Assembly (NCBI GenBank): GCA_963837495.1 | Contig: CAWINF010000001.1 | Span: 841,843 to 905,842 of the forward strand | Direction of reading: 5' to 3' | Source: an uncultured Acidobacteriota bacterium | Lineage (GTDB): Bacteria > Acidobacteriota > Thermoanaerobaculia > UBA5066 > Gp7-AA6 | DNA length: 64,000 nucleotides | Shown: positions 1 to 64,000 of the stretch, piece after piece | How the letters are laid out: the number at the start of each line of letters is the position of its first letter | How positions within the stretch are numbered: the first letter of the stretch is position 1 | Translations under genes and position numbers: made by a program | The notes under the pieces: model-generated | What the model was told of the DNA's origin: nothing | Databases searched by the model: none | The model's input: only the letters and a program-made list of their open reading frames with translations

Positions 1-883
1 GATGAAAGGAGAGGCGGTCGCCGCTCTTGACGGGAGGAGCGCCGCTCAAGAGCTCCAGCCGCGCGGTCAGCAGAGCGCTCGTGGCGAACGCCCCGGGCGC
101 GGCCAGGACGACGCCGCGGCGAACGTCCTCCAGCTCGACGCCGGCCAGATTCGCGCTGACCCGCTCCCCCGCCCTCGCCTCTTCCGTTTCTCTTCCGTGA
201 ACTTCCAGCCGCCGCACGCGCACGGGCCGCCGGGCAGGAAGGAGCTCGAGCCTCTGGTCGCGGGAAATCGTGCCGCTCACGAGACTTCCCGTGACGACCG
301 GGCCGAACCCGACGATCGAGAACGCGCGATCGATCGGAAGGCGGGCGCCGCGGGCCTCCCGGCCCGAAGGGCCTTCCTCGAGAGCGAGCCGCAGCAGCGA
401 GCGTTTCAACTCGGGCAGGCCTTCCCCGGTCTGGGAAGACACGGGCACGATCCGCGCTTCCTCAAGAAACGATCCGCGAACCAGGTCGCGCGCGTCCGAG
501 ACGGTGACCTCGACGAGCTCCGGCGCAACGCGATCGATCTTGGTCACGGCGACGACGCCCTTGCGGATGCCTAGCAGCCGCACGATCTCGAAGTGCTCGC
601 GTGTCTGCGGCATGACCGACTCGTCCGCCGCGATGACGAGGAGCACGGCGTCGATCCCCCCGGCGCCCGCGAGCATGTTGCGCACGAAGCGCTCGTGGCC
701 CGGCACGTCCACGAACGAGAGCCGGACGCCCTCCCACTCCGCGTGCGCGAACCCGAGGTCGATCGTGATGCCGCGGCGTTTTTCTTCCGGCAGACGATCC
801 GCGTCGATACCGGTCAGCGCCTTGACCAGGGCTGTCTTGCCGTGGTCGATGTGCCCGGCCGTGCCCACGAGGAACCGCTTCAT
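1..883 (-). CDS. selB: Selenocysteine-specific translation elongation factor SelB, N-terminal GTPase part; the gene continues past the window start. The six-frame track does not list this ORF.
   Basis: Reverse translation from ATG at 883-881 gives [47 protein letters not shown]...DVPGHERF, the G1/G3 GTPase motifs in a SelB-type layout. Confidence 0.8.
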
Positions 884-907
884 CGGAATGAAGGCTATAC
901 GAAGGCA

Positions 908-1218
908 CTGTCATCCTGAGCGAAGCGGCCATGTCATCCTGAGCGAAGCGAAGGATCTGCTCTGGTCACGATTGCCCGATTCGAGCGGAGCAGGTTCTTC
1001 GTCGCTTCGCTCGCGCCGTCGCCATAGCGGCTTTCCGCCGTCGCTGGAGAGCCGTAGCCGCGCGCCGTCGGGCCATAGCGGCTTTGGCGCGTCGGCGACT
1101 TCGGCGGAGGCTCTGGCGCGTCGGCGACCTCAGAATGACAGGGTTCTGAGTGATAGCCCTCAGAATGACAGGGCCCTGGGAGATAGCGCTCAGAATGACA
1201 GACACCCCAGTGATAGCC
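908..1218. repeat. Cluster of MITE-like units with termini CTGTCATCCTGAGCG / CGCTCAGAATGACAG. Includes a ~30-bp tandem (CCTCAGAATGACAGGNNCTGNGNGATAGC) x3 at 1128-1218.
   Basis: Same terminal inverted repeats and internal GAAGCGAAGGATCTGCTC / GAGCAGATTCTTCGTCGCTTCGCTCGCGCCGTCGCCATAGCGGCTTTGGCGCGTCGGCGACCTCAGAATGACAG segments recur at 9016, 14051 and 16582. Confidence 0.6.
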
Positions 1219-1227
1219 TTTTCCGCC

Positions 1228-1665
1228 ATGCAGAAGCGGATCGAGCAGGATCTGAAGACCGCCATGAAGAGCGGCGATAAGAGGCGTGTTTCGACCCTCC
1301 GCCTCCTTCTCTCCGTTCTGAAGAACGAACGGATCAATTCACAGCGCGAGCTGACGGACGAGGAAGCGGAAGCGGTCATCCGGCGGGCGGTCAAGCAGCG
1401 CAAGGAAGCGATCGAGGTCTACGACCGCACGGGACGGGTGGACCTTGCCGGCGCGGAAAAGGAGGAGCTGGCGATTCTCGAGGCTTATCTTCCCCAATCC
1501 ATGCCCGAGGCCGAGCTGGAAGCGACTGTTCGCGCGATCATCGCGGAGAAGGGTTTCTTCTCGGCGAAAGAGGTCGGGCAGCTCATGAAGGAATTGATGG
1601 CCAGACATCGCGGGCGGGTGGACGGGAAAAAAGCCCAGGAGATCGCCCGTAAGCTGCTCCCGTGA
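1228..1665 (+). CDS. yqeY: GatB/YqeY domain protein
   Basis: [34 protein letters not shown]...[21 protein letters not shown], typical YqeY layout, ~146 aa. Confidence 0.75.
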
Positions 1666-2252
1666 CTCCCCGCCAGGGCGATCCGCCGCGCCGGCGCGAG
1701 GAAATCGAGGTCAAGATTCCGTGCGAAGACCTCGGCGCGCTGCGGGAAAAACTGCGCGGCCTGAAATCGACACCCCGGACGCCTCTCCACTTCGAGTCCA
1801 ACGACCTCTACGACGATCCCGAAGGTCGCCTGCGGGTCTCCGGGCGCGTGTTGCGCCTCCGACGCGCCGACGGGACCGCGCTTCTGACGTACAAGGGGGC
1901 GGCGAGCTTCACCGGCGGCGTCAAGGCGCGGGAGGAACGCGAGACCCGGATCTCCGATCCGGAAGAAATGGAGGCGATCCTGGCCGCTCTGGGTTTGCAG
2001 CGCCGCTTCCGCTACGAGAAGAGGCGGGAGGAGTGGGCGCTCGAGGGCTGCGCCATCGCTCTTGACGAAACGCCCATCGGCAACTTCGTCGAAGTCGAAG
2101 GAGACCCGCGGGGGATCCGCCGCGCCGTCGTCGCGCTCGGCCTCGACGTCGCCAACGCCGTGCCTTACAGCTACGCCCGGCTCTATGCCGAACGCCGCAA
2201 GGCAGACCCTTCCCTCCCCGCCGACATGGTCTTCCGGGACCGTAAGGCGTAA
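1662..2252 (+). CDS. CYTH-domain protein (CyaB-like adenylate cyclase / triphosphatase family)
   Basis: N-terminal EIEVKIP motif and size; ATGA overlap with yqeY stop. Confidence 0.55.
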   Translation: MTPRQGDPPRRREEIEVKIPCEDLGALREKLRGLKSTPRTPLHFESNDLYDDPEGRLRVSGRVLRLRRADGTALLTYKGAASFTGGVKAREERETRISDPEEMEAILAALGLQRRFRYEKRREEWALEGCAIALDETPIGNFVEVEGDPRGIRRAVVALGLDVANAVPYSYARLYAERRKADPSLPADMVFRDRKA

Positions 2253-2331
2253 GGCGTCAGGCGTAAGGCGTGACGTCAGGAAAGAAACGGGGCATCGCCT
2301 CACGCCTCACGCCTTACGTCTCACGGGTTGG
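2252..2331 (+). terminator. Long imperfect hairpin built from GTAAGGCG repeats (GTAAGGCGTAAGGCGTCAGGCGTAAGGCGTGACG ... CGCCTCACGCCTCACGCCTTACG). Terminator or attenuator just upstream of the next gene.
   Basis: Inverted repeat visible in sequence; no clear T-tract. Confidence 0.35.
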
Positions 2332-3309
2332 ATGAGGGCCTTTCTTCTCGCGGCGGGGCTCGGCCGGCGCTTCCGGCCGGTCACGGACTCCATTCCCAAG
2401 CCTCTCTTCCCCTTCCTGAACGTCCCTCTGATCCGGGCGCACCTGACGAGGCTGGCCAGACACGGCATCCTCGAAGCTGGCGTCAATCTTCATCATCTTG
2501 GTGAAAAGATCGAAGGCCATCTGCGCGACCGCGCGGCGGATCTCCCGGACCTGCGCTTCTTCCCGGAGCCGGAAATCCTCGGCACCGCGGGCGCCCTGCG
2601 AAACGCCGCCGGATGGCTTTCCGGCGGAGACTTCCTGGTCGTCAACACGGACACGGTGATCGAGCCCGACATCCCGGCGCTCGTCTCCCGCCACCGCGAG
2701 ACCGGGCGCGCGGCCACGCTCCTCGTCGTGGAGAATCGGAATCCCGACCGGTACACGCCGCTTCAGGCCGAAGGGGACCGAATCACGGGGTTCGCAATGC
2801 CGGTGAAGAGGCCTCTGCTGTACACGGGGATCTGTATCCTGTCGCCGAGACTGCTCCAACGAACCCCGCCCGGAGAGGCGGCGCTCGTCGCCGATCTCTG
2901 GGCTCCGCTCTTGAACGAGACGCGCGACGAGATCGGATGGCTCCTGCACCAGGGCCCCTTCGAGGACCTGGGCCGCCCGAGCGATTTCCTCCGCGCGTCG
3001 CTCGAAGCGCTGGACCGCGGCGGACCGTTTCCGGAAGGCGGAGGGACTTTCGAAGCCGGAAAGCGGGTCCTCTCCGGCGAGCGCCCCGGGAACTTCGATG
3101 CATTCCGCAGCGTCCTCGGCCGGGCGGCGATCGGCGATCGAGCGTCGATCGCGGACAGCGTCGTCTGGGACGGCGTCGAGATCGGCGGCGGCGCCGAGAT
3201 CCGCGGATGTCTGGCAGCCGGCGGAAGGATTCTTCCCGGCGCGTGCCACGAGGGCGTCCTCCTCTGGCCCGGGAAGAACGGTCTCGCCGCCGGGCATCCG
3301 CTTTCCTGA
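2332..3309 (+). CDS. Sugar-phosphate nucleotidyltransferase (NDP-sugar pyrophosphorylase fold) with C-terminal left-handed beta-helix
   Basis: MRAFLLAAGLGRRFRP...LGTAGAL...VVNTDTV N-terminal NTP-transferase signature; C-terminal hexapeptide-like repeats. Confidence 0.65.
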   Translation: MRAFLLAAGLGRRFRPVTDSIPKPLFPFLNVPLIRAHLTRLARHGILEAGVNLHHLGEKIEGHLRDRAADLPDLRFFPEPEILGTAGALRNAAGWLSGGDFLVVNTDTVIEPDIPALVSRHRETGRAATLLVVENRNPDRYTPLQAEGDRITGFAMPVKRPLLYTGICILSPRLLQRTPPGEAALVADLWAPLLNETRDEIGWLLHQGPFEDLGRPSDFLRASLEALDRGGPFPEGGGTFEAGKRVLSGERPGNFDAFRSVLGRAAIGDRASIADSVVWDGVEIGGGAEIRGCLAAGGRILPGACHEGVLLWPGKNGLAAGHPLS

Positions 3310-3314
3310 GCGCC

Positions 3315-3950
3315 TCAGAGCTTCCATTCCCTGTCTCCGCGCCGGTAATAGAGCGTGCGTAACTTTGCCGTGCGGCCGAAGACGCGCACCACGGCCATCC
3401 GATCGTGTCCATCCCACAGATAGACCGAGCCCGGCGTGCTCTCGCCCATCGGTGAGAACGAGCAGATATCCGACGAATTGAAACGGATGGGATCGTCCAG
3501 ATTGTCGAGGGTTTTTGAGGGATTGCCCGGGTCGGGGACCCCGACGCCTCTCAGGATGCCGGGCATCACGTCGTTACGGTTCCAGGGGAAGGCGATGGAC
3601 AGCGGGAAGTCAATGCCCCGATCGATGTCGGCGGTGCGGATGCCGTTGCCGTTGCCGTCCACGTACAACGCCCATTCGTAGCGGTTCCCGTTCTTTCGAA
3701 ACTTGATCCCGACGTATCGTCCGCGGGTAATTGCCTGGGCGCGTGCCTGAAGAAAAGCGACACCCGTCTGCGCCGCGGCGGATCGTACAGAAAGAGCGGT
3801 GCGCAACTGCAACACTCCCGGCGCGGCGACGGCGGTCGCCGCCGCCAGGATCGCCAGGACCGCGATCAACTCCGCTGCCGAATAGCCGGCGTGAGAGAGA
3901 AGGAGGGGCCCGGAGCCGCGAACGCGGCTCCGGGCGGGCGGAGAGATCAC
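3315..3950 (-). CDS. Prepilin-type N-terminal cleavage/methylation domain protein (type IV pilin / pseudopilin-like). GTG start overlaps the comEA stop (GTGA).
   Basis: ...LLLSHAG|YSAAELIAVLAILAA: G at -1, E at +5, hydrophobic helix; C-terminal region hydrophilic. Confidence 0.5.
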   Translation of the reverse strand: MISPPARSRVRGSGPLLLSHAGYSAAELIAVLAILAAATAVAAPGVLQLRTALSVRSAAAQTGVAFLQARAQAITRGRYVGIKFRKNGNRYEWALYVDGNGNGIRTADIDRGIDFPLSIAFPWNRNDVMPGILRGVGVPDPGNPSKTLDNLDDPIRFNSSDICSFSPMGESTPGSVYLWDGHDRMAVVRVFGRTAKLRTLYYRRGDREWKL

Positions 3951-4342
3951 CGTCCTTTGCCCACCGGGACGGAGTTGCGGGCTGTCCTCGTTCCCGCGGA
4001 GCCGCCGCGGGTGCCTTTGGAGGAGACTTTCTCGGAAAGGGTCGTCGGACCGGCGAGGGTCAGATAGGGTTTGAGCGTCGTGAAGAGCTTCTCGCCGATC
4101 CCCTTGACCTCCATCAGATCTTCGACCCTGGCGAAGGAGCCGTGCGCCTGGCGGTACTCGACGATGCGGTCGGCGACCTTGGCCCCGATGCGTGGAAGAT
4201 TCGAGAGCTCCTTGGCGGAAGCCTGGTTGATGTTGACCTTCTTGCCGGCAACCTTGTCGGCCGTGTCCGCCGCAAGGAGACACGACGCTCCGAGAATCGC
4301 CGCGAGGGCGATCGCGAGGCGGCCGGAAGTTCGAGAATTCAT
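3947..4342 (-). CDS. comEA: ComEA-like helix-hairpin-helix DNA-binding protein with signal peptide
   Basis: VNINQASAKELSNLPRIGAKVADRIVEYRQAHGSFARVEDLMEVKGIGEKLFTTLKPYL. Confidence 0.8.
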   Translation of the reverse strand: MNSRTSGRLAIALAAILGASCLLAADTADKVAGKKVNINQASAKELSNLPRIGAKVADRIVEYRQAHGSFARVEDLMEVKGIGEKLFTTLKPYLTLAGPTTLSEKVSSKGTRGGSAGTRTARNSVPVGKGR

Positions 4343-4644
4343 CGTTGACTCACTTTCGAAAAGACGTTTCGTGTTGGGTTTCCTTGTTTCCTCTGGTTCT
4401 TGTCCTCATCGGGTCCCTGCGATCAGGCGTTCTCCATCGGCACCTCCTTTCTGTTCGAGCAGCGGAGAAGGCGAGAGCCGTGCCGCGCGCGCCGCGATGG
4501 AGCAAGCTGATGCATTGGAATGTGTTGCCGCTCGAAGGAGGGGATGGCTTGACCGCCGCGCCCGACAAACGGACTTGCTCTCGAAGAGGGCCGGAGCCGG
4601 TTCAAGCCGGTTCGAATCAGACCGTTACGTTTCCGCAAAAGACT

Positions 4645-4660
4645 TCTGACACGTGTCAGA
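4645..4660. promoter_or_regulatory. Perfect 16-bp palindrome TCTGACACGTGTCAGA ~30 bp upstream of ubiX; candidate operator in the comEA/ubiX divergent region
   Basis: Seen in sequence. Confidence 0.3.
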
Positions 4661-4690
4661 GACTTTTGTCAGCGGATAGACTCCGGCAGC

Positions 4691-5314
4691 ATGGCGGGGC
4701 GGGAAATCGTCGTCGGCGTCTCCGGGGCGTCGGGAGCTTTGCTGGCCCGCCGCTTCGTCGAGGTCGCGCTCGCGGCGAAGGACCTCGCGGTTCTTCACCT
4801 GGTTCTTTCCGAGGCGAGCCTCCAGGTGGCCAGGGGTGAGCTGGATCCTGCCATCTCGACGCCGCAGGACTGGGTCTCGCGCCTGGAGGACGCCGGGAGC
4901 CGCTCCGGCCGCATCCGGATCCACGAGAACGGGGAGGTCGGCGCCTCGATCGCCTCGGGGTCCTATCCGGTTTCAGGGATGGTCGTGATCCCCTGCAGCG
5001 CCGGCACGCTCGGCGCGATCGCCAACGGGATCTCGCGCGACCTCCTGCAGCGCGCGGCCGACGTGACGTTGAAGGAGCGCCGGCCGCTGGTTCTCTGCTT
5101 CCGGGAATCGCCCTACTCGCTCGTCCACATCGAGAACATGAAACGGGCGGCGCTCGCCGGGGCGATCATCGCGCCTCCCGCTCCCGCGTTCTACATTGCC
5201 GAGCCTTCCGTCGAGAGGTTTCTCGACGCGTACTGCCGCAGAGTCGCGAGACTTCTCGATCTCGAAGTCTCCGGAGAGGACTATCAGTGGAAGGGCCGTC
5301 CGCCCGAGCGGTGA
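4691..5314 (+). CDS. ubiX: UbiX/PAD1 flavin prenyltransferase
   Basis: IVVGVSGASGALLA...VIPCSAGTLGAIANGIS...RPLVLCFRESPYSLVHIENM. Confidence 0.85.
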   Translation: MAGREIVVGVSGASGALLARRFVEVALAAKDLAVLHLVLSEASLQVARGELDPAISTPQDWVSRLEDAGSRSGRIRIHENGEVGASIASGSYPVSGMVVIPCSAGTLGAIANGISRDLLQRAADVTLKERRPLVLCFRESPYSLVHIENMKRAALAGAIIAPPAPAFYIAEPSVERFLDAYCRRVARLLDLEVSGEDYQWKGRPPER

Positions 5315-6180
5315 GTCTCCCGGCTCTCTCCCGGTCGCTGAAGACGACGCTGGAGATGATCAAGTTCTCTCACACGCTCTTCGCCCTGCCTTTCGCATTG
5401 CTCGCCGCGGTGCTGGCGGCGCGGGGCCTGCCCTCCTGGCCGACGCTCGCCAAGATCCTGCTGGCGATGGTCGGCGCGCGCAGCGCCGCGATGTCACACA
5501 ACCGGTTAACCGACCACGCGATCGACGCCGCCAACCCCCGAACCGCTTCCCGGGCTCTCCCTTCCGGCACCATCTCGGCCGGCTTCGTCAGGGTCTTCCT
5601 CGCGGGATCGGTCGTTCTCTTCCTGGTCGCCGCCGCGAGCCTGAACCGAATGACGCTGGCCCTCTCGCCCGTCGCTCTCGCGCTTCTCTTTCTCTACGCC
5701 TACACCAAGCGCTTCACCTGGCTCTCGCACCTCGTCCTCGGCCTGTGCCTCGCGCTCGCGCCGATCGGCGCGTGGATCGCCGTGCGCGGGAGCCTGGCGT
5801 GGACTCCGGTCCTTCTGGGCCTGGCGGTGCTCTTCTGGACGGCCGGCTTCGACATCCTCTACGCCCTTCAGGACGAGGAGCATGACCGGCGCGCGGGATT
5901 GAAATCGCTGCCGGCGCGCTGGGGGACGAGGACCGCGCTCGTCGTCTCGGCCCTGCTGCACGCGGCCATGATTCCCCTGCTTCTGGCCGTCTGGCGCCTT
6001 TCGAGCGGAGGCGCTCTCTTTGCCGCCGGGATCCTCGCGACCGCCGCCGCCCTCCTCTACCAGCACGCGATCGTCAAGCCGAACGATCTCTCGCGGATCA
6101 ACACGGCCTTCTTCACCGCGAACGGATTCGTCTCCGTCACCCTCGCCCTCTGCGGGATCGCCGATGTTTTGCTTCGCTAG
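5287..6180 (+). CDS. ubiA: UbiA-family aromatic prenyltransferase (4-hydroxybenzoate polyprenyltransferase-like), multi-TM. Start uncertain (5287 or a later GTG/ATG).
   Basis: IKFSHTLFALPFAL..., NRLTDHAIDA, DILYALQDEEHDRRAGLKSLP; adjacent to ubiX. Confidence 0.75.
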   Translation: MEGPSARAVSLPALSRSLKTTLEMIKFSHTLFALPFALLAAVLAARGLPSWPTLAKILLAMVGARSAAMSHNRLTDHAIDAANPRTASRALPSGTISAGFVRVFLAGSVVLFLVAAASLNRMTLALSPVALALLFLYAYTKRFTWLSHLVLGLCLALAPIGAWIAVRGSLAWTPVLLGLAVLFWTAGFDILYALQDEEHDRRAGLKSLPARWGTRTALVVSALLHAAMIPLLLAVWRLSSGGALFAAGILATAAALLYQHAIVKPNDLSRINTAFFTANGFVSVTLALCGIADVLLR

Positions 6181-6312
6181 GAATCGGCTGGCGCCGATTC
6201 CTAATTTTAATAAATGGTCAATTCAAAAATACTTCGCGCGTCGCGTATTTGGTTTCCGCCTTAGGGGCGGCCCTTGCGGCCGCCCGCTAGGAATCGGCGG
6301 CAGCCGATTCCT
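6179..6312. terminator. Convergent-gene terminator region with three hairpins (AGGAATCGGCTGGCGCCGATTCCT, GGGGCGGCCCTTGCGGCCGCCC, AGGAATCGGCGGCAGCCGATTCCT) flanking a 60-bp AT-rich core
   Basis: Both flanking genes end in TAG embedded in GCTAGGAATCGGC. Confidence 0.5.
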
Positions 6313-7069
6313 GGGCGAGGATCACGGTCTCGCCGGAGACGTAGTCGTAGGGGCGGCGGTCGAAGCCGCCGAGGATCTCGATGTCCTTGAAACCCGCCCG
6401 GGCGAGCAGGTGCTCGAGCTCGTATCGGAAGAAATGGCGCATCTTCGTCCGCGTGCTCCGGCTCTCGGTCGGAGATCCTTCGCGACGCCGCTCGTAGCGG
6501 AACGTGACGTCGGAAACCTGGCTGACGGGGTCTCGCGTGACGCTGGTGAATCGAACGATCTCGGCGTCCGCCTCGCGCCAGCGCGCCTCCTCGAATTCCG
6601 GCTCCTGGAACTGAGCGACTCGCTCGAGTTTCGGCGCGAAAACGTCGAAGGCGAAGAGGCCGGCGGGAGTCAGGTGCCGCCGTACGGCCGCCAGGCAGGC
6701 GAGCTGATCCTCGACGGTCAGGAGATGCTGGAAACCGCGGAACGCCGAGAAGATGAGGGCGAAGCGATCCTCCCCGAGATCGAAGCTCTGCATCGGCCCG
6801 GCCACAAGCCTCAGGTTTTCCGGAGGATTCTTGCGGCGCAGCCGCTCGAGCATCGCTTCGGAGGAATCCAGTCCCGTGCACGCGATTCCGTCCCGGGCGA
6901 TCGGCAGAAGGACGCGGCCGGTGCCGCATCCCAGCTCGAGGACCTGTCCGCCAGCCTCCCGCGCCAGGTTCCGGTAGAACTCCACGTCCCCGGACGAGCT
7001 GCGGAAGAGATCGAATGCGGAGTCGCAATAACCGGCCCCGCCCGGGCCGTAGGCGTCGGCGTCTTCCAT
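6287..7069 (-). CDS. Class I SAM-dependent methyltransferase
   Basis: VLELGCGTGRVLLPIARDG...GLDSSEAML motif I/II. Confidence 0.75.
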   Translation of the reverse strand: MEDADAYGPGGAGYCDSAFDLFRSSSGDVEFYRNLAREAGGQVLELGCGTGRVLLPIARDGIACTGLDSSEAMLERLRRKNPPENLRLVAGPMQSFDLGEDRFALIFSAFRGFQHLLTVEDQLACLAAVRRHLTPAGLFAFDVFAPKLERVAQFQEPEFEEARWREADAEIVRFTSVTRDPVSQVSDVTFRYERRREGSPTESRSTRTKMRHFFRYELEHLLARAGFKDIEILGGFDRRPYDYVSGETVILAQESAAADS

Positions 7070-7322
7070 GGAGCGGCGATTCTAACCGCCGCTCGCAGTC
7101 CGCTCGCTCCCGCAGGGTGGGTACTGAGGATTTGCCAGGGCATCAGGCTTGCGCTCGCGGCGCGCGTAGTCTCCCAGAGGGGAGGAGGCGCGCGCCGCGG
7201 GAGCGTAGCGATTGCGCGGAATCAGGTGAGCGGTGAGGCCGCATCCGGCCGAAGCCGCTCGCCGGGGCGCCCGCCGGGCGCAGATTCCGCGCAATCGCGG
7301 AGCGACGGTACAATCGCGCGCC

Positions 7323-7982
7323 ATGGCGATCCCCTCCGAAGGCGACGTCCCGCTTCGCCACGTCGCGATCGACGGGCCCATCGGCGTGGGCAAGACCTCG
7401 CTCGTGGAGCTGCTTGCCCGGCGCTTTCACGGGACGAAGATCCTGGAGGATGTGGACAACCCCTTCCTCCCCGAGTTCTACAAGCGGAAGAAAGGGGCCG
7501 CGTTCCAGACGCAGCTTTTCTTTCTCCTCTCGCGCTACCAGCAGCAGCGCGAGATCGCGCAGATCGACCTCTTCACGACGCTCGTGGTGGCCGACTACCA
7601 CTTCCCCAAGGACAAGATCTTCGCCTGTCTGAACCTGGACGACTCGGAGCTGCTCATCTACGACCGCCTCTACTCTCTTCTGTCCGAGACCGTTCCCAAG
7701 CCGGATCTCGTCCTCTACCTGCAGGGGTCGCTCGAGACCTGCATGAGACGCATCAAGAGGGCGTCGCGGGCGGTGGAGAAGGGGATCACGCCGGAGTACG
7801 TCGCCCAGCTGATCGAGGCGTACAACTACTACTTCTACCACTACGAGGAGACGCCGCTCCTCGTCGTGAACACCAACGACATCGACTTCGTCAACCGTCC
7901 CGGGGACTTTGACGACCTGGTCGCGCAGATCCAGAAGGCCAGGAAGGGCGTGCAGTACTACGTCCCGGCCGCGAGCCGCTAA
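7323..7982 (+). CDS. Deoxynucleoside kinase (dNK/dGK family)
   Basis: VAIDGPIGVGKTSLVELLARRF P-loop; FQTQLFFLLSRYQQ; DR(L)YS motif. Confidence 0.8.
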   Translation: MAIPSEGDVPLRHVAIDGPIGVGKTSLVELLARRFHGTKILEDVDNPFLPEFYKRKKGAAFQTQLFFLLSRYQQQREIAQIDLFTTLVVADYHFPKDKIFACLNLDDSELLIYDRLYSLLSETVPKPDLVLYLQGSLETCMRRIKRASRAVEKGITPEYVAQLIEAYNYYFYHYEETPLLVVNTNDIDFVNRPGDFDDLVAQIQKARKGVQYYVPAASR

Positions 7983-8144
7983 CGTCGCTCCGCGTGCTTA
8001 ACCACCACTGTGGCTGAAAAGCAGCGGTCTTCCTTAACGTATGCAGGAACACGCTTACGCCTCCCGCCCGGTTGTACTCACGCTATAATTGGGCTTCGCC
8101 CTTCTCGGCGGCGATCCCGATGATCGGGACGTCGACCGAAAGGA

Positions 8145-9008
8145 ATGGAGCGCACCATGGCCAGCCTCTCGGAGACTTCTCCTGTCACGGTTCCCGCGCT
8201 GATCGCCGCCAAGGGGCGCGAGCCCATCGCGATGATGACCGCCTACGACGCCCCGTCGGCCGCGCTGCTCGACGAAGCGGGGCTGGACGTCCTGCTGGTC
8301 GGCGACTCCGCCGAGATGACCGTCTACGGCCGGCCGAACACTCTCTCGGCGACGATGGACTCCATGGTCCGTCACGCGGCGGCCGTCTCCGGGATGGCCA
8401 AGCGGGCGCTGGTCGTCGGGGACATGCCCTTTCTCTCGTACCAGACGAGCGCCCACGAGGCGGTCGCCAACGCCGGGCGATTCCTGTCGCAGGCCGGCTG
8501 CGCGGCGGTAAAGGTCGAGGGAGGACGGCGCGTGCTCGCCGCCGTCGAAGCGATCCTCGCCGCCGACATCCCCGTCATGGGACACGTCGGCCTGACCCCG
8601 CAGTCCTATCGGAAGTTCGGAGGCTTCAAGGTCCAGGGACGCGGGAGCGCCGCGGCCCGCGAGATCCTGGAAGACGCCGCCGCTCTCTCCGAGGCCGGAT
8701 GCTTCGCGATCGTTCTGGAGTGCGTACCCGACGGGCTGGCGGCGGAGATCACCCGGACGATTCCCGTCCCCACCATCGGAATCGGCGCCGGCGCCTCCTG
8801 CGACGGACAGGTCCTCGTCTTTCACGACGTCATGGGCCTGTCGCGCGGAGTCACCCCCCGCTTCGTGCGGCGCTACGCGAATCTCGCGCCGATCATCGAG
8901 GAAGCGGCGCGCGCCTTCACCAAAGACGTCAAGAGCCGCTCCTTCCCGAGCAAGGAAGAGTCGTATTACGACGCGAAGGCTCCGGCCGCCCTGCGGCGTG
9001 TCCGCTGA
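8145..9008 (+). CDS. panB: 3-methyl-2-oxobutanoate hydroxymethyltransferase
   Basis: IAMMTAYDAPSAALLDEAGLDVLLVGDS...VKVEGG...GHVGLTPQS. Confidence 0.9.
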   Translation: MERTMASLSETSPVTVPALIAAKGREPIAMMTAYDAPSAALLDEAGLDVLLVGDSAEMTVYGRPNTLSATMDSMVRHAAAVSGMAKRALVVGDMPFLSYQTSAHEAVANAGRFLSQAGCAAVKVEGGRRVLAAVEAILAADIPVMGHVGLTPQSYRKFGGFKVQGRGSAAAREILEDAAALSEAGCFAIVLECVPDGLAAEITRTIPVPTIGIGAGASCDGQVLVFHDVMGLSRGVTPRFVRRYANLAPIIEEAARAFTKDVKSRSFPSKEESYYDAKAPAALRRVR

Positions 9009-9015
9009 GACTCTC

Positions 9016-9134
9016 CTGTCATTCCGAGGTCGCCGACGCGCCAGAGCCGCTAAGGCGACGGCGCGAGCGAAGCGACAAGGAATCTCCCTCGGTCGGACGA
9101 CGAGAGCAGATCCCTCGCTTCGCTCGGGATGACA
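9016..9134. repeat. MITE-like element (TIR CTGTCATTCCGAGG ... CTCGGGATGACAG) filling the panB-panC intergenic space
   Basis: Terminal inverted repeat; homologous to elements at 908, 14051, 16582. Confidence 0.6.
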
Positions 9135-9147
9135 GAGGACAAGCCTC

Positions 9148-9993
9148 ATGAAAACCGTCAGGGAAGCGGCGTCGCTTCGCCAACTCATCCGCGAAGCGCG
9201 AGATCAGGGTAAGTCCATCGGTTTCGTCCCCACGATGGGGGCGCTGCACGAAGGGCATCTCTCGCTCGTGCGCCTGGCGCGAAAGGCCTGCGGATTCACG
9301 GTGGTTTCGATCTTCGTCAACCCGCTCCAGTTCACGCCGGGGGAAGACTTCGACCGTTATCCCCGGCGCGAGCAGGACGACGCCGCCCTGCTCGAGAGGG
9401 AGGGCGCGGATGCTCTCTACCTGCCCGACGCGCGCGCGTTCTATCCGCCGGATTTCTCGACGTCCATCGAGGTCGCCCGCGTCTCGGAAGGCGGGGAGGG
9501 GGCGGCGCGGCCCGGCCACTTTCGCGGAGTGGCGACAGTCGTCGCGAAGCTTTTCCTCCAGGTCCAGCCCGACTCCGCTTTTTTCGGACGCAAGGACCTG
9601 CAGCAGGTCGCCGTGATCCGGCGCATGGCGCGCGATCTGGATTTCCCGATCTCGATCGCGGTCGGCGACACCGTCCGGGAGCCGGACGGCCTCGCGCTCT
9701 CCTCTCGAAACGCCTATCTCTCCCCCGACGAGCGGCAGCTGGCCGCCGGTTTCCCGGCCGCTCTCTTCGAGGCCCGCGACCGCGTCGCGGCGGGAGAACG
9801 CGACGTCGAGCAGCTCGAGAAGGATACGCGCCGGGATCTCGAGTCCGCCGGGCTCTCGGTGGACTACGTCGAGATCGTCTCGCCCGAAACGATGAGCCGG
9901 CCGGCCCGAATCGAGCCGGGGTCTGCGCTCTGCGCCGCCGTCCGGGCGGGGAAGACGCGCCTCATCGACAACATCGCTCTCTTCGAACAGTGA
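9148..9993 (+). CDS. panC: Pantoate--beta-alanine ligase
   Basis: [18 protein letters not shown]...[13 protein letters not shown]...ALSSRN. Confidence 0.9.
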
Positions 9994-10042
9994 GAGAATC
10001 GGGGAGACCGATGAAACGATTTCTCAAGGAGTCCCGGAAACC

Positions 10043-10858
10043 ATGAGCAGCACGACCGACACAATCGAAACGCTTCCCTCGACCGCAATAGATCCCTTCG
10101 TCTTCGGCGGCAGGACGTTCACGTCGCGACTGATCGTCGGCACCGGCAAGTACTCGAGCTTTCCTCTCATGAAGGAAGCCCTGGAGGCCTCCGGCGCCGG
10201 GCTCGTGACGGTCGCCGTGCGCCGCGTGAACCTGACCGACCGGACGAAGGAGTCGCTCCTCGACTTCATTCCCTCCGCAATGACGCTGCTTCCCAACACG
10301 GCCGGCTGCTACTCGGCCGAGGACGCGGTGCGGGCGGCCCGCCTGGGGCGCGAGGTCGGCCTCTCCAACTGGGTCAAGCTCGAGGTGCTGGGCGACGAGC
10401 AGACGCTGTGGCCCGACAACGAGCAGCTCCTCGCGGCGACGAAAACGCTCGTCGGGGAAGGCTTCGTCGTCTTCCCCTACACCTCCGACGATCCGATCGT
10501 CGCCAGGAAGCTCGAAGACGCGGGCGCCGCGGCCGTCATGCCGCTCGGCGCGCCGATCGGGTCGGGGCTCGGGATCCAGAATCCCAACAACATCTCGATC
10601 ATCCTGGAGCGCGCGAAGGTTCCGGTCATCGTGGACGCGGGGGTCGGCACCGCTTCCGACGCGTGCGTCGCGATGGAATTGGGCGCGGCGGGCGTCCTGA
10701 TGAACACCGGCATCGCCGGAGCGAAGGATCCGGTCCGGATGGCCGGCGCGATGCGCGACGCGGTGCGGGCGGGACGGGCGGCCTATCTCTCCGGAAGGAT
10801 CCCGAGGAAACGCTACGCGACGGCCTCCTCTCCGCTGGAAGGCCGCATCGGCAGATAA
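10043..10858 (+). CDS. thiG: Thiazole synthase
   Basis: [12 protein letters not shown]...[10 protein letters not shown]...[11 protein letters not shown]...[14 protein letters not shown]. Confidence 0.9.
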
Positions 10859-11192
10859 GCCGCGCCTTTTCATCGAATTAAGCTGCCTCAACGGAGACGC
10901 CGCCGGTTTCCGTCAAAAAACATCTTGCAACAGCGAAGATTGGCGTGTTACGGTGCGCCAGCTTTACGAAGACCCCGCATAAGTGACTGCCGCCTTTATG
11001 TTTTTCCTTCCTCGATCCGTACGGCCCGGCGGGGAGACGTGCGCGTGCTCGAAAGGGGGTCGGTCCTAGAGAACCTTCCTTTCGGCGCCGCCGCGACCGG
11101 CGGAGCCCGATTCTTCAGATTCGAGTTTCGGAAACTTTTTTGACCGGGAACAAAAATCCCGGAGGGGAAAACCCAGGAGATCGGTAACTTCC

Positions 11193-11492
11193 ATGATGCA
11201 GCAATATACGGATAAGAACCTCACCTGCGTGGACTGTGGCGGCACGTTCCTTTTTTCGGCCGACGACCAGGAGTTCTACGCCCGCAAGGGATTCACCAAC
11301 GAGCCCAAGCGTTGCAAGCCCTGCCGCGACAAGCGCAAGGCCTCCTCGGGAGAGGGCCGCGAACGGACGTTCTACGATGTGACCTGCGACGGCTGCGGCA
11401 AGCAGACCCAGGTCCCCTTCAACCCGACCAACGGCAAGCCGGTTTACTGCCGCGAGTGCTATTCGGCGCGCCGCGCGCAGCAGGCCTACTGA
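11193..11492 (+). CDS. Small zinc-ribbon protein (two CxxC...CxxC units), 99 aa
   Basis: CVDCGGTF...CKPCRDK...CDGCGK...YCRECY; preceded by a 330-bp leader and followed by a strong terminator. Confidence 0.55.
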   Translation: MMQQYTDKNLTCVDCGGTFLFSADDQEFYARKGFTNEPKRCKPCRDKRKASSGEGRERTFYDVTCDGCGKQTQVPFNPTNGKPVYCRECYSARRAQQAY

Positions 11493-11511
11493 AGTTTTTT
11501 TTCGCATCTCG

Positions 11512-11541
11512 AAAGCCCCGGCATGCCGGGGCTTTTTTTTG
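11512..11541 (+). terminator. Rho-independent terminator AGCCCCGGCATGCCGGGGCT + T8
   Basis: Perfect GC stem followed by T-run; a second T8 run sits at 11495. Confidence 0.8.
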
Positions 11542-11851
11542 CTATCGTCGCTAGCCCGGATTATTCATGGTCACCCGGCCGAAACACAGGCGGCTCGCTG
11601 CGCCAACGAACGTTGTGACAGGAAACCAATGATTGCAGCCGGGAACAGGTTGTCCGCGACAGAGATTTTTCGTCGAGACAAGGAAGGGCGACGACGGCGA
11701 CCGTCCCCGGGGGTTCGGGGGACCAGGAGGTCCCCCGCCGTTCTTGTCTCATCGCCGAGGAGCCCTGACGCGGTATCGGCGAGCATCCATTATCAGGGGG
11801 CGCGTGGCGCCCCCTGTACCCCCGGGATCGGAGCGGCGGCCGGAGTCGATC

Positions 11852-12835
11852 ATGAATAATGCGGGCTCGGGAAATCCGCCTTTGAACCCTTCATCGCCCA
11901 CAGAAATTCACCGCGCTCTCGCGCTCGAGGACTCCATCGGAGCGACGCCGCTCGTGGAGCTGCCGCGACTCTCCCGCGGCGCCGCGCGGATCTTCGCCAA
12001 GCTCGAGTGGTTCAACCCCGGCGGAAGCGTGAAGGACCGCATCGGCCGCGCGATGATCGCGGACGCGGAGCGGCGGGGGCTTCTCGCTCCCGGCGGGACG
12101 ATCGTCGAACCGACCTCGGGCAACACCGGAGTGGCTCTCGCGATGCTCGCGGCGGTCAAGGGCTATCGCTGCGTGATCGTGATGCCGGCGGGCTACGGCC
12201 ACGTCAAGGCGAGGTTGATGGAGGCCCTGGGAGCGACGGTCATCCGGACCCCGTCAACGGACCTCATGAGCGGGGCAATCGACCGTGCCCGGCAGATCAC
12301 GGCCGCGACTCCCGGCGCCTACATGCCGAACCAGTTTTCCAACCCCGTCAATCCCCTCGCCCATTACGAGACGACGGGGCCCGAGATCGGGGAGGTCCTC
12401 GGCGATTCGGTGGACGCCTTCGTCGCAGGCGTCGGGACGACCGGGACGTTCATCGGCGTCGCACGGTACCTCCACGAACGCTCGCCCGATCTCCTGCGAG
12501 TCGCCGCCGAGCCACAGGGCTCGATCCTCGGCGGAGGAGAAAAGGGACCGCACGTGGTCGAGGGCATCGGCCTTTCGTTCTTTCCCGAGATCCTCGACCG
12601 CGGGCAGATCGACGAAGTCGTCACGATCACGGACGCGGAAGCCTTCGAGACCTGCCGGCGGCTGGCCCGCGAGGAAGGCCTCCTCGCCGGCGGCTCCTCG
12701 GGAGTTGCCGCGGCGGCGGCGCTGCGAATCGCGCGGCGCCTCGGGCCGGGCAAGACGGTGGTGACGATCTTCCCCGACGGAGCGGAGCGATACCCGGGGC
12801 AGGGCATCTTCGGAGAACCCGGAGCGATCGGGTAA
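11852..12835 (+). CDS. PLP-dependent cysteine synthase / cystathionine beta-synthase family enzyme
   Basis: KLEWFNPGGSVKDRIGRAMI lysine motif, TSGNTG, GVGTTGT. Confidence 0.8.
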   Translation: MNNAGSGNPPLNPSSPTEIHRALALEDSIGATPLVELPRLSRGAARIFAKLEWFNPGGSVKDRIGRAMIADAERRGLLAPGGTIVEPTSGNTGVALAMLAAVKGYRCVIVMPAGYGHVKARLMEALGATVIRTPSTDLMSGAIDRARQITAATPGAYMPNQFSNPVNPLAHYETTGPEIGEVLGDSVDAFVAGVGTTGTFIGVARYLHERSPDLLRVAAEPQGSILGGGEKGPHVVEGIGLSFFPEILDRGQIDEVVTITDAEAFETCRRLAREEGLLAGGSSGVAAAAALRIARRLGPGKTVVTIFPDGAERYPGQGIFGEPGAIG

Positions 12836-12862
12836 TTCCGCAAAGTCGAATCGAGGTCAAGA

Positions 12863-14002
12863 ATGGGTTTCTCGACCGATTGCATCCACGCGGGCAATGC
12901 TCCGGATCCTCTGACGGGCGCGGTCTCGGTGCCGATCTACCAGACCTCGACGTACGTGCAGGAGGCGCTGGGCAAGCACAAGGGCTACGAGTACGCGCGC
13001 ACCCAGAACCCGACCCGCGAAGCGCTCGAGGAGAACCTCGCGGTACTGGAAGGGGGAGCGGGCGCCCGGGCGTTCGCCTCCGGCATGGCGGCCATCACGG
13101 CCGTCTCGACATTCGTCAAGGCGGGCGAGCACGTCGTCTGCTCCGACATGACCTACGGCGGGACGCACCGCTACTACACGAAGATCCAGGCTCGCTACGG
13201 CGTCGAGTTCTCCTTCGTGGACACCTCCGACGCGGAAGTCGTCCGCCGGGCGTTGCGGGACAACACACGCCTGCTGCACCTGGAATCCCCGACGAACCCG
13301 ACGATGACGGTCTGCGACATCGCGCTGCTGTCGGAGATCGCCCACGAGCGCGGCGCGCTCGTCGTCGTGGACAACACCTTCGCGTCTCCGTATCTCCAGA
13401 AGCCGCTCGGCCTGGGGGCGGACATCGTCGTCCACTCCACGACGAAGTTCTTGAACGGCCACTCCGACTCCGTGGGAGGCATCGCCGTCGCCGCCAGCCC
13501 CGAGCACGTCGAGTGGCTCTCCTTCGTCCAGAACGGCTCGGGAGCGATCCTCTCGCCGCTGGACTCCTGGCTCGTGCTGCGCGGCATCAAGACTCTGGCG
13601 GTCCGCATGGAGCGGCACGAGGCGAACGGCCGCGAGGTCGCACGGTTCCTCGCCTCGCACGCGAAGATCCGGAAGGTCTATTACCCGGGCCTCCCCGACC
13701 ACCCCCAGCACGAGCTCGCGAAGAGACAGATGCGCGGCTTCGGCGCGATGATCTCCTTCGACCTGGGCTCCTATGAGACCGCGAGCCGATTCCTCGCCGC
13801 GGTGCGGCTCTGCTCCCTGGGCGAGAGCCTTGGCGGAGTCGAGACGCTGATCTCGCATCCCGCGACGATGACGCACGCTTCGATCCCGGAAGCGGAACGC
13901 AACCGCCTGGGCGTCACTCCCGGCCTCGTGCGGATCTCCGTCGGCATCGAGGACGTCGCGGACCTGATCGCCGACCTGGAGCAGGCCTTCGCCGCGATCT
14001 GA
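12863..14002 (+). CDS. Cystathionine gamma-lyase/gamma-synthase family PLP enzyme (Cys/Met metabolism)
   Basis: VSVPIYQTSTY...HSTTKFLNGHSD lysine motif; 27 nt downstream of the CBS-like gene (transsulfuration pair). Confidence 0.85.
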   Translation: MGFSTDCIHAGNAPDPLTGAVSVPIYQTSTYVQEALGKHKGYEYARTQNPTREALEENLAVLEGGAGARAFASGMAAITAVSTFVKAGEHVVCSDMTYGGTHRYYTKIQARYGVEFSFVDTSDAEVVRRALRDNTRLLHLESPTNPTMTVCDIALLSEIAHERGALVVVDNTFASPYLQKPLGLGADIVVHSTTKFLNGHSDSVGGIAVAASPEHVEWLSFVQNGSGAILSPLDSWLVLRGIKTLAVRMERHEANGREVARFLASHAKIRKVYYPGLPDHPQHELAKRQMRGFGAMISFDLGSYETASRFLAAVRLCSLGESLGGVETLISHPATMTHASIPEAERNRLGVTPGLVRISVGIEDVADLIADLEQAFAAI

Positions 14003-14050
14003 GTCGGATTCGCGAACCGCGTCTTACCCTGTCATCCCTTCGCCCCCTCC

Positions 14051-14237
14051 CTGTCATCCTGAGCGCAGCGAAGGATCTGCTCCATCCGTTCGAGCGGTGC
14101 CCTCCCGCTCAGGGCAAGCTCTGGGCGCAGCGAAGATCTGCTCCCGTCGGGCTGTCTTAACCGGAGCAGATTCTTCGTCGCTCCGCTCGCGCCGTCGCCA
14201 TAGCGGCTTTGGCGCGTCGGCGACCTCAGAATGACAG
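14051..14237. repeat. MITE-like element (CTGTCATCCTGAGCG ... CCTCAGAATGACAG)
   Basis: TIRs and internal sequence match the 908-1218 cluster. Confidence 0.6.
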
Positions 14238-14251
14238 GAAGGCCGCAAGAG

Positions 14252-14635
14252 TCAGCGCGCGGCGGCCCGCTTCCTCGTCGAGGACTTCTTGCCGCGGGGC
14301 TGTCTCTTCGCGTGTTCCGTCGCGTCCGTGATCCAGGAGGCGAAGGCGGGAGAAGCGGAGTCCACGCGGTAGGCGAGGACCTCAGGAAGCTCGTACGTGT
14401 TCATCTTCTGGATCGTCTCGCGCACCGCCTCGAACTCCCGTGCGCGCGTCTTGATGAGCAGCAGGTACTCCTCGTCGTCGCAGACCCGGCCCTTCCACCG
14501 GTAGATCGAGTGGACGTTGGGAACCAGGTTCACGCACGCCGCGTGGTGGCTGCGGACGAGGGCGTTGGCGATGTCGAGCGCCTGGTCCTCCGTCCCGACG
14601 GACGTGACCACAACGAGCAGGTCCTCCTTTCGCAC
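14252..14635 (-). CDS. cutA: CutA divalent-cation tolerance protein (GTG start assumed; ORF extends to ATG at 14746)
   Basis: LLVVVTSVGTEDQALDIANALV...AACVNLVPNVHSIYRWKG...LLIKT. Confidence 0.7.
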   Translation of the reverse strand: MRKEDLLVVVTSVGTEDQALDIANALVRSHHAACVNLVPNVHSIYRWKGRVCDDEEYLLLIKTRAREFEAVRETIQKMNTYELPEVLAYRVDSASPAFASWITDATEHAKRQPRGKKSSTRKRAAAR

Positions 14636-14767
14636 GGCCTCATTCCATGCTTTGCCGCCGGCCGTTGTCAAGCAAATCGAGCGCGCCGCCCGGGGAAATA
14701 CCGCGGAACCGAAACTGTTAACATGAAGACCTGATCTTTGAGCCAATCGAGCGAGGGCTCATCCCAT

Positions 14768-15128
14768 GGGGGCGAAACGGCTTCGACGGGGACGAGCACG
14801 CGAAAGGTTGCATGCCGAGGTCTCACCTACCTCGTTAATAAGGTGAAAAATGATAGCTGCCAATAACAGCAATCTCGCTCTCGCTGCGTAATTAACGCGC
14901 AGTGACGGTGTCCGGGAAGCGCACCCGCCGCGTCCCGTACGCCGACGCCAAATGCGGGTGTAGGTGCCGCGGACCTCCGGACGCGGCAGCGAAAACCATT
15001 CGGGGATGCCTGACCGCTGTTTTGCCTCTTCTCGAGGCGGCCGGGCGAGAACCAAGAAGAGGCTGAGCATGGAGTAGCCTCTCCCGTGACGCTTCCGGAC
15101 GCGGGTTCAACTCCCGCCGCCTCCACCA
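14768..15128 (+). ncRNA. ssrA: tmRNA (ssrA); encoded tag ANNSNLALAA, stop UAA
   Basis: 5-prime GGGGCGAAACGGCTTCGACGGGG...GGTTGCATGCCGAGG; tag reading frame GCC AAT AAC AGC AAT CTC GCT CTC GCT GCG TAA; 3-prime GGACGCGGGTTCAACTCCCGCCGCCTCCACCA. Confidence 0.9.
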
Positions 15129-15266
15129 ATTTCCCTCCTGGACGATCCTCCCCGACCCGACGGCGCATCGGCGCTGTCCAAGAATTCCTTCTCGCGATTT
15201 CAGGCCCTTCGAGCCGGCCCGGGAACCGATTTCCTCGAATGTCAAACTCCCGGCGGAGCCTCTGAT

Positions 15267-15480
15267 TTGAGCAAGACACGCCAGTTCACAGCAGTCATCG
15301 AAAGGGAAGGATCTGGATGTTTCGCTCTCTGCCCCGAACTGGACGTTGCCAGGCGAGGGTGCCACCGAGGCAGATCTCTTGGAGGGCTATCCGCGCCTGA
15401 CCTCGGAGGATATCCGCGCCGCTCTAGCCTACGCGGCCGACACTCTCGCTCACGAAGAAACGCTCATTCTCGAGGGACCA
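15267..15480 (+). pseudogene. Chimeric remnant: HicB/UPF0150-like N-terminus (FTAVIEREGSGCFALCPELDVA) running out of frame into a DUF433 C-terminal segment (EADLLEGYPRLTSEDIRAALAYAA)
   Basis: Two recognisable motifs in different frames. Confidence 0.4.
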
Positions 15481-15501
15481 ACAAAGTCCTGACGGCGAGT
15501 A

Positions 15502-15682
15502 ATGCAGTTCCTCGCCGACGAGAGCTGCGACTTCGCGCTCGTGCGAGCAATCAGGGAGGCTGGCCACGACGTGGTCGCAGTCGCCGAAATCTTCCCGAGG
15601 GCGGAGGACTCTAAGGTTCTCGCGCGCGCCCTGGATGAAGGGCGAATCCTTCTCACAGAGGATAAGGATTGCCTGCTAAACT
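15502..15682 (+). pseudogene. DUF5615 (PIN-like) N-terminal remnant
   Basis: MQFLADESCDFALVRAIREAGHDVVAVAEI...RILLTEDKD then frame decays. Confidence 0.4.
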
Positions 15683-15907
15683 GTGGACATGGAATTCGAC
15701 CGGATTACTTTCGACCCGGCGGTCATGGGCGGTCGCGCGTGCATTCGAGGAATGCGGATCCCGGTCTCCGTCATCGTGGGCCAGATTGCTCATGGAGCAT
15801 CGGTCGAGGAGATCCTCCTTGGGTACCCCGACCTCGAGTCCGAAGACATCCAGCAGGCTCTCGAGTACGCTGCATGGCTGACGCGCGAAGAGGTCTTCTC
15901 CTCTTAA
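15683..15907 (+). CDS. DUF433 protein (antitoxin-like)
   Basis: ITFDPAVMGGRACIRGMRIPVSVIVGQIAHGASVEEILLGYPDLESEDIQQALEYAA. Confidence 0.75.
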   Translation: MDMEFDRITFDPAVMGGRACIRGMRIPVSVIVGQIAHGASVEEILLGYPDLESEDIQQALEYAAWLTREEVFSS

Positions 15908-15910
15908 GAC

Positions 15911-16498
15911 TTGCGCTTCCTGGCGGACATGGGAGTCAGCATGGAAGTCGTCCGCTGGCTTCAGAGTGAAGGACACGATGCTGTTCACCTGCGAGAGCAA
16001 TCCTTGCAGAGACTTCCAGATCCCCGGATCTTCGCGAAGGCCAACGAGGAAGACAGAGTTCTTCTGACCTTTGATCTCGATTTTGGGGAGATTGCCGCAC
16101 TGTCGAGAGGCACTCCCGGGAAAGTCATCGTCTTCCGCTTACGAAACACCCGAGTATCGAACGTGATCGCCAGACTTTCCTCCGTCATTTCTCTTTGTCG
16201 GGCTGAGCTCGAGCGGGGCCGTCGTCAGCGTCGAGGACTCGCGGCATCGAGTTCGGCTGCTTCCAATTGGACGCTCCTAGAGACCGACCATGGTTGCATC
16301 CGCCTCCGGACGGAATTCCTCCCTTCGAGGGCGCCGGTCTTTGGCTCGGCGCGGTCCAACACGAAGGAAACCGCAACTCCTCTGCGGAGGAATTGGACGC
16401 CATGGACCGGATCGTTCGCCTGCTCGCTTGCGTGGAAACTGCGCCTTCGGCGCACCGGCCAGCGACTCGGCCGGATGTGGCCTCGATCGCTGGCCTGA
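15911..16498 (+). CDS. DUF5615 (PIN-like toxin-like). Domain covers ~15911-16240; the ORF reads on ~80 aa, possibly a lost stop.
   Basis: MRFLADMGVSMEVVRWLQSEGHDAVHL...RVLLTFDLDFGEIAA. Confidence 0.6.
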   Translation: MRFLADMGVSMEVVRWLQSEGHDAVHLREQSLQRLPDPRIFAKANEEDRVLLTFDLDFGEIAALSRGTPGKVIVFRLRNTRVSNVIARLSSVISLCRAELERGRRQRRGLAASSSAASNWTLLETDHGCIRLRTEFLPSRAPVFGSARSNTKETATPLRRNWTPWTGSFACSLAWKLRLRRTGQRLGRMWPRSLA

Positions 16499-16581
16499 TC
16501 CCCTGCAATCGCTACGCTCCCGGTTGCATGCTGGTGATTTATTGGATGTGTCGCCGAGGGCGTGTCGAGGAAACGCCTCCC

Positions 16582-16625
16582 TTGTCATCCTGAGCGAAGC
16601 GAAGGATCTGCTCTCGTCGCAGGAC
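16582..16625. repeat. Half MITE (TTGTCATCCTGAGCGAAGCGAAGGATCTGCTC)
   Basis: Matches the left arm of elements at 908 and 14051. Confidence 0.5.
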
Positions 16626-16679
16626 TGGCGGGCGCCTCCAGGGGACAGCCGAGGTCTTCTACTCGACCCTCGCCGGCAT

Positions 16680-16886
16680 TCAGGGCTCCCGTGCGATCCG
16701 CCTCTTCAGCTTCATCGAGGAGATTACGGGACCGTCTTTGTCTCCAAGACGATCGAGCGCGACCTGGTGGTCGGCATATTCCTCCAGATACGCCTCCAGG
16801 GCCTTTTCGATGAAGTCGGTCTTGGGACGATCCGTCTGTTTGGAGAGCCTGTCGAGGGCCCCGGCGCTCCGATTACCGAGGCGCAC
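16680..16886 (-). CDS. Ribbon-helix-helix (CopG/RelB-like) protein; orphan antitoxin candidate
   Basis: GALDRLSKQTDRPKTDFIEKALEAYLEE. Confidence 0.45.
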   Translation of the reverse strand: MRLGNRSAGALDRLSKQTDRPKTDFIEKALEAYLEEYADHQVALDRLGDKDGPVISSMKLKRRIAREP

Positions 16887-16937
16887 GGAAAAGGTCTCGA
16901 CATCGTTTGCCTCACAAGCAATACCGAGAGGTCCGCC

Positions 16938-17903
16938 TCACCTGGGAGTCGGAGTCGCGCGAGGCTTTCCGTCCGGTGACAGCTTCTCGGATGCGGAGAG
17001 GAGCTTGGCGAGGACCTCGTCGTAGTACGGCTTCTCGCGCAGGCCGGTGTACTTGCCCGGGAAGAAGGCCAGCGAGATGTCCGCGCTCCCGCCGGCGGCG
17101 TCGAAGTTGTTCAACACCACGGCGAAGCGCTGATCATGGGAGAGGCGCGTGTTGTCGATCATCGGGAAATCGAAATAGTCGAGCCAGAACTCCGTCGCGG
17201 TGGTCTCGGCGCTTCCTTCCTCCCCGGTGCGGACCGTCACACGCAGCTGCAGGCCTTCCTCTTTGGGATCCGCGCCCAGCACCTCCAGCTTGAAGTTTCG
17301 CCGGACGCCGCCGAACTCCAGGTCTTTCGCGAGCGATGAGAGATTCTTCCCCTGAGGCCCGCGGAACGCCAGCGCTTTCAAGTCTGCCGTGGCGTCGAAC
17401 GAGGTCCCTCCCTCTCCGATGATGAGCATCTGCTTCTTCGCCACTTCGTCGGCGAGGCGGTTCAAACGGGTCATGTACTCCTGGCGGAGCGGGCTGTCCT
17501 TGACCTGCCGCTGGATGTGACGGAAGAGGGGCTTCAGGTTGAGCGACTCGTGGAAGTTGTACACGAGCAGCTCCAGGTTGAGCACCTGCTCTTCGGGAGT
17601 CTGCCTTCCCGTGCGCAGGAACGATTCGATGATCGACTTGAACATGTCCTTGCGCAGGGAGCTCTCGGACTCCTCGCGGCGGCTCGTCAGCTCGGAGTAG
17701 AGCCGCGCGTTGGTGTCCTGCGTCTGGAGCCGCTCCCTCAGCGCCGCCTCCCGCCCTTCACGCTCGCGCAGGTAGGCGGAGGTCCAGAACCCGAGGACGG
17801 CCACCGCGACCGCCGTCAACAGCCCGCCGACGGGCTTGAGGATGATCTCGGCCTTGTCCCATCCGTCGCGTTCGCGTCGCCGCCCGGCCGCGCTCTCCTC
17901 CAT
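16938..17903 (-). CDS. Hypothetical single-pass membrane protein; ATG overlaps upstream stop (TGATG)
   Basis: One hydrophobic segment (LLTAVAVAVLGFWTSAYL); no recognised domain. Confidence 0.4.
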   Translation of the reverse strand: MEESAAGRRRERDGWDKAEIILKPVGGLLTAVAVAVLGFWTSAYLREREGREAALRERLQTQDTNARLYSELTSRREESESSLRKDMFKSIIESFLRTGRQTPEEQVLNLELLVYNFHESLNLKPLFRHIQRQVKDSPLRQEYMTRLNRLADEVAKKQMLIIGEGGTSFDATADLKALAFRGPQGKNLSSLAKDLEFGGVRRNFKLEVLGADPKEEGLQLRVTVRTGEEGSAETTATEFWLDYFDFPMIDNTRLSHDQRFAVVLNNFDAAGGSADISLAFFPGKYTGLREKPYYDEVLAKLLSASEKLSPDGKPRATPTPR

Positions 17904-18232
17904 CACTTCCTCGTCAGGCTGAGCTTCCCCGCCGCTTCCTTGACTTCCAGGTCGTACCGGCTCGGCTTCTCGTAGACAGTGACCTTCAGGGACGGGTTCG
18001 CCTTCTTGTACTCGATCGACAGGACGCACTCCCCCGTCGCCGCGGTCTTCAGACTGTAATACCCGAACTTGTCCGTCTGGGCCGCCGCCGAAGTCCCTCC
18101 GCAATCGAGCTTCAGTGCGACTCCCTCCGGAAGCGGCTTGCCCCCTTCGCTGACTGTCCCGTGGATCTCCGCCGCCCCGACACCCAGCGCCACACCCACC
18201 CAGCAGATACCGATCAGAAACGTCTTCCTCAT
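17903..18232 (-). CDS. Small secreted protein with carboxypeptidase-regulatory-like beta-sandwich signature
   Basis: Signal peptide MRKTFLIGICWVGVALGVGAA; GTVSEGGKPLPEGVALKL...DKFGYYSL. Confidence 0.45.
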   Translation of the reverse strand: MRKTFLIGICWVGVALGVGAAEIHGTVSEGGKPLPEGVALKLDCGGTSAAAQTDKFGYYSLKTAATGECVLSIEYKKANPSLKVTVYEKPSRYDLEVKEAAGKLSLTRK

Positions 18233-18292
18233 CCTAAACCTCCAGGGCGCAATGGTACGCCCGGTCAATCAGCAAGGTAGAATCGAAAAGCT

Positions 18293-18538
18293 ATGACCCG
18301 CGAAGAGCTCCTCTCTCGCATCACGATCAATCCCGACGTTTGTTTCGGCAAGCCCTGCATCCGAGGACATCGGATCTGGGTTTCTCTGATCCTGGACTTT
18401 CTGGCGGCCGGCCAATCCATGGATGAGATTCAGCGCGAGTACGGTCTTGAGGAAGCGGACATTCTGGCCTGCATTGCCTATGGCGCCGAGATGGCGCGCG
18501 AGCGTTACGTCGAGGTGCCTCTCACCAGACGCAGTTGA
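18293..18538 (+). CDS. DUF433 protein
   Basis: ITINPDVCFGKPCIRGHRIWVSLILDFLAAGQSMDEIQREYGLEEADILACIAYGA. Confidence 0.75.
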   Translation: MTREELLSRITINPDVCFGKPCIRGHRIWVSLILDFLAAGQSMDEIQREYGLEEADILACIAYGAEMARERYVEVPLTRRS

Positions 18539-18735
18539 GACTCGAGTTGGACGAGAATCTGGGCCGCCTGGCAAAGAAACGCTCAGGGTTCAATCAGTTC
18601 GAGGAATTCCCGCGGGCTCTCTACCTTCCGGCTCGCAGTCTTTCGATCGAAGAGGTTCCTGTCCCCTGTAACGAGGACAGCCGCGGCATGCCTGTCGAGG
18701 ATCCGCCAGAGGTGATCGTCTCCTTTGTCGCGTGA
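18535..18735 (+). pseudogene. DUF5615-like remnant (MRLELDENL... then decays)
   Basis: Only the first ~10 aa match the family. Confidence 0.3.
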
Positions 18736-19005
18736 GCCGGCCGGCGTCTCGACCTCTATGACGGTACCGGTGGCGGCGAGATCGGTCAGGATGACGTCCA
18801 CCTCGGACGGCGAGAGCCCATGCCGGCGGCTGATCTTCGGCCTGAGGAGGACTTCCCGATATTCGGCGAGCAGTTCCACCGAGATCAGGAATTGGAATTC
18901 ACCATTCAGCATCGCGTCGAGGATTCTGGCAGTAGGAGACTCCGCGCGCGCCGTCAGAATTCCGCTTACGACGACGTTGGTGTCGATGACCGCCGGCCCT
19001 CTCAC
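18583..19005 (-). CDS. PIN-domain toxin (VapC-like); GTG start overlaps antitoxin stop (GTGA)
   Basis: VIDTNVVVSGIL...LISVELLAEYREVL...VLVTGDRNLF. Confidence 0.7.
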   Translation of the reverse strand: MRGPAVIDTNVVVSGILTARAESPTARILDAMLNGEFQFLISVELLAEYREVLLRPKISRRHGLSPSEVDVILTDLAATGTVIEVETPAGSRDKGDDHLWRILDRHAAAVLVTGDRNLFDRKTASRKVESPREFLELIEP

Positions 19006-19244
19006 CGCCGGCGGCGCCTGTGAGCCTTCGTCTCCTGAACCGCGAGACGGGTGGCCTGCGCCTCGCTCATTGCGGATCGTTGACGCGCGCGGGCAACCAG
19101 CGCCGCGGCCTGGCTGGACGTCTTGATTCCGTAGGCATCGAGGCTCTCCTCGACCAGGCTGCCAATCGTCTTGCCGCGGCGTGCGGCCGTCTCCTTGAGA
19201 GCCCGATGCCTCTCCGAGGAAAGCGTGATCGTCAATCGAGCCAT
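19002..19244 (-). CDS. Ribbon-helix-helix antitoxin (CopG/VapB-like)
   Basis: MARLTITLSSERHRALKETAARRGKTIGSLVEESL. Confidence 0.7.
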   Translation of the reverse strand: MARLTITLSSERHRALKETAARRGKTIGSLVEESLDAYGIKTSSQAAALVARARQRSAMSEAQATRLAVQETKAHRRRRR

Positions 19245-19872
19245 GAAAACATATTATCACCAAGACATCGAGTCATCAATACATCAGGCACCAGGCAAAC
19301 GGTTAAGGAACTCCGGCAGGACGCAGACACGGAAGCCAACGTCGAAGTCGTCCTGCTCGCTTTCAGCTCCTCCTTGCTCCCCTGCCAGGCCCGATACTCC
19401 CTGGTCAAGGCATCCGAATCCGGCTTCATGTCTTCGCGATTTCCTCCCAGGTAGCCGCGGCGCGCTCGCTATACAGGCTCAGATCGGCCAGGGCGATTTC
19501 CGCGTCGAACTCCTCGCCCGAGGCGACGATTCCCAGCCGGGTGAGCGCCGAGCGGTCGAGCGGCTGCCGGATCGAGGAGCCGGTGAAGGCTCAGAGACAC
19601 CCATCGGGTGTTCAGCGCCGACAGCCCACCCGGGTTGCTGAAGTCATCGAGCAGCATCATCGATGGGAGGGGGCGGTCCTGCATGACGGCGCCTCCGTAT
19701 CATTTCAGAAAAAGAACGACTTCACTCTCAACACGGGCAGCGTCGTCAACGAGCAACTGTCCCGGTCCTGGAACGTCTCTGACGCTGGTCCAGGCTGTAG
19801 AATCCGCCCTCTGTCGCATTTGGACATCCACGGCCGGTTGTCGGTCGTGAAAGGAAGCCGGGGGAATCCATC

Positions 19873-22422
19873 GTGATCGGCCGCAGCCTCGGTCAGTACC
19901 GCATCACCGCCTCGATCGGCGCCGGCGGGATGGGCGAGGTTTATCGCGCGACCGACGCCCGGCTCGGCCGTGATGTCGCCATCAAGGTGCTGCCGGCCGC
20001 CACGTCGGCCGACCCCGAACGGCGGCAGCGCTTCGAGCAGGAGGCGCGCGCGGCCTCGGCCCTGAACCACCCCAACATCCTGACCGTTTACGACATCGGC
20101 GAAGCCGATGGGACGACCTACATCGCCATGGAGCTCGTGGAGGGGAAGACCCTGCGCGAGATCCTGGCCTCGGAAGAAGCGGTCCCGACAAAGAGGCTCC
20201 TCGACATCGCCGTGCAGACCGCCGAGGGCCTGGCCAAAGCGCATGCGGCCGGGATCGTCCACAGGGATTTGAAGCCCGAGAACCTGATGGTCTCCAGGGA
20301 CGGCTACGTCAAGATCCTCGACTTCGGCCTGGCGAAGCTGACGGAGACGATCCGGGAGGACGCGTCCGTGCTGCCGACGGCGATCGCGGCGGCGACGCAG
20401 CCCGGCACGGTCATGGGCACGGCCGGGTACATGTCGCCCGAGCAGGCGAGCGGCCAGCCAGTGGACTTCCGCTCGGACCAGTTCACCTTCGGCGCGATCC
20501 TCTATGAGATGGCGACGGGCAGGCGCGCGTTCCAGCGCAAAACCGGCGCCGAGACGCTCGTCGCGATCATCCGGGAGGAGCCCGAGTCGCTGGGACAGCT
20601 CGCGCCGAAGGCGCCGCCGCCGGTGCGCTGGATCGTCGAGCGCCTGCTCGCCAAGGACCCCGAGGAGCGTTACGCCTCGACCAAGGATCTCGCGCGCGAC
20701 TTGAAGAGCGTCCGCGACCATCTCTCGGAAACCTCCGTCTCCGGCGGACTGGCGGCGGCCGAGCCCGCGAGGCCGCGCCGGCGCGGCTGGGTCCTGCCGG
20801 CGGCCGCCGCGCTCGCGGCCGGGATCGCCGCGGGCTTCCTTCTGCGCGCCGCGACGGGCCCGAGGCCGAGCTCGTCGCTCGAGCTCCAGCGGCTGACCTA
20901 CGCGCGCGGCGCCATCACGTCCGCCCGGTTCGCTCCCGACGCCCAGACGATCGTCTACTCCGCCGCCTGGGAAGGCCTCCCCCTGGACATCTTCACGACG
21001 CGGGCCGGGAGCTCGGAATCGCGTTCACTGGCGCTCAAAGGCGCAGGGCTCCTCGCGATCTCCTCCACCGGGGAGCTGGCCATCTCGATCAACCGCCGGA
21101 CCCTGTTCGGCTTCGAAACGGTCGGCACGCTGGCGCGGGTGCCCCTGGCCGGCGGCGCGCCGCGCGAAGTCCTCGAGAACGTGCAGGACGCCGACTGGTC
21201 GGCCGACGGACAGAACCTCGCCGTGGCGCGGCTGGTGGGAAACCGCAACCGCATCGAGTACCCGATCGGAAAAGTGCTCTACGACGCGCCGGGCTGGACG
21301 AGCGACGTCCGGATCTCGCCGGACGGGAAGCTCGTCGCCTTCATCGACCACCCTCTGCGCGGAGACAACAACGGCAGCGTGAAAGTCGTAGACGCGAGCG
21401 GCAACGTCCGGTTGAACGGCCCCTTTGCCCTCTCCGGAATCGCCTGGTCGCCGCGGGGTGACGAAGTCTGGTCGAGCGGGCGCGGCAGCATCCGGGCGAC
21501 TTCGCTCTCGGGGACGAGCCGGCTCGTCTGGAGCTCTCCCGGAGTATTCCTCCGGGACATCGCCCGAGACGGGCGCTTGCTCTGCGCCGTGAACACCTCC
21601 CGCCGCGAGATCGTGGGCCACTCGGCGGACGAAAAGGAGGAGCGCAACCTGACCTGGCTCAACTGGTCGTTTCCCAAGGACATCTCCGCCGACGGCCAGA
21701 CGGTTCTCTTCGAGGAGCAGAACATCCAGCCGGTCGGGGTCTACCTGCGCAAGCTCGACGGCTCCCCCGCGGTGCGCCTCGGAGAAGGCGACACATCGGG
21801 TTTTTCGCCGGACGGCCGCTGGGTCCTGACGACCCGCGACGCGAAGACCGGCCAGTTCATGCTCCTGCCGACCGGCGCGGGCGAGTCGAAGCAGCTCCCG
21901 AAAGTCGGCATCAACTGCCAGTCCGCGGCCTGGTTCCCGGACGGCCGCCGGATCCTCATCGCGGGCAACGAGCCCGGGCACGGCTCCCGGCTCTTCGTCC
22001 AGGACATCGCGCAAGGCAAGCCCCGGGCGATCACTCCGGAGGGCGTCAGCTTTCTCTTCCACGCCGTTTCCCCGGACGGAAAGACGGTCGTCGCGACCGG
22101 GGCGGACCGCCGGATCGCCCTGTATCCGGCCGAGCCGGGCGAGCCGCGCGCCGTGCCCGGCGTCGAGCCCGACGAGATCCCGCTGCGGTGGACGGCCGAC
22201 GGCGCCGCGATCTTCGTCTACCGCCCGACCGCGCCTCCGCTCCGCGTCGAGAAGGTGGACGTGAAGACCGGAACCCGCACGCTCTGGAAGGAGATCCGCC
22301 CTCCGGATCCCTCCGGCGTCCAGCAGGTCGGCCCGATCGAGATCTCGCCGGACGAGAAGTCCTACGTCTACTCCTACCGCCGAGCCCTCGACGAGCTCTA
22401 CCTGGCCACCGGCCTCCGCTGA
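19873..22422 (+). CDS. Ser/Thr protein kinase with C-terminal TolB/WD40-like beta-propeller; GTG start
   Basis: GAGGMGEVYRA...VAIKVL; HRDLKPENLMV; DFGLAK; GTAGYMSPEQ; the C-terminal half has repeated SPDG/WSPDG-type blades. Confidence 0.8.
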   Translation: MIGRSLGQYRITASIGAGGMGEVYRATDARLGRDVAIKVLPAATSADPERRQRFEQEARAASALNHPNILTVYDIGEADGTTYIAMELVEGKTLREILASEEAVPTKRLLDIAVQTAEGLAKAHAAGIVHRDLKPENLMVSRDGYVKILDFGLAKLTETIREDASVLPTAIAAATQPGTVMGTAGYMSPEQASGQPVDFRSDQFTFGAILYEMATGRRAFQRKTGAETLVAIIREEPESLGQLAPKAPPPVRWIVERLLAKDPEERYASTKDLARDLKSVRDHLSETSVSGGLAAAEPARPRRRGWVLPAAAALAAGIAAGFLLRAATGPRPSSSLELQRLTYARGAITSARFAPDAQTIVYSAAWEGLPLDIFTTRAGSSESRSLALKGAGLLAISSTGELAISINRRTLFGFETVGTLARVPLAGGAPREVLENVQDADWSADGQNLAVARLVGNRNRIEYPIGKVLYDAPGWTSDVRISPDGKLVAFIDHPLRGDNNGSVKVVDASGNVRLNGPFALSGIAWSPRGDEVWSSGRGSIRATSLSGTSRLVWSSPGVFLRDIARDGRLLCAVNTSRREIVGHSADEKEERNLTWLNWSFPKDISADGQTVLFEEQNIQPVGVYLRKLDGSPAVRLGEGDTSGFSPDGRWVLTTRDAKTGQFMLLPTGAGESKQLPKVGINCQSAAWFPDGRRILIAGNEPGHGSRLFVQDIAQGKPRAITPEGVSFLFHAVSPDGKTVVATGADRRIALYPAEPGEPRAVPGVEPDEIPLRWTADGAAIFVYRPTAPPLRVEKVDVKTGTRTLWKEIRPPDPSGVQQVGPIEISPDEKSYVYSYRRALDELYLATGLR

Positions 22423-22521
22423 CGAGCGAGCCGGCGCCTTTCGAAAGCATACGCGACGCCAGGCGTAGAATCGTTCTTCAGGACTGACTCGCAGCCCCGC
22501 GGTGTATGATTCCCTTCCGAG

Positions 22522-23178
22522 TTGCGTTCCGTTCAGCCATCGGATCGGCGTATCGCCCGCTTCACGCGGGCTTTCCCATACAGGGGGTACGCTATGGATC
22601 GGGGAGAGCGGCGCCATCGCACCGAACGGATCATCGATCGCAGAGTCCGAAGCCGTGTCTTCGAGGCGGGCCGCCCACCGTACACCCCGTTGCCCTCGGA
22701 GACCTGGCGGAGACGCTTCCTCTATCGGGTCGCCGTCGGCGGCCGGACGTATTGGACATTCCACGAGTGGCTCGCCAAACCCGGAATCCTCCGTAAGGTC
22801 AACGGCGCTCACGGGCGCTGCGGGGTCTGCGACCAGGACGAGAACCCAAGAAGAGGAGAGCCCAGTCTCGCATGGGAGCTGGAGCAACTCTGCGAAGAAG
22901 AAGCCAATCCCGCCCCTTCCCTCTTCCGGCTTCGGTCCCCGAAACCGGGTCGCCGACGCGCTCGGAAGGACACCAAGCGCTGGTGCCGCGGCAAGGTCCG
23001 CATTCTTCACTACACAGAATGGCGGCCGAGCCATCCCGGCTCCGACAGCTACGAGCTCATTTGCACCGTCTGCGGGAAGAAGCTCGATTGGTGCTTTCAT
23101 GCCTCCTGGTGGCGAAGAAAGAATCCCTGCCGCTGCGGCAAGTCGGCGATCACCCGCGCCCGGAGCCCCGTACGATGA
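22522..23178 (+). CDS. Hypothetical Cys-rich protein (CGVCD...CTVCGKK...CRCG), possible Zn finger
   Basis: ORF with coherent codon use; no recognised family. Confidence 0.3.
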   Translation: MRSVQPSDRRIARFTRAFPYRGYAMDRGERRHRTERIIDRRVRSRVFEAGRPPYTPLPSETWRRRFLYRVAVGGRTYWTFHEWLAKPGILRKVNGAHGRCGVCDQDENPRRGEPSLAWELEQLCEEEANPAPSLFRLRSPKPGRRRARKDTKRWCRGKVRILHYTEWRPSHPGSDSYELICTVCGKKLDWCFHASWWRRKNPCRCGKSAITRARSPVR

Positions 23179-23249
23179 ACGGCATGTACTCGCCCGAACC
23201 ACACCGAAGAGGTAGATCAACGGAACCACACAGCGCATCGTCAAATGCA

Positions 23250-23390
23250 ACCGAAGGAGTGAAGTCGCATCGGATCGAGGGCCAGGCAGTTCGGGTATTC
23301 GGAATCGCCAAGACAATCGCGGACTGTTTCAAGTACCGCAACAAGATCGGCCTGGACGTTGCTCTCGAAGCGCTCAGTCAGAGGTGAGCC
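23250..23390 (+). pseudogene. C-terminal fragment resembling the AbiEi-type (type IV TA) antitoxin C-terminal domain
   Basis: ...RVFGIAKTIADCFKYRNKIGLDVALEAL* with no N-terminal part in frame. Confidence 0.3.
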
Positions 23391-23804
23391 ATGAGACCGA
23401 AAGTCGAGTTCGTCGAGATCGTTTCCGACACCGCTTTGAAGCAGAAGGAGAAGGAGGCAACGGAAGCGGTGAGGCGTCTGTGCCCCGACTGCGGTCCGGT
23501 GCACCTTTATCGGACGGCCGACGGAAAGGTCGGGATTCAACTGCAGATCGCCTTGGCTCCCGGAAACAGGAAACTGTTGGATGAAATCTACCGGGCCGTG
23601 ATGAAGGTTGTGGGTCAGCGACGAGGACGCCCGGTTGGCCAGAAGACCGTGCAAACCAAGCTTCGCCTGCCCGAACCTGTCTACGATCTTCTCAAGCGAG
23701 CTGCCGAGAAGTCTCACTCGACGATGTCAAGCGTCGTGGCGGACTCGCTGCGAGACCTTCTCGAATCGAGACTCTCGGCCGAACGACGCCGGTCTCATCC
23801 GTAG
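23391..23804 (+). CDS. Hypothetical protein with C-terminal ribbon-helix-helix-like segment
   Basis: TKLRLPEPVYDLLKRAAEKSHSTMSSVVADSLRDLL. Confidence 0.35.
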   Translation: MRPKVEFVEIVSDTALKQKEKEATEAVRRLCPDCGPVHLYRTADGKVGIQLQIALAPGNRKLLDEIYRAVMKVVGQRRGRPVGQKTVQTKLRLPEPVYDLLKRAAEKSHSTMSSVVADSLRDLLESRLSAERRRSHP

Positions 23805-23837
23805 CCCTCGGAGGGTCCTGGCGTCGGCTCAACCGGG

Positions 23838-23890
23838 CTCCTTCACCCCGCCTTCCGGAAGATCTCGAAGCGTTCGGCGAGGAAGTCGCA
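23838..23890 (-). repeat. Copy of the HNH endonuclease gene 3-prime end (encodes ...PDCDFLAERFEIFRKAG); compare 37199-37290
   Basis: Sequence CCGCCTTCCGGAAGATCTCGAAGCGTTCGGCGAGGAAGTCGCAGTCGGGACC aligns with 27722-27790, 28540-28600, 37199-37260. Confidence 0.55.
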
Positions 23891-23891
23891 G

Positions 23892-24040
23892 TCGGGACCA
23901 GTCATTCGCGGCACCCGTATCCCCGTCGAGTTGATCCTGAGAAGACTTGGCGAGGGCGCCACCGAGGCTGAGCTCCTCGATGGCGCGCGCGAGCACGCTA
24001 AGAGTTCTCCGCCCTCGGACTGGTTGAGGATTCTGTCGCT
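23892..24040 (+). pseudogene. DUF433 fragment (VIRGTRIPVELILRRLGEGATEAELLDG) followed by decayed frame
   Basis: Motif match only. Confidence 0.35.
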
Positions 24041-24113
24041 CCGCCCGGACCACGACTCGGCTTGCCGGTAGGCGGCGGGGTGTCACAAGAGCGCCGGCTC
24101 CGGTGTCATATTC

Positions 24114-25001
24114 GTGGGTGCCATGGAATCTCGCGAAACGGTGTTCGCCTCGGTGCGTCCCCTGCTGTTCTCCATCGCGTACCGGATGCTCGGCAGCGTG
24201 GCGGACGCCGAGGACCTGGTCCAGGAGACCTACCTGCGCTGGCAGGAGGCTTCCGAAGCCGACGTGCGCTCGCCGCGCGCCTACCTCGCGACGATCCTCA
24301 CCCGCCTCGCCATCAACCATCTCCGCTCCGCGCGGGTCCAGCGCGAGACCTACGTGGGGACGTGGCTTCCGGAGCCGGTCGTGACCGAGCCGGCCTCGGA
24401 CCCTTCCGGCGCGGTCGAGCTGTCGGAGTCCCTCTCGATCGCGTTCCTGGTCCTCCTCGAGCGCCTGTCTCCGATCGAGCGCGCCGTGTTCCTGCTGCGG
24501 GAAGTCTTCGATTTCGAGTACGCGGAGATCGGCCGGATCGTTGACAAGACCGAAGCCAACTGCCGCCAGCTCTTCGCGCGGGCAAGGAAGCGCATCGGCG
24601 CGTCCCGGCGCCGTTTCCAGGCCGCGCCGAAACAGGCGGATCGCCTCGTTGAAGAGTTCACGAAGGCGTCGCAGGCCGGCGACATGGACGGCCTCGTCGG
24701 CCTCCTGGCGAAGGACATCACCCTCTGGGCCGACGGCGGCGGCAAGGCGGCGGGCGCGGCGCTCGAGCCGGTGCGCGGCGCGGCCGGCGTCGCCCGATTC
24801 GTCGTCGGCGTCATACAGCGGTTCGTGCCCGAAGGCACCGCGGTGCGCCGCGTCGAGATCAACGGCCAGCCCGGCTTCATCGCGTACGTGAGCGGCCGCC
24901 CGCTGGCGGCGCTGGTGTTCGACATCCACCGCGGCCGCATCCGCGAGATCTACGCGATCGGGAACCCCGACAAGCTGCGCGCCCTGCCCACCGTGATGTA
25001 G
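24114..25001 (+). CDS. ECF sigma factor, ECF41/SigJ-like, with C-terminal SnoaL/NTF2-like extension
   Basis: Region 2 (LLFSIAYRMLGSVADAEDLVQETYLRW), region 4 (EYAEIGRIVDKTEANCRQLFARARKRI), ~100-aa C-terminal extension. Confidence 0.8.
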   Translation: MGAMESRETVFASVRPLLFSIAYRMLGSVADAEDLVQETYLRWQEASEADVRSPRAYLATILTRLAINHLRSARVQRETYVGTWLPEPVVTEPASDPSGAVELSESLSIAFLVLLERLSPIERAVFLLREVFDFEYAEIGRIVDKTEANCRQLFARARKRIGASRRRFQAAPKQADRLVEEFTKASQAGDMDGLVGLLAKDITLWADGGGKAAGAALEPVRGAAGVARFVVGVIQRFVPEGTAVRRVEINGQPGFIAYVSGRPLAALVFDIHRGRIREIYAIGNPDKLRALPTVM

Positions 25002-25093
25002 GGCGGGCCTCGCGCCCGGCCGGGTCGTCCGCCGCCCCGGCTGTCACAAATCAGGTCCCTCGTCTGTCTTATTGCTCGACAGAGGAGGTCACG

Positions 25094-25567
25094 ATGCCGA
25101 ACATGACGAATACGCAAGCGATTCAAACCGCCGCGCTGGCCGGGGAAACGCGCCCGAAGACCGCGTCCTGGATCGACAGGCTGCGGCAACCCGAGGTCAT
25201 CTACTGGATCACCACCAGCATCGTCTGCGCGGTCATGATCTTCAGCGCCGTCAACTTCAACCTGAAGAATCCGCTCGGCCCCATGAAAGGAGCCTTCGTG
25301 CACCTGGGCTACCCGAGCTATTTCCGGATCGAGCTTACGATCGCCAAGGTGTTGGGCGTGGCGGCTCTCCTGATTCCGATCGTCCCGCGAAAGGCCAGGG
25401 AGTTCGCCTACGCGGGATTCGCGATCACCCTGGTCTCCGCCGCCATCGCCCATTTCTCCGTCGGCGACCCGGCTCTGTTCGTGATCGATCCGCTGCTGTT
25501 CCTGATCGTCCTGACCGTCTCCTATCGGTACTTCGGGAAGATCCGGCGTGACAAAACACGCCTATGA
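25094..25567 (+). CDS. DoxX-family membrane protein
   Basis: 4 TM segments; common partner of ECF41 sigma factors. Confidence 0.65.
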   Translation: MPNMTNTQAIQTAALAGETRPKTASWIDRLRQPEVIYWITTSIVCAVMIFSAVNFNLKNPLGPMKGAFVHLGYPSYFRIELTIAKVLGVAALLIPIVPRKAREFAYAGFAITLVSAAIAHFSVGDPALFVIDPLLFLIVLTVSYRYFGKIRRDKTRL

Positions 25568-25590
25568 TTCCGCCCGAGGAGGCATCCGCA

Positions 25591-26250
25591 ATGCCGACCG
25601 ATTCCTCCGCGGTCGCCGATGTCCTCGTCGCCGGCGCGGGCCCGACCGGCCTGACGCTCGCCGCGACGCTCCTCTCCCGCCGCGTGCGGGTCACGGTCGT
25701 GGACCGCCAGGCGGAAGGGGCGAACACGTCGCGCGCCGCGGTCGTGCACGCGCGGACGCTCGAGGTGCTCGAAGATCTCGGCGTCGTCGAGAAGATGACC
25801 GCGCGGGGCATCCACGCTGAACGCTTCACGGTCCGCGACCGTGATCGCGTCCTCATCCGGATCGAATTCGGCGGCCTGCCGACGCGGTACCCGTACACGC
25901 TGATGATCTCGCAGGCCGAGACCGAGGCGATCCTCCTGGCGCGGTTGACCGCGCTCGGCGGCAGTATCCTCCGCCCGCGCGCCGTCGTGGACCTCGCTCA
26001 GGACCCCGACCGCGTGACCGCCACGCTGGAAGACGGCGCGTGGCTGTCCGCCCGCTATCTCGTCGGGGCCGACGGCATGCACAGCACCGTCCGCGAGCGC
26101 GCGCACATCGGCTTCTCCGGCGGCGACTACGAGGAATCCTTCAGCCTCGCCGACGTGCGCCTCTCCGGCGGCGCGCCCCGGGACGAAGTGATCCTAGCCA
26201 GGGTCTTTCGCACCGCTCTGTATCTTTTCGCGAGACCAGAGTCGCTTTGA
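25591..26250 (+). pseudogene. FAD-dependent monooxygenase, N-terminal ~220 aa only (truncated)
   Basis: DVLVAGAGPTGLTLAATL (GxGxxG); DG(x)S-type YLVGADGMHSTVRE; ends abruptly where the inserted TA block begins. Confidence 0.55.
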
Positions 26251-26303
26251 AGCTCGCCCAGATTGGCTCTGGCCTCATCCGTGAAGACGAGCGAAAAGGC
26301 CAT
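26127..26303 (-). pseudogene. RelE/ParE-like toxin N-terminal remnant (MAFSLVFTDEARANLGEL...)
   Basis: Only ~35 aa resemble the family; overlaps the monooxygenase remnant. Confidence 0.3.
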
Positions 26304-26328
26304 CGTCGTGCCGGCGGGAGCGTTCGGG

Positions 26329-26604
26329 CTACTTCCGGCGGGATGAGAACGATCCAAGGGAAGCCGTTCGCCCCGCATCCGCCTCCACCAGACCCTTCCG
26401 CACGCGTCGGAGCGCTTCCGGGTTCTCGAACAGCCATCGCTCTCGCGCGGGGATCTCGGCATAAGGCTCCAGAACGATCTTCCCGTGGGCCTCGACCTTG
26501 ACCCTGTAGCTGCTTACTCCTTCAGCAAGCTTCCCCAGGGTAATCCGACCCTTGGAGTCCGGCCTCACCCTTCCGGCTTCCGCGAACGCGGATGTCCTTG
26601 CCAT
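26329..26604 (-). CDS. AbrB/MazE/SpoVT-type antitoxin
   Basis: RVRPDSKGRITLGKLAEGVSSYRVKVEAHGKIVLEP swapped-hairpin motif. Confidence 0.6.
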   Translation of the reverse strand: MARTSAFAEAGRVRPDSKGRITLGKLAEGVSSYRVKVEAHGKIVLEPYAEIPARERWLFENPEALRRVRKGLVEADAGRTASLGSFSSRRK

Positions 26605-26692
26605 GCGGCCGATGTTAGAGGTGGGTGGGCAATGTGTCAAGTGGGATATCCCACTCAGGCCAGTATTCCGACTGCAGTCGCGTGGTCCATCT

Positions 26693-27031
26693 TCATAGAC
26701 CGGGCACCCGTCCTGTGTGGCGTTCCCCGTTCACCGCCGCGTGAAATGCGGCCCGCGTCTCCGGCCTCGTCCGGTTGATGATGTCGTCCGGCCCGCCAGA
26801 ATCGCCCATCGCCCAGTAACACCAGCCGTCAACGTCAAGATAGTCCTGAAACTTCGCGCGCAGCCTCATCGGCACCCCGTGGGAGTGAATCAGCCGCGCG
26901 GCCTCGTCAAACTCCACCGTGTTGTCGGCCCTCCTCATGAGATATTCGTGCGGCCAGCGCGGCATCGTCTTCGCGTAGGTCCACCGGGTCGCGGCAACAA
27001 ACGCCCTGAACTGTTCGATAGTTCTGACCAT
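26693..27031 (-). CDS. Hypothetical protein
   Basis: ORF MVRTIEQFRAFVAATRWTYAKTMPRWPHEY...; no family recognised. Confidence 0.35.
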   Translation of the reverse strand: MVRTIEQFRAFVAATRWTYAKTMPRWPHEYLMRRADNTVEFDEAARLIHSHGVPMRLRAKFQDYLDVDGWCYWAMGDSGGPDDIINRTRPETRAAFHAAVNGERHTGRVPGL

Positions 27032-27169
27032 ACCTCCAGGCACTCCTCGTACGGGCTCCTGCCGTGTTGCCTGGCTAACACGGGAAGAGGTCTTTTCCTC
27101 CTAGAGCTTGCGCTTCCTGGCGGACATGGCGGTCAGGGAGTCCGAGAGATACGGATCCGGCCGCCGCGG

Positions 27170-27418
27170 ACTGTGACTACAGCCCTCCCCTGGAGTTCAG
27201 CCGAGTGCAGGTCCAGAACCCTCTCCATGAGTTGAATCCGCTTTGCGGCCAGGACGTCAGGCAGCCGAACAATCCCGGAGTGGTTTGCCGCCTCGACCAA
27301 GTACTACTCGGTCCCCAGGGTCCGGTCCTCTTTCTCGTGATTCGATGACGTCGTGACCGTTGTCTCGAAGCCAGTCCGCGAGCCGACGGCCCGCGCACCG
27401 GTCCACGAGGAACCTCAC
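27170..27418 (-). pseudogene. DUF5615 (PIN-like) gene with internal frameshift; GTG start overlaps DUF433 stop (GTGA)
   Basis: VRFLVDRCAGRRLADWLRDNGHDVIESRE... then shifted frame gives ...IVRLPDVLAAKRIQLMERVLDLHSAELQGRAVVTVRGGRIRI. Confidence 0.5.
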
Positions 27419-27672
27419 CGACCGACTCTAACCGCGTCGAGGGAGTCGTCTGCTATTACGGCGTGGGCATAGGCAAGACATGCCCGGACATCGTCCGGCT
27501 CAAGGTCGGGGTAGTCCGCGAGAATTCCGTCGACCGACTCGCCCTGCGCCAAAAGGCTCAAGATCAGCTCGACGGAGATCCTCATCCCGCGAACGACCGG
27601 TTTGCCTCCAAAAATCGCCGGATCGGCGCTGATGCGCTGAAGGAGGGCCGCGTCTTCCATGGCATTTGACAT
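27415..27672 (-). CDS. DUF433 protein
   Basis: ISADPAIFGGKPVVRGMRISVELILSLLAQGESVDGILADYPDLEPDDVRACLAYA. Confidence 0.75.
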   Translation of the reverse strand: MSNAMEDAALLQRISADPAIFGGKPVVRGMRISVELILSLLAQGESVDGILADYPDLEPDDVRACLAYAHAVIADDSLDAVRVGR

Positions 27673-27721
27673 TTTACGCCTCTGTGTCCGTCATCTGGTC
27701 AGACCAATCAGCTCGGCACAG

Positions 27722-27967
27722 TCAACCTGCCTTGCGGAGGGTCTCGTAGCGTTCGGCGAGGAAGTCGCGGTCGGGCTGAAGGTCCCGGCGAGTTGGGATG
27801 AGGATCCGGGCGCCCTGGAAGCCCTGGAGGCTGTGGAGGAGCATCGGTCCGTCCTTCTCCCGGAGGACGTCCTCCCGGATCTCGACGACCAGGTCCGGGC
27901 GTATGCCCAGGACTTGCCTTTCGAAGGCGGCGCCTTCTCTCGACGGAACACCCTTTCGGACGGGCAA
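27722..27967 (-). pseudogene. C-terminal ~80 aa fragment of an HNH endonuclease paralogue
   Basis: GIRPDLVVEIREDVLREKDGPMLLHSLQGFQGARILIPTRRDLQPDRDFLAERYETLRKAG aligns with the C-terminus of the 37175-38143 gene. Confidence 0.55.
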
Positions 27968-28014
27968 AGGCTCGCTTTTTTCTCAGCCTGGGTTTCCGGC
28001 GGGAGGCGATCGGC

Positions 28015-28224
28015 TTGTTGGATCAGGCACTGCGCCGCCATGCCGGGGAGAACAGCGTGGCGGCGAGCGAAGAAACCGATTTTGGGTCAAAATACGTCGT
28101 CGAGGGTCCGCTCGTGGGACCGGACGGCAGGGCAGTAGGGGTTCGCACGGTATGGTTCGTGGAAACGGGCGAGACGGTTCCGCGGTTCGTCACAGCCTAT
28201 CCGTGGAAAGGGGTCGGTAGATGA
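28015..28224 (+). CDS. Small protein, DUF6883-like (family assignment from memory, unverified)
   Basis: YVVEGPLVGPDGRAVGVRTVWFVETGETVPRFVTAYP. Confidence 0.35.
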   Translation: MLDQALRRHAGENSVAASEETDFGSKYVVEGPLVGPDGRAVGVRTVWFVETGETVPRFVTAYPWKGVGR

Positions 28225-28445
28225 TCAAGGAGTTGGATTTGGTCGTGCTTAAACGAGATCTTCCCGAGAGCCAGCTCAAGGCTGGCGACGTGGGCACGGT
28301 TGTGCTTGAGCACACCGGCGGTCGGGGACTGGAAGTGGAGTTCATGACCCTCACCGGCGAGACCGTGGCCGTCGTCACCGTTCCCACGGACGCCGTGCGC
28401 GCAGTCGCCGAGGGCGAGATCGCCCACGTGCGCCGGGTGGCCTAG
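28221..28445 (+). CDS. Small protein, DUF4926-like; ATGA overlap with upstream gene
   Basis: MIKELDLVVLKRDLPESQLKAGDVGTVVLEH...VEFMTLTGETVAVVTVP. Confidence 0.4.
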   Translation: MIKELDLVVLKRDLPESQLKAGDVGTVVLEHTGGRGLEVEFMTLTGETVAVVTVPTDAVRAVAEGEIAHVRRVA

Positions 28446-28539
28446 AGAAAGCCCGGCCTAACGCAGAAACGTCCTCTCCTTCCAACGAAAGCAGCCGCCC
28501 GCAAGTCTCCCGAGTGTTTTCGCTCCCTGTCTTGGCCTC

Positions 28540-28600
28540 ATCCCGCCTTCTCGGAAGATCTCGCAGCGTTCGGCGAAGAAGTGGCGGTCGGCACGCCCAG
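28540..28600 (-). repeat. Third copy of the HNH-gene 3-prime end segment
   Basis: CCGCCTTCTCGGAAGATCTCGCAGCGTTCGGCGAAGAAGTGGCGGTCGG. Confidence 0.45.
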
Positions 28601-28755
28601 GATGTGGCCGTTCTGAACCCGTTCCTTTGTCAAGGTGCCAACGGCCATGTCTTGTGAGAGAATCAAGACACTTCCCGCAACGAGAGAGACCTGATCGGTT
28701 GGCGGCATTCCGTCCTCCGGGGCCTTGATCCGTTTGCTGGATCTTCGGAATCCGG

Positions 28756-31700
28756 ATGGACGCCAAGGTTTTCTGGAACACGCGTGACTGGGCCGACGCG
28801 GTGGCTGCGATGCCCGTCCGCGGGCCCTTGCCGTGCCGCATGGTGCTGGTCTCGCGGGAGCGGGTGGCCCACGTCCTCCGGCGCGAGCTCATCCAAATTG
28901 GCCGGACCGACGCGCTTGCCGGGACGCGCTTCGTGGCGACGCCGTTTGCTGCAGCGGAAGTTCTGCGCGGAGCCGAGACGGCTTTTCAGCCCGGGGAAGA
29001 AACTCTGCGAGCAGCACGGCTTCTGGCTTTGTTCCGGTCCGAACTGAGACTCGTTCACTTCACTCTCGATCTGCTGCGCTCGAAGCCGGGATGGGACGAG
29101 GCCTTCGCCTCAACCATCTCCGATCTCGAGGGAGCCGACCTCCGTCCCTCAGATCTCTCGATGGAATCGGAACGCCTTCGGGACGTCGCCGCGATCTGGA
29201 GCGCGCTCGAGGAGTCCGCCGGCAACTCCTGGACGATCCAGCGGATCTATCTCGAAGCGGCGGCGCAATTGGAGAGAGATCCCGCGGCCTGGCCATTCCA
29301 GGGAGCAACTCTCGCTTCCGCCAGCATTGGCCTGACAGTCGCCGAAGCACGGTTCCTGCGCTCCATCCCGCGGCTGACCGTCGGGCTTCTGGCGGCGAGA
29401 CCGCCGCGCGAGCGCCATCTCGACCGCGTGGAGGCGCTGCTCGGAAAAGAGGCCGGCGACGCGCTGCGATCCGCATCCGTGCCCCGCGCACAGGCGACCG
29501 AGCGAGACTTGCTCGCCTCTTACCTCTTCGAGCCGCCGGTTGTCCTGGCCGATCCAGCGCGTCCGCGAAGCAAGGGACCCGATGGCACGGTCGAGCTCGA
29601 GGAGCATTCGGGCATCGAAGCGGAGCTCGAGGCGACGGCAGACTGGGTCGCTCGACAAGTCGGCGCCGGCATCCCGCTCGAGGAGATCGCCGTCCTGCTC
29701 CCGACTCTCGATTCGGTCGCGGGTCTCGTCGTAGAGCGCATAGCAAGGCTGCCTTTCAGCGAAGGCGGACTGCCGGTGCACGCCGCGGGAGGCTCGCCTC
29801 TGAAAGGAACTTCCGCCGGCGCGCGAGCGCTGGCTGTCGTGCGCGCGCTGCGGACCCACCTGACACCTGAATCGCTGTCGGAAGTTCTACCCGTCCTGCG
29901 CTCGCTTGCGCCCGACGGTCGCCACCTCTCTCACGGCGGCGCGATGGATCTGGCCTGGTCGCTTGGCACGGTCGGCGGAAACCCCGCGCGGCCCGAGGGC
30001 GCCCTGGAGTGGGCGGTTCGCGCCGTCGAGAAGCAGGCGGAGCTCACCAGACAGCTCGCCCTCGCCAAACCTGATGAGGAAGATGGAGACGGCGCAAGCT
30101 TCGGCCGCAGGACCTGGGACAACGAGCGCCTGCTGGAGAACCTCGTCGGGATCGCTCCCGCGCTGGACGCCCTGGCCGGCCTCGCGCGACAAACGATCGA
30201 CGGCAAGACTCTCGCAGAACTCTGGCCCTCGTTTCGTCTCTTTCTGCAGGAGTGGCTGCTCCAGCCGCCGCAGGGCCGCGGCGTTCACGATCTTCTCGAC
30301 GATCGGCTCGCACGGCTGACTTCGGATTCCGCGTGCGGATCGCTCACGGGAGATGACGCGCTGAGGGTCATCGAAGAAACGATCGACTCCCTTCGCGTTC
30401 CCCTCGGCCGATTCGGCGAGCCCGCTGTCTACGTCGGATCAATTCACCAGGCCGTCGGTTTGAGCTTCCGCTCGGTACGCATCATCGGACTCGCCGAAGG
30501 CCAGTTCCCGTTCGTGCCGCGCGAGGATCCGGTCGTTCCCGATTCTCTGCGCTCAACTTTGAGATCCGCCGGGCCATCCGGCAAGGTCGCGTGGCCGGCA
30601 ACCGCCGCGGACCGCGCTCTCGACGGCCTCCATGCTCTCGATATCGTGATTCGTAGCGCGCGGGAGCATGTCGCCCTCTCCGCCCCGCGAACCGACCTGG
30701 AACGCTCCCAGCGCGAGCCCTCGTCCGTGTTCCTGGAGGTTGCCGCCGCGCTTGGCCGTCCCAACAGGGCCACCGGAGAGGCCGGCCGCACGATCCCCAA
30801 CAGCATCGCTCTCGAGCGGGACGGCTTCGAACCGGCGCGCGCAGCCGCCTCCGCGTTTCGCCGGGACAAGCCGCTCGGCGAAGCCGCGTGGCAGGACGGC
30901 GTTTCCAGGGGAGAGCTCGGCGTGCCGCCACACTGGCGCGGCATCCTGTCCCTGGACCTTGCGCGCATAGAGAGCCTGAAATCGTCTGGAGACGCCGGCG
31001 CGATGGACGGGATGCTCGGCATCGCCGACCTGGCCATGCTGCTCCCCGGCCTGACCGCCGAGTACCCGACCTCCCTTTCCGTGCTCAAGACGCTTCTGAC
31101 CTGTCCGCACCAGTTCCTCCTCGCGAATCTCCTCAAGTTCGACGAGCCGAGCGGCGCCCCGCCTCAGCGGGAAATCGGTCAGCCCTATTACGGCAACCTC
31201 TTTCATGCCGTGGCGGCGCGCTTTTCCACACAGCACGGCCTTTCTTTTTGCGCGCGCGAGGGCGCGATTGCCGATTGGCTCGCTCGCGCGGACGCTGTTT
31301 CGGATTCGGCATTCGATGAATTCCTGAAGGAGTACCCCCTCGTCGGGAATGCCGTCCGCGCGCAGCAAAGGGATCGCCTGCGCCGCGATCTGCGGGAGCT
31401 GCTCGAATACGAGTGGAAGAAGCCGAAGCCGCCCCGCCTCGTTGCCTCCGAACGCGGATTTGGCCGGCCCACCCCGGTCGAGCTGAAGATCAACGGCCAC
31501 TCGTTGTTTCTGCGGGGTCGGATCGATCGGATCGATGTCGAGGGCGGGACGACGATCGTCACGGACTTCAAGACTGGGAAGCCCTCTCCCCGCATCGGCG
31601 ACGATGAGAACCCGGATGCCTTGCTCGATCTGCAAATCGCGGCCTACGCGCTCGTAACCCGGTCCCTCGCCGCCGAATGGAAGGTTCCGAAAAGAGTTTC

Positions 31701-31998
31701 AGGCACCTACGTGTATGTCGGGCGCACCGCGGTAACCGAGCGGTCCTTCCGACAGGACTTTGACAAGAACCTGGAGCCGAAGGCGTGGCAATGGCTGGCG
31801 ATCGCCGCCGGGCTCCTCTCGCAAAGGGACTTCCCTCGAACCACCGACCACAAAGACTGCAAGTACTGCCGGTTCAAGCCGGTCTGCGGCGACGACATCC
31901 ACGAGCGCGCCGCGGAGGTCCTCGACGGCGCGGACGGGCCGCTCGGCGACTTCCGGCTGCTGAAGGCGGGTCCCGTTCAAGAAGAAGAGGAAGAGTGA
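28756..31998 (+). CDS. AddB-like subunit: inactivated-helicase N-terminus + PD-(D/E)XK nuclease with C-terminal Cys cluster
   Basis: 1080 aa; C-terminal DFKTGK...CKYCRFKPVCG; gene order nuclease-subunit then helicase-nuclease as in addBA. Confidence 0.65.
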   Translation: MDAKVFWNTRDWADAVAAMPVRGPLPCRMVLVSRERVAHVLRRELIQIGRTDALAGTRFVATPFAAAEVLRGAETAFQPGEETLRAARLLALFRSELRLVHFTLDLLRSKPGWDEAFASTISDLEGADLRPSDLSMESERLRDVAAIWSALEESAGNSWTIQRIYLEAAAQLERDPAAWPFQGATLASASIGLTVAEARFLRSIPRLTVGLLAARPPRERHLDRVEALLGKEAGDALRSASVPRAQATERDLLASYLFEPPVVLADPARPRSKGPDGTVELEEHSGIEAELEATADWVARQVGAGIPLEEIAVLLPTLDSVAGLVVERIARLPFSEGGLPVHAAGGSPLKGTSAGARALAVVRALRTHLTPESLSEVLPVLRSLAPDGRHLSHGGAMDLAWSLGTVGGNPARPEGALEWAVRAVEKQAELTRQLALAKPDEEDGDGASFGRRTWDNERLLENLVGIAPALDALAGLARQTIDGKTLAELWPSFRLFLQEWLLQPPQGRGVHDLLDDRLARLTSDSACGSLTGDDALRVIEETIDSLRVPLGRFGEPAVYVGSIHQAVGLSFRSVRIIGLAEGQFPFVPREDPVVPDSLRSTLRSAGPSGKVAWPATAADRALDGLHALDIVIRSAREHVALSAPRTDLERSQREPSSVFLEVAAALGRPNRATGEAGRTIPNSIALERDGFEPARAAASAFRRDKPLGEAAWQDGVSRGELGVPPHWRGILSLDLARIESLKSSGDAGAMDGMLGIADLAMLLPGLTAEYPTSLSVLKTLLTCPHQFLLANLLKFDEPSGAPPQREIGQPYYGNLFHAVAARFSTQHGLSFCAREGAIADWLARADAVSDSAFDEFLKEYPLVGNAVRAQQRDRLRRDLRELLEYEWKKPKPPRLVASERGFGRPTPVELKINGHSLFLRGRIDRIDVEGGTTIVTDFKTGKPSPRIGDDENPDALLDLQIAAYALVTRSLAAEWKVPKRVSGTYVYVGRTAVTERSFRQDFDKNLEPKAWQWLAIAAGLLSQRDFPRTTDHKDCKYCRFKPVCGDDIHERAAEVLDGADGPLGDFRLLKAGPVQEEEEE

Positions 31999-34900
31999 CC
32001 GTGGCGGCGAAGACGAAAAAGGCGCCGCCGGACCAGGCTCAACGCGATGCGGCCATCAAGGAGCGCGACCGCAACGTGATCGTGAATGCCGGCGCGGGCA
32101 CCGGGAAGACTTCCATCCTCGTGAGCCGCTTCGTCGAGATGGTCGCCCCGGCGAAATCTGCCGCGCCCGCGGTTGCAATCCCCCGCATCGCAGCCATCAC
32201 GTTCACGCGGAAGGCCGCCGGAGAACTGCGCTTTCGCATCCGGGAACGTCTGCTGGCCGAGCTGGCAAGTGTCAAGCCAGATTCTCCCCGCGAAGGCCAG
32301 CTCCGCGAAGCCCTGGCTGGTTTCGACACGGCCTACGTAGGAACGATTCACAGCTTCGCCGATCGCCTTTTGCGTCTTCAGCCTGTCAAAGCGTCGCTCA
32401 GCCCCTCGTACGAAATCGCCGAGGACGATGAGGCGCTGGTCCACGAAACGTTCCAGGTGCTTCTGCAGGCCGTCGAGAGCGAAACTCTCGCCGCCGAGCT
32501 CGAGGGCGACGGCGCGGCAGCGCGGGCCGATGAGGCCACGCGAACCATCCTGGACGCCATTGCCGCCGGTTTGCAGGCGGAGACCCGTGAGACAGAGTTT
32601 TGGGTGTATTCCGGGCTGGACGCCCTCGTAAAAGGCTTTCTCCGGCAGCGCGATGTGCCGCCGCCGTTCGACGCTCCTCCCGCCTCGATTGATTTCGGAG
32701 CCTTCCGCAAAGCCGCGGACGAATTCATACGCGAAGCCGCTCCGGTTATCGGCGGATCCATCAGCGCGGCATGGATCAAACAAACGGCGGAGATCCTCGC
32801 CGGCGTCCGAAACCTGGAAGACCCGATCGCCCTGTATCGCAGCCTCGGCCTGCAACTGCGCCGCAGGTCGCCCAAGAGTGACGCCCAGAAAGGCAGAGAC
32901 TTCGGCGGCGATGCCGCGGCCTGGCGGGTGTGGAAGCTGTACAGCAAGGCTGACGGGAAGCTTCGCCCGACCCCGCTCCGCAATGACCTGCGGGCGCCGC
33001 TCGAGCGCTGGATGGCCAGCCGCCTCGTCCGTCTCTTTCCAGTCGTGAAGGCTCTCTACGAAAAGGTTAAAGCGCGCCACAGGCAACTCGACCAGCTCGA
33101 CCTGCTTTTCAAGTTGCGTACCCTCCTCAAAGACAACCGCGAAGTGCGGGCCGAGTTCCAGGGAATGTTCGATCACATCTTCGTGGACGAATTCCAGGAT
33201 ACGGATCCGCTCCAGGCGGAGATCGTGCTCTTCCTCTGCGAGCGGGGACCCGTCGCGGCGCGTTGGGAGGACGTCCGTCTCGCCGGCGGGAAGCTGACGG
33301 TGGTCGGCGACGCCAAACAGTCCATCTACCGGTTCCGCCGGGCGGACGTGGCGATGTACGACCGCGTCCTGCGCGTCATCGCGAAGACGCCGCTCCTCGA
33401 GGTCAGGCTCTCCGCGAACTTCCGGAGCGTTCCTCCTCTCATCGACTGGTTCAACGACCGGTTTGCTCGCATCCTCAGAGAATCGCAAGACGCCTTCGAC
33501 CCCGTGACCGGGCGGGTCTTCCACCAGCCGCTCGCGAGGGGTCGCGACGTCCCCGGCCCGCCATCCGTCCATGTCCTGAATCTCGCCTTTTCGGACGGCG
33601 AGAAGCACAACGCTGATGACTACCGCTCACTCGAAGGCCGGGCGCTGGCCCGGTACCTGCGCTGGTTGACCGAAACGGATGACGTCCGGATCCTCGACCC
33701 GTTCGACGAGCGCCTCCGGAAGGTTCGATACGGCGACATCGCGGTTCTGGCGGCCTCGACGTGGAGCCTTCCTCATCTGTTCCAACCGCTGGACGAGGAG
33801 GGCATCCCCTACGCATCGCGCGGCGGCGTCCTGTTCCTCAAAGACCCGCTCCACCGGCAGTTCCTGCTCGGTCTCCGAGCCATCGCCGACCGCGATGACG
33901 GCGTCGCCATGGCGGCTTTGCTCCGGCCCCCTTTCTTCGCCGTAGATCCCGCGGACCTCCTCCGCGAGCAAGTCGCGACCCGCGCCGGAGAAGCGCCCGC
34001 CGGAGACTCCGCCCTCCGCGCCCGGGAAGCTCGAGACCTGGTTGTTGACCTGCGCCGGCGCAGATCCGGCCGCCCTCCCGGCGCGACCGCGCGGGACCTG
34101 CTGGAGCGCACGGCGTTCGCGCGCAACGTGGCTTCCGGGCCGAACGGCACGCAGCGCCTCGCGCGGCTGCGGGAGCTTTGCCTGCTCCTGGAGCAGCTCG
34201 CCGCCGATGAAGGGCTCGACTACGACGCCGCGACGTCCCTCATGCGGGAGTGGGTGGATGATCCTGTCCAGCTCGACCCGCCACATCCCGTCGGAGCCGA
34301 AGCGGTTCAAATCCTGACCGTCCATCAGGCCAAAGGCCTCGAGTTTCCCGTCGTCGTCATCTGGGACGGGCAGGGCAAATGGGCCCCGCCCGCCGGGAAC
34401 GCCCCCTGGCGCATGGAGCGTGATGGCCGAGGCTGGATGATGGATCTCGCCGGCCTGACGTGGGAGGAGCCCGCCGGTCTCGGCATCCGCAAGACGGAGC
34501 TCGACTACCAGAGACAGGAGCGTGAGCGCGTGGCCTACGTCGCCGCCACCCGCGCCCGCGACCTGCTGGTCATTCCGAAAGCCGGCGACCTCAAGCCAGG
34601 GACTTACGTGTGCAGCGATCTTCTCGCTGAAGCGCCCTCCCATCTTGTCAACGAGCTCGAGCCCTACACTGACGGCCACGAGCCCGCCTGGGCCACGCAG
34701 AAACCCGCAACCACGCAGCTCCCCAAAGATGGAGGAACTGTCGAACAGGCAACCGACGCCTGGTGGACAGCCGCCTCTGCGGAATCCGCCCGCCCCCGCT
34801 TCCGCCCCGCGAGTGTCTCCGGCGAGACTCAATCCACCCCCGTGGACGACACCGAGGAAGTGGTGGATCCCGCCCTCGCGAAACCACGGGAAGGCCGCTT

Positions 34901-35372
34901 GGGCCCTCTGTTCGGCACGGCAGTTCACCACGCAATCGGCCTCATCCTTCGTGACAGCACCCTGACACCCGAGGAAGCCGCCCGCCGGGCCGCCAGGCGA
35001 TTCGGCCTCGAGGACCACCTCCCCGAGTGCATCGCCGACGTCACCCGAGCCCTCGACTCCCTCCGAACAGAGGGCCTCGCCCGCCCCCTCGGCCCCGACC
35101 TCCAGGTCGAATACTCTGTCGCCGCGGAATGGGAAGGCGGCCAACTCCTGGGCGGCTACATCGACCTCGTCAGCGCGACCGACGGCCGCCTCGACGTACT
35201 CGACTTCAAGACCGACGCCCCACCGCAAGGGCCGGTGGAGCAGACCTACCCGGAGTACGCGGTCCAGGTGCAAACCTACGGCCGCCTTCTGGAGACAACC
35301 GCCGCGCTCGGAGCCCATGAACTCCGCTGCGGCCTTCTCTTCACGGCCGACGGAGGAATCCGATGGGTCTAA
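31995..35372 (+). CDS. AddA-like UvrD/Rep-family helicase with C-terminal nuclease domain; GTG start overlaps upstream stop (GTGA)
   Basis: NAGAGTGKTSILVSRF (Walker A), ITFTRKAAGELRFRI, VDEFQDTDPLQ, TVVGDAKQSIYRFRRAD, TVHQAKGLEFPVVV, C-terminal DFKTD. Confidence 0.75.
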   Translation: MTVAAKTKKAPPDQAQRDAAIKERDRNVIVNAGAGTGKTSILVSRFVEMVAPAKSAAPAVAIPRIAAITFTRKAAGELRFRIRERLLAELASVKPDSPREGQLREALAGFDTAYVGTIHSFADRLLRLQPVKASLSPSYEIAEDDEALVHETFQVLLQAVESETLAAELEGDGAAARADEATRTILDAIAAGLQAETRETEFWVYSGLDALVKGFLRQRDVPPPFDAPPASIDFGAFRKAADEFIREAAPVIGGSISAAWIKQTAEILAGVRNLEDPIALYRSLGLQLRRRSPKSDAQKGRDFGGDAAAWRVWKLYSKADGKLRPTPLRNDLRAPLERWMASRLVRLFPVVKALYEKVKARHRQLDQLDLLFKLRTLLKDNREVRAEFQGMFDHIFVDEFQDTDPLQAEIVLFLCERGPVAARWEDVRLAGGKLTVVGDAKQSIYRFRRADVAMYDRVLRVIAKTPLLEVRLSANFRSVPPLIDWFNDRFARILRESQDAFDPVTGRVFHQPLARGRDVPGPPSVHVLNLAFSDGEKHNADDYRSLEGRALARYLRWLTETDDVRILDPFDERLRKVRYGDIAVLAASTWSLPHLFQPLDEEGIPYASRGGVLFLKDPLHRQFLLGLRAIADRDDGVAMAALLRPPFFAVDPADLLREQVATRAGEAPAGDSALRAREARDLVVDLRRRRSGRPPGATARDLLERTAFARNVASGPNGTQRLARLRELCLLLEQLAADEGLDYDAATSLMREWVDDPVQLDPPHPVGAEAVQILTVHQAKGLEFPVVVIWDGQGKWAPPAGNAPWRMERDGRGWMMDLAGLTWEEPAGLGIRKTELDYQRQERERVAYVAATRARDLLVIPKAGDLKPGTYVCSDLLAEAPSHLVNELEPYTDGHEPAWATQKPATTQLPKDGGTVEQATDAWWTAASAESARPRFRPASVSGETQSTPVDDTEEVVDPALAKPREGRLGPLFGTAVHHAIGLILRDSTLTPEEAARRAARRFGLEDHLPECIADVTRALDSLRTEGLARPLGPDLQVEYSVAAEWEGGQLLGGYIDLVSATDGRLDVLDFKTDAPPQGPVEQTYPEYAVQVQTYGRLLETTAALGAHELRCGLLFTADGGIRWV

Positions 35373-35399
35373 TGGTGAGCTTCCTGTAAAGTCGGGCCC

Positions 35400-36464
35400 G
35401 TGACGGCCGATCTGAATCCTGTGGACGAGCTTCAGTCCAGATTCGGAATCACATGGGAACAAATCAACGCCGCGCGGAAACGCTCTTCGACTGTTCGGGC
35501 CGAACTAACTAAGACTCTGCGGGCGGAGGACTCGGAGGCGGCTTGCATCGTTGGGTACGGGTCTCTCGCCAGGCAAGAGTGGACATCCGGAAGCGATGTC
35601 GATTGGACATTATTGGTGGACGGCCAGGCAGATCCCCAGCACGCACAGACGGTGAACCGAGTTGAGGGCGCCTTGACTGCCGGCAGCCACAAGCATCCGG
35701 GCCGCACTGGCACATTCGCAAGCCTTTCATCCAGCCATGACCTTGTGCACAAGATCGGCGGCGCAGAGGACACGAACCAGAACACGACGCGGCGGATTCT
35801 GCTGCTGCTCGAATCGATTCCTCTCGGTAGATCCGACGCCTACGATCGAGTGAAGCGCAACATCCTTCATCGGTACATCCTGGAAGACCGCGGTCTTCGG
35901 TTCGGAACAACAGATTTCGTTCCCCGCTTTCTGCTGAACGACATCGCTCGATACTGGCGAACGATGGCGGTCGATTTCGCCCAGAAACAGCGTGATCGAG
36001 GGGGACACGGTTCAGGATTGAGGAATGCAAAACTTCGGCTGTCTCGAAAACTCATTTTCGCCTCGGGTCTTCTGAACTGCCTGCGATGCCATGTTGCCCC
36101 CGAGCTTCATACCGTTCGATCGAACCGGCGTTCTCTGGAGTCCGCAGCACTGCTCGTTGTGCACTTTGAGGAGTACCTGAAGATGACGCCCCTCGAGAAC
36201 CTCGCGAAGGCAGTGGTTGACTTTTCTGCCAGTGCGGAAGTTGCCAGGGCGCTTTTTGGAGCGTACGATACTTTTCTCGGCGTTCTCAACAACGATACCA
36301 AGCGGACTCACTTGGATGATCTCGAACCCGAAGCTTTCGAAGGCGACGCTATTTTCGGCGAGGTTCTCGATCTCAGCCACGAATTTCAGAATGGTCTCGA
36401 CGGCTTGTTCTTCGCCACCGATGCAACGTTGACCAGGCTTACCCAGAAATACGGGGTGTTCTGA
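35400..36464 (+). CDS. Nucleotidyltransferase-fold protein (minimal NTase motif GS-x9-DxD) with large helical C-terminal domain, resembling GlnD/GlnE/DUF294-type substrate-binding region; GTG start
   Basis: IVGYGSLARQEWTSGSDVDWTLLV; C-terminal GGHGSGLRNAKLRLSRKLIFASGLL resembles GlnE G-G-G-x-R-[DN]-[IA]-[EK]-[FL]. Confidence 0.55.
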   Translation: MTADLNPVDELQSRFGITWEQINAARKRSSTVRAELTKTLRAEDSEAACIVGYGSLARQEWTSGSDVDWTLLVDGQADPQHAQTVNRVEGALTAGSHKHPGRTGTFASLSSSHDLVHKIGGAEDTNQNTTRRILLLLESIPLGRSDAYDRVKRNILHRYILEDRGLRFGTTDFVPRFLLNDIARYWRTMAVDFAQKQRDRGGHGSGLRNAKLRLSRKLIFASGLLNCLRCHVAPELHTVRSNRRSLESAALLVVHFEEYLKMTPLENLAKAVVDFSASAEVARALFGAYDTFLGVLNNDTKRTHLDDLEPEAFEGDAIFGEVLDLSHEFQNGLDGLFFATDATLTRLTQKYGVF

Positions 36465-37186
36465 TGAGGGTCATCGGCTTTTCGACGGGCGCGGTTGCAA
36501 AAGGCGACTTTCGACGTGCGCTCGGTCTCATCACCGCTGCAAGCGTCGAAGCGGTAGAGCTTTCTGCCCTGCGTCTATCTGAGCTCCAACCGCTCCTTCG
36601 TGCCTTGCCTACCCTGGACCTATCGTCCTTTGGCTATATTTCCGTGCACGCCCCGAGTTCCTTCGCTGAGAGCGACGAAGACGGCGTCGTCAGAGACCTC
36701 GAAGAGTTCACGAGAAGAGACTGGAACGTCATTGTCCACCCGAACGTGATTTATCACCCAGCGGTCTGGCGGAACTTGGGTAGGCGTCTTCTGATTGAGA
36801 ATATGGACCGCCGAAAAGCAGTTGGGCGAACCGCTCCCGAGCTTCGAGGGCTGCTGAACTCGCTTCCGGAGGCCGGGCTCTGCCTCGATCTCGGCCACGC
36901 CCGTCAGGTAGATCCGACGATGACTGAGGCGCTAATGCTGCTCAGGTGGTTTGGGTCTCGGGTTCGCCAGCTTCACGTCAGCGAGGTCAACGAGCGAAGT
37001 CATCATGACCCCATCAGCGCGGGTTCGATAGACGCCTTTCGGTCGATTTCCGATCTCCTGCCCTCGGACGTCCCAATCATCCTTGAGCCCCTCATCGACG
37101 AAGGGCAGAGCGAAATCTCTGTCGAGATAGAGAAGGCGGCAGCGGCCCTCCAGCCCGAAACCTCCCGCGTGGCCTCAGCCGTCTAG
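36464..37186 (+). CDS. Xylose-isomerase-like TIM-barrel protein (sugar-phosphate isomerase/epimerase / AP-endonuclease family 2-like); TGATG overlap with the NTase gene
   Basis: LCLDLGHA and LHVSEVNERSHHDPISAGSIDF resemble the metal-binding motifs of the family. Confidence 0.45.
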   Translation: MRVIGFSTGAVAKGDFRRALGLITAASVEAVELSALRLSELQPLLRALPTLDLSSFGYISVHAPSSFAESDEDGVVRDLEEFTRRDWNVIVHPNVIYHPAVWRNLGRRLLIENMDRRKAVGRTAPELRGLLNSLPEAGLCLDLGHARQVDPTMTEALMLLRWFGSRVRQLHVSEVNERSHHDPISAGSIDAFRSISDLLPSDVPIILEPLIDEGQSEISVEIEKAAAALQPETSRVASAV

Positions 37187-38143
37187 CTCGACGTCATCCC
37201 GCCTTCCTGAAGATTTCGTAGCGCTCGGCCAGGAAGTCGCGGTCGGGCTGGAGGTCTCGGCGGGTCGGGATGAGGATTCGGGAGAGCTCTGGAAGCCCTG
37301 GAGACCGTGGAGGAGCATCGGGCCGTCCTTTTCTCGGAGGATGTCTTGTCGGATCTCGACGATAAGGTCCGGGCGCACACCCAGGATTTGGCCGTCGAAG
37401 GCGGCGTGGTGGAGCTTGCAGAGAGCCAGGCCGTTCGAGACCGTCGGGTCGCCCTTGGGATGGCGGTCCGGGAGGATGTGGGCGGCGTCGAGCAGCTCGA
37501 AGTGCCTGAGGCGGCAGACGGCGCAGCGCTCCTGATACGCCCGGATCACCCGAACCCGGAACCCCGCCTGATGGAGGCGTTGCTGCGTCACTCGCGTGAC
37601 GTAGGCCCGCCTAGCATCGGAGAGGTCGGAGACGAGATGCGCCGTATCCATGACCGCAGCGTCCTTCAGGTCCACGGCCACTGAAAATGCCAGCGACTCG
37701 GGATGATCCCGGACGATGAACACCGGCCAGACCGGCAGGTACTCACCGGGAACTACACCGTAGAGATAGATCAGCGGAACTGCACGCCGCATCGCCAGAC
37801 GCAGCCCCGCGTTGTCCCGATGCCTCGGATCCGTCCCGCGGTACCGGTAGAGAAGGAGACCGTTCTCGTCCATCTCGTCTTCATAGGGCCGTTGTCGCCC
37901 TTCAATCACCGGCGTGGTGTTGAAGGTTAGAGGCATCTCGGGCAAAACGGCTGGCTTGAAGATGCCCTGCGGATTGATGAGCGGAACCCTCTGCCCGTCG
38001 AACCAGAAACCCTCGGCCAGGATTTTGCGCGGGAGCACCTCACCCCGAAGCTCCGTCTGAGTTCGGAGAAACTCGAACGCCGCGATCCTGACCCGCTGGT
38101 CAAACTCCCGCGCCGCCGTCCATGGATCCTGATCCTCGGTCAC
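37175..38143 (-). CDS. HNH endonuclease (HNH_2-type) with ~200-aa N-terminal domain; apparent +2 indel shifts the last ~30 codons relative to the 27722-27967 paralogue fragment
   Basis: CAVCRL...LDAAHILP...NGLALCKLHHAAFD; C-terminus LHGLQGFQSSPESS... vs paralogue LHSLQGFQGARILIPTRRDLQPDRDFLAERYE. The correct-frame RILIPTRRDLQPDRDFLAERYEIFRKAG is present in DNA at 37199-37290. Confidence 0.65.
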   Translation of the reverse strand: MTEDQDPWTAAREFDQRVRIAAFEFLRTQTELRGEVLPRKILAEGFWFDGQRVPLINPQGIFKPAVLPEMPLTFNTTPVIEGRQRPYEDEMDENGLLLYRYRGTDPRHRDNAGLRLAMRRAVPLIYLYGVVPGEYLPVWPVFIVRDHPESLAFSVAVDLKDAAVMDTAHLVSDLSDARRAYVTRVTQQRLHQAGFRVRVIRAYQERCAVCRLRHFELLDAAHILPDRHPKGDPTVSNGLALCKLHHAAFDGQILGVRPDLIVEIRQDILREKDGPMLLHGLQGFQSSPESSSRPAETSSPTATSWPSATKSSGRRDDVELDG

Positions 38144-38329
38144 GTACCGTCAGGATACGCCGCTGTCCACGTGACTCTTCGACGCACGCCCTGGCACCCC
38201 GGGTTGGCGCCTTCTCCTCGGACATCAGCTGTCCGTGCCGCCAAGTCAAGATAGAGGGTTGCAAGGTAAACTGAGGGGAAACCTAAGCGATCTGCCGCGT
38301 CTCGTCGGGAAAGGACTCTGGTCGTCGTC

Positions 38330-41826
<3,497 letters not shown>

Positions 41827-41830
<4 letters not shown>

Positions 41831-42435
41831 GGCGAGAAGAGGTTGATGAACTTCACTTCATCGCGCCGATCGAAAACGTTGCTTCGATCCTCACGATGGG
41901 CATTCTTTCGAACGAGCGGGCTCGAAGCATCTCGCATCTCTCGATAGCCATGGAGGAGGTTCAAGTGCGGCGCGACATGAAGACGGTCCCCGGGGGTCGA
42001 CCACTTCACGAGTACGCCAATCTGTACTTCACCGCTCGTAACCCGATGATGTTCAAGAAGCAGGCGATCCACGCGGAGACTTGCGTTCTACGTGTCGACC
42101 CATGCGTCCTCGATCTGTCAGGCGTCGTCGTAACCGACAGGAACGCATCACGCGGATGGGCTCGCTTTCGCCCCCCCGCAGAAGGACTCGGAGCCCTGAA
42201 ACACGAAGAGATCTTCGCGGATGATTGGCGCCATCCCGGAGATCCGGTTGCCTACGACCGCCATAAGGGCCTTAAGTGCGCCGAAGTTCTTGTGCCAGAC
42301 CGGGTTGAGCCAAGTCTGATTCGCGGAGCGTACGTTTCCTCCGACGAGGCATTTCGACGTCTGTCCGATGCTTGTCCGGCGCTCGACGTTCGGAAGTACC
42401 CTCACCTTTTCTTCTTAGAAGGTGGCCTCGAATGA
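41827..42435 (+). CDS. darT: DarT-like ssDNA ADP-ribosyltransferase toxin (DUF4433); ATGA overlap with the helicase stop
   Basis: ELHFIAPIENVASILTMGILSN...VPGGRPLHEYANLYFTARNPMMFK matches the DarT N-terminal consensus. Confidence 0.65.
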
Positions 42436-43562
42436 CCGTTCAGACTCTTGTGGGTAATCTTTTCGACTCCTCTGCGCAGACGCTTGTCAACACCGTAAAC
42501 ACGGTTGGGGTGATGGGCAAAGGAATCGCCCTTGAGTTCAGGAAGCGGTTCCCGGAGATGCACCAGGATTATGTGGCACGCTGCGCCGCCGGTAAAATCC
42601 ACCTCGGCGAGCCATACCTCTTCAAGGCGCTGCTGCCTCCGTGGATCCTCAACTTCCCGACGAAGGAGCACTGGCGGTCAGTCTCGCGGGTGGCCGACAT
42701 CGTGCGCGGATTGGAGTACCTCGAAAGGAATTACAAGGCCTGGGGAATCACATCACTGGCCGTTCCGCCTCTCGGCTGCGGTCTCGGGCAGCTCGAATGG
42801 CGGGTCGTTGGGCCTACACTCTTTCGTCACCTAAGCCGTCTCGATATTCCGGTTGAACTCTTCGCGCCGCATGGCACACCAGCCGAACAGCTCGACCCGC
42901 TGTTTTTGGGCATCGTCCCTCAGGCGCAAGCAGCCACTACGAACGGTCCCGAACAGGCTCGTATAGATGCAGCGTCCGTAGCTCTCGCGGAGATTCTCGC
43001 CCGGATTGCGAGGGAGCCCTACCATCGCCCGGTGGGTCGAACGATTTTTCAGAAGATTGCTTTCTTCGCGACGGAAGAGGGGATCCCAACGCGGCTTGAC
43101 TTTGCGCCCGAGAGTTATGGGCCGTTCTCCACAAGCGTTAAGCCCCTGCTCACGAGGCTCGTCAACAATGGTCTGCTCGTGGAGACCAAGCTCGGGCGGA
43201 TGTTCCGCCTGGATCCAGGTCCCACTTTCACAGATGCCTGCAAGACATTCGCGGACGCGATTTCGCAGTGGGAACCTGCAATCGAACGGATCGCGGACCT
43301 CTTTTTGAGAATGACTACTGAGCAGGCTGAAATCGCAGCGACCGTCTTTTACGCGGCCCGCCATCTGGTCGGCAATGGCGAGACGCCTCCGACGGAGCGC
43401 GACGTTCTTTCCGCGGTAAAGCAATGGAAGCGCAGGCGGAGTCCCCAGCTACGTGACGAGGATTTGGCTCTGGCAATCCGGAACCTTAACGTTCTTGGCT
43501 GGTTAAACACGCGGGCCAGCACGGATCTCCCGCTTCCTGAGGCCGCTTCTATTGGAGCATAA
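42432..43562 (+). CDS. darG: DarG-like macrodomain antitoxin; ATGA overlap with darT
   Basis: N-terminal macrodomain VNTVNTVGVMGKGIALEFRKRFP; ~240-aa C-terminal domain. Confidence 0.65.
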   Translation: MTVQTLVGNLFDSSAQTLVNTVNTVGVMGKGIALEFRKRFPEMHQDYVARCAAGKIHLGEPYLFKALLPPWILNFPTKEHWRSVSRVADIVRGLEYLERNYKAWGITSLAVPPLGCGLGQLEWRVVGPTLFRHLSRLDIPVELFAPHGTPAEQLDPLFLGIVPQAQAATTNGPEQARIDAASVALAEILARIAREPYHRPVGRTIFQKIAFFATEEGIPTRLDFAPESYGPFSTSVKPLLTRLVNNGLLVETKLGRMFRLDPGPTFTDACKTFADAISQWEPAIERIADLFLRMTTEQAEIAATVFYAARHLVGNGETPPTERDVLSAVKQWKRRRSPQLRDEDLALAIRNLNVLGWLNTRASTDLPLPEAASIGA

Positions 43563-43616
43563 CGGGTTACCTGCTACTACCAAACGCCGAAGCGTGGCGG
43601 AGTACGCTGAGTCGCT

Positions 43617-44414
43617 GTGGTGAAAAAGGCGGTGCCGCCAGACCCCCGTCCAGCGCAGCTCTCGGTCGGCGAGATTCGCACCGCCATACCGAAGCTCGAG
43701 CGCCGCCTTGCAGAGGTGGAAGCCCTTGAACCCGATGGTATCCAAGGACGACCTGACCCGGCCTTTAGGGCAGTTGAAGACAAGATCGACAGTACGTTGG
43801 TCGAGGTTTTCGGACCTGACACGCTCGACTATAGGCGATTCACCGTCGGGCCTCTGTACAAGGGAGCCCTCTACAGGGGCGGCATGCCCATTGCGGAGGT
43901 CCGCGAGGGGTATCGGCGAGGGAAGGATCAGGCGGCTGGGAAACTCAAAACAGCAATCGAGATTCTGAGAGAAAAGCTCTTGGCTGTCCTGGGCACAGCT
44001 AACTCCGGAGCCGCGACGCCCCCGTCGCTCGATGCGCTCGATCTCGATCCGCAACTGAGAAATCGCGTTGCCCCGCTCTTTAGGGATGGTCATTATGCCA
44101 ACGCGATCGAGGACGCTTGCAAGGTTCTCGACCTCCTCGTCAAGTTGCGCAGCGGGCGAGAAGATCTGTCCGGGACGGAGTTAATGCAGGCAGTCTTCTC
44201 CGAGAGAAACCCGGTGCTTAGGTTCAACGACGGTGTGATGGAGACCGACAGAAGTGAGCAAAAGGGCATGATGTTCCTGTACTCGGGTACGATGTTGGCC
44301 CTGCGCAACCCCCGAGCCCACGGCTTTCAACCGGACGACGCCGCGACAGCCATCCAAGTTATCTCCATCATTAATTTCCTTATCGGTGCTCTGGGTAGGA
44401 CGACGAAAGCCTAG
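43617..44414 (+). CDS. HEPN-domain protein (TIGR02391-like); GTG start
   Basis: C-terminal FRDGHYANAIEDACKVLDLLV...MMFLYSGTMLALRNPRAHG (Rx4H motif). Confidence 0.5.
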   Translation: MVKKAVPPDPRPAQLSVGEIRTAIPKLERRLAEVEALEPDGIQGRPDPAFRAVEDKIDSTLVEVFGPDTLDYRRFTVGPLYKGALYRGGMPIAEVREGYRRGKDQAAGKLKTAIEILREKLLAVLGTANSGAATPPSLDALDLDPQLRNRVAPLFRDGHYANAIEDACKVLDLLVKLRSGREDLSGTELMQAVFSERNPVLRFNDGVMETDRSEQKGMMFLYSGTMLALRNPRAHGFQPDDAATAIQVISIINFLIGALGRTTKA

Positions 44415-44419
44415 TCAGG

Positions 44420-47296
44420 ATGGCATCGAAGAAGCTCATCGAGGTCGCCCTGCCCCTGCCCGAGATCAACGATGCCTCGGCTTACGACAAGAGACCTGGA
44501 ATCGGGCCTCACCCTAAGGGAATCCACCACTGGTGGGCGCGCCTCCCGCTGCCAACGGCGCGGGCGGTGCTCTTTGCGTCGGTGGTGGACGACCCGAGCG
44601 GCCATCCGGAGAAGTGGCTGACGGAAGAAGCGCAGGACGCCGAGCGCGAGCGGCTTTTCGAAATCATACGCCGCATGATGGGTAAGAAGCTGCATACGCA
44701 TCCGGAGGTGTACGCCGAAGCGCGTGCCGAGATGCTCGATGACACCGGTGGAAAGCTTCCCGTCGCGTTCGACCCGTTCGCTGGTGGCGGCTCGATCCCG
44801 CTCGAGGCCAATCGTCTCGGCTTCGAGCCCCATGCCGGCGATCTCAACCCCGTAGCGGTGCTCCTCAACAAGTGCAGTCTCGAGATCGCCCCTCACTGGG
44901 CCAGCCGAGCACCAGTCAATCCGGAGGACCGCGCGCAGATCGGCGGAACAGAATCATGGCCCGGAACGCGTGGGCTTGCGGCCGACGTTCGTTACTACGG
45001 TAGGCTCATCCAAGACCGGGCGCGGCAGAAGATCGGGCACCTCTACCCGAAAGTCCGATTGCCGAGGGCGGAAGGGGGCGGGGAAGCAAACGTGATCGCC
45101 TGGATTTGGGCGCGCACCGTGGCGAGCCCCGATCCGTCGGCGCGTGGTGCCCACGTACCGCTAGTCAGTACTTTCTGGCTCTCAGCTAAGAAGGGAATGG
45201 AGGCGCGGCTCGAACCGATCGTGGACAGGGACGCGCGCATCTGGCGGTTCGCTGTGCGCCTGGGGATTCCCACCGAATGCACCGGGAAGCGCCCAGGGCA
45301 GAAGTGGAAGGATCACGCCAAAGAGTGCATCGCGTGCGCGGCGGTGGTATTTGGAACGAAGACAGGAAGAGCGCAGTTTCGCTGCCTCCTGACAGGCGCG
45401 CCGATCTCCGACGATCACATCAAGGCCGAGGGAGTTGCAGGCCGGCTCGGCAGTGTCTTGCTTGCGATCGTGGCGGAGGGCAAACGGGGACGCGTGTATC
45501 TCGATAGCTCCGATGCGCAAGTCGAGGCAGCAAGTGTCACGGCTCCCGTCGGGCAGGTGGAAGAACCGCTGGCCGAAGATCCCCGGAACATCTGGTGCGT
45601 CGGATATGGTCTCGATCGCTTCCGCCGGCTCTTTACCCCTCGCCAACTCACAGCAATGGTGACACTGAGTGACCTGGTGAAGGCGATCGCGGCGGACGTG
45701 AGGCGCGACGCGAAGGCGACGCTCGCCTCCGACGAGGTCCAGGCTTACGGCCTCGCGGTTACGACGTTTCTGGCGCTGGCGGTAGACCGGTGCGCAGACT
45801 TCAATAACACCTTATGTCGGTGGGATCAAAGCGCCGCCGGTCAGAGAGTAAAGAACCTATTCGGGCGGCAGGCGATCCCCATGTTGTGGGATTTCGCCGA
45901 GGCCAATACCCTCGGAGAGAAGTCTGTCTGCTGGGCGAACGCAGTAGATGTCACCGCCGACGCGATCGGCGCGCTCGCGTCTTCTGAGCGAATGCGAGGA
46001 ACCGCCCGCCAGATCGACGCTGCCACAGGGGCCAATGGGCTCAAGAACCTTCTCGTTAGCACCGATCCTCCCTACTACGACAACATCAGCTACGCTGGGC
46101 TCTCGGACTTCTTCTACGTCTGGCTCCGGCGCACGATCGGTGACCTTTACCCGGATCTCTTCAGCACAGTGCTTGTGCCGAAGGTGCCGGAACTCACGGC
46201 CGCGCCCGAACGCTTCGGCGGCGACAAGCAAAAGGCCAAGGAGCACTTCGAATCTGGCTTTCGCAAGGCCTTCACCGCGCTGCGCGAGAAGATGGATCCG
46301 CGATTTCCTCTTACCGTTTACTACGCCTTCAAGCAGGCCGACGAGGAAGGCGGAGGCGACGACGAGGATGCCGAGGGCGTTCCGCGCGTGGACCTTACCA
46401 CTGGCTGGGAGACGCTCCTCGAGGCGCTCATCGCGAGCGGCTTCCAGATCACGGCTACGTGGCCCGTGCGTGCGTCGCAGGCCTGGCGCATGCGCGCGAT
46501 GGACTCCAACGCCCTGGCCTCGTACATCGTGCTCGCCTGTCGCCCACGCAACGATGACGTCCCGCAGCCCGACCGCCGCTCGTTCGTTGCCGAACTCAAG
46601 CGGGAGTTGCCCATTGCGCTACGCCATCTTCAACAGGGCAACATCTCGCCGGTCGACTTTGCTCAGGCTGCCATTGGGCCGGGGATGGCAATCTACTCGC
46701 GATACAGTCAAATACTCGAGAGCAGTGGCAAAGCGATGAAAGTTCGTGGGGCGCTCTCGCTCATCAACCAAACTCTCACGGAGGTGCTGTCGGAACAGGA
46801 TGACGACTTCGACGCCGACACTCGGTGGGCGCTGGCGTGGTTCGATCAATCGGGATTCGACGCCGGAGAGTACGGCGCTGCAGAGACGCTCTCCAAGGCC
46901 AAGAATACAAGCGTCCAGGGCATGAAGGACGCCGGCATTCTCGACAAGAAGTCTCCGGGCGGAAAAGTTCGTCTGCTCAAACCGAGCGAACTGCGCGAGG
47001 ACTGGGACCCAGGCACCGACCCGCGCCTCACGGCATGGGAAGTCGTTCACCACCTGATCCGTGCTCTGGAGGAGGGCGGCGAGGCTGCGGCGGCAAAACT
47101 GGTCGCCAAACTCGGGAGCAAGGCCGAAGTTGCCCGCGAACTTGCCTACCGGCTCTACGCGATCTGCGAGCGGAAGAAACGCGCCGCCGAAGCGCTTTCC
47201 TACAATGCACTCGTCCAGAGCTGGCCCGAGATCACTCGTCTCGCTCGCGAGAGCCGCAAATCGAAGCCAGAGCAAGCCGCAATGTTCGGAGAGTAA
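44420..47296 (+). CDS. DUF1156-family N6-adenine DNA methyltransferase with inserted Zn ribbon
   Basis: N-terminal KLIEVALPLPEINDASAYDKRPGIGPHPKGIHHWWARLPL; FDPFAGGGS (motif I), LVSTDPPYYDNISY (motif IV, DPPY), CIACAA...C Zn ribbon. Confidence 0.7.
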   Translation: MASKKLIEVALPLPEINDASAYDKRPGIGPHPKGIHHWWARLPLPTARAVLFASVVDDPSGHPEKWLTEEAQDAERERLFEIIRRMMGKKLHTHPEVYAEARAEMLDDTGGKLPVAFDPFAGGGSIPLEANRLGFEPHAGDLNPVAVLLNKCSLEIAPHWASRAPVNPEDRAQIGGTESWPGTRGLAADVRYYGRLIQDRARQKIGHLYPKVRLPRAEGGGEANVIAWIWARTVASPDPSARGAHVPLVSTFWLSAKKGMEARLEPIVDRDARIWRFAVRLGIPTECTGKRPGQKWKDHAKECIACAAVVFGTKTGRAQFRCLLTGAPISDDHIKAEGVAGRLGSVLLAIVAEGKRGRVYLDSSDAQVEAASVTAPVGQVEEPLAEDPRNIWCVGYGLDRFRRLFTPRQLTAMVTLSDLVKAIAADVRRDAKATLASDEVQAYGLAVTTFLALAVDRCADFNNTLCRWDQSAAGQRVKNLFGRQAIPMLWDFAEANTLGEKSVCWANAVDVTADAIGALASSERMRGTARQIDAATGANGLKNLLVSTDPPYYDNISYAGLSDFFYVWLRRTIGDLYPDLFSTVLVPKVPELTAAPERFGGDKQKAKEHFESGFRKAFTALREKMDPRFPLTVYYAFKQADEEGGGDDEDAEGVPRVDLTTGWETLLEALIASGFQITATWPVRASQAWRMRAMDSNALASYIVLACRPRNDDVPQPDRRSFVAELKRELPIALRHLQQGNISPVDFAQAAIGPGMAIYSRYSQILESSGKAMKVRGALSLINQTLTEVLSEQDDDFDADTRWALAWFDQSGFDAGEYGAAETLSKAKNTSVQGMKDAGILDKKSPGGKVRLLKPSELREDWDPGTDPRLTAWEVVHHLIRALEEGGEAAAAKLVAKLGSKAEVARELAYRLYAICERKKRAAEALSYNALVQSWPEITRLARESRKSKPEQAAMFGE

Positions 47297-47299
47297 CTC

Positions 47300-50200
47300 A
47301 TGGCGATCACGAATCAGGAGCGCGTCGGTAAAGCGATGGAGCTACTCAAGGATGGGCTGGCTCCCTTCGTTGAGCGCGAGCTGAAGGCGCATCACGCTCA
47401 GAGCTGGTTTGAGGAAGCAAAGGCAGCAGTGAGCGAGATGCAAACAAGCTTCCTTGGAAGCGCCTCGGCGCCGAAGTGGGACGTTGGCTCGCTCCTGGTG
47501 GTCATGTGGAATCAGTGGAACCTCGTCTTCCGAAAGACCCTGGGCCAGGCCGAGCGAACTCTCGTGAGCGAGCTTCGCGACGCGCGCAAACGGTGGGCCC
47601 ACCAGGACGCCATCTCTGGCGACGACGCTTACCGGACTCTTGACTCAGCCAGCCGGCTGCTGACGGCCGTCTCCGCGCCGCAGTCGGACGAACTCGAGAA
47701 GATGAAGATGGAGCTCCTGCGCGTCCGATTCGACGAGCAGGTGCGAAGCGAAAAGCGGAAGAGCGCCGGGGCGGCCATCGAGAGTGCAGCGGCTGGGACC
47801 TTGAAGCCCTGGCGGGAGGTCGTCACGCCTCACAAGGACGTGGCTAGCGGCCGCTATCAGCAGGCGGAGTTCGCAGCCGACCTCTGGCAAGTACACCTCG
47901 GTGAGGGGACCGACGAATACCGGGATCCAGTCGAATTCTTCCGGCGGACGTACCTCACTGAAAGCCTCAAGGGGCTGCTCGTCGGGGCGGTGCAGCGAAT
48001 GGCCGGGCACGGCGGCGACCCCGTGGTGCAGCTCCAAACGAACTTTGGCGGCGGCAAGACCCACTCGATGCTCGCGCTCTACCACCTGTTTTCCAAGGCA
48101 ACTCTCAGCCAGTTGCCTGGCGCGGGTGCGATTCTGAATGAGGCCGGGGTCTCGAAGCTTCCCTCGGTTAATCGCGTCGTGCTCGTGGGTAATAAGATCT
48201 CGCCGGGAAACCCGGTCACGAAGCCCGACGGGACCGTCGTTCGGACGCTGTGGGGTGAGCTTGCGTGGCAGCTTGGCTTCGCGGCCGGCGGGGCCAAGGA
48301 AGCGAAGAAGGCTTTCCAGCGCGTCGCGCCGGACGACGAGAGGGCTACCAGCCCCGGTGACGCGCTGCGGGAGCTGATGAACGAGTACGGGCCGTGCCTG
48401 ATTCTGATCGACGAGTGGGTGGCCTACGCGCGGCAGCTCCACGATCAGAGCGACCTGCCGGCCGGAAGTTTCGAAACCCACTTCAGCTTTGCCCAGGTGC
48501 TTACGGAATCCGCGAAGGCGGCGAAGAAGTGCCTGCTGGTGATCAGCTTGCCCGCCTCGGACACCACGGGCTCTCCCCACGCGGTGGCCGACGACGTCGA
48601 GGTGGGCGGTGAACGAGGGCGCGCGGCGCTTGATCGCCTGCGCAATGCCGTAGGCCGTATCGAGGCGTCTTGGCGGCCGGCCAGCGCGGAGGAGAGTTTC
48701 GAGATTGTTCGGCGGCGACTTTTCGAGCCACTCGTTGAGAAGGCACAATTTGTGGCACGGGACACAGTGGCCCGGGCCTTCTACGACCTCTACCGGACGC
48801 AACATCAGGAATTCCCGCCCGAGTGCCGCGATTCGGACTACGAGAATCGGCTCAAGGCTGCCTATCCCATACATCCCGAGGTCTTCGACCGGCTCTACAA
48901 CGATTGGTCCACGCTGGTGAAGTTCCAGCGCACGCGCGGCGTGCTGCGGCTGATGGCGGCCGTGATCCACAGCCTGTGGCAGAAGGGCGACAGGAACCCG
49001 CTGATTCTTCCCGCCAACATCTCCATCGACGATCCGCGCGTCCAGTTCGAGCTCACGCGCTACCTCTCGGACAACTGGGTGCCCGTGATTGAGAAGGACG
49101 TGGACGGCCCTAATGTGCTGCCACTCCGGCTGGATGGCGAGGTGCCCAACCTCGGCAAGTACGCCGCCTGCCGCCGCGTGGCGCGGACGATCTACCTCGG
49201 GTCGGCACCCACCGCCACCGCCGCCCATCGGGGCATCGAGGACCGACGAATCAAACTTGGCTGCGTGATGCCAGGCGAGTCGCCCGCCGTCTTCGGCGAT
49301 GCTCTGCGGCGGCTCGCCGGCGCGGCCACGTACCTCTATCAGGATGGCCCGCGCTACTGGTACTCGACACAGCCGACGGTTACTAAGCTCGCGGAGGATC
49401 GCGCCGAGCAACTCAAACGCGATCCGGACAAGGTCGTGAAGGAGCTGGAGTCGCGCATCAGCGAGGACGTCACCGAGGACAGGCGAGAGAAGACAAGCAG
49501 AAAAGGCGCCTTCAGCCGCGTCCACCCGCTGCCGCACAGCGGCCAGGATGTGCCCGACGACATGGATGCCCGCCTCGTGATCCTCGACATCGACCATCCC
49601 TACGGCAAGGAGCCGGGCAATCCCGCTGAAGCCCAGGCAAATGCGATTCTCGAGTCCCGTGGCAACACGCCGCGCCTGTTCCGCAACACGTTGGTCTTCC
49701 TGGCTGTTGACCAGGCACGCCTGCAGGACCTCGACGAGGCGGCACGTCGTTACCTCGCCTGGGAATCCATCTTGGCCGAGAAGGTGACGCTGGATCTCTC
49801 GCCGCATCAAGTGAAACAGGCCGAGACCCAGAGGACGTCAGCCGACGGCGCCGTGACCGCTCGACTCCCCGAAGCGTACCAGTGGCTCCTGATTCCCACG
49901 CAGAGCACCCCGCAATCGCCGGTAAAGTGGCAGGCAGTCCGCCTCACAGGCCAGGACGCGCTAGCGGCAAGGGCCAGCAAGAAGCTCCGAGGCGACGATT
50001 CCCTCGTAACCGGGCTAGGCGCGACCGTTCTACGAAAATACCTCGACGAGGTTCCCCTCTGGCGTGGCGATCACGTCGACATCAGACAGCTCGGCGAAGA
50101 CTTCGCGCGCTATCTCTACCTTCCCCGAATCAAGGACACCTCCGTGCTGATCGGCGCGATCCGTAGTGGGCTCAACCTGATCACCTGGGAGAAGGACTCC

Positions 50201-50677
50201 TTCGGCTACGCCGACAGCTTCGACGAGGCGACCGGCCGATACCGAGGCCTCCAAGTCGGCCGAAACGTCTCCATCTCGGACGAGGACTCTCACGGTCTAC
50301 TCGTCAAGCCCGAAGTTGCCGCTCGACAGCTAGCCCAGGAAACCGCCGCCTCTTCCTACCCCGCAGGCGCCGCCCCCACAGCTCTTCAAGCCAACGGTCC
50401 CGCAGCGACGGCGGCACCCCTCACCGCTCCCGCACCTCGCCTCCTCACGCGCTTCCACGGCTCCGTCCACCTTGACGCCTCCCGCCTAGGCCGAGACGCG
50501 GGCAGAATCGCTGAAGAAATCGTCCAACACCTAGCGGCCTTGGTAGGCTCCGACGTCGAAGTGACGTTGGAAATCCACGCCGCCGTCCCCACCGGCACCC
50601 CCGACCAGGTAGTCCGCACCGTATCCGAAAACTGCCGCACCTTGAGATTCACAGACTTTGGGTTTGAGGAAGATTAG
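47300..50677 (+). CDS. DUF499-family large P-loop ATPase
   Basis: NFGGGKTHSMLALYHLF Walker A; LILIDEWVAY Walker B; 1125 aa. Confidence 0.6.
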   Translation: MAITNQERVGKAMELLKDGLAPFVERELKAHHAQSWFEEAKAAVSEMQTSFLGSASAPKWDVGSLLVVMWNQWNLVFRKTLGQAERTLVSELRDARKRWAHQDAISGDDAYRTLDSASRLLTAVSAPQSDELEKMKMELLRVRFDEQVRSEKRKSAGAAIESAAAGTLKPWREVVTPHKDVASGRYQQAEFAADLWQVHLGEGTDEYRDPVEFFRRTYLTESLKGLLVGAVQRMAGHGGDPVVQLQTNFGGGKTHSMLALYHLFSKATLSQLPGAGAILNEAGVSKLPSVNRVVLVGNKISPGNPVTKPDGTVVRTLWGELAWQLGFAAGGAKEAKKAFQRVAPDDERATSPGDALRELMNEYGPCLILIDEWVAYARQLHDQSDLPAGSFETHFSFAQVLTESAKAAKKCLLVISLPASDTTGSPHAVADDVEVGGERGRAALDRLRNAVGRIEASWRPASAEESFEIVRRRLFEPLVEKAQFVARDTVARAFYDLYRTQHQEFPPECRDSDYENRLKAAYPIHPEVFDRLYNDWSTLVKFQRTRGVLRLMAAVIHSLWQKGDRNPLILPANISIDDPRVQFELTRYLSDNWVPVIEKDVDGPNVLPLRLDGEVPNLGKYAACRRVARTIYLGSAPTATAAHRGIEDRRIKLGCVMPGESPAVFGDALRRLAGAATYLYQDGPRYWYSTQPTVTKLAEDRAEQLKRDPDKVVKELESRISEDVTEDRREKTSRKGAFSRVHPLPHSGQDVPDDMDARLVILDIDHPYGKEPGNPAEAQANAILESRGNTPRLFRNTLVFLAVDQARLQDLDEAARRYLAWESILAEKVTLDLSPHQVKQAETQRTSADGAVTARLPEAYQWLLIPTQSTPQSPVKWQAVRLTGQDALAARASKKLRGDDSLVTGLGATVLRKYLDEVPLWRGDHVDIRQLGEDFARYLYLPRIKDTSVLIGAIRSGLNLITWEKDSFGYADSFDEATGRYRGLQVGRNVSISDEDSHGLLVKPEVAARQLAQETAASSYPAGAAPTALQANGPAATAAPLTAPAPRLLTRFHGSVHLDASRLGRDAGRIAEEIVQHLAALVGSDVEVTLEIHAAVPTGTPDQVVRTVSENCRTLRFTDFGFEED

Positions 50678-50733
50678 CGTTGCGCCTCGCTGAAAGCGTT
50701 TGCCCATCACCGTTCTCGAAAGAGAGGTAATCA

Positions 50734-52866
50734 ATGAGAATCTCAACCATCCTCGAAAAGATCGACGAGAAGCAGCTGTTCGTTCCCGCGTTTCAGCGCG
50801 AATACGTCTGGAAGCGCGAGGATGCGAAGTCGCTCATCGATTCGCTCATAAAGGAGTACCCGACGGGCACCATGCTGACCTGGGAGACGGCACACCCGCC
50901 AGAACTCAAGGGTCCGCACAAATACAACGAGAGACAGGGCGCCGTGCGCCTGCTCTTGGACGGCCAGCAGCGTGTCACAACTCTGTACATGCTCATGCGC
51001 GGGGAAATACCTGCGTATTACACGCTCGCGGAGATCATGACCGACACCCGCGGCCTGTATGTCAACCTGGCGACCCTCGAGCTTTCTTATTATATTAAGA
51101 CGAGAATGGAGACCGACCCCTACTGGCAGAATATCACCGACGTATTTCAGGGAAAAGTCAGCGCCTTTGACCTCCAGGCCTCCTTTGCCACGCTCAACAT
51201 AATGCTTAGCATGGAAGAGTTGAAGCAGCTCAACGAGAAGATTAACGTCGTCACACGGATTAAGGACAGAGAGTTCCCCGAACAGACGATACCCGTCAAG
51301 GCACACATCAGGCAAGCTATCGACATTTTCTACAAGGTCAATGCAAGCGGCGTCTCCCTTACCGACGCCGAACTTGCGTTAGCACAGATCTCAGGGTTCT
51401 GGCCCCAAGCTCGCGATCTCTTCAAGGCTAAGCTCGCCAAGCTCGCGAATGAGGGATTCGGCTTTCAGCTGGATTTCCTCGTCTATGTCTTGTTGGGTTG
51501 TCTGCACCACATGGGCTCCGACATGCGAAAGCTACACGATGAGGAGAAGAAGACAGATTTGCAAGCAGCATGGGAGCGGCTGGATACACAGGTTCTGGAC
51601 TACGTAGTGAATCTGTTGAGAGCGACCGCTTACGTCGACCACATTTCTGAGATCAACTCACCCTATGCGCTCGTGCCCATCATCGTATATTGCTTTGACA
51701 GAATCGGAAAGAACCTCTCCGATCTAGAGATTCGTAAGATGGTTAAGTGGTTCTATTACACTCAGATCCGAACCAGATATGTCAGCCAGTTGCCGCAAAA
51801 GCTCGACCGGGACCTCCGAACGCTGGTGGAATCGCAACAGCCGTTTGATGACCTGCTGCAGGTGATTGCTGAGGAACGACCCCTCCAAGTGTCGCCCTCG
51901 GAGTTTGTGGGCCGGGCGACGGGGCACCCGCTTTTCGGAATGATGCGCTGGTACCTCAAGAGCCGTGGCGCGGTCTGCCTGACCACCGGCCTCAGCCTAC
52001 GGAAGAATATGGGCAAGAAGTACCAGCTTGAACTGGACCATATCTTTCCCTTCTCCCGGCTCAAGAAGGCAGGTTACGGCAAGGGCAACCGTGTGAAGTA
52101 CGCGCTGGCACAGGAATTCACCAACCGGGCTCTTCTCACTCAGGTCGCCAACCGCTCGAAGGCGGCGATGGACGCCGCGGTGTACCTGGCCGGCGTGAAG
52201 AAGCAGTTTCCTAAGGCCCTCGAGTTGCAGTGCATTCCCGAGAACCCGGAGTTGTGGAAGATTGAGCGCTATGAGGGCTTTCTCGAGGCTCGACGCGAGA
52301 TTCTGGCATCGCATTTCAATGAGTTCCTCAACACGCTGACCGACACCGAAGAAACCGGCGCCCCAGCGACCCTCGAGGACCTGATCTCCGAGGGCGAGAG
52401 CAACGAACTGGAGTTCAAGGCGACCTTGCGCTGGGATCTCGAGAAAGGCGAAGTCAGTCACAAGATGGAGGGTGCCATCGTCAAGGCAGTCGCAGCGTTT
52501 GCCAATTCCCATGGTGGCACGCTACTGATTGGTGTGGACAACGATGGCCAGGCGGTTGGCCTGGAGCACGATTATACTTCGCTCGGTGACGCTGATAAGG
52601 ACAAGTTCGAGCGATGTCTTTACAGCCTCCTCTACCAGAGTGTCGGTAAAAGCTTCGTAACCACGAAGGTTACAGCCAGATTTCATGATGTTGCCGGAGC
52701 GGAGGTCTGCCAAGTGGATGTCGCGAAGGCCAAGGAGCCGATCGTCGTGGCGTCGAAAGACAAGAACGGCGTGGCCGTGGAGAAGTTCTACGTGCGTAGC
52801 GGAAACGCATCCCAAGAGATTCCGCTGAGCCAGATGAATGCATACCTAAAGGAACGGTTCAGCTGA
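50734..52866 (+). CDS. GmrSD-like type IV restriction enzyme: DUF262 (ParB-like) + DUF1524 (His-Me finger) + C-terminal AlbA_2/Schlafen-like domain
   Basis: LFVPAFQREYVWKRED...LLDGQQRVTTL; ...QLELDHIFPFS...NRALLTQVANRSK; C-terminal ESNELEFKATLRWD...AFANSHGGTLLIGVDNDGQ. Confidence 0.65.
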   Translation: MRISTILEKIDEKQLFVPAFQREYVWKREDAKSLIDSLIKEYPTGTMLTWETAHPPELKGPHKYNERQGAVRLLLDGQQRVTTLYMLMRGEIPAYYTLAEIMTDTRGLYVNLATLELSYYIKTRMETDPYWQNITDVFQGKVSAFDLQASFATLNIMLSMEELKQLNEKINVVTRIKDREFPEQTIPVKAHIRQAIDIFYKVNASGVSLTDAELALAQISGFWPQARDLFKAKLAKLANEGFGFQLDFLVYVLLGCLHHMGSDMRKLHDEEKKTDLQAAWERLDTQVLDYVVNLLRATAYVDHISEINSPYALVPIIVYCFDRIGKNLSDLEIRKMVKWFYYTQIRTRYVSQLPQKLDRDLRTLVESQQPFDDLLQVIAEERPLQVSPSEFVGRATGHPLFGMMRWYLKSRGAVCLTTGLSLRKNMGKKYQLELDHIFPFSRLKKAGYGKGNRVKYALAQEFTNRALLTQVANRSKAAMDAAVYLAGVKKQFPKALELQCIPENPELWKIERYEGFLEARREILASHFNEFLNTLTDTEETGAPATLEDLISEGESNELEFKATLRWDLEKGEVSHKMEGAIVKAVAAFANSHGGTLLIGVDNDGQAVGLEHDYTSLGDADKDKFERCLYSLLYQSVGKSFVTTKVTARFHDVAGAEVCQVDVAKAKEPIVVASKDKNGVAVEKFYVRSGNASQEIPLSQMNAYLKERFS

Positions 52867-52873
52867 GGAACCA

Positions 52874-53542
52874 ATGCGACGCCTCTTCACGTACTGCATA
52901 CCGTGGGACGAGGGAGGCGCTCCGAACCCTTTTTGGGGAATCTGCACGCTCGCGATCTGCAAGCCAGCCATTCGACGTACGGCACGCGTCGGCGACTGGG
53001 TTGCTGGAACCGGCTCCAAATACTCTCGAGGTAGCGACCTAAGTGGCCGCCTAGTCTACGCCATGGAAGTCTCCTCCATCATGACCCTTGCAGAGTACGA
53101 TGCCTGGACGCGGGACCATGCACCGAAGAAGATTCCTGATCTCAAGAAGAGGGATCTGCGAAGGCGCGTCGGCGACTCGATCTACGATTTCTCGGCTGGC
53201 CAGCCGCAGCAACGGCCAGGAGTCCATGGGAAAGGAAACATCAGGACAGATCTCAGCGGCGAATACGTACTGCTCTCCTTGAATTTCTACTATTTCGGCG
53301 ATCAAGCCGTCGTTGTGCCGGACTACCTCAGCCCCATCGTTCACCAGGCCCAGGGGCACAAGGTCAACGCGAACGGACCGTACGTGGAGCGGTTCCTCAA
53401 GTGGCTGAAAGCCCAGGGTTACCCTCGCAACTGCCTCTTTGGCAAACCTACACTGCTCGAAAGGGTCGCAACTGGCCTTGCTCAGCCTGCTCGAGCCCGG
53501 CGTCGCTGTGCTGAAGCCGACGAAGGGGCCCCAGAGTCATGA
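52874..53542 (+). CDS. Nmad2-like (nucleotide-modification-associated domain 2) protein; assignment from memory of the family N-terminal signature
   Basis: MRRLFTYCIPWDEGGAPNPFWGICTLAICKPAIRRTARVGDWVAGTGS. Confidence 0.4.
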   Translation: MRRLFTYCIPWDEGGAPNPFWGICTLAICKPAIRRTARVGDWVAGTGSKYSRGSDLSGRLVYAMEVSSIMTLAEYDAWTRDHAPKKIPDLKKRDLRRRVGDSIYDFSAGQPQQRPGVHGKGNIRTDLSGEYVLLSLNFYYFGDQAVVVPDYLSPIVHQAQGHKVNANGPYVERFLKWLKAQGYPRNCLFGKPTLLERVATGLAQPARARRRCAEADEGAPES

Positions 53543-54735
53543 ATCCTGTGGACCGTGGCGCACCCGGTGCTGCGATGGGTTCCATTGCCAGGGCCTCGCT
53601 CGTTCAAGAGGTCTACCGTTGTACCCACTGCGTTCCGCTGGTCTTACCCTTCGCCACTTGCACGGATGCAGGCCGCTTCTTCCGGTTTCCGCCGGTGATC
53701 GGAGCTCCAGGCGCCGCAGAAGTCCTTTTTGTGGGAATTAACCCCCGTGTTTCTCCCTCCAATCTTCCTTTGCACACCGCGCTGATGCGGGACATTTCCG
53801 CTTTCCAGGAACTCGCAGCTAATAGCTATCGCGAGAGGGACTACATCGGACCGCAAGGGCAGGAGAGTCACTATTCCCTTCATCTCTGGATTGCGAGTCA
53901 ACTGTTCCCCGGTCGTCGTTTCGCTTCCGTTGCCGCGGTAACCGAGTTGTTCTTCTGCGCGTCAGAATCTTCCGCAAGACTCCCGGTCGAGCAGAGCCCT
54001 TGCGCGGACAAGTATCTTGGCAGAGTACTAGCTTCGACGCGCCCTAAGCTGGTCGTTGCCGTCGGCAGCAGGGTTGCGAACTACTTGGCTGGGAGGTTTC
54101 CGAGGCAGGCACAGTACGCAATCGCGGCCTGGGGAGACCACGGTCGAGCGCCAATCATTCCGGTGCCGCATCCTAACTCTAGGGGCGAGAAGCACTCAAG
54201 AACGTTGAGGGCAGTAGAAGTTGCCCGGGAATATCTAATTTCGGGGAATGTGCCAGCCCTGCCCGCGGTATCGGCAACTACAGCGCGAGAACCGAGACGG
54301 TTATCGGCGTCGTTGAGAGGTCACGCTGGGCCCCGCGATGCCGGGCGGCGCGACGGGAGAGTGGATGCAACGCCAGCCGCACCACGCGCTAGCCGTTCTG
54401 AGCTCGCTCGGCTCGTGCAAGACCCCGAGCCCGGGAGCATACAGAGGGATTGGACCGGCAACGACAAGAGCGCCAGGAACCACAACGGCATTGTAGACCT
54501 GAGAGAGAGTCCGCTGAGGTTGCGCCTTTCCTGGAAGAGGAACCCAGATGACCAAGCCAAATTCATCGGGGTCTTTGATCTAGACCTTCCACGCCTTCTT
54601 GCTGCCAACTACATTAGAGTTGAGGGAAATCGGCCAAGTGCCGTTCGTCTTCGATTCTGGCATGGCTACGACGATGTCATCTACATCCAGGTCAATAGCC
54701 AGACCAGAGGTTTGCCGCTAGGGCGAATCGTGTAG
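53539..54735 (+). CDS. Uracil-DNA-glycosylase-superfamily-like N-terminal domain (~220 aa) fused to an unknown ~170-aa C-terminal domain; ATGA overlap with the Nmad2-like gene
   Basis: VLFVGINPRVSP (motif A position), ELFFCASESS, KLVVAVGSRVANYL, IIPVPHPNSRGE (motif B position). Confidence 0.4.
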   Translation: MNPVDRGAPGAAMGSIARASLVQEVYRCTHCVPLVLPFATCTDAGRFFRFPPVIGAPGAAEVLFVGINPRVSPSNLPLHTALMRDISAFQELAANSYRERDYIGPQGQESHYSLHLWIASQLFPGRRFASVAAVTELFFCASESSARLPVEQSPCADKYLGRVLASTRPKLVVAVGSRVANYLAGRFPRQAQYAIAAWGDHGRAPIIPVPHPNSRGEKHSRTLRAVEVAREYLISGNVPALPAVSATTAREPRRLSASLRGHAGPRDAGRRDGRVDATPAAPRASRSELARLVQDPEPGSIQRDWTGNDKSARNHNGIVDLRESPLRLRLSWKRNPDDQAKFIGVFDLDLPRLLAANYIRVEGNRPSAVRLRFWHGYDDVIYIQVNSQTRGLPLGRIV

Positions 54736-54761
54736 CGACGGCTACGGCGGGCCGTAGTGAG

Positions 54762-54850
54762 AAGGGGTCAGCCGTGCGCCTCGTGTATTTTCTGATTCCG
54801 GGCGACAGGCGATCCTGTCATCGTTTCCGGCGCCGGCGGGCGGGGAGAGG
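54762..54850. repeat. Partial copy (3-prime-of-relE end) of the ~360-bp relE repeat
   Basis: GGGGTCAGCCGTGCGCCTCGTGTATTTTCTGATTCCGGGCGACAGG... Confidence 0.6.
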
Positions 54851-54934
54851 TCGGCTAGGGGGGTCAGTCTTGTACGATGGTACTTTGCGTGGGGTTTCCG
54901 GGTCGACCGTCATTTCAATCGGCCTGGGAGAAGA

Positions 54935-55295
54935 AGGGTCAGCCGTGCGCTTCGTGTATTTCCTGATTCCGGGCGACAGGGTCATCGTTTCCGGCGCCGG
55001 CGGGCGGGCAGAGGTGTCTTCTGCTTCCTGGAAGAAGGGGCCAGGCCCGAGGCGGACGACCTTTCGCGCGAGCTCGTAGAGGCCATCATGCGCACCTTCG
55101 CGCCGGAGGCCGGCAGCCACGACGTAAACCATCCGGGCGGCAGGATCAACCGAAGAGATCAGGCGGTATCGCCGGCCAACCACCCGAAGGCTTCCAAAGC
55201 CCATGAGGTCTTCCCGGAGCGGCTTTCTCTGCCTTTCAGGATCACCCTGCAGACGTTTGGACCGATAAGGGGTCAGCCGTCCGCTTCGTGCACTG
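54935..55295. repeat. Full copy of the ~360-bp repeat carrying 5-prime-truncated relE on the minus strand, bounded by AAGGGGTCAGCCGT(G/C)CGCTTCGTG direct repeats
   Basis: Encodes ...RLQGDPERQRKPLREDLMGFGSLRVVGRRYRLISSVDPAARMVYVVAAGLRREGAHD... Confidence 0.6.
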
Positions 55296-55305
55296 TCGCC
55301 AATTG

Positions 55306-55599
55306 CTAAGAGCGGCGACGCGGCTTGGAGCGTTTTCGCCGCCCGCGTGGTTTCTTGATGCCGTAGAGCTCTCGAACCTCAGCAATCGTAGCTGACCGAT
55401 TCTTGCGGCGGCGGTCCTCGATCATTTCCCAGAAGCGGGGATTGCCCATCGTCAGGAGGTCTTCCAAATCCTCCCCCTCGACCCCGATAACCAGGGCGGC
55501 GGGCTTTCCGTGCTTTGTAATGAGCACGCGATCCTGCTGAGCCTTGGCGATGTACTCCGAGAGAGACGCTTTCGCATCGCGAACCGCTACGACTTTCAT
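55306..55599 (-). CDS. Phd/YefM-family antitoxin
   Basis: MKVVAVRDAKASLSEYIAKAQQDRVLITKHGKPAALVIGVEGEDLEDLL. Confidence 0.7.
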   Translation of the reverse strand: MKVVAVRDAKASLSEYIAKAQQDRVLITKHGKPAALVIGVEGEDLEDLLTMGNPRFWEMIEDRRRKNRSATIAEVRELYGIKKPRGRRKRSKPRRRS

Positions 55600-55892
55600 A
55601 AAATCTCCTCCGTTCTCTTTCTTTCTTTCCGCCGGACGGAACGAACCGTCACGGTCCGTCCCGATTCATCCACGTCGTAGAAAACCCGCAGGTCACCCAC
55701 GCGAAGCTGCCAGACCGGCCGCACCTGTTCCCACGGAGGCGCCAGACCGCTGAGCATCTTCCTCCTTCTGCTTGCCTCAGCAGGTTCGTGAGCCAGCTGC
55801 TTTTCGATGGCGTCGAGAACACGTTTCCTCTCGGAGGCTCGAAGCTCCCCGATTTCCGCAACCGCATCCTGATCGAGCCGGATCGCGAACAT
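55596..55892 (-). CDS. ParE/RelE-family toxin (complete); stop overlaps Phd start (ATGA); TATAAT 13 nt upstream of ATG
   Basis: MFAIRLDQDAVAEIGEL...WQLRVGDLRVFYDVDESGRTVTVRSVRRKE. Confidence 0.6.
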   Translation of the reverse strand: MFAIRLDQDAVAEIGELRASERKRVLDAIEKQLAHEPAEASRRRKMLSGLAPPWEQVRPVWQLRVGDLRVFYDVDESGRTVTVRSVRRKERKRTEEIL

Positions 55893-56049
55893 CGTGACTA
55901 CAATTATAGTCTCTAGATCCAGCGCTGCCAACCCGTGCAAATAGAGAGATCCGAGGCGGGGGAAGAACTGGGGTCGGGCTTGAATATCGGGTGTTGAGCC
56001 GAAACAATTCCGACTCCACCTTAGCCGTTGGGTGGTGTTTCGGGTCGAT

Positions 56050-56441
56050 CGGGAAGAAGGGGTCAGCCGTGCGCTTCGTGTATTTCCTGATTCCGGGCGA
56101 CAGGCAATCCAGTCATCGTTTCCGGCGCCGGCGGGCGGGGAGAGGTGTCTTCTGCTTCTTGGAAGCAGGGGCCAGGCCGAGTTGGACGATCTTCGCGCGA
56201 GCTCGTAGACGTCATCGTGCGCACCTTCGCGCCGCAGGCCGGCAGCCACGACGTAAACCAACCGGGCGGCAGGATCAACCGAACAGATCAGGCGGTATCG
56301 CTGGCCAACCACCCGAAGGCTTCCAAAGCCCATGAGGTCTTCCCGGAGCGGCTTTCCCTGCTTCTCAGGATCACCCTGCAGACGTTTGGACGTGTCGAAG
56401 AGTTGCTGCCGTACTCGTCGGTCGGCAACGCCGGCGAGCAT
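56050..56441 (-). pseudogene. Repeat copy with near-full-length relE-like gene (MLAGVADRRVRQQLFDTSKRLQGDPEKQGKPLRED...) whose 3-prime end is frameshifted and fuses into the downstream ORF
   Basis: Compared with other copies, a 1-nt indel near ...YELARK. Confidence 0.5.
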
Positions 56442-56639
56442 CTTGGACGCGGTCGTCGTCCAGAGGACCTCGCAGGCGGGAGTGGGGGAAGAGCGGGGTC
56501 AATCGTCTATCGGTGTATTACGGATGCATTAGCCGGAGCTGGCGGTGCTGATTCGCCGGGCCATCGTGACCAGGTGCAGGGCGAAGGCAGTTCGAAGGGT
56601 CGATCCGCGCGACCTGGGCCCCGGGTCAGTTGTCGCTGA

Positions 56640-56771
56640 TGCGCGGAAGCCGCGATCGGATGGCGTTTCTGACTCTCTTCGCAATCCGGACCGCCTCATC
56701 GGCCTCCCGGCGTGTGATCGGTTCCCAGTCTCCCGGATAGCGAGCCTCGACCGCGTAGCGCTTCAGAAGTC
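56640..56771 (-). pseudogene. HEPN-toxin C-terminal fragment (...LLKRYAVEARYPGDWEPITRREADEAVRIAKRV)
   Basis: Motif only; 5-prime part replaced by the adjacent parE gene. Confidence 0.35.
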
Positions 56772-57077
56772 CTACCTCTTGAGGCGATCGGTCCAGTAGC
56801 GGGGCCGGCGACTTTGGTGGCCGACGGCCAGGATGCGGATCATGTCCGATGCGATCAGGTAATAGAGGTTGTAGGGAAACCGACGGAGCACCTTGCGTCG
56901 GACGCCCCTTCGATGGACTACCGGAGAGGCTTCCGGGTGATCCAGGATGAACCGGATGCTTCTACTGACTTCCTCCAGGAAGCTCCGAGCAATCGGAGAA
57001 GGCGCCTCGTCTCGGTAGTAACGTCCGGCTTCAAGAAGGTCGGCCCTGGCGTCGGGATGAAACTGCCAGCTACGCAA
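56772..57077 (-). CDS. ParE-family toxin
   Basis: ...VLRRFPYNLYYLIASDMIRILAVGHQSRRP. Confidence 0.7.
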   Translation of the reverse strand: MRSWQFHPDARADLLEAGRYYRDEAPSPIARSFLEEVSRSIRFILDHPEASPVVHRRGVRRKVLRRFPYNLYYLIASDMIRILAVGHQSRRPRYWTDRLKR

Positions 57078-57306
57078 GCAGGTCGCGGAACTCCTTCATG
57101 ACTTTGTCGCCAGGAATTCCCTTAACCTTGCCCTGTTCCCACTCTTCCAATCGCCGTTCTGTCTCCTCGAGCCACAGCGCCTCGAATTCTGCCGGCGACA
57201 GCTTCTCTTCCTCCTCATCCAGACTTCGGAGCAGCCGGCCGGCGAGCCTGGCGCGCTCTTTGTGGCCGAGCTTCAAAGCAGCGGCAACGATCTCTTCGGT
57301 GGTCAC
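57070..57306 (-). CDS. Addiction-module antitoxin, TIGR02574-like; GTG start
   Basis: VTTEEIVAAALKLGHKERARLAGRLLRSL...EFEALWLEETERRLEEWEQGKVKGIPGDKV. Confidence 0.6.
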   Translation of the reverse strand: MTTEEIVAAALKLGHKERARLAGRLLRSLDEEEEKLSPAEFEALWLEETERRLEEWEQGKVKGIPGDKVMKEFRDLLA

Positions 57307-57329
57307 GAGCCAATGATACCTCGAGCTCC

Positions 57330-57530
57330 ACAAGCAGGTCCGGGGCCAGGCCGAGGCGGACGACCTTTCGCGCCAGCTCGTAGAGGTCATCGTGCGCACC
57401 TTCGTGCCGCAGGCCGGCAGCCACGACGTAAACCAACCGGGCGGGAGGATCAACCGAACAGATCAGGCGGTATCGCTGGCCAACCACCCGAAGGCTTCCA
57501 AAGCCCATGAGGTCTTCCCGGGATGAAATG
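57330..57530. repeat. Partial copy of the relE repeat
   Basis: Aligns to the central 200 bp of the 54935-55295 copy. Confidence 0.55.
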
Positions 57531-57679
57531 GGATCGGTCCTGAATTCATGCATTATTACGGTGGGCAGCCGTCAGAACTCGGAAAGGTTCTCATGACTCT
57601 ACTTCTTCGAGCTGAAAGGGTATCGAGCGTGTACACAATTGTTGACACACATGAGATACCGTGGCAGAATCGCTTCGAG

Positions 57680-57946
57680 ATGAAGACGACGACGATCCGG
57701 GAGTTCCGAAAGGATGTCAGCGAGTTGCTGCGCGGCAGGGATGCTGTCCTGGTGACCCGGCATGGCAAGCCCGCCGGTGTCCTCTACCCCCTCACCGATC
57801 CGCGCAAACTGCCGATGAAGGTTCGCCGCAAGCTTTACCTGGAGCTCTCCGAAGGAATCGCCAGGCAGCTCAAGACCAAAGGGATAGCCGAAGAGCAGCT
57901 CCAGCATGACTTCGAGGATTTTAAGAAGCGTCGCCGCCGACAGTAA
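57680..57946 (+). CDS. Phd/YefM-like antitoxin
   Basis: MKTTTIREFRKDVSELLRGRDAVLVTRHGKPAGVLYPL. Confidence 0.6.
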   Translation: MKTTTIREFRKDVSELLRGRDAVLVTRHGKPAGVLYPLTDPRKLPMKVRRKLYLELSEGIARQLKTKGIAEEQLQHDFEDFKKRRRRQ

Positions 57947-58328
57947 CGTTCTCCTCTCGGCGGCCGTCGGTCATGCGGCGCGGCGGGTCTTCGAACGGGC
58001 GCCGAGACTCCTCGTCGTCACGACGGAAGCCAATCTGGCCGAAGTTCAAGCGTATTTGCCTTCCATGTCGGAGGCCTACGGTCTCGATCTGCTCGAGGTG
58101 CAAGAGGCCCTGGCAGCTCTGCCGATCAGGTTCTACAACGTAAGGTGGTATCGGAGCCGCATTCCCGAAGCCAGGAGATACCTGCAGGATCGCGATCCCG
58201 ACGACGTTGCCCTGGCGGCGCTGGCCCTCAAGCTCCAGATTCCCATTTGGTCCAATGACCGGGACTTCGAAGGCATGCCGATCGAGATCTATCCCACAGC
58301 GAAGCTCTTGAAGGCGCTCGGTCTCTGA
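57906..58328 (+). CDS. PIN-domain toxin (VapC-like)
   Basis: VAADSNVLLSAA...DPDDVALAALALKLQIPIWSNDRDF. Confidence 0.65.
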   Translation: MTSRILRSVAADSNVLLSAAVGHAARRVFERAPRLLVVTTEANLAEVQAYLPSMSEAYGLDLLEVQEALAALPIRFYNVRWYRSRIPEARRYLQDRDPDDVALAALALKLQIPIWSNDRDFEGMPIEIYPTAKLLKALGL

Positions 58329-58418
58329 TGGTCAGAGGCGCCTTCCGTAGAGCGAGATGTCGTCGTGTTTGACAACGTCGACTGCGCCGGGATGAAGGTC
58401 AACGACGCGGTGCGGCAT
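58329..58418 (-). pseudogene. Truncated parE (MPHRVVDLHPGAVDVVKHDDISLYGRRL*), cut where the vapBC-like module begins
   Basis: First 10 codons identical to the intact parE at 61194. Confidence 0.45.
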
Positions 58419-58668
58419 CCACAGACCCCAGGATCTGGCGTCTTGCCTCTTCCCAGGGAATGGTCTGCACCGATCCGGAATCCAATTCGCTCAGGCGGCG
58501 AGCGATCTCGACACTCCACTCGGCCTCGGCGCCTTCATCGACCTCAGCCTCGAGGCTTTCAATCAGACGACCGGCAACGGCCGCCAGGGACTCCGGCGCA
58601 AGCCGCAAAGCGTCTCTGAAAATCTCCTCGGCTTCTCTAGTCACGAGAGAAATGCTAGCGCGGGGCAT
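58399..58668 (-). CDS. TIGR02574-like antitoxin (paralogue of 61175-61471)
   Basis: VTREAEEIFRDALRLAPESLAAVAGRLIESLEAEVDEGAEAEWSVEIARRLSELDSGSVQTIPWEEARRQILG. Confidence 0.6.
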   Translation of the reverse strand: MPRASISLVTREAEEIFRDALRLAPESLAAVAGRLIESLEAEVDEGAEAEWSVEIARRLSELDSGSVQTIPWEEARRQILGSVDAAPRR

Positions 58669-58674
58669 TTCTCG

Positions 58675-59030
58675 GGGGGAAGAAGGGGTCAGCCGTGCGC
58701 TTCGTGTATTTCCTGATTCCGGGCGACAGGCACTCCTGTCATCGTTTCCGGCGCCGGCGGGCGGGGAGAGGTGTCTCCTGCTTCCTGGAAGAAGGGGCCA
58801 GGCCGAGGCGGACGACCTTTCGCGCGAGCTCGTAGAGGCCATCGCGCGCACCTTCGTGCCGCAGGCCGGCAGCCACGACGTAAACCAACCGGGCGGCAGG
58901 ATCAACCGAAGAGATCAGGCGGTATCGCTGGCCAACCACCCGAAGGCTTCCAAAGCCCATGAGGTCTTCCCGGAGCGGCTTTCCCTGCTTTTCAGGATCA
59001 CCCTGCAGACGTTTGGACGTGCGCCTGGTC
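58675..59030. repeat. Full copy of relE repeat
   Basis: GAAGAAGGGGTCAGCCGTGCGCTTCGTGTATTTCC ... GCAGACGTTTGGACGTG. Confidence 0.6.
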
Positions 59031-59045
59031 GGGAGTGGTGCCGTG

Positions 59046-59480
59046 TCACCTGAGATCGTAGAGATAGAGGAGCGCTGCCCATCCGCTTGGGAGGGAGTTG
59101 GAAGGGCCGGGGAGGTCGGCATACCGGACGGCCATTTCAAGGAAGAAGCGGGCGTGGAAGAAGGCCTCGAGGATCGGACGCGTGTGATGGTCCCAGGCCG
59201 CGTTCATGCCAGTCGAGAACTTCTTGCCCGTTCCCTCGCCGACGATCTGGAGGAATCGGGCGTTCAACGGACGGGTCGGAACGAGCAGGCGGAGTGCAGA
59301 GACGATCTTTTCGGTCTGGTTCTGCAGCGCGAACACTTTGAAGCTGTGATGATAGAAGCGATAAACCGGATCCTCGTAGCCCCAATGGCTGTTTGATTCC
59401 TCCAGAATCTTTCTGAGGTCCTGCAGACGTGCCTTTAGATTGCCGAGCAGCTCCAATTCCGGGGTCCGTTCAATCATCAC
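59046..59480 (-). CDS. Hypothetical 144-aa protein downstream of the DUF433/DUF5615 pair
   Basis: Coherent ORF MMIERTPELELLGNLKARLQDLRKILEE...; no family recognised. Confidence 0.35.
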   Translation of the reverse strand: MMIERTPELELLGNLKARLQDLRKILEESNSHWGYEDPVYRFYHHSFKVFALQNQTEKIVSALRLLVPTRPLNARFLQIVGEGTGKKFSTGMNAAWDHHTRPILEAFFHARFFLEMAVRYADLPGPSNSLPSGWAALLYLYDLR

Positions 59481-59490
59481 ATCGCTCGGG

Positions 59491-59850
59491 CTAGTCTTCC
59501 TCGTCCGAGGTGCGGATTCTCAAGCGAGTGGGCTCAGCCGTGATGAGAGCGCCGGCGAGGAGATCTCTCCCGTGCCGTGTCAAGATCTCCTGGCAGGCTG
59601 TGGCCTGCCGGCGAGCAGAAACTCCGACGAGACGAATGATGCCGCTGTGCGGACGGCCTTGGACTACCGCGAGCTCGCCGAAATCCTTGTCGAGGGTGAC
59701 GAGTATTCGTTCCTCGGCGCTCGCCCTCGAGAGAACGACGTCGTCACCCGGGTCCTCCGGCCAGTCTCCCGCCCAGACAACGTCATGGCCTAGAGCGACG
59801 AGAGCGGGTTTCGAGCCTCCCCAGACGCATGCGTCGAGGAGAAGTTTCAC
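59491..59850 (-). CDS. DUF5615 (PIN-like) protein, intact
   Basis: MKLLLDACVWGGSKPALVALGHDVVWAGDW...ILVTLDKDFGELAV. Confidence 0.75.
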   Translation of the reverse strand: MKLLLDACVWGGSKPALVALGHDVVWAGDWPEDPGDDVVLSRASAEERILVTLDKDFGELAVVQGRPHSGIIRLVGVSARRQATACQEILTRHGRDLLAGALITAEPTRLRIRTSDEED

Positions 59851-60099
59851 CTAGCTGCCGGAAGTCACCAGCGGCTCGACTCGCTCATGCGCGACGAGCT
59901 TGTGAGCGTACGCGAGGCATGCCTGGATGTCTTCAGGTTCGAGCCACGGATAACCGGCGAGGATCGTGTCGGGTGTGTCGCCGGCGGCCAGCATCCCAAG
60001 CACGTGCTCGACGGCCAGCCTATGGCCGCGAATGATTGGCTTTCCGGCGAAGATCGCAGGATTCACTGTGATCCTCGTCAGGAGTGTCTTCTCGTCCAC
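59851..60099 (-). CDS. DUF433 protein, intact
   Basis: ITVNPAIFAGKPIIRGHRLAVEHVLGMLAAGDTPDTILAGYPWLEPEDIQACLAYA. Confidence 0.75.
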   Translation of the reverse strand: MDEKTLLTRITVNPAIFAGKPIIRGHRLAVEHVLGMLAAGDTPDTILAGYPWLEPEDIQACLAYAHKLVAHERVEPLVTSGS

Positions 60100-60179
60100 G
60101 CCGAGAGTATAGACCCGAGCCGGCTGGGGCCGGTTCCCACTTCTCGCAGCCCGGCGGGAAGTAACGGCACGCGAGGGCT

Positions 60180-60560
60180 TATTGGGGAAGAAGGGGTCAG
60201 CCGTGCGCTTCGTGTATTTCCTGATTCCGGGCGACAGGCAATCCTGTCATCGTTTCCGGCGCCGGCGGGCGGCGAGAGGTGTCTTCCGCTTCCTGGAAGA
60301 AGGGGCCAGGCCGAGGCGGACGACCTTTCGCGCGAGCTCGTAGACGTCATCGCGCGCACCTTCGTGCCGCAGGCCGGCAGCCACGACGTAAACCAACCGG
60401 GCGGCAGGATCAACCGAAGAGATCAGGCGGTATCGCTGGCCAACCACCCGAAGGCTTCCATGGCCCATGAGGTCTTCCCGGAGCGGCTTTCCCTGCTTCT
60501 CAGGATCACCCTGCAGACGTCTGGACGTGTCGAAGAGTTGCTGCCGTACTCGTCAGGAGC
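60180..60560. repeat. Full copy of relE repeat (relE lacks start; in-frame TGA upstream of RVRQQLFDTSRRLQGDPE)
   Basis: Same boundaries as the 58675 copy. Confidence 0.6.
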
Positions 60561-60632
60561 GAAGCTGGGTCAGTCTCGCATACTGGTACTTTGAGAAAGA
60601 ATGAGGGAAATGAGCGACTCAAAGCTACCGGC

Positions 60633-60900
60633 TCAGGAAGATCGAGTGCGGAGCGAATCGAGTGAAATATTCGCCGGTTCGCGGGAGCGCTCGTCGAGAA
60701 GCCTCATGAGGGCCGGGTTAGCTCTCATGAGTTCGACCTCGTGTTGGAAGTCTTCGACGGCCCCGATCACGTACTCCTCTCCTTCGGAAGTGCGGAGGAT
60801 TACCGGCTCGTCGTGAGCCATGGCCAGAAGCTCCTGGAGAGTGAGCGCGCGCGAAGGGAGTTCGATGGTTTTCACAATGTGATCCTTCACGAAAGACCTA
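60633..60900 (-). CDS. Small antitoxin-like protein (start uncertain)
   Basis: IVKTIELPSRALTLQELLAMAHDEPVILRTSEGEEYVIGAVEDFQHEVELM. Confidence 0.35.
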
Positions 60901-61194
60901 CCGGTGTCTCCAGAATCCCGGTCGTCGCTTGCCGTGGGCGACCGCAACGATTTGGATAGCCGAGGAAGTCAGGCGATAGACGACGCTGAAGGGATATCTT
61001 CGGAGAAGAAACCTTCGGGTGCCAAGCACATATGAAGGCCATGCCTCGGGGCGCTCGACGATTCTGTCGAGCGCTCCTTCGATCTCGTTGAAAAACGCGC
61101 GGGCAGCAATCGCGTCGCGCGACTGGTACCAGTCGTGCGCTTGCCGGATATCTTCGATTGCGGCGGGATGAAGGTCAACGACGCGGTGCGGCAT
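60898..61194 (-). CDS. ParE-family toxin, intact
   Basis: MPHRVVDLHPAAIEDIRQAHDWY...RRFLLRRYPFSVVYRLTSSAIQIVAVAHGKRRP. Confidence 0.7.
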   Translation of the reverse strand: MPHRVVDLHPAAIEDIRQAHDWYQSRDAIAARAFFNEIEGALDRIVERPEAWPSYVLGTRRFLLRRYPFSVVYRLTSSAIQIVAVAHGKRRPGFWRHR

Positions 61195-61471
61195 CCACGG
61201 ACCCCAGGATCTGGCGTCGCGCCTCTTCCCAGGGGACGGTCTGCACCGACCCAGAATCCAACTCGGTCAGGCGGCGAGCGATCTCGACACTCCACTCGGC
61301 CTCGGCGTTCTCATCGACCTCCGACTCGAGGCTCTCGATCAGACGACCGGCAACGGCTGCCCGGGACTCGGGTGCGAGCCGCAAGGCGTCTCTGAGGATC
61401 TCCTCGGCTTCTCTAGTCACGATCAAATGGTAGCACGGGGATCCCGGCTGTCGCCTCGACCAGGAGCGCAC
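61175..61471 (-). CDS. TIGR02574-like antitoxin
   Basis: VTREAEEILRDALRLAPESRAAVAGRLIESLESEVDENAEAEWSVEIARRLTELDSGSVQTVPWEEARRQILG. Confidence 0.6.
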   Translation of the reverse strand: MRSWSRRQPGSPCYHLIVTREAEEILRDALRLAPESRAAVAGRLIESLESEVDENAEAEWSVEIARRLTELDSGSVQTVPWEEARRQILGSVDAAPRR

Positions 61472-61519
61472 GGGGGATCATGGTTGACGTCACGGGAGAA
61501 GGCGACCTGGCGCAGTGGG

Positions 61520-61690
61520 GTGCGGAAGAAGGGGTCAGCCGTGCGCTTCGTGTATTTCCTGATTCCGGGCGACAGGCAATCCTGTCATCGTTTCCGGCGC
61601 CGGCGGGCGGGCAGAGGTGTCTTCTGCTTCCTGGAAGAAGGGGCCAGGCCCGAGGCGGACGACCTTTCGCGCGAGCTCGTAGAGGCCATC
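61520..61690. repeat. Partial copy of relE repeat
   Basis: GAAGAAGGGGTCAGCCGTGCGCTTCGTGTATTTCC ... GAGGCCATCATGCC. Confidence 0.55.
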
Positions 61691-61768
61691 ATGCCTGAAG
61701 TTCCTCGGTCGTCATTCGCACGAACGGCCTGGGTTCGAGGGATTATCCTGAGGCAACCGGCAGGCCCG

Positions 61769-62044
61769 TTATCCGGCCTTCCGGTTCGCTCGAGACCGGG
61801 ATCGCGGTTTCGACGGCAAAGCGGAAATCACCGAGCGGAGCAGGGCGTTCACATCTTTCGAAGATCGGAATACCGACGCCACGTCGGGCTCCAGCATGAC
61901 GGCGACAGAACCCGCCTTGACCAAGCCCGCAAACCGGTTCGACCGGGATCTCCGGTAGTCGAAGCGGTACTCCCGCCTTAGCTCGTCGGCGGAGGCGCGT
62001 GCAGTCTTACGGGATGACATTCTCTTCATAGTCTTGGCGTTCAT
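61769..62044 (-). CDS. BrnA-like antitoxin
   Basis: EYRFDYRRSRSNRFAG...VAVMLEPDVASVFRSSKDVNALLRSVI. Confidence 0.5.
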   Translation of the reverse strand: MNAKTMKRMSSRKTARASADELRREYRFDYRRSRSNRFAGLVKAGSVAVMLEPDVASVFRSSKDVNALLRSVISALPSKPRSRSRANRKAG

Positions 62045-62130
62045 GCCTCGTCGCTTTCCTCGCGCTGATCATCCGGATCGAGTCGCGCCGCGCCATAAAC
62101 GATACCACCAAGAGACGCCGCGTCACGGAA
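62007..62130 (-). pseudogene. BrnT-like toxin C-terminal fragment (...LLVVSFMARRDSIRMISARKATRHERQDYE)
   Basis: N-terminal half missing; overlaps the end of the 62123-62830 ORF. Confidence 0.4.
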
Positions 62131-62830
62131 TGCCCCACGATGTTGCGGCCCCTCTGGCCCGGCGGATCCCGCAAAGGGCGACGTAGAGGGCCGAGTGCCA
62201 CGTGGACTTCCCAGGGTACGTGTAGCGATCACCCTCGCAGGGCTTGTGGAAGTGCCCGAGGAAGGCGTGGGCCAGGCCGCCGCGCTCGATGTCGGCTGCC
62301 CGGAACGGCGCGTGAGCGGCCTTCCCGGCGTCCTGAAATGCGAAGAACCCGAGCTCGGATCCGTGGAACAGGGCGAGATGGACGCCACCGCGGTCAACAT
62401 GGAAGCCCTCGAGTAAGTTTCGGGTATTGGCGGGCGCGCAATGCGCTGCGCCCCAGAGAGTCAGGCCTTCGGCCAAAGTGACGGGAGCCAGCCGATCGCT
62501 CTCGAAGACGTGGACGTTGGCGCTCCACCGGACGCGCCGGTAGAGGCTGGCAGGACCGAGCCAGTCATGGTTGCCGGGCGCGATGTATATCCGCGTCTGA
62601 CCCAGTCCCTCAAACGTCTGCCTCAGAAATTCGCCGGTCTCCGAAGAGAAGCACTCCTGCTCATAGAGATCGCCGCCGCAGAGCACAGCGTCAACGCGCA
62701 ACTCGGTGGCCAGCGACACGATCTTCCGTAGCGTGTCCCGAAGGCTCTGCCGCCGCTTGCGCGCGAGAAGCGGATCAAACCACCGGAACGGCGTGTCCAG
62801 GTGAAGATCCGAGAAAAGCAGCAGCTTCAT
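62123..62830 (-). CDS. Metallophosphoesterase (calcineurin-like)
   Basis: MKLLLFSDLHLD, GGDLYEQ, APGNHDW, LFHGSE, GHFH. Confidence 0.7.
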   Translation of the reverse strand: MKLLLFSDLHLDTPFRWFDPLLARKRRQSLRDTLRKIVSLATELRVDAVLCGGDLYEQECFSSETGEFLRQTFEGLGQTRIYIAPGNHDWLGPASLYRRVRWSANVHVFESDRLAPVTLAEGLTLWGAAHCAPANTRNLLEGFHVDRGGVHLALFHGSELGFFAFQDAGKAAHAPFRAADIERGGLAHAFLGHFHKPCEGDRYTYPGKSTWHSALYVALCGIRRARGAATSWGIP

Positions 62831-62967
62831 CTGTACCTGATCCGCAGATTAGTGTTCAGAGAGACGTGGCGGACTTCTGAGATGCTACGCCTCTCGAGAC
62901 CGAAAGGCGAACTCAGCTCGTAATTCGGGGCGGGGCTTCCAGGTGCCAGACGTGCAACTACACCCCG

Positions 62968-63243
62968 GTGGCGGTGTTTCGAGCTCGCGTCAACCGGTGC
63001 GTGGTCGAGTACCTGGCGATCGCCCATGTCCTGGGCCGTAAACCGACCAGTGGAGACCTTCAGCACTCCGGCCAGAAGGGTTGGAGAGCTACCTACGCCC
63101 GAATCCTCCGCCACGTCGGAGCAATGTCGAAGTTCGAGCAGGAGCTGGCCCGGCGCGGATTGGGACTATCCCTGCGAGCCGGCCCGCCCCGAGACCGTGT
63201 AGAAGGTGACGAAAGCCGGCGCGGACCCATGGCGGAGAGCTGA
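62968..63243 (+). CDS. Hypothetical small protein; followed by GGGTCCTGCGCGCGGGACCC hairpin
   Basis: ORF only. Confidence 0.2.
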   Translation: MAVFRARVNRCVVEYLAIAHVLGRKPTSGDLQHSGQKGWRATYARILRHVGAMSKFEQELARRGLGLSLRAGPPRDRVEGDESRRGPMAES

Positions 63244-63343
63244 GGGTCCTGCGCGCGGGACCCGGTTTCGGCGAGGGCTGCTCGGCCTTGTGGTCGGCCT
63301 TTGCTTCACCTGGCCCGTTTCCGCATATCGCAGCGGGGCGAGC

Positions 63344-63643
63344 TCATCCTGCTCGACGGAGGGGCTTTGGAAGACTCGCAAGTCGGCTGACAGCCCGGTG
63401 GAGGTCCACGGCTTTCTGCGCATTGAGCCAGAACTCGGGAGTGGTGCGAAATGACGCGGCGAGCTTCAAGGACATTTCGGCCGTCACCGAGCTGCGGCCG
63501 TTGACGATCCGGTTGACCACTTTGACGTCGCATCCGAGATGGCCCGCCAAACGCCTTTGGGTCATGCCCAGAGGGATCAGAAACTCCTCGCGAAGGATCT
63601 CGCCGGGCGAAGTTGGCTTCCGGCTTCTCGATCTGTCTCTCAC
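63344..63643 (-). CDS. higA: HigA-family HTH antitoxin
   Basis: PGEILREEFLIPLGMTQRRLAGHLGCDVKVVNRIVNGRSSVTAEMSLKLAASFRTTPEFWLNAQ. Confidence 0.75.
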   Translation of the reverse strand: MRDRSRSRKPTSPGEILREEFLIPLGMTQRRLAGHLGCDVKVVNRIVNGRSSVTAEMSLKLAASFRTTPEFWLNAQKAVDLHRAVSRLASLPKPLRRAG

Positions 63644-63652
63644 AACCAGCTC

Positions 63653-64000
63653 TCAGTGATAGTCGCGGATATCGACCGCGGCGGGTCCAGACGTCGTCCA
63701 GCGAAAGACCACTCTCCACTGATCGTTGATTCGAATGCTGTGAAACCCATCGAGTTTCCCCTTCAAGGCCTCCAAGCGATTGCCCGGCGGCGATGCCAGA
63801 TCCCTCAAGGCAGCCGCGTAGTCCAGCATGTCAAGCTTCCTCGTGGCGATCTTCGCCACAGCGGACCAACCAACGCCTTTGGGAAGCTTCCCTTGCAGAA
63901 AGAACCGCTCGAGCGCCTGGCTGGCGAAGCTCTGGATCGCCCCCGCAGAAAACCATACCTCGATGAGGTATACCCCGTCAAGGTATCGCCCCCCTGATCT
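63653..64000 (-). CDS. higB: HigB-family toxin; 5-prime end close to or beyond the window edge, start codon not resolved
   Basis: ...FASQALERFFLQGKLPKGV...LKGKLDGFHSIRINDQWRVVFRWTTSGPAAVDIRDYH. Confidence 0.6.
   Translation of the reverse strand, partial: RSGGRYLDGVYLIEVWFSAGAIQSFASQALERFFLQGKLPKGVGWSAVAKIATRKLDMLDYAAALRDLASPPGNRLEALKGKLDGFHSIRINDQWRVVFRWTTSGPAAVDIRDYH

Follow-up and report, generated by a model that had tools for sequence, protein, structure and literature searches.

The 64-kb window, i.e., the whole 64,000-nucleotide stretch of DNA analysed here, carries between positions 38330 and 50677 a single co-directional and tightly packed operon, with all genes on the + strand (Table 1). 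Successive junction gaps measure -4, -4, 54, 5, and 3 nt (none above 56 nt), and no terminator-like sites were found inside the operon on this strand. The ATG of darT overlaps the hmaA stop codon (ATGA), and darG likely starts at the ATG at 42432, which overlaps the darT stop codon (ATGA); the mechanically called ORF starts with a TTG at 42372, and the PADLOC DarG match begins at residue 24 of that ORF. The stretch from hmaA to hmaB contains two embedded defence modules, the DarT-DarG pair and a Ymh-type HEPN gene; hmaB begins 5 nt after the HEPN gene, and hmaC starts 3 nt past the hmaB stop. The coordinates and translations of hmaB and hmaC, including the quoted motifs, agree with those of a preliminary description of this DNA.

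Table 1. Genes of the operon, with positions in the 64-kb window.
Gene	Position	Strand	Product and profile matches
hmaA	38330..41830	+	SNF2/Swi2-family helicase with C-terminal NOV_C/DUF3883 PD-(D/E)xK nuclease (predicted)
darT (embedded)	41827..42435	+	Predicted ssDNA thymidine ADP-ribosyltransferase toxin; Pfam DarT 115.6 bits, PADLOC DarT 111.6 bits
darG (embedded)	42432..43562	+	Predicted macrodomain antitoxin; PADLOC DarG 293 bits, Pfam Macro
Stand-alone HEPN gene (embedded)	43617..44414	+	Hypoth_Ymh/TIGR02391 family, RNPRAH motif
hmaB	44420..47296	+	958 aa, DUF1156 methyltransferase (predicted); PADLOC HmaB 1031 bits
hmaC	47300..50677	+	1125 aa, N-terminal Swt1-like HEPN and DUF499 ORC/Cdc6-like AAA+ ATPase (predicted)

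Judged by its sequence, the operon is almost certainly an intact Hma system, as the family is named in PADLOC, which corresponds to a Type-1 BREX-related (BR) system; its predicted domains place it in the variant that combines a HEPN-DUF499 protein with a helicase-nuclease. The three core proteins match their PADLOC profiles end to end (HmaA 1754, HmaB 1031, and HmaC 1134 bits) with E-values of 0, so that these family assignments lie far beyond chance, and the runner-up models are far weaker (DrmD 409, MTase_II 98, and DUF499 138 bits). The preliminary description had recognized the methyltransferase, the ATPase, and the upstream SNF2/DUF3883 helicase, and had mentioned a computational prediction of a restriction-modification-like system from the three families. 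Both this statement and its restriction-modification- or BREX-like reading were sound: the COG1743, DUF499, and SWI2/SNF2 helicase-nuclease operon, in that order, is found in Bell et al., 2020 (PMC7641849), and had been noted earlier by Anantharaman et al., 2013, as cited in PMC12839542. The view that the system is uncharacterized, however, does not hold: Hma was defined and named, and its distribution given, by Payne et al., 2021 (PMC8565338), PADLOC models fit this locus, HmaA has been tested against phage T4 (PMC11232893), and the family has been dissected and re-described as Type-1 BR systems (Rakesh and Krishnan, 2026; PMC12839542). The locus thus adds one more, unexceptional copy to a known, widespread, and already named anti-phage family, the proposed mechanism of which is putative.

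The HmaA match (1753.6 bits) spans aa 1-1163 of the protein and positions 1-1170 of 1176 in the profile, and Pfam detects SNF2-rel_dom, Helicase_C, and NOV_C (formerly DUF3883). Walker A (DDPGAGKT) lies at aa 129-136, DEAH at aa 230-233, and the PD-(D/E)xK nuclease domain at aa 1046-1135, with residues D1076, E1091, K1093, and E1108, corresponding to D1084, E1104, K1106, and E1121, which were mutated in HmaA of H. meridiana (PMC11232893). Both DEAH and D..ExK are invariant in the 52 aligned relatives. By sequence, the nearest solved relative is RapA, an RNA-polymerase recycling factor. In the published work, HmaA without its partners protected E. coli from T4 in a manner that needed the PD-(D/E)xK nickase, and the nuclease nicked plasmid DNA in vitro (2024, PMC11232893).

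HmaB matches Pfam DUF1156 at 77 bits, with HPKGIHHWWARLPL at aa 31-44 of the translation. FDPFAGGGS occupies aa 117-125, with motif I (DPFAGGG) at aa 118-124 (nt 44771-44791), and STDPPYYDN occupies aa 547-555, with motif IV (DPPY) at aa 549-552 (nt 46064-46075); each motif is invariant in 78/78 relatives. The two catalytic motifs are separated by a variable region, and comparison with relatives marks aa 321-560 as variable. As to the zinc ribbon proposed earlier, the Cys-x2-Cys...Cys pattern is real (C303, C306, and C322), but C303 and C306 fall within a Cys-rich 19-aa insertion at about aa 286-306 (nt 45275-45337) that is missing from 77 of the 78 aligned relatives and that just 2 of the 58 close homologues in the database share. 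Of the canonical finger of the family (CxxxxC...CxxC, present in loci L045 and L019), this protein has kept C322 alone, which leaves the finger degenerate. The Pfam search detected no methyltransferase domain in HmaB, and no sequence relative was found in the PDB. Fold searches returned generic class-I SAM methyltransferases only, including the tRNA m2G enzymes Trm14, Trm11, and TrmN, as was likewise found by Liu et al. (PMC11232893). DPPY is the one feature from which DNA-adenine specificity may be read, and this specificity is unproven, since the fold matches are generic or tRNA m2G SAM enzymes and both catalytic loops are modelled with low confidence.

HmaC matches its PADLOC profile over aa 167-1124 (1133.8 bits) and Pfam DUF499 at 88.7 bits, with Walker A (GGGKTHS) at aa 250-256 (nt 48047-48067) and Walker B (LILIDEW) at aa 367-373 (nt 48398-48418). 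Its N-terminus, which the preliminary description did not mention, carries a Swt1-like HEPN domain at aa 11-125 (nt 47330-47674; Pfam HEPN_Swt1, 127 bits) with the motif R96-x4-H101. Walker A, Walker B, and both HEPN residues are invariant in 63/63 relatives. The segment aa 1001-1040 varies among relatives, and the C-terminus of HmaC-type proteins has been described as RRM-like (PMC12839542). These variable stretches, aa 321-560 of HmaB and aa 1001-1040 of HmaC, fall where one would look for a target-recognition domain and a sensor, respectively.

A survey of 80 related loci from many phyla, which supplied the alignments of 78 HmaB, 63 HmaC, and 52 HmaA relatives, showed a constant gene arrangement, hmaA-[gap]-hmaB-[gap]-HEPN-hmaC. 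More than 1 kb separates hmaA from hmaB (A-B gap) in 53/65 loci and hmaB from hmaC (B-C gap) in 19/73, and both junctions carry hypervariable cassettes (AbiE, short pAgo, TmtA-like, Schlafen, dynamin-like, AbiL-like, SIR2, RT, and HEC-08). The nearest HmaB homologues (77% and 71% identity) are accompanied by wholly different cassettes or by a DarTG just 25-32% identical to the present one; the one other locus with DarT and DarG at this junction, L001, encodes a different pair (212 and 434 bits), and L069 encodes a Hypoth_Ymh-family protein directly upstream of hmaB. At the present locus, the stand-alone HEPN gene matches Pfam Hypoth_Ymh (89.6 bits) and TIGR02391 (61 bits), with its RNPRAH motif intact, and weakly the PADLOC models Aga_HEPN and PD-Lambda-3_B. 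GC3 is 0.63 in darT and 0.63-0.68 across the embedded genes, against 0.75-0.81 in the hma genes and 0.77-0.79 in host addAB, a difference that fits later acquisition. DarTG and a HEPN gene do interrupt the trio, as the preliminary description noted, but this is nothing peculiar to the locus: 62.7% of Hma loci bear embedded genes (10.1101/2024.01.29.577857), which published work treats as autonomous systems, and as a rule Hma loci are interrupted by genes of other defence systems.

Compared with other Hma/Type-1 BR systems, the locus has the same gene order and core proteins, the helicase-PD-(D/E)xK nuclease fusion seen in 79% of Type-1 BR systems, and the HEPN-DUF499 fusion seen in 1370/2446 taxa (PMC12839542); it differs in details only, namely the DarTG and Ymh HEPN stack at the A-B junction and, in the target-recognition region of HmaB, the degenerate finger and rare insertion. 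Type-3 BREX (BrxC, PglXI/BrxXI, BrxHII, PglZ) has a homologous and similarly arranged ATPase, N6-methyltransferase, and SNF2 helicase (PMC12839542), and HmaA scores 294-336 bits on BrxHI/BrxHII profiles. BREX proper was nevertheless rejected: Pfam and PADLOC profiles found no PglZ, BrxA, BrxB/BrxF, or BrxL in the 64-kb window, the helicase bears what appears to be an active-type nuclease, and the methyltransferase has a DUF1156 N-terminus, all of which makes the locus BREX-related rather than BREX. Class 1 DISARM (DrmA, DrmB, DrmC, DrmD, DrmMI) likewise sets an SNF2 helicase beside an adenine-type methyltransferase, and HmaA reaches 409 bits on DrmD profiles; however, its HmaA score is more than four times higher, and the DUF1998 protein DrmB, the DrmA partner, and the PLD protein DrmC are missing here. 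A core of DUF1156 methyltransferase, DUF499 ATPase, and SNF2 helicase is also shared with Type-2 and Type-3 BR and with the NF042963 'anti-phage-associated DUF1156' family, but HmaB scores just 97 bits against the NF042963 cut-off of 1000; Type-2 BR was rejected for want of DUF3780 and an HKD N-terminal nuclease, and Type-3 BR for want of PglZ and iSTAND. DarTG2 is similarly nested in a methylation-based restriction-type operon in the RRDM island of EPEC (PMC12255303), but there the host system is HsdRMS, whereas here it is Hma with a HEPN gene stacked beside DarTG, and no RptR-like regulator was identified upstream of the operon.

Taken as a whole, the locus is probably best explained as an intact Hma operon with a methylation-guarded working model and autonomous embedded modules. 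The model itself, drawn from the literature and domain logic, we regard as evenly balanced. HmaB would be a split class-I SAM methyltransferase with DPPY that puts its mark on a short motif of the host DNA, a motif read by its variable insert (with a degenerate zinc finger in this clade). HmaC, whose ORC/Cdc6-like AAA+ ATPase is joined to variable nucleic-acid-binding domains at the C-terminus, would sense invading DNA and scaffold the complex there, and HmaA would translocate on DNA by its SNF2 motor and nick or cleave unmarked DNA by its PD-(D/E)xK domain. In this scheme, the last-resort abortive effector would be the HEPN RNase that HmaC carries as a fusion, a back-up role also given to HEPN in the published Type-1 BR model (PMC12839542). 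DarTG, which would block phage replication by reversible thymidine ADP-ribosylation in ssDNA, and the Ymh HEPN RNase are most likely independent, placed here because hma intergenic junctions may be insertion hotspots.

The most substantial competitor, a less probable one, holds that defence rests wholly on HmaA, a helicase-nickase that would act by itself and in the manner of abortive infection, with HmaB and HmaC as dispensable modulators (of regulation, sensing breadth, or anti-anti-defence) and no methylation-based distinction of self from non-self. HmaA by itself was sufficient and non-toxic in E. coli, protecting from T4 as well as a larger construct did, which sits uneasily with a nuclease strictly guarded by methylation; T4 from an HmaB-overexpressing host failed to escape HmaA, and hmaB and hmaC are missing from 14.7% and 19.3% of hmaA loci, respectively (PMC11232893). 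Yet most loci, from more than 20 phyla, keep both genes beside hmaA and with invariant catalytic residues, which indicates selection on enzymatic activity. T4 DNA bears glucosyl-hydroxymethylcytosine, making this phage a poor test of adenine-methyl protection, and the published assay concerned a single homologue in a heterologous host. It is unlikely that the system instead acts partly or mainly on RNA or by BREX-like non-degradative exclusion, with HmaB as an RNA methylase or reader, the HEPN and RRM-like C-terminus of HmaC as main effector and sensor, and HmaA as a remodeller of nucleoprotein. The invariant HEPN residues, the tRNA methyltransferase fold matches, the RRM-like C-terminus, and the kinship with RapA would suit such a scheme, but the HmaA nuclease nicks DNA and is needed for defence, the combination of DPPY, a large target-recognition insert, and HTH domains at the C-terminus typifies DNA amino-methyltransferases, and the HEPN fusion is missing from about 44% of Type-1 BR systems, so that HEPN cannot be the core effector (PMC11232893; PMC12839542).

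The autonomy of the embedded modules, which the favoured explanation includes, can be set against the improbable proposal, raised in the preliminary description, that DarTG and the Ymh HEPN are wired into Hma as an abortive back-up. This would work through toxin dosage tied to Hma expression by co-transcription and translational coupling, or through release of DarT upon Hma failure. The ATGA overlaps and short gaps, the return of DarTG in L001 and of a Ymh-type HEPN in L069, and the 'auxiliary/backup effectors' proposed around BREX and BR loci (PMC12839542) would accord with it; against it, the cassettes vary even among HmaB proteins 71-77% identical, the low identity of the two DarTG pairs suggests that they were inserted independently, the embedded genes stand out as foreign in composition, tested embedded systems function alone and most copies lie outside Hma (10.1101/2024.01.29.577857), and elsewhere DarTG forms a defence system complete in itself (PMC12255303). 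It is highly improbable that the locus is in decay or has become an inactive remnant: its closest relative, L001, is indeed degraded, with only a C-terminal remnant of hmaA and a frameshifted hmaC, but here every ORF is full length, the core proteins match their profiles over the full length and have no internal stops, and alignments with relatives show the catalytic motifs of HmaA, HmaB, and HmaC all kept.

The operon that opens with hmaA almost certainly belongs to the family that PADLOC calls Hma and that is also known as the Type-1 BREX-related (BR) system, and it is another example of that family, not a new kind of system. The PADLOC HmaA profile matches along its full length (1753.6 bits), the HmaB profile matches end to end (1031 bits), and the HmaC profile covers residues 167–1124 (1133.8 bits) of a protein whose first 165 residues form an additional HEPN domain; competing PADLOC models score far lower (DrmD, 409 bits; BrxHI, 336 bits; generic DUF499, 138 bits; MTase_II, 98 bits). 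Pfam bears out the families assigned in the preliminary description, namely DUF1156 in HmaB (77 bits) and DUF499 in HmaC (88.7 bits), as well as its upstream SNF2/DUF3883 helicase, here matched by SNF2-rel_dom, Helicase_C, and NOV_C (formerly DUF3883). That description had missed an N-terminal Swt1-like HEPN domain in HmaC (HEPN_Swt1, residues 11–125, 127 bits). Both of the large reading frames it had proposed are in the ORF list (see table), and every string it had quoted occurs in the translations: HPKGIHHWWARLPL; FDPFAGGGS (residues 117–125) and STDPPYYDN (residues 547–555) in HmaB; and GGGKTHS (residues 250–256) and LILIDEW (residues 367–373) in HmaC.

The DarTG and HEPN genes said to interrupt the trio were recovered as Pfam DarT, Macro (DarG in PADLOC), and Hypoth_Ymh, and the observation of a trio with embedded genes is confirmed, far beyond chance. 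ATGA overlaps join hmaA to darT and darT to darG; the HEPN gene begins 54 nt after darG and ends 5 nt before hmaB, and hmaC begins 3 nt after hmaB. All of these genes lie on the + strand, with gaps of at most 56 nt. With three genes separating hmaA from hmaB, and hmaB directly followed by hmaC, the locus has the published arrangement—that is, co-directional hmaA-hmaB-hmaC with up to about three embedded genes between neighbors (Payne et al., 2024). A promoter and terminator scan found no terminator-like sites on the forward strand within the operon, and its promoter and terminator counts were not higher than the shuffled expectation; the operon boundaries are thus drawn from gene spacing only. 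No direct repeats of the type expected at mobile-element borders flank the hma operon, and the repeats that were found make up a separate array downstream.

Features of the defense and toxin-antitoxin island and its surroundings (window positions)
Feature	Positions	Strand	Length	Remarks
tmRNA	14768-15128	+		tag peptide ANNSNLALAA
PknB-type kinase	19873-22422			MAD6 153 bits, cut-off 460
addB/addA	28756-35372			
ORF between addA and island	35400-36464	+	354 aa	no family match
ORF between addA and island	36464-37186	+	240 aa	weak AP_endonuc_2 / CbiR-like TIM-barrel match
HNH_2 endonuclease	37175-38143	-		divergent from hmaA; NF045808 53.6 bits against cut-off of 180, weak
hmaA	38330-41830	+	1166 aa	co-directional array member
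darT	41827-42435	+	202 aa	co-directional array member
darG	ending at 43562	+		co-directional array member; Macro / DarG
Ymh HEPN gene	43617-44414	+	265 aa	co-directional array member
hmaB	44420-47296	+	958 aa	
hmaC	47300-50677	+	1125 aa	
GmrSD/BrxU-like type IV restriction protein	50734-52866	+		co-directional array member; GmrSD_N; PADLOC HEC-05 148 bits, aa 2-534
Nmad2 gene	52874-53542	+		co-directional array member; PF18753 183 bits; ATGA overlap with next gene
UDG-superfamily-like protein	53539-54735	+	398 aa	co-directional array member; PF03167 23 bits, below cut-off, weak
Direct-repeat array	54754-61694			five to seven repeats of 130-300 nt, up to 97% identical, spacing 1.1-2.6 kb

The computational prediction mentioned in the preliminary description is that of a COG1743 methyltransferase followed by a DUF499 protein and a SWI2/SNF2 helicase-nuclease, which was presented as an uncharacterized predicted restriction system (Bell et al., 2020; PMC7641849), and Anantharaman et al. 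(2013) had already noted HEPN fused to DUF499 next to methylase and helicase genes, as cited by Rakesh and Krishnan (2026; PMC12839542). The name Hma was introduced with 1,638 loci from 26 phyla (Payne et al., 2021; PMC8565338), and genes embedded between hma genes were subsequently reported in 931 of 1,485 Hma systems (62.7%) in a study that discovered HEC-01 to HEC-09 via “guilt by embedding” (Payne et al., 2024; 10.1101/2024.01.29.577857). Liu et al. (2024; PMC11232893), who described insertions in about two-thirds of hma loci, showed that Halomonas meridiana HmaA by itself shields Escherichia coli from T4, that its PD-(D/E)xK residues D1084, E1104, K1106, and E1121 are needed, and that its nuclease domain, when isolated, nicks supercoiled plasmid, and that T4 grown in an HmaB-expressing host gains no protection; anti-phage activity has been demonstrated only for this HmaA against T4. 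The family was then renamed Type-1 BREX-related on the basis of 2,446 taxa, 1,370 of which have the HEPN-DUF499 fusion and 79% the helicase-nuclease fusion (Rakesh and Krishnan, 2026; PMC12839542), and that published description agrees with the window feature for feature. The notion of an R-M/BREX-like core was right as to the kind of system but not in calling it uncharacterized, since the family has been named, catalogued, and partly tested.

Other defense classes were considered and rejected. PglZ, BrxA, BrxB, and BrxL are all absent from the window ORFs scanned, and HmaC fits the HmaC and DUF499 profiles, not a BrxC model, which excludes BREX. For DISARM, the ORFs scanned include no DUF1998 (DrmB) or PLD gene, the sole likeness being that of HmaA to the helicase profiles of DrmD (409 bits) and DrmA (234 bits), far short of the 1754 bits of the HmaA profile. 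Only one match in the window is MADS-like, that of a generic PknB-type kinase located 16 kb away and scoring well under the model cut-off. Likewise, neither Type-2 BR markers (DUF3780, HKD-helicase) nor Type-3 BR markers (PglZ, iSTAND) were detected by Pfam or PADLOC in the ORFs scanned from 28.7 to 64 kb.

Surveying a single genome for each species yielded 80 loci with HmaB relatives of 47–71% identity, spread over Acidobacteriota, Proteobacteria, Planctomycetota, Verrucomicrobiota, Bacillota, Bacteroidota, Spirochaetia, and others, a patchy, horizontally transferred distribution as expected for a defense system. Using the window’s proteins as tblastn queries, we found the co-occurrence of the three families that had been proposed as a check, in the order hmaA-gap-hmaB-gap-HEPN-hmaC, wherever the contig was long enough. 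The gap between hmaA and hmaB (the A-B junction) exceeds 1 kb in 53 of 65 loci (median 1.9 kb; 2.6 kb in the window), and that between hmaB and hmaC (the B-C junction) does so in 19 of 73 (median 58 nt; 3 nt in the window). In alignments of near-full-length proteins, the HmaB DPPY motif, whose lack of conservation had been named as a possible refutation, is invariant in 78/78 relatives, as is D-P-F-x-G-G-G; Walker A, Walker B, and the HEPN residues R96 and H101 of HmaC are invariant in 63/63, and GKT, DEAH, and D1076...E1091-x-K1093 of HmaA in 52/52, with E1108 of the window’s HmaA aligned to the fourth of the catalytic residues defined by Liu et al. Column entropy peaks at HmaB residues 321–560, the stretch separating motifs I and IV in which a target-recognition domain would be expected, and is also high at HmaC residues 1001–1040. 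The closest HmaB in a species genome (71%) comes from a decaying Hma locus, L001 (Acidobacteriota MAG JBBINC010000003.1, 8104-14641), in which only the last ~57 residues of hmaA are left and hmaC is frameshifted; its B-C junction holds an ORF that resembles a DUF86-type HEPN by sequence (motif RNRIIHAY) and has no family search match.

HmaB fits a methyltransferase of the class I SAM type bearing a (D/N)PPY motif. In favor of an adenine DNA methyltransferase are the invariant motif I and DPPY, the similarity of residues 396–715 to the PADLOC MTase_II model, and a published structural comparison of the family’s methyltransferase with Type-3 BREX methyltransferases (PMC12839542). The methyltransferase fold is supported; we infer that its substrate is DNA adenine. 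DUF1156 is the only Pfam match, no Pfam methyltransferase domain being found at E ≤ 10, and PDB searches with HmaB or HmaC as single sequences, or with a 43-sequence HmaB profile, gave no significant relative (best match E = 0.047, at the motif I segment). An AlphaFold model built with database homologues was of moderate quality (mean pLDDT 75, pTM 0.58); its two catalytic loops are disordered and score under pLDDT 50, and a Foldseek search with HmaB found nothing.

The cysteines of HmaB call for a revision of the preliminary description, whose Cys-x2-Cys is present in the sequence but is not the family signature, as it sits in a rare insertion. The canonical zinc finger, CxxxxC...CxxC, lies between motifs I and IV in relatives such as L045 and L019 (CSNPAC...RCLFC); at these positions the window has ASPDPSA...RCLLTG, as do most close relatives, so that the four-cysteine “Zn-ribbon” of COG1743 is absent there and C322 alone, conserved in 77/78 relatives, is kept. 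The cysteine-rich 19-residue insertion (residues 286–306; nt 45275–45337) falls in a variable region and holds C287 and C303-x2-C306. It is missing from 77/78 locus-derived relatives, and among 58 database homologues it occurs only in two (P0046 and P0063), with identical C...CxxC spacing, in a clade without the canonical finger. The insertion cysteines might, together with C322, rebuild a putative metal (Zn) site, which would possibly give HmaB a new target specificity.

The embedded DarTG pair consists of adjacent genes with intact catalytic motifs: DarT scores 115.6 bits in Pfam and 111.6 bits in PADLOC, and DarG 293 bits in PADLOC. We take the AEVLV glutamate motif of the former and the GKGIA macrodomain motif of the latter to correspond to those of known DarT and DarG. 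The Hypoth_Ymh gene belongs to a HEPN family (motif RNPRAH). GC3 is 0.63–0.68 in the embedded genes, compared to 0.75–0.81 in the hma genes and 0.77–0.79 in the neighboring addAB, a difference pointing to acquisition at a later time. Quite different cargo occupies these junctions in relatives, namely AbiEi/AbiEii, short pAgo with partner genes, a TmtA-like giant ATPase, Schlafen-HATPase, a dynamin-like GTPase, an AbiL-like ABC ATPase, SIR2, reverse transcriptase, and HEC-08, and P0002, the closest HmaB among protein-database entries (77%), has as its neighbors a HigB-like/HTH pair, a GmrSD_N protein, a RiboL-PSP HEPN, and AbiEii. L001 has genuine, intact DarT (212 bits) and DarG (434 bits) genes at its A-B junction, and another relative (L069) has a Ymh-type HEPN gene directly upstream of hmaB without DarTG. 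We conclude that the window’s embedded genes form two modules, each acquired independently, that are stacked at an already known hotspot of insertion. In the texts and supplements searched, DarTG inside Hma is nowhere reported explicitly: the supplements to the embedding preprint mention neither DarTG nor Hypoth_ymh, and DarT does not appear in the 2026 BREX paper. Its presence is entirely in line with what published “guilt by embedding” would lead one to expect, and DarTG2 inside a type I R-M system of EPEC is a precedent for nesting in a methylation-based system (PMC12255303).

Of the readings weighed, an R-M-like account with autonomous embedded modules is the best supported. In the model proposed for Type-1 BR, the methyltransferase marks self DNA, DUF499 senses, the helicase-nuclease restricts, and HEPN serves as a suicide back-up (PMC12839542); here it would operate from an operon that is intact, and DarTG and the Ymh HEPN gene would be passengers acting autonomously. 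We give methylation-guarded restriction itself roughly an even chance: in E. coli, HmaA is sufficient by itself without being toxic, and protection dependent on HmaB was not seen. Those findings also sit well with HmaA as a stand-alone abortive-infection-like nickase modulated by HmaB and HmaC, which we consider rather unlikely beside the invariant motifs of these two proteins. An RNA-centered or exclusion-type mechanism, to which the conserved HEPN residues might lend themselves, appears improbable next to the published need for the HmaA nuclease residues, and an inactive remnant, a state that L001 approaches, is hardly credible for an operon whose catalytic motifs are all in place.

The place of the embedded toxins bears on a further set of readings. 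The preliminary description had suggested that they are functionally wired into Hma, which would be compatible with the other mechanisms and which we also regard as doubtful: the window’s DarT and DarG share only 25–32% identity with those of L001, against 71% for HmaB, and this speaks against coupling. Still less probable is an obligate three-layer system in which DNA restriction by HmaA, ADP-ribosylation of ssDNA by DarT, and RNA cleavage by two HEPN domains would act together, the toxins being released when the Hma complex fails or is inhibited; the ATGA overlaps of hmaA, darT, and darG and the HEPN gene 5 nt before hmaB would in that scheme reflect translational and functional coupling, a step we judge just as dubious. 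The locus is of value because it represents the very widespread Hma/Type-1 BR family cleanly and in fully intact form. One 12-kb operon brings together four potential effectors (a PD-(D/E)xK nuclease, DarT, and two HEPN domains) and is a compact setting, provided by nature, in which to ask whether nested defense modules cooperate with their host system.

The hma operon is part of a larger defense and toxin-antitoxin island downstream of chromosomal housekeeping genes of a high-GC bacterium (tmRNA, cysK, a PknB-like kinase, and addB/addA), with two further ORFs between addA and the island. Genes for tmRNA are frequent integration sites of genomic islands; the one in the window lies ~23 kb upstream of the island, and since addAB and other housekeeping genes intervene, no link is apparent. 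At the island edge, the HNH_2 gene is weakly similar to phosphorothioated-DNA-binding restriction endonucleases and is possibly a type IV-like restriction gene. On the other side, the BrxU/HEC-05-like gene begins 56 nt past hmaC and may be transcribed together with the hma genes; its product has an extra C-terminal Schlafen AlbA_2 domain (residues 555–696).

The Nmad2 and UDG-like genes that follow have no PADLOC, NCBIfam, or PDB-sequence match, are absent from the 80 related Hma loci by tblastn, and yielded no literature on “Nmad2.” The pair is possibly an uncharacterized defense module for base modification or base excision, and it may exceed the main finding in novelty. In the downstream array, the repeats overlap paralogous small minus-strand ORFs with the RelE/ParE-like C-terminal sequence ...YRLISSVDPAARLVYVVAAGLRHEG..., and Phd/YefM, ParE, PIN_2, and Unstab_antitox genes are interspersed among them; the region looks like a tandem toxin-antitoxin cassette array, possibly integron-like.

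Follow-up and report, generated by a model that had tools for sequence, protein, structure and literature searches.

In the genome of an uncultured Acidobacteriota bacterium, an Nmad2 gene and a gene for a UDG-like protein are the last cistrons of a tight, co-oriented string that runs from an Hma system through a BrxU/GmrSD-type nuclease to Nmad2 and, finally, the UDG-like gene. The window, i.e. the whole stretch of DNA analysed, comprises 64,000 nucleotides (GenBank assembly GCA_963837495.1, contig CAWINF010000001.1, positions 841,843 to 905,842 of the forward strand). The explanation that we prefer, tentatively and a little short of calling it probable, is that Nmad2 and a putative UDG-type glycosylase, together with the BrxU/GmrSD nuclease, are independently mobile, modification-directed defence cargo appended to Hma. 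A link between Nmad2 and UDGs is real at the level of the superfamilies; for the families found in the window, the evidence does not support a dedicated Nmad2-UDG pair. The genes of the string are as follows:

38330..50677, + strand: Hma system (HmaA 38330-41830, HmaB 44420-47296, HmaC 47300-50677)
41827-43562, + strand: DarT/DarG, embedded in the Hma system
43617-44414, + strand: Ymh-type HEPN gene, embedded in the Hma system
50734..52866, + strand: GmrSD/BrxU-type (HEC-05) type IV restriction nuclease with C-terminal SLFN_AlbA_2
52874..53542, + strand: Nmad2 gene (222 aa; predicted PUA-like beta-barrel core, C-terminal helices and low-confidence tail)
53539..54735, + strand: UDG-like gene (398 aa; glycosylase domain, linker and C-terminal domain)

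In the Hma region, HmaA, HmaB and HmaC (each E=0), DarT (1e-32) and DarG (7e-88) were recognised by PADLOC, and the domains DUF1156, DUF499, HEPN_Swt1 and Hypoth_Ymh by Pfam. The gene that follows had been called GmrSD-type in an earlier sequence-only reading of this DNA, and its product indeed matched Pfam GmrSD_N (E=3e-29), Pfam SLFN_AlbA_2 (E=2e-17) and PADLOC HEC-05 (E=1e-43); its translation contains the DGQQR of the DUF262 domain and, as LDHIFP, the His-Me DHxxP nuclease motif that define GmrSD/BrxU, while Pfam GmrSD_C was not detected in it. It has been documented that Hma systems act as hotspots in which defence genes become embedded, and HEC-05/BrxU-like GmrSD at Hma has been proposed to cover modified DNA (bioRxiv 10.1101/2024.01.29.577857). 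The GC content of the GmrSD, Nmad2 and UDG-like genes is 0.55-0.59, against 0.63-0.64 in the Hma genes.

Only 7 nt separate the GmrSD stop from the Nmad2 start, which is preceded by a GAGGAA Shine-Dalgarno sequence, and the 4-nt overlap (ATGA) claimed for the Nmad2 and UDG-like ORFs was confirmed, the UDG-like ATG lying over the Nmad2 stop, with the caveat that an in-frame ATG at codon 13 (53575), if it is the real start, would leave a gap of 32 nt between the two genes instead of the overlap. Since, in addition, no promoter- or terminator-like site was found on the + strand from 50734 to 54735, the packing of the three genes is operon-like. The 26-nt repeat of the downstream toxin-antitoxin array, present in six copies that all lie beyond 54765, never occurs upstream of the GmrSD or Nmad2 genes, and an origin of the pair as one of the cassettes in that array, as in an integron, was rejected on these grounds. 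PADLOC, PHROGs and NCBIfam had no model for the Nmad2 or the UDG-like protein, and the UDG-like family was absent from IMG/VR.

The 222-aa protein, which the earlier reading had identified as Nmad2 from motifs that are all present in the translation, matched Pfam PF18753 (Nmad2) with E=7.5e-54 and 182.7 bits (cut-off 26.1) over profile positions 1-194 of 200. It carries the N-terminal signature D-x-G-x-APNPF ... C-x-L-x-x-CKP-x-IR ... GDW, the core residues of which were invariant or near-invariant (>=90%) over 39 close and 11 distant homologues. Structural modelling predicts that the protein folds as a PUA-like beta-barrel (of the YTH/EVE/ASCH type), in which a putative pocket could take up a flipped-out base; the best structural matches of the model were nucleic-acid base readers, and ATP sulfurylase was among the weak ones. 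The conservation of an invariant Asp/Cys/Lys/Arg/His set suggests that the protein may process a non-standard base or nucleotide besides binding it. PUA-like folds can bind small nucleotides too, and this, together with the ATP sulfurylase match, is consistent with an alternative that we regard as improbable, namely that the target of Nmad2 is not DNA but free (modified) nucleotides or a signal derived from nucleotides, the adjacency of Nmad2 to the glycosylase gene being incidental. Nmad2 genes of other clades are translationally coupled to a ThsB-like TIR gene and travel with MazG/MazG_C pyrophosphatase-kinase, thymidylate-synthase-like, dNMP-kinase and 5-hmdU-kinase-like genes, associations that hint at nucleotides, not DNA, as the substrate. 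Against this alternative stand the top structural matches, which read bases in nucleic acids, and the window's own clade, i.e. the 81 closest loci (>=47% identity; 58 of the 81 with at least 700 nt downstream), where no TIR, MazG or TS partner was found and no recurrent neighbour family was shared.

Other data tie Nmad2 to defence: DefensePredictor scored it as defensive, and the experimentally protective system DS-4 of E. coli, which consists of TS, dNMP kinase, a 5-hmdU-kinase-like protein, TIR and Nmad2, contains one (Science 2026, PMC13092281). DS-4 reduced phage lambda by approximately 0.9 log (PMC13092281), and as lambda has no hypermodified bases, Nmad2 systems need not be specific for modified DNA.

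For the 398-aa protein, the following parts were distinguished:

53596..54246, + strand: UDG-fold glycosylase domain (aa ~20-236)
53620..53631, + strand: C28-x2-C31, first half of the predicted [4Fe-4S] ligand set, nearly invariant in the family alignment
53734..53748, + strand: motif A (catalytic loop) G66-I-N68-P-R70 (GINPR), invariant in 19/19 family members
53956..54003, + strand: C140 ... C155 (C-x14-C), second half of the predicted Fe-S ligand set, both invariant
54169..54177, + strand: motif B H211-P-N213 (HPN), invariant and aligned with the family-4 HPA motif
54247..54390, + strand: Pro/Arg/Ala-rich linker, predicted to be disordered (pLDDT <50 at aa 242-282) and not conserved among homologues
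54391..54732, + strand: C-terminal beta-rich domain of ~110 aa (WTGND...HH...LSWK...RLRF.H...IYIQ), aa 285-398, model pLDDT 60-87

The UDG fold proposed earlier for this protein held up, as did both motifs: it has the alpha/beta fold, the motif A and the His-Pro motif B of the superfamily, with a Pfam PF03167 score of 23.0 bits that lies just below the gathering cut-off of 24.3, a cut-off cleared by its homologue P0016 (28.2 bits) and by some other homologues. The cysteine pattern of family 4 (C-x2-C ... C-x14-17-C) is represented by the conserved C28, C31, C140 and C155, as predicted ligands only; C28-x2-C31 aligned with CKKC of the S. tokodaii family-4 UDG (4zbx), and C155 with a Cys of the T. 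thermophilus enzyme (1ui0; HMMER alignment). The protein was nevertheless not filed as family 4, because its motif A is GINPR in place of GE(A/G)PG. The corresponding loop of MUG/TDG is GINPG, which GINPR resembles rather than the family-4 motif. Compared with the iron-sulfur UDGs of family 4 (T. maritima 1l9g, T. thermophilus 1ui0 and S. tokodaii 4zbx), family 5 (2d3y) and UdgX (6ail), to which sequence similarity was weak (E 1e-3 or worse), the window protein differs in its Asn-type, MUG/TDG/SMUG-like loop (theirs being GE(A/G)PG or GLAPA), in its motif B HPN, in the appended linker and ~110-aa domain, and in its defence-island setting.

The C-terminal domain had been described as novel. It is uncharacterised, in that aa 285-398 have no sequence match in Pfam or PDB, but it is widespread, recurring in 232 representative clusters at E<=1e-3. 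Its closest relatives are stand-alone proteins of ~123 aa with identities of up to 65%, and among 189 members collected, 132 have 140 aa or fewer and 39 exceed 200 aa, with the domain at the C-terminus in 31 of the latter and at the N-terminus in 8. The fusion partners comprise HEPN_Swt1 (E=3.5e-19), weak HNH, weak NucS_C/Mrr_cat (PD-(D/E)XK-like) and other UDG-like regions. By analogy with these fusions to nuclease-type effectors, the domain probably targets the UDG-like enzyme to nucleic acid or regulates it there. In Acidobacteriota, the stand-alone form is also encoded between zwf and opcA, which is a non-defence context.

Whether the putative glycosylase serves defence at all has to be weighed against the view, decidedly improbable in our estimation, that it is a housekeeping repair enzyme (divergent family-4-type, acting on U or hypoxanthine) with Nmad2 as an unrelated neighbour. 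The closest solved structures to the model are repair UDGs, and some homologues, P0015 and P0016, sit amid metabolic genes and not in defence islands, as a repair enzyme might. A housekeeping enzyme fits poorly with a family that is very rare and patchy (19 relatives by a word-indexed search of 5.8 billion clusters), with a gene at the end of a defence island and of lower GC than the Hma genes, with a C-terminal domain common to HEPN, HNH and PD-(D/E)XK effectors, or with a catalytic loop unlike that of family 4.

The specific coupling of Nmad2 to the UDG-like protein, central to the sequence-only reading, was not borne out by the neighbourhoods of homologues. Neither a UDG-like gene nor the C-domain was found at the 81 closest Nmad2 loci (0/81, 58 of these with the downstream coverage given above), and Nmad2 was found in none of seven distinct contexts of UDG-like homologues (0/7), the partners of which vary (an SNF2/DUF3427 helicase, a resolvase, a NACHT-like protein, a radical SAM enzyme and unknowns). 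The earlier reading had named, as one refuting outcome, that homologues of the two genes are never co-localised elsewhere, and judged by this criterion of its own the specific coupling fails. The lack of a recurrent Nmad2 neighbour and the varied partners of the UDG-like genes argue for independent mobility of the two. The possibility that some of these partners are hidden relatives of Nmad2 was rejected by BLASTP and hhalign: a 218-aa partner matched Nmad2 with E=12 in BLASTP, and the probability in hhalign was <1% for both this protein and a 193-aa partner. A further partner, of 377 aa (locus L001), is not a UDG duplicate, and no PDB relative of it was found.

More distant Nmad2 genes gave another picture. 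On at least 9 of the 17 plasmids that bear Nmad2, and on 4 contigs of IMG/VR, a UDG-fold gene lies no more than 5 kb away, and on one of these contigs Nmad2 is directly followed by the UDG gene. On plasmids this proximity is far above chance, which would give ~0.01 shared records over 72,556 plasmids. The usual companions, at 13 or more plasmid and viral Nmad2-UDG loci, are MazG/MazG_C and a ThsB-like TIR. The recurring UDG, however, belongs to a different family: it is 17% identical to the UDG of the window, has a different motif set and lacks the Fe-S cysteines, and its constant partner is MazG, Nmad2 being present on at least 9 of the 45 plasmids that carry it. The pairing had been called uncharacterised; the superfamily-level link that we observed concerns another UDG family, and it is not an unrecognised one, as a MazG/MazG-C defence system predicted by DefensePredictor includes NMAD and UDG in its figure legend (Science 2026, PMC13092281). 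The [ThsB-like TIR - Nmad2] + [MazG/MazG_C - UDG] module and DS-4 contain bona fide Nmad2 proteins (Pfam E about 1e-70), to which the window Nmad2 is 29-37% identical, whereas no TIR, MazG, TS or kinase gene adjoins the pair in the window.

These distributions also bear on the proposal that Nmad2 and the glycosylase form an obligate two-component system, functional only jointly, in which Nmad2 would remove or expose a hypermodification and the glycosylase would then excise the base, or in which it would sense and the partner excise. Its precedent is Brig3-BapA: BapA, an ASCH-like beta-barrel protein encoded by an ORF overlapping brig3, strips glucose off glucosyl-5hmC, which makes the base excisable by Brig3 (bioRxiv 10.64898/2026.02.25.707755). 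The overlap of the window ORFs, the parallel between the PUA-like fold of Nmad2 and the barrel of BapA, and the proximity to UDG-fold genes on plasmids and IMG/VR contigs all speak for such a system. We nevertheless consider it unlikely, given the 0/81 and 0/7 counts, by which the window pair departs from the co-inheritance of Brig3-BapA, and given that the UDG linked to Nmad2 elsewhere is of another family with MazG as its constant partner. Moreover, as compared by description, BapA has two barrels and >252 aa against one barrel and 222 aa in Nmad2, the gene order of the brig3-bapA operon is opposite to that of the window pair, and the authors of the BapA study did not identify it as an Nmad2 protein (bioRxiv 10.64898/2026.02.25.707755).

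Brig1, Brig2 and Brig3 are, like the window protein, UDG-fold enzymes from defence islands or mobile contexts. They are experimentally antiviral, with abasic sites that block phage replication, and their proposed or shown substrates are glucosyl-5hmC, 5hmC and aminoethyl-U in phage DNA. Compared by description, Brig3 has a catalytic Asp (D127), as opposed to the Asn loop, predicted Fe-S ligands and C-terminal domain of the window protein. Type IV restriction enzymes made up of a modified-base reader and an effector (EVE-HNH VcaM4I, McrB N-domains, PD-T4-3 and GmrSD/BrxU) appear to have in common with Nmad2 the PUA-like class of reader fold, as predicted by modelling, and share with what is proposed for the window pair the logic of attacking modified DNA, a GmrSD/BrxU-type enzyme being encoded directly upstream; they differ in that Nmad2 is a separate polypeptide without a fused nuclease and the proposed effector is a glycosylase, not a nuclease.

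For the modification-directed cargo that we prefer, we infer activities along the following lines. Hma is a methylase-based system presumed to target unmodified foreign DNA, and the GmrSD/Nmad2/UDG-like cargo would complement it. The UDG-like protein would be a probable antiviral DNA glycosylase on a family-4-like scaffold, with a [4Fe-4S] cluster likely from the conserved cysteines, and its GINPR Asn loop, as in MUG/TDG/SMUG, is of the type that tolerates 5-substituted pyrimidines. Such an enzyme may act on invading DNA by flipping a non-canonical base out of the helix and excising it, and the resulting abasic sites would stop phage replication, as for Brig1, Brig2 and Brig3. Nmad2 may broaden the range of the glycosylase as BapA does for Brig3, in which case the cooperation would be facultative. 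Some observations run counter to the cargo reading, namely the metabolic contexts of P0015 and P0016, the C-domain proteins between zwf and opcA, the action of DS-4 on lambda and the links to nucleotide genes.

The handling of non-canonical bases, part of the earlier proposal of a base-modification or excision sub-module, is retained as the best reading; nothing points to a writer. That the pair modifies self-DNA, as a writer or by base exchange, is in our view very unlikely. The historical name 'nucleotide modification associated' of the Nmad domains would agree with it, as would the finding that Nmad2 at other loci is accompanied by TS-like genes and kinase genes belonging to pathways of hypermodification, but there are no biosynthetic, transferase or transglycosylase genes beside the window pair, the methylase of the island is part of Hma, and neither protein was matched in 50,697 GenBank phage genomes. 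To our knowledge, proteins with UDG folds excise bases, and none is known as a writer.

A more elaborate joint reading, on which we place rather little weight, is a two-step strip-and-excise immunity that arose independently of Brig3-BapA, where Nmad2 would represent a catalytic PUA-like branch, not recognised before, that flips out hypermodified bases and chemically de-modifies or marks them, and the UDG-like protein would found a family of iron-sulfur glycosylases in which the C-domain, as a new type of reader, does the steering; the immunity might be specific for a phage base modification outside known defences.

For Nmad2, an orphan domain present in the validated DS-4 and in predicted defence systems, the predicted PUA-like placement provides a testable hypothesis of its role. 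The C-domain, which is widespread, lies outside Pfam and solved structures and has nucleic-acid-cleaving effectors as recurrent fusion partners, is a new candidate targeting or regulatory module of conflict systems. The UDG-like family, in which a family-4-type iron-sulfur scaffold would be combined with a MUG/TDG-type Asn loop and an extra domain, is a candidate source of an antiviral glycosylase with a new specificity, and antiviral glycosylases with new specificities also serve as reagents for the mapping of modified bases.

The arrangement reported in the sequence-only reading is real; both ORFs are present, and they share an ATGA that forms the stop of the Nmad2 gene and the start of the UDG-like gene:

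52874-53542, + strand, Nmad2 ORF (222 aa)
53539-54735, + strand, UDG-like ORF (398 aa)

A GAGGAA ribosome-binding site precedes the Nmad2 ORF, which starts 7 nt beyond the stop codon of an upstream gene for a 710-aa protein, and a consensus scan of the + strand from 50734 to 54735 found no promoter-like or terminator-like sites. If translation of the UDG-like ORF started at an alternative in-frame ATG at codon 13 (53575), near which its homologues begin, a 32-nt gap would replace the overlap.

The 222-aa protein is unambiguously Nmad2, as previously called (Pfam PF18753, E=7.5e-54). Its homologues number more than 1,275, with identities of 49-65% for the best 120 listed, and distant lineages are represented among the matches listed (e.g. 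a Hodarchaeota MAG, a gammaproteobacterium, Polyangium and Aquimarina). No solved structures related to it by sequence were found. Structural matches include EVE proteins (2ar1, PH1033 and THYN1 with 5mC DNA), and mostly the same families occupy the top Foldseek ranks, below significance (best E=0.056). We assign Nmad2, with moderate strength, to the PUA-like fold class, claiming membership of neither YTH, EVE nor ASCH. Across Nmad2 clades of approx. 30% identity, Y7, D12, APNP16-19, C24, C29, K30, R34 and D41 are invariant, as are G100-D101, Y104, Q113, H118, D126 and Y140; this polar constellation looks more like that of an enzyme than of a passive reader. Homologues with 33-44% identity are also carried by IMG/VR contigs (L125, L126, L109-L120), among them two MAG fragments from giant viruses and a cluster of viral contigs, 40-73 kb long and related to one another; none were found in GenBank phage genomes.

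The 398-aa protein consists of a UDG-fold domain, a linker (aa 242-282) predicted to be disordered and not conserved among homologues, and a C-terminal domain (aa 285-398; hereafter C-domain). Comparison of the first of these gave scores of 13.5 with the family 4 UDG of T. maritima, 12.2 with UdgX, 11.8 with the family 5 enzyme of T. thermophilus, 9.5 with TDG, 9.4 with SMUG1 and 8.9 with MUG. The proposed UDG fold is right. A family profile matches the family-4 UDGs 4zbx and 1ui0, and motif A, GINPR, is invariant in a 19-member alignment, as is motif B, HPN. Four cysteines are conserved in the same alignment (C28-x2-C31 and C140-x14-C155); C28, C31 and C155 align (HMMER) with cysteines that ligate a [4Fe-4S] cluster in family-4 enzymes. 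Motif A differs from the GE(A/G)PG loop of family-4 UDGs and resembles GINPG, the loop of MUG/TDG. Since GINPR is unlike the family-4 loop, the domain is assigned to a distinct UDG family with a predicted iron-sulfur scaffold and a putative Asn-type catalytic loop. Homologues P0015-P0018 (loci L003-L009) share another C-terminal domain (RYGWKPFQRP...), conserved among themselves, and a conserved 193-aa protein without a Pfam family is encoded 3' of each of P0015 and P0016, so that the glycosylase core swaps C-terminal modules and partners.

The C-domain had been described as novel, which holds in that no Pfam family or PDB sequence relative was found, but it is common, being carried by 232 representative clusters (exhaustive HMMER search, E<=1e-3). 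It is beta-rich (pLDDT 60-87), and its closest relatives, with identities of up to 65%, stand alone as proteins of ~123 aa. The 189 members collected include 132 of <=140 aa and 39 of >200 aa; of these long ones, 31 carry the domain at the C-terminus and 8 at the N-terminus. It is fused to HEPN_Swt1 (E=3.5e-19) and to regions with weak matches to HNH and to NucS_C/Mrr_cat, and in two proteins the N-terminal part resembles, judged by eye, another UDG-type family ('HAPHPNARGG' in P0193). That it is repeatedly joined to effectors that cleave nucleic acids suggests a role in targeting or regulation. Stand-alone copies in defence islands adjoin pPIWI-RE and TIR genes, or lie near GmrSD_N-HNH and SRAP. 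Others (~123 aa, 52-54% identical) are located between zwf (G6PD) and opcA, in a pentose-phosphate operon of Acidobacteriota contigs (L101, L102 and L103, 5001-5375), an odd non-defence place for a domain elsewhere fused to nucleases. A Swt1-like HEPN domain is also present at the N-terminus of HmaC (window 47300-47680), and the same domain is fused straight to the C-domain family in the 287-aa protein P0143, which hints at a link between this family and Hma/DUF499-type systems.

The proposed coupling did not extend to other members of these two families. We sampled the 80 closest metagenome loci of Nmad2 and one genome locus, 58 of the 81 extending 700 nt or more beyond the 3' end of Nmad2; HMM searches in six frames detected neither a UDG-like gene nor the C-domain in any. 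No recurrent family emerged among 113 immediate neighbours (BLAST clustering, Pfam, PADLOC), the commonest type being TIR (3/113). Conversely, Nmad2 was absent from all seven distinct contexts of UDG-like homologues, whose partners were unknown proteins of 218 and 377 aa, an SNF2/DUF3427 helicase with a 74-aa ORF, the 193-aa protein, a resolvase, a NACHT-like protein and a radical SAM enzyme.

At the superfamily level the Nmad2-UDG association does exist, via another UDG family. Plasmid Nmad2 genes, 29-37% identical to that of the window, show translational coupling to a ThsB-like TIR. Of 17 plasmid records, at least 9 have a MazG/MazG_C-UDG gene pair within 5 kb of Nmad2 (chance expectation for shared records, ~0.01), placed in tandem with it, divergently or at a distance of two genes. 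The link recurs in four IMG/VR contigs; in one (L128, 1088-2363) an apparently frameshifted Nmad2, whose ORF ends at 1495 with similarity running on to 1653, is followed directly by a MazG-type UDG gene without MazG between them. The MazG-linked UDG, whose constant partner is MazG, is only 17% identical to the window protein and lacks the Fe-S cysteines. Other Nmad2 loci contain thymidylate-synthase-like and nucleotide-kinase genes, as in E. coli DS-4. The TIR-Nmad2 plasmid loci L104-L106 and L108 are dense NAD/nucleotide-signalling defence islands, with several extra TIR-domain genes; L105 and L106 pair a long TIR protein with one of the SLOG type (LD_cluster3), and a SIR2 gene is present in L106 as well.

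In the window, HmaA, HmaB and HmaC were identified by PADLOC (all E=0), followed by a HEC-05/GmrSD gene with an SLFN_AlbA_2 tail, Nmad2 and the UDG-like gene; the GmrSD-type call for the gene directly upstream of the pair is right. GC content is 0.55-0.59 in these last three genes vs 0.63-0.64 in the Hma genes. Hma systems are documented hotspots of embedded defence genes, and HEC-05 is BrxU-like and thought to cover modified DNA missed by the primary system (bioRxiv 10.1101/2024.01.29.577857). DarT/DarG and a Ymh-type HEPN gene (41827-44414) exemplify such nesting. Upstream of Hma (28756-37186), a gene whose 1080-aa product has a C-terminal Cas4-like nuclease region overlaps a 1195-aa UvrD/GajB-like helicase ORF (31785-35372), forming an AddAB-like pair, followed by the candidate defence pair PDC-M70A/B (35400-37186). 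The other flank begins 30 nt past the UDG-like stop:

54754-61700, type II toxin-antitoxin cassette array

Between its cassettes (ParE/Phd, ParE/Unstab_antitox, Phd/PIN_2, DUF5615/DUF433, and ParE with an unknown) lies a repeated element of 130-300 nt that contains fragments of a RelE/ParE-like ORF and has a 26-nt core, GGGTCAGCCGTGCGCTTCGTGTATTT, in 6 copies (0 expected by chance). No repeat copies were found upstream of the GmrSD-Nmad2-UDG-like module. As no integrase was seen at the array, its structure is integron-like or CALIN-like.

The reading we consider most likely, at slightly below an even chance, is that the pair is independently mobile cargo against non-canonical bases and, with the GmrSD nuclease, the modified-DNA arm of the Hma island. 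The UDG-like enzyme would probably excise a modified base, leaving replication-blocking abasic sites; because of the Asn-type loop, a 5-substituted pyrimidine is the most plausible substrate. The C-domain probably targets or regulates the enzyme, and Nmad2 would hold a flipped non-standard base in a PUA-like pocket and may process it. Family and fold assignments, gene packing and distribution are what the analysis shows; what the enzyme does, on which base, whether it holds an Fe-S cluster and whether the two proteins work together is inference. UDG-fold Brig1, Brig2 and Brig3 defend against phages through modified-base excision. Brig3-BapA is a close precedent, in functional terms, for a UDG-fold defence enzyme with a PUA-like partner: the bapA ORF overlaps brig3, and BapA, which has an ASCH-like barrel, frees glucosyl-5hmC of its glucose, enabling Brig3 to act (bioRxiv 10.64898/2026.02.25.707755). 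DefensePredictor (Science 2026, PMC13092281) validated DS-4 (TS-like, dNMP kinase, 5-hmdU-kinase-like, TIR and Nmad2 genes) and highlighted a predicted, untested MazG/MazG-C system, with NMAD and UDG in the figure legend, and one more NMAD-containing predicted system. Against the cargo reading we count the sub-threshold Pfam and Foldseek scores, the location of some homologues outside defence contexts, the association of other Nmad2 clades with nucleotide-metabolism genes, and the action of DS-4 on lambda, a phage without hypermodified bases (PMC13092281).

Overall, the observation and domain identities of the sequence-only reading stand and its interpretation is supported in part; a dedicated pairing of these two families is not supported. 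Nmad2 may aid the glycosylase in this host, and does not require it. The pair falls within known kinds, antiviral UDG-fold glycosylases and Nmad2-containing defence modules, and forms no new category; the leads of value are the PUA-like assignment of Nmad2, the predicted iron-sulfur, Asn-loop UDG family and the widespread effector-fused C-domain.

What the first reader, a model, noticed from the sequence alone, without database searches (positions are those of the whole stretch)
54735..61700. Cassette-array-like region: ~7 copies of a 360-bp repeat carrying degenerate relE, interleaved with diverse TA modules
A ~360-bp unit recurs at 54762, 54935, 56050, 57330, 58675, 60180 and 61520. It begins GAAGAAGGGGTCAGCCGTGCGCTTCGTGTATTTCCTGATTCCGGGCGACAGGCAATCCTGTCATCG, with a GACAGG-CAAT-CCTGTC hairpin. 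On the minus strand it encodes the C-terminal two-thirds of a RelE-family toxin (RLQGDPEKQGKPLREDLMGFGSLRVVGQRYRLI.SVDPAARLVYVVAAGLR). Every copy is defective in a different way: some lack a start, one has an upstream in-frame stop, and some carry frameshifts. Between copies lie unrelated, mostly intact TA genes: Phd + ParE-like, TIGR02574 + ParE (twice), Phd + PIN, DUF433 + DUF5615 with a hypothetical gene, and a HEPN fragment. The organisation resembles a chromosomal integron cassette array or a tandem integration hotspot, but the repeat is far longer than an attC and no integrase is in the window. The full copy at 54935-55295 is bounded by 22-bp direct repeats AAGGGGTCAGCCGT(G/C)CGCTTCGTG.
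Basis: seen in the sequence. Interest (0 to 1): 0.7.

Follow-up and report, generated by a model that had tools for sequence, protein, structure and literature searches.

The report
Toxin-antitoxin array punctuated by REP-like sites
A 7-kb stretch at the edge of a defence island holds six small toxin-antitoxin modules, each followed by a dead, front-truncated copy of one RelE toxin gene; nearly all pieces end in the same ~40-base site, which resembles the ends of a RAYT-type transposase gene rather than an integron site.

Summary
Seven copies (90-433 bp, 93-98% identical) of the 3' part of a 126-aa RelE gene lie at 54760-61692. Six keep its 75-nt trailer.

The region is not an integron. The sites do not fold like attC, have no GTTRRRY core, and no integrase was found among the window ORFs I scanned.

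The shared left end of the repeat (site S) is one instance of a general ~40-nt non-palindromic motif, M: AATACC-N7-8-CAAGACTGACCCC-TTCTCCCC in gene direction. M closes almost every module. All 13 matches in the window lie in the array, in one orientation.

Every relE remnant starts 6-14 nt after such a core. The same signature (gene-core | insert ending in core | front-truncated copy of gene-core) recurs in related metagenome loci for ychF, a 144-aa gene and RAYT genes. Four RAYT-type Y1 (HUH) transposase genes from related genomes are flanked by inverted GGGGTC(A/T)G repeats.

Best reading: an accretion hotspot where modules were inserted after the RelE-associated site, each time leaving a truncated relE+S duplicate, probably through RAYT action. 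The enzyme link and the chemistry are inferred. The relE copies are neutral scars.

The parts
54758..54791 (-). Site S (M-type motif) closing relE remnant A. This is the array's last site, 23 nt from the stop of the convergent UDG-like gene (54735).
   Evidence: nhmmer with the M profile, E=1.9e-4; 24-mer match
54760..54850 (-). relE remnant A (90 nt: the last codons of relE plus the 75-nt trailer with S)
   Evidence: alignment; 95.6% identical to C, E, F and G
54857..54886 (-). M site of an almost empty module (41 nt + M), joined 11 nt after its GAC core to remnant A
   Evidence: E=1.5e-4
54931..55263 (-). relE remnant B (333 nt), with S at 54928-54962; frameshifted by an extra C and carrying a 7-nt deletion in the hairpin
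55264..55296 (-). S-like M site closing the Phd/ParE module. Its core and spacer match S, its upstream block differs. Remnant B starts 9 nt after the GAC core.
55306..55892 (-). TA module 1: ParE-family toxin (55596-55892) and Phd/YefM antitoxin (55306-55599), with its own TTGGCA-N17-TATAAT promoter-like sequence read by eye in front
   Evidence: Pfam PF05016 and PF02604; sequence
55963..55995 (-). M site between S of copy C and TA module 1
   Evidence: E=2e-4; 82% identical to L015 5316-5370
56055..56487 (-). relE remnant C (433 nt, the longest): lacks only about 5-9 nt including the start codon, has a 1-nt deletion in the tail; S at 56053-56086
56488..56521 (-). M site joined directly to codon 3 of relE remnant C (CCCC microhomology)
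   Evidence: (E=1.4e-3)
56628..57306 (-). TA module 2: Unstab_antitox antitoxin (57070-57306) and ParE (56772-57077), fused at its 3' end to a front-truncated HEPN fragment (56628-56780). The TA part is 96% identical to L015 548-1096, where its neighbours are different.
   Evidence: Pfam; translation; blast
57342..57521 (-). relE remnant D (180 nt). Cut at the 5' side after an M site. Cut at the 3' side exactly at the internal pseudo-core CTGGCCCC (S2) in the relE tail, so it lacks S.
57524..57556 (-). M site joined 11-12 nt after its core to remnant D; 90% identical to an M in L015 (5278-5317)
   Evidence: E=2.5e-5
57680..58328 (+). TA module 3a (inverted relative to the others): Phd/YefM antitoxin and PIN_2 toxin
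   Evidence: Pfam; Logan contig L057 100% identical
58371..58646 (-). TA module 3b: Unstab_antitox antitoxin (58399-58646) with only the first ~16 codons of ParE; 89% identical to 61147-61422
   Evidence: (family D3)
58680..59021 (-). relE remnant E (342 nt, in frame, no start codon); S at 58679-58712
59046..60099 (-). Module 4: DUF433 (59851-60099), DUF5615 (59491-59850) and a 144-aa protein without a family (59046-59480). It ends in a degenerate core, CCCGACC, 6 nt before remnant E.
   Evidence: Pfam; junction
60188..60560 (-). relE remnant F (373 nt, in frame, preceded by a stop codon); S at 60187-60220
60559..60592 (-). M site closing module 5, joined about 14 nt after its core to remnant F
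   Evidence: E=7e-5
60633..61420 (-). Module 5: Unstab_antitox antitoxin (61175-61420), ParE (60898-61194) and an orphan antitoxin-like ORF without a toxin partner (60633-60947)
   Evidence: Pfam
61526..61692 (-). relE remnant G (167 nt), the first in gene direction; S at 61526-61558. Its 5' junction has only a weak core-like sequence (GACGACC).

Best explanation
The region is an accretion array at the edge of a defence island.

The starting point was a Phd-RelE toxin-antitoxin cassette whose 75-nt trailer ends in a roughly 40-nt non-palindromic site (S). S is one member of a motif family, M: AATACC-N7-8-CAAGACTGACCCC-N1-3-TTCTCCCC in gene direction.

Small modules, mostly type II TA pairs, each carry their own M at the 3' end. 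They were inserted one after another directly behind S. Each event left a duplicate of S together with a variable length of the relE sequence upstream of it. This produces the strict alternation 'TA module + M | front-truncated relE + S'.

The intact Phd-RelE at the head of the array was later lost. All seven relE pieces are now dead scars drifting neutrally.

M is most likely the cognate DNA site of a RAYT-type Y1 (HUH) transposase with a DnaA-C-like HTH domain, encoded elsewhere in the genome. That enzyme would nick at the tail of the CTGACCCC core. The second, non-specific break or template switch upstream would set the variable 5' end.

Status of each step:
- Shown: the repeat, the motif, its clustering and single orientation, the junction positions, the alternation, the recurrence of the signature in other loci, and the inverted GGGGTC(A/T)G repeats around RAYT genes.
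- Inferred: that a RAYT acts on M in this genome, and the order and chemistry of the events.
For: - Motif and clustering. All 13 M-profile hits with E<0.01 in the 64-kb window lie in 54758-61558, on one strand. 8 of the 16 GGGGTCRG octamers lie in this 7 kb.
- Junctions. Every relE remnant begins 6-14 nt after a (C/T)(C/T)GA(C/T)C core. Remnant D ends exactly at an internal pseudo-core in relE.
- Insert ends. 5 of the 6 inserts end in a clear M and 1 in a degenerate core. TA and relE modules alternate 6 out of 6 times.
- What is missing. There is no cognate Phd antitoxin and no relE 5' piece anywhere in the window. This excludes plain insertion into relE.
- The same signature elsewhere: 'gene-core | insert ending in core | front-truncated copy of gene-core'.
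  - L009 ychF: 255 nt, 98% identical.
  - L015 144-aa gene: 263 nt, 97% identical, flanking an ATPase-fragment/antitoxin/ParE insert.
  - L015 csaA fragment directly after S.
  - The 3' end of the RAYT gene itself in L027 and L063.
- RAYT link. Four RAYT genes carry Y1_Tnp + Bac_DnaA_C, and NCBIfam REP_Tyr_transpos reaches its cut-off for L027. All four are flanked by inverted repeats starting GGGGTC(A/T)G. L027 was retrieved only through the M pattern.
- Mobility. The antitoxin-ParE module of 56777-57325 occurs at 96% identity with different neighbours in L015.
- Neutral decay of the relE copies. Substitutions against an intact gene fall 29:34:29 by codon position.
Against: - No RAYT or any other recombinase was found among the window ORFs I scanned by Pfam, which covered the large ORFs from about 11 kb onward but not every ORF. 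The rest of the genome could not be reached.
- M is not palindromic, unlike classical REPs.
- The M profile matches the RAYT-flanking repeats only weakly (E about 2). The shared part is essentially GGGGTCAG(N)TC(TTG) plus an AT-rich block.
- Junction distances from the core vary (6-14 nt) and show no common cleavage motif on the relE side. That fits precise HUH cleavage poorly.
- Copy similarities do not follow array order. B and G, at opposite ends, are the most alike at 98%. Later conversion or reshuffling must therefore be assumed.
- Only a handful of related loci could be examined. The motif scan of species-representative genomes gave about the number of hits I estimated for chance, with one clearly true locus.
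Confidence: 0.5

Rival explanations
1. This is tandem accretion of small integrative elements at the 3' end of relE by a conventional tyrosine or serine integrase, or by Campbell-type homologous recombination of circles that carry a relE-S segment. Each element brings or leaves a partial copy of the target gene, as happens at tRNA genes.
For: - The copies have a fixed 3' boundary and front-truncated target copies flank every insert.
- In distant relatives a single Phd-RelE borders a strain-variable region.
- Once direct repeats exist, RecA-dependent excision and re-integration is expected from general knowledge.
- B and G being most alike fits homologous exchange.
Against: - No integrase was found among the window ORFs I scanned.
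- The duplicated lengths vary from 90 to 433 nt, whereas one integrase/att pair gives one length.
- The same signature occurs with unrelated genes (ychF, the 144-aa gene, csaA, RAYT), always next to the CTGACCCC motif.
- Homologous recombination alone does not explain why each truncated copy abuts an M core.
Confidence: 0.2
2. The remnants are decay products, not insertion by-products. Several complete Phd-RelE-S cassettes once stood in the array. Deletions anchored at the preceding M (adjacent deletions) then removed the antitoxin and the 5' part of the toxin. Only deletions that also kill the toxin survive.
For: - Each remnant starts just after an M core.
- No antitoxin is left.
- Selection against an orphan toxin is established TA biology.
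- ParE at 58371 and HEPN at 56780 show that other deletions did happen.
Against: - It needs seven independent full cassettes and seven independent deletions.
- It does not explain the strict alternation with other modules.
- In L009 and L015 the truncated copy coexists with a 97-98% identical full gene a few kb away. That points to duplication rather than loss.
Confidence: 0.15
3. It is a sedentary chromosomal integron array or CALIN: S/M are divergent attC sites and an IntI lies outside the window.
For: - Co-oriented small cassettes rich in TA modules resemble sedentary integron arrays (general knowledge; PMC3856429 was listed).
Against: - The sites do not fold. The z-scores of seven site regions, including both strands of the S region, run from -1.1 to +1.1.
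- There is no RYYYAAC/GTTRRRY pair (sequence).
- No IntI was found among the window ORFs I scanned.
- The cassettes carry promoter-like sequences of their own (read by eye).
- The motif matches RAYT flanks instead.
Confidence: 0.03
4. The copies are retro-copies. RNA ending at S is reverse-transcribed from its 3' end at a nicked M (target-primed), and incomplete synthesis gives 5'-truncated inserts.
For: - A common 3' end with variable 5' truncation.
- Short microhomologies at the 5' junctions.
- A C-run of variable length (2-6) at the end of S.
Against: - No reverse transcriptase was found among the window ORFs scanned, and none appears in the gene lists returned for the related loci.
- S is not a terminator-like 3' end.
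- The whole TA modules between the copies are not explained.
Confidence: 0.05
5. It is an assembly artefact: collapse or expansion of a repeat.
For: - The short-read assembly breaks at the first repeat (L001 ends at 54841).
Against: - The copies differ by 2-7% and each has unique junctions.
- An independent 926-nt short-read contig is 100% identical across two internal junctions.
Confidence: 0.02

Closest known systems
REPtrons / REP-BIME elements with RAYT (TnpA-REP) Y1 transposases (Ton-Hoang et al. 2012, PMC3333891; Bertels et al. 2017, PMC5581495)
   Same: - A Y1 HUH transposase gene flanked by inverted copies of a short repeat.
- The same kind of repeat also occurs in intergenic DNA downstream of genes.
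- The enzyme is proposed to cut and rejoin DNA at these repeats.
   Different: - M is not a hairpin and lacks the GTAG head.
- In the window it is clustered in a single 7-kb array in one orientation, not dispersed.
- It separates whole gene modules and is tied to front-truncated gene duplicates.
- These RAYTs carry an extra DnaA-C-like HTH domain.
- My three literature searches did not turn up any description of gene-module accretion for REP/RAYT systems.
Sedentary chromosomal integron cassette arrays (for example the Vibrio superintegron) and CALINs
   Same: - A line of small, mostly co-oriented modules, many of them TA pairs, each closed by a conserved site.
- The same module is found with different neighbours in another genome.
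   Different: - No attC hairpin, no core sites, no IntI found.
- The modules carry promoter-like sequences of their own.
- Modules alternate with remnants of one target gene, which integrons do not produce.
Tandem accretion of genomic islands at the 3' end of a tRNA or protein gene (att duplication)
   Same: - The inserts are flanked by a partial copy of the 3' end of the gene that precedes the site.
- Repeated use of one site builds a tandem array.
   Different: - The duplicated length is variable rather than fixed.
- The inserts are only 0.1-1.2 kb and carry no integrase.
- The target is a motif shared by many genes' trailers, not one gene.
pdif modules of Acinetobacter plasmids (Xer-dependent; recalled from the literature, not tested against it here)
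   Same: - Small modules, often TA pairs, bounded by short recombination sites and found in varying contexts.
   Different: - pdif sites are 28-bp XerC/XerD sites with inverted arms and alternate in orientation.
- M has no dyad symmetry and all copies point one way.
REP sequences at the join points of tandem chromosomal duplications in Salmonella (Shyamala, Schneider and Ames 1990; from memory)
   Same: - A short extragenic repeat marks the join point of duplicated segments.
   Different: - Those are large RecA-independent duplications between two REPs.
- Here one end is at the motif and the other at a non-specific point inside a gene, with foreign modules in between.

Membership tests
Integron / CALIN | attC sites: imperfect palindromes (R''-L''...L'-R') that fold as single strands, with a GTTRRRY core | tested here: not met
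   DNA folding of seven S/M regions, including both strands of the S region, gave z-scores from -1.1 to +1.1. No RYYYAAC/GTTRRRY pair is present in the site sequences.
Integron / CALIN | intI tyrosine recombinase with attI and Pc next to the array | tested here: not met
   Pfam scans of the array flanks and of the large ORFs from about 11 kb onward found no recombinase. Not every ORF was scanned, and sequence beyond 64 kb could not be reached.
RelE/ParE toxin (the repeated ORF) | Sequence membership in the family | tested here: met
   308 homologues with E<=1e-3. The best is 94% identical and 126 aa long. PF05016 is precomputed on most hits, and JGI names them 'mRNA interferase RelE/StbE'.
RelE/ParE toxin (the repeated ORF) | Complete ORF with a cognate antitoxin upstream | tested here: not met
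   All seven copies lack the start codon. B, C and G are also frameshifted. tblastn with the cognate Phd of L014/L015 finds nothing in the window. Substitutions fall 29:34:29 by codon position.
Type II toxin-antitoxin modules (the intervening genes) | Adjacent small antitoxin and toxin genes of known families | tested here: met
   PhdYeFM+ParE, Unstab_antitox+ParE (twice), PhdYeFM+PIN_2, DUF433+DUF5615.
REP/RAYT system (REPtron) | RAYT (Y1 HUH) gene flanked by inverted copies of the repeat | tested here: met
   Met in related loci only. L009, L027, L052-L056 and L063 all have inverted GGGGTC(A/T)G... repeats hugging the gene. NCBIfam REP_Tyr_transpos scores 80.8 bits against a cut-off of 80 for L027. 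No RAYT gene was found among the window ORFs I scanned.
REP/RAYT system (REPtron) | The repeat is an extragenic palindrome (stem-loop) | tested here: not met
   M has no dyad symmetry and gives no folding signal.
REP/RAYT system (REPtron) | The repeat is dispersed in high copy number over the genome | not testable with these tools
   Only 64 kb of the genome is available. Within it, all M hits are in the 7-kb array. The source genome is not in the searchable collections.
REP/RAYT system (REPtron) | The RAYT cleaves and rejoins DNA at the repeat | not testable with these tools
   This needs biochemistry.
IS200/IS605 insertion sequences | Different left and right ends with subterminal hairpins; insertion 3' of a fixed tetra- or pentanucleotide without duplication | tested here: not met
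   No hairpins at M. The RAYT genes have inverted ends. Insert-flanking duplications of 40-433 nt are present.
Xer/pdif modules | 28-bp dif-like sites with inverted XerC/XerD arms, in alternating orientation | tested here: not met
   M has no inverted arms and all 13 copies have the same orientation.

The most novel reading that the evidence does not exclude
RAYT-type Y1 (HUH) transposases with a DnaA-like HTH domain run a gene-module capture system in Acidobacteriota. A roughly 40-nt non-palindromic site at the 3' end of a module serves both as the module's mobile end and as the landing site for the next module. TA and defence modules therefore pile up head-to-tail, a functional analogue of an integron built on HUH chemistry. 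The truncated relE+S copies are the by-product of each insertion. This would give RAYTs, whose role has been unclear since their discovery, a concrete function.
Probability: 0.3. Interest if true: 0.85.

Novelty: new variant of a known kind. Interest (0 to 1): 0.62.

Why it matters
What RAYTs and their repeats do in bacterial genomes is a long-standing question. So far they are linked only to the spread of short REP/REPIN sequences.

This locus and its relatives connect a RAYT-associated motif with two other things. One is the head-to-tail accumulation of whole toxin-antitoxin modules beside a defence island. The other is a reproducible rearrangement signature: an insert flanked by a front-truncated copy of the upstream gene.

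If the link holds, it is a second, integrase-free route to cassette arrays. It would also help explain how TA and defence genes cluster in Acidobacteriota. The idea is directly testable, with purified RAYT on M oligonucleotides and with strain comparisons.

Even if the enzyme link fails, the motif gives a practical marker for module boundaries in these poorly studied genomes.

Tried and rejected
- **Source genome.** Exact-protein look-ups returned only short Logan contigs of run ERR11718635. A >1-Mb contig is indexed but was not delivered. I therefore could not see the sequence beyond 64 kb or the rest of the genome.
- **Scans for site S.** Species-representative genomes gave 0 hits, viral contigs 0, and metagenome contigs 2 (L015 and L016).
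- **Degenerate M scan of species-representative genomes.** It gave 34 hits, about what I estimated for chance. Only L027 was clearly genuine.
- **M scan of viral contigs.** Single, uninformative hits.
- **Rfam.** No RNA family in 53-64 kb.
- **Plasmid collection.** No match to the array.
- **M as a promoter.** Distances to the next start codon vary from 39 to 110 nt. Two modules show -10/-35-like sequences of their own (by eye). By-eye sigma-54 and ECF-type readings of M did not hold across copies. Rejected.
- **M as a short ORF or SD-ATG.** The frame is not kept between blocks (N7 versus N8). Rejected.
- **M as a Tn3-family inverted repeat.** Only the first 6-8 nt (GGGGTC) resemble it, and the conserved motif extends outside the GGGG. 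Rejected.
- **A cleavage motif on the relE side of the junctions.** 'GAC' is near 4-5 of the 7 breakpoints but is not consistent. Left open.
- **Literature searches** for TA arrays linked to RAYT/REP or for integron-like TA arrays with direct repeats found nothing matching.

Full report
**1. The observation**

The 24-mer AAGGGGTCAGCCGTGCGCTTCGTG, allowing up to 3 mismatches, occurs 7 times, all on the + strand between 54762 and 61552. Shuffled sequence gives none.

A multiple alignment and repeat search define seven copies:

| Copy | Coordinates (+) | Length (bp) |
|---|---|---|
| A | 54760-54850 | 90 |
| B | 54931-55263 | 333 |
| C | 56055-56487 | 433 |
| D | 57342-57521 | 180 |
| E | 58680-59021 | 342 |
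| F | 60188-60560 | 373 |
| G | 61526-61692 | 167 |

They are 93-98% identical to one another.

All copies except D share one sharp end, at the left in + coordinates. They stop at different points on the other side. So the unit is not a uniform 360 bp.

**2. What the repeat encodes**

On the minus strand the repeat is the 3' part of a RelE/ParE-family toxin gene. Intact homologues of 126-127 aa are common in metagenomes. The best is 94% identical, and PF05016 is recorded on most hits.

In related contigs the intact gene follows a Phd-type antitoxin (L014, L015, L009, L058-L062).

In the window no copy is intact:
- C lacks only the first two codons and has a 1-nt deletion.
- F and E are in frame but have no start codon.
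- B and G carry an extra C.
- D is cut on both sides.
- A keeps only the last codons.

The cognate antitoxin is absent from the whole window (tblastn).

Substitutions against an intact gene fall 29:34:29 over the three codon positions. These are neutrally decaying remnants.

**3. The genes in between**

- PhdYeFM + ParE (55306-55892).
- Unstab_antitox + ParE (56772-57306), fused to a HEPN C-terminal fragment.
- PhdYeFM + PIN_2 on the other strand (57680-58328).
- An Unstab_antitox antitoxin with only about 16 codons of ParE (58371-58646).
- DUF433 + DUF5615 + a 144-aa protein without a family (59046-60099).
- Unstab_antitox + ParE + an orphan antitoxin-like ORF (60633-61420).

**4. Not an artefact**

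Every junction is unique and the copies differ by 2-7%.

Three contigs from an independent short-read assembly of run ERR11718635 are 100% identical to the window:
- L001 stops inside copy A.
- L057 spans the junctions D | M | Phd-PIN | truncated ParE.
- L017 covers 62235-63719, to the right of the array.

**5. The key feature is a short motif, not the 360-bp repeat**

The shared end of the repeat (site S) reads, in gene direction, GGAAATACACGAAGCGCACGGCTGACCCCTTCTTCC. It lies 75 nt after the relE stop codon.

Similar sequences sit at the other border of every relE remnant and at the ends of the other modules. They also occur in the two metagenome contigs that contain S (L015, L016).

An alignment of 13 instances gives a motif of about 37-40 nt, M:
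- + strand: GGGAGNAA-N-GGGGTC(A/G)G-NCTTG-N6-8-GGTATT.
- Gene direction: AATACC-N7-8-CAAGACTGACCCC-N1-3-TTCTCCCC.

A profile search finds 13 hits with E<0.01 in the window. All are between 54758 and 61558 and all have the same orientation. None occurs in the other 57 kb. Half of the window's GGGGTCRG octamers lie in this 7 kb.

M is not palindromic. Seven site regions, including both strands of the S region, folded as single-stranded DNA give z-scores between -1.1 and +1.1. There is no RYYYAAC/GTTRRRY pair. Rfam finds nothing.

**6. Anatomy of the array**

Read in gene direction (right to left), the array alternates strictly:

1. relE'(G) + S
2. antitoxin-ParE-antitoxin' + M
3. relE'(F) + S
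4. DUF433-DUF5615-144aa + a degenerate core
5. relE'(E) + S
6. antitoxin-ParE' / inverted Phd-PIN + M
7. relE'(D), fused to antitoxin-ParE-HEPN' + M
8. relE'(C) + S
9. (M) ParE-Phd + an S-like M
10. relE'(B) + S
11. 41 nt + M
12. relE'(A) + S
13. The stop codon of the convergent UDG-like gene (54735)

Each relE remnant begins 6-14 nt after a (C/T)(C/T)GA(C/T)C core.

D ends exactly at an internal look-alike of the core in the relE tail: CTGGCCCCTTCTTCC, compared with CTGACCCCTTCTTCC in S.

The relE side of the junctions shows no common motif, only 0-4 nt of microhomology.

**7. The same signature elsewhere**

The pattern is 'gene-core | insert that ends in a core | front-truncated copy of the gene-core'.

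- **L009** (its relE is 79% identical). Full-length ychF is followed by a CAGACCCC core. About 3.8 kb further on, right after CTGACCCAGAGC, lies a 255-nt copy of the ychF 3' end plus core, 98% identical. Phd-RelE and two more M sites follow.
- **L015, 144-aa gene.** The gene plus its M is duplicated at 97% over 263 nt on either side of an insert: ATPase fragment, then antitoxin-ParE, then M. A third, older fragment follows.
- **L015, csaA.** S is followed directly by a front-truncated csaA-like (tRNA-binding) fragment that ends in its own M.
- **Module mobility.** The antitoxin-ParE module of the window (56777-57325) occurs in L015 at 96% identity with different neighbours.

**8. Link to RAYT transposases**

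L009 contains a 316-aa Y1_Tnp protein. L027 is an Acidobacteriota MAG contig that I retrieved only through the M pattern. It contains a 317-aa homologue within 300 nt of the match, plus a TA module followed by three M sites.

Both proteins combine Y1_Tnp with a weak Bac_DnaA_C HTH match. Both hit the NCBIfam model 'REP-associated tyrosine transposase'; L027 scores 80.8 bits against a cut-off of 80. The family is very large, and JGI names many members RayT.

In all four lineages I could inspect, the gene is hugged by inverted repeats that start like M:

| Locus | Inverted repeat |
|---|---|
| L009 | GGGGTCAGGTCCGTATTATGTATTAAGG |
| L027 | GGGGTCAGATCTACAATATAAA |
| L052-L056 (50% identical protein) | GGGGTCAGGTCTTGAGGTTGTAG |
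| L063 (Thermoanaerobaculia) | GGGGTCTGATCTTTATTATA |

In L027 and L063 the gene's right repeat is followed, after 29-34 nt, by a front-truncated copy of the last 40-66 nt of the RAYT gene with its own repeat. This is the signature seen at relE.

Short tandem duplications of 'GACCCC + 9-11 nt' also occur at these ends.

The sequence similarity between M and the RAYT repeats is modest. The M profile scores them at E of about 2. The shared part is GGGGTCAG(N)TC(TTG) plus an AT-rich block. The link rests on position, orientation and the shared rearrangement signature.

**9. Best explanation**

The region is an accretion hotspot.
- A Phd-RelE cassette with site S was the landing place.
- Modules that end in their own M were inserted right behind S.
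- Each event left a duplicate of S plus a variable stretch of relE.
- The head copy with the antitoxin was later lost.

Plain insertion into relE is excluded, because no relE 5' pieces or antitoxin remain.

Free integron-like shuffling among equivalent sites is unlikely, because TA and relE modules alternate 6 out of 6 times.

I infer that a RAYT-type enzyme nicks at the tail of the core. A second, non-specific break or a template switch upstream would set the variable end. The two-block build of M (an AT-rich block, then 7-8 nt, then CTGACCCC) would suit a two-domain HTH + HUH protein.

These steps are inference. No RAYT was found among the window ORFs I scanned, and the genome outside it could not be reached.

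**10. Rivals**

- **Conventional integrase or Campbell-type integration at relE** explains the flanking duplicates. It does not explain their variable length, the absence of an integrase, or the same signature at unrelated genes next to the motif.
- **Pure decay by M-anchored deletions** would need seven full cassettes. It ignores the 97-98% identical full-plus-truncated pairs in L009 and L015.
- **An integron** is contradicted by the site structure.
- **Retro-copying** lacks any reverse transcriptase.
- **An assembly artefact** is contradicted by the independent contigs.

One point sits uneasily with a simple serial model. B and G, at opposite ends of the array, are the most similar pair (98%). 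Later homologous exchange between copies has to be assumed.

**11. Context**

The array closes a defence island. From about 37 kb the window carries:
- an HNH protein;
- an SNF2 helicase with NOV_C;
- DarT-DarG;
- a Hypoth_Ymh protein;
- DUF1156;
- HEPN_Swt1 + DUF499;
- GmrSD;
- Nmad2;
- a UDG-like protein.

To the right lie a metallophosphoesterase and a HigA with an N-terminally shortened HigB.

In more distant relatives a single Phd-RelE borders a strain-variable segment rich in TA and defence genes. In others it is a stable single-copy pair.

The lineage is Acidobacteriota, probably Thermoanaerobaculia-like, judging by the names attached to homologues.

**12. Novelty**

Each component is known: RelE remnants, type II TA modules, and RAYT genes with flanking repeats.

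What my three literature searches did not find (background in PMC3333891 and PMC5581495) is the combination:
- a non-palindromic RAYT-type motif that punctuates a line of gene modules;
- a recurrent 'front-truncated upstream gene' duplication at each insert.

I rate it a new variant of a known kind. The interest is moderate to high because it suggests a testable function for RAYTs.

Noticed in passing
window 37175-54735: A dense defence island sits directly left of the array. It holds an HNH protein, an SNF2 helicase with a NOV_C domain, DarT-DarG (41827-43562), Hypoth_Ymh, DUF1156 (44420-47296), HEPN_Swt1+DUF499 (47300-50677), GmrSD+AlbA_2 (50734-52866), Nmad2 (52874-53542) and a 398-aa UDG-like protein (53539-54735).
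   Followed up: partly
window 63344-63859: A HigA antitoxin sits beside a HigB toxin ORF that matches only profile positions 27-91 of PF05015. It is N-terminally shortened, so possibly another decayed toxin.
   Followed up: no
window 60633-60947: An antitoxin-like ORF without a Pfam or NCBIfam family and without a toxin partner. It overlaps the end of ParE by 50 nt and is followed after 40 nt by an M site.
   Followed up: partly
L027 3440-3640 and L063 2810-2940: Right behind the RAYT gene's 3' repeat lies a second, front-truncated copy of the last 40-66 nt of the gene with its own repeat. Nearby are short tandem duplications of GACCCC plus 9-11 nt.
   Followed up: yes
L052 447-4669 and L053 744-4966: A tandem duplication of a unit made of an NMT1-like binding-protein gene and a RAYT gene. 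Other samples carry a single unit.
   Followed up: no
L009 4400-5514 and 9354-9608: The housekeeping GTPase gene ychF has a 255-nt, 98% identical copy of its 3' end 3.8 kb downstream. The copy sits behind an insert carrying DUF433, YoeB and a PMT-family glycosyltransferase.
   Followed up: yes
L002-L008 (around 10333 onward): Seven long-read contigs share an identical Phd-RelE and upstream genes but differ strongly in gene content downstream of relE (PLD-helicase, HigBA, ParE, kinase and others). This is a strain-variable hotspot.
   Followed up: partly
window 58739-59140 (minus strand): Remnant E is extended upstream into a 133-aa ORF with a TTG start that overlaps the end of the 144-aa gene in another frame. 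It is probably meaningless, but it is the only remnant with a possible start codon.
   Followed up: no
window 61526-54758, ends of site S: The C-run that ends site S varies from 2 to 6 residues between copies (TTCTTCC, then C0-4).
   Followed up: no
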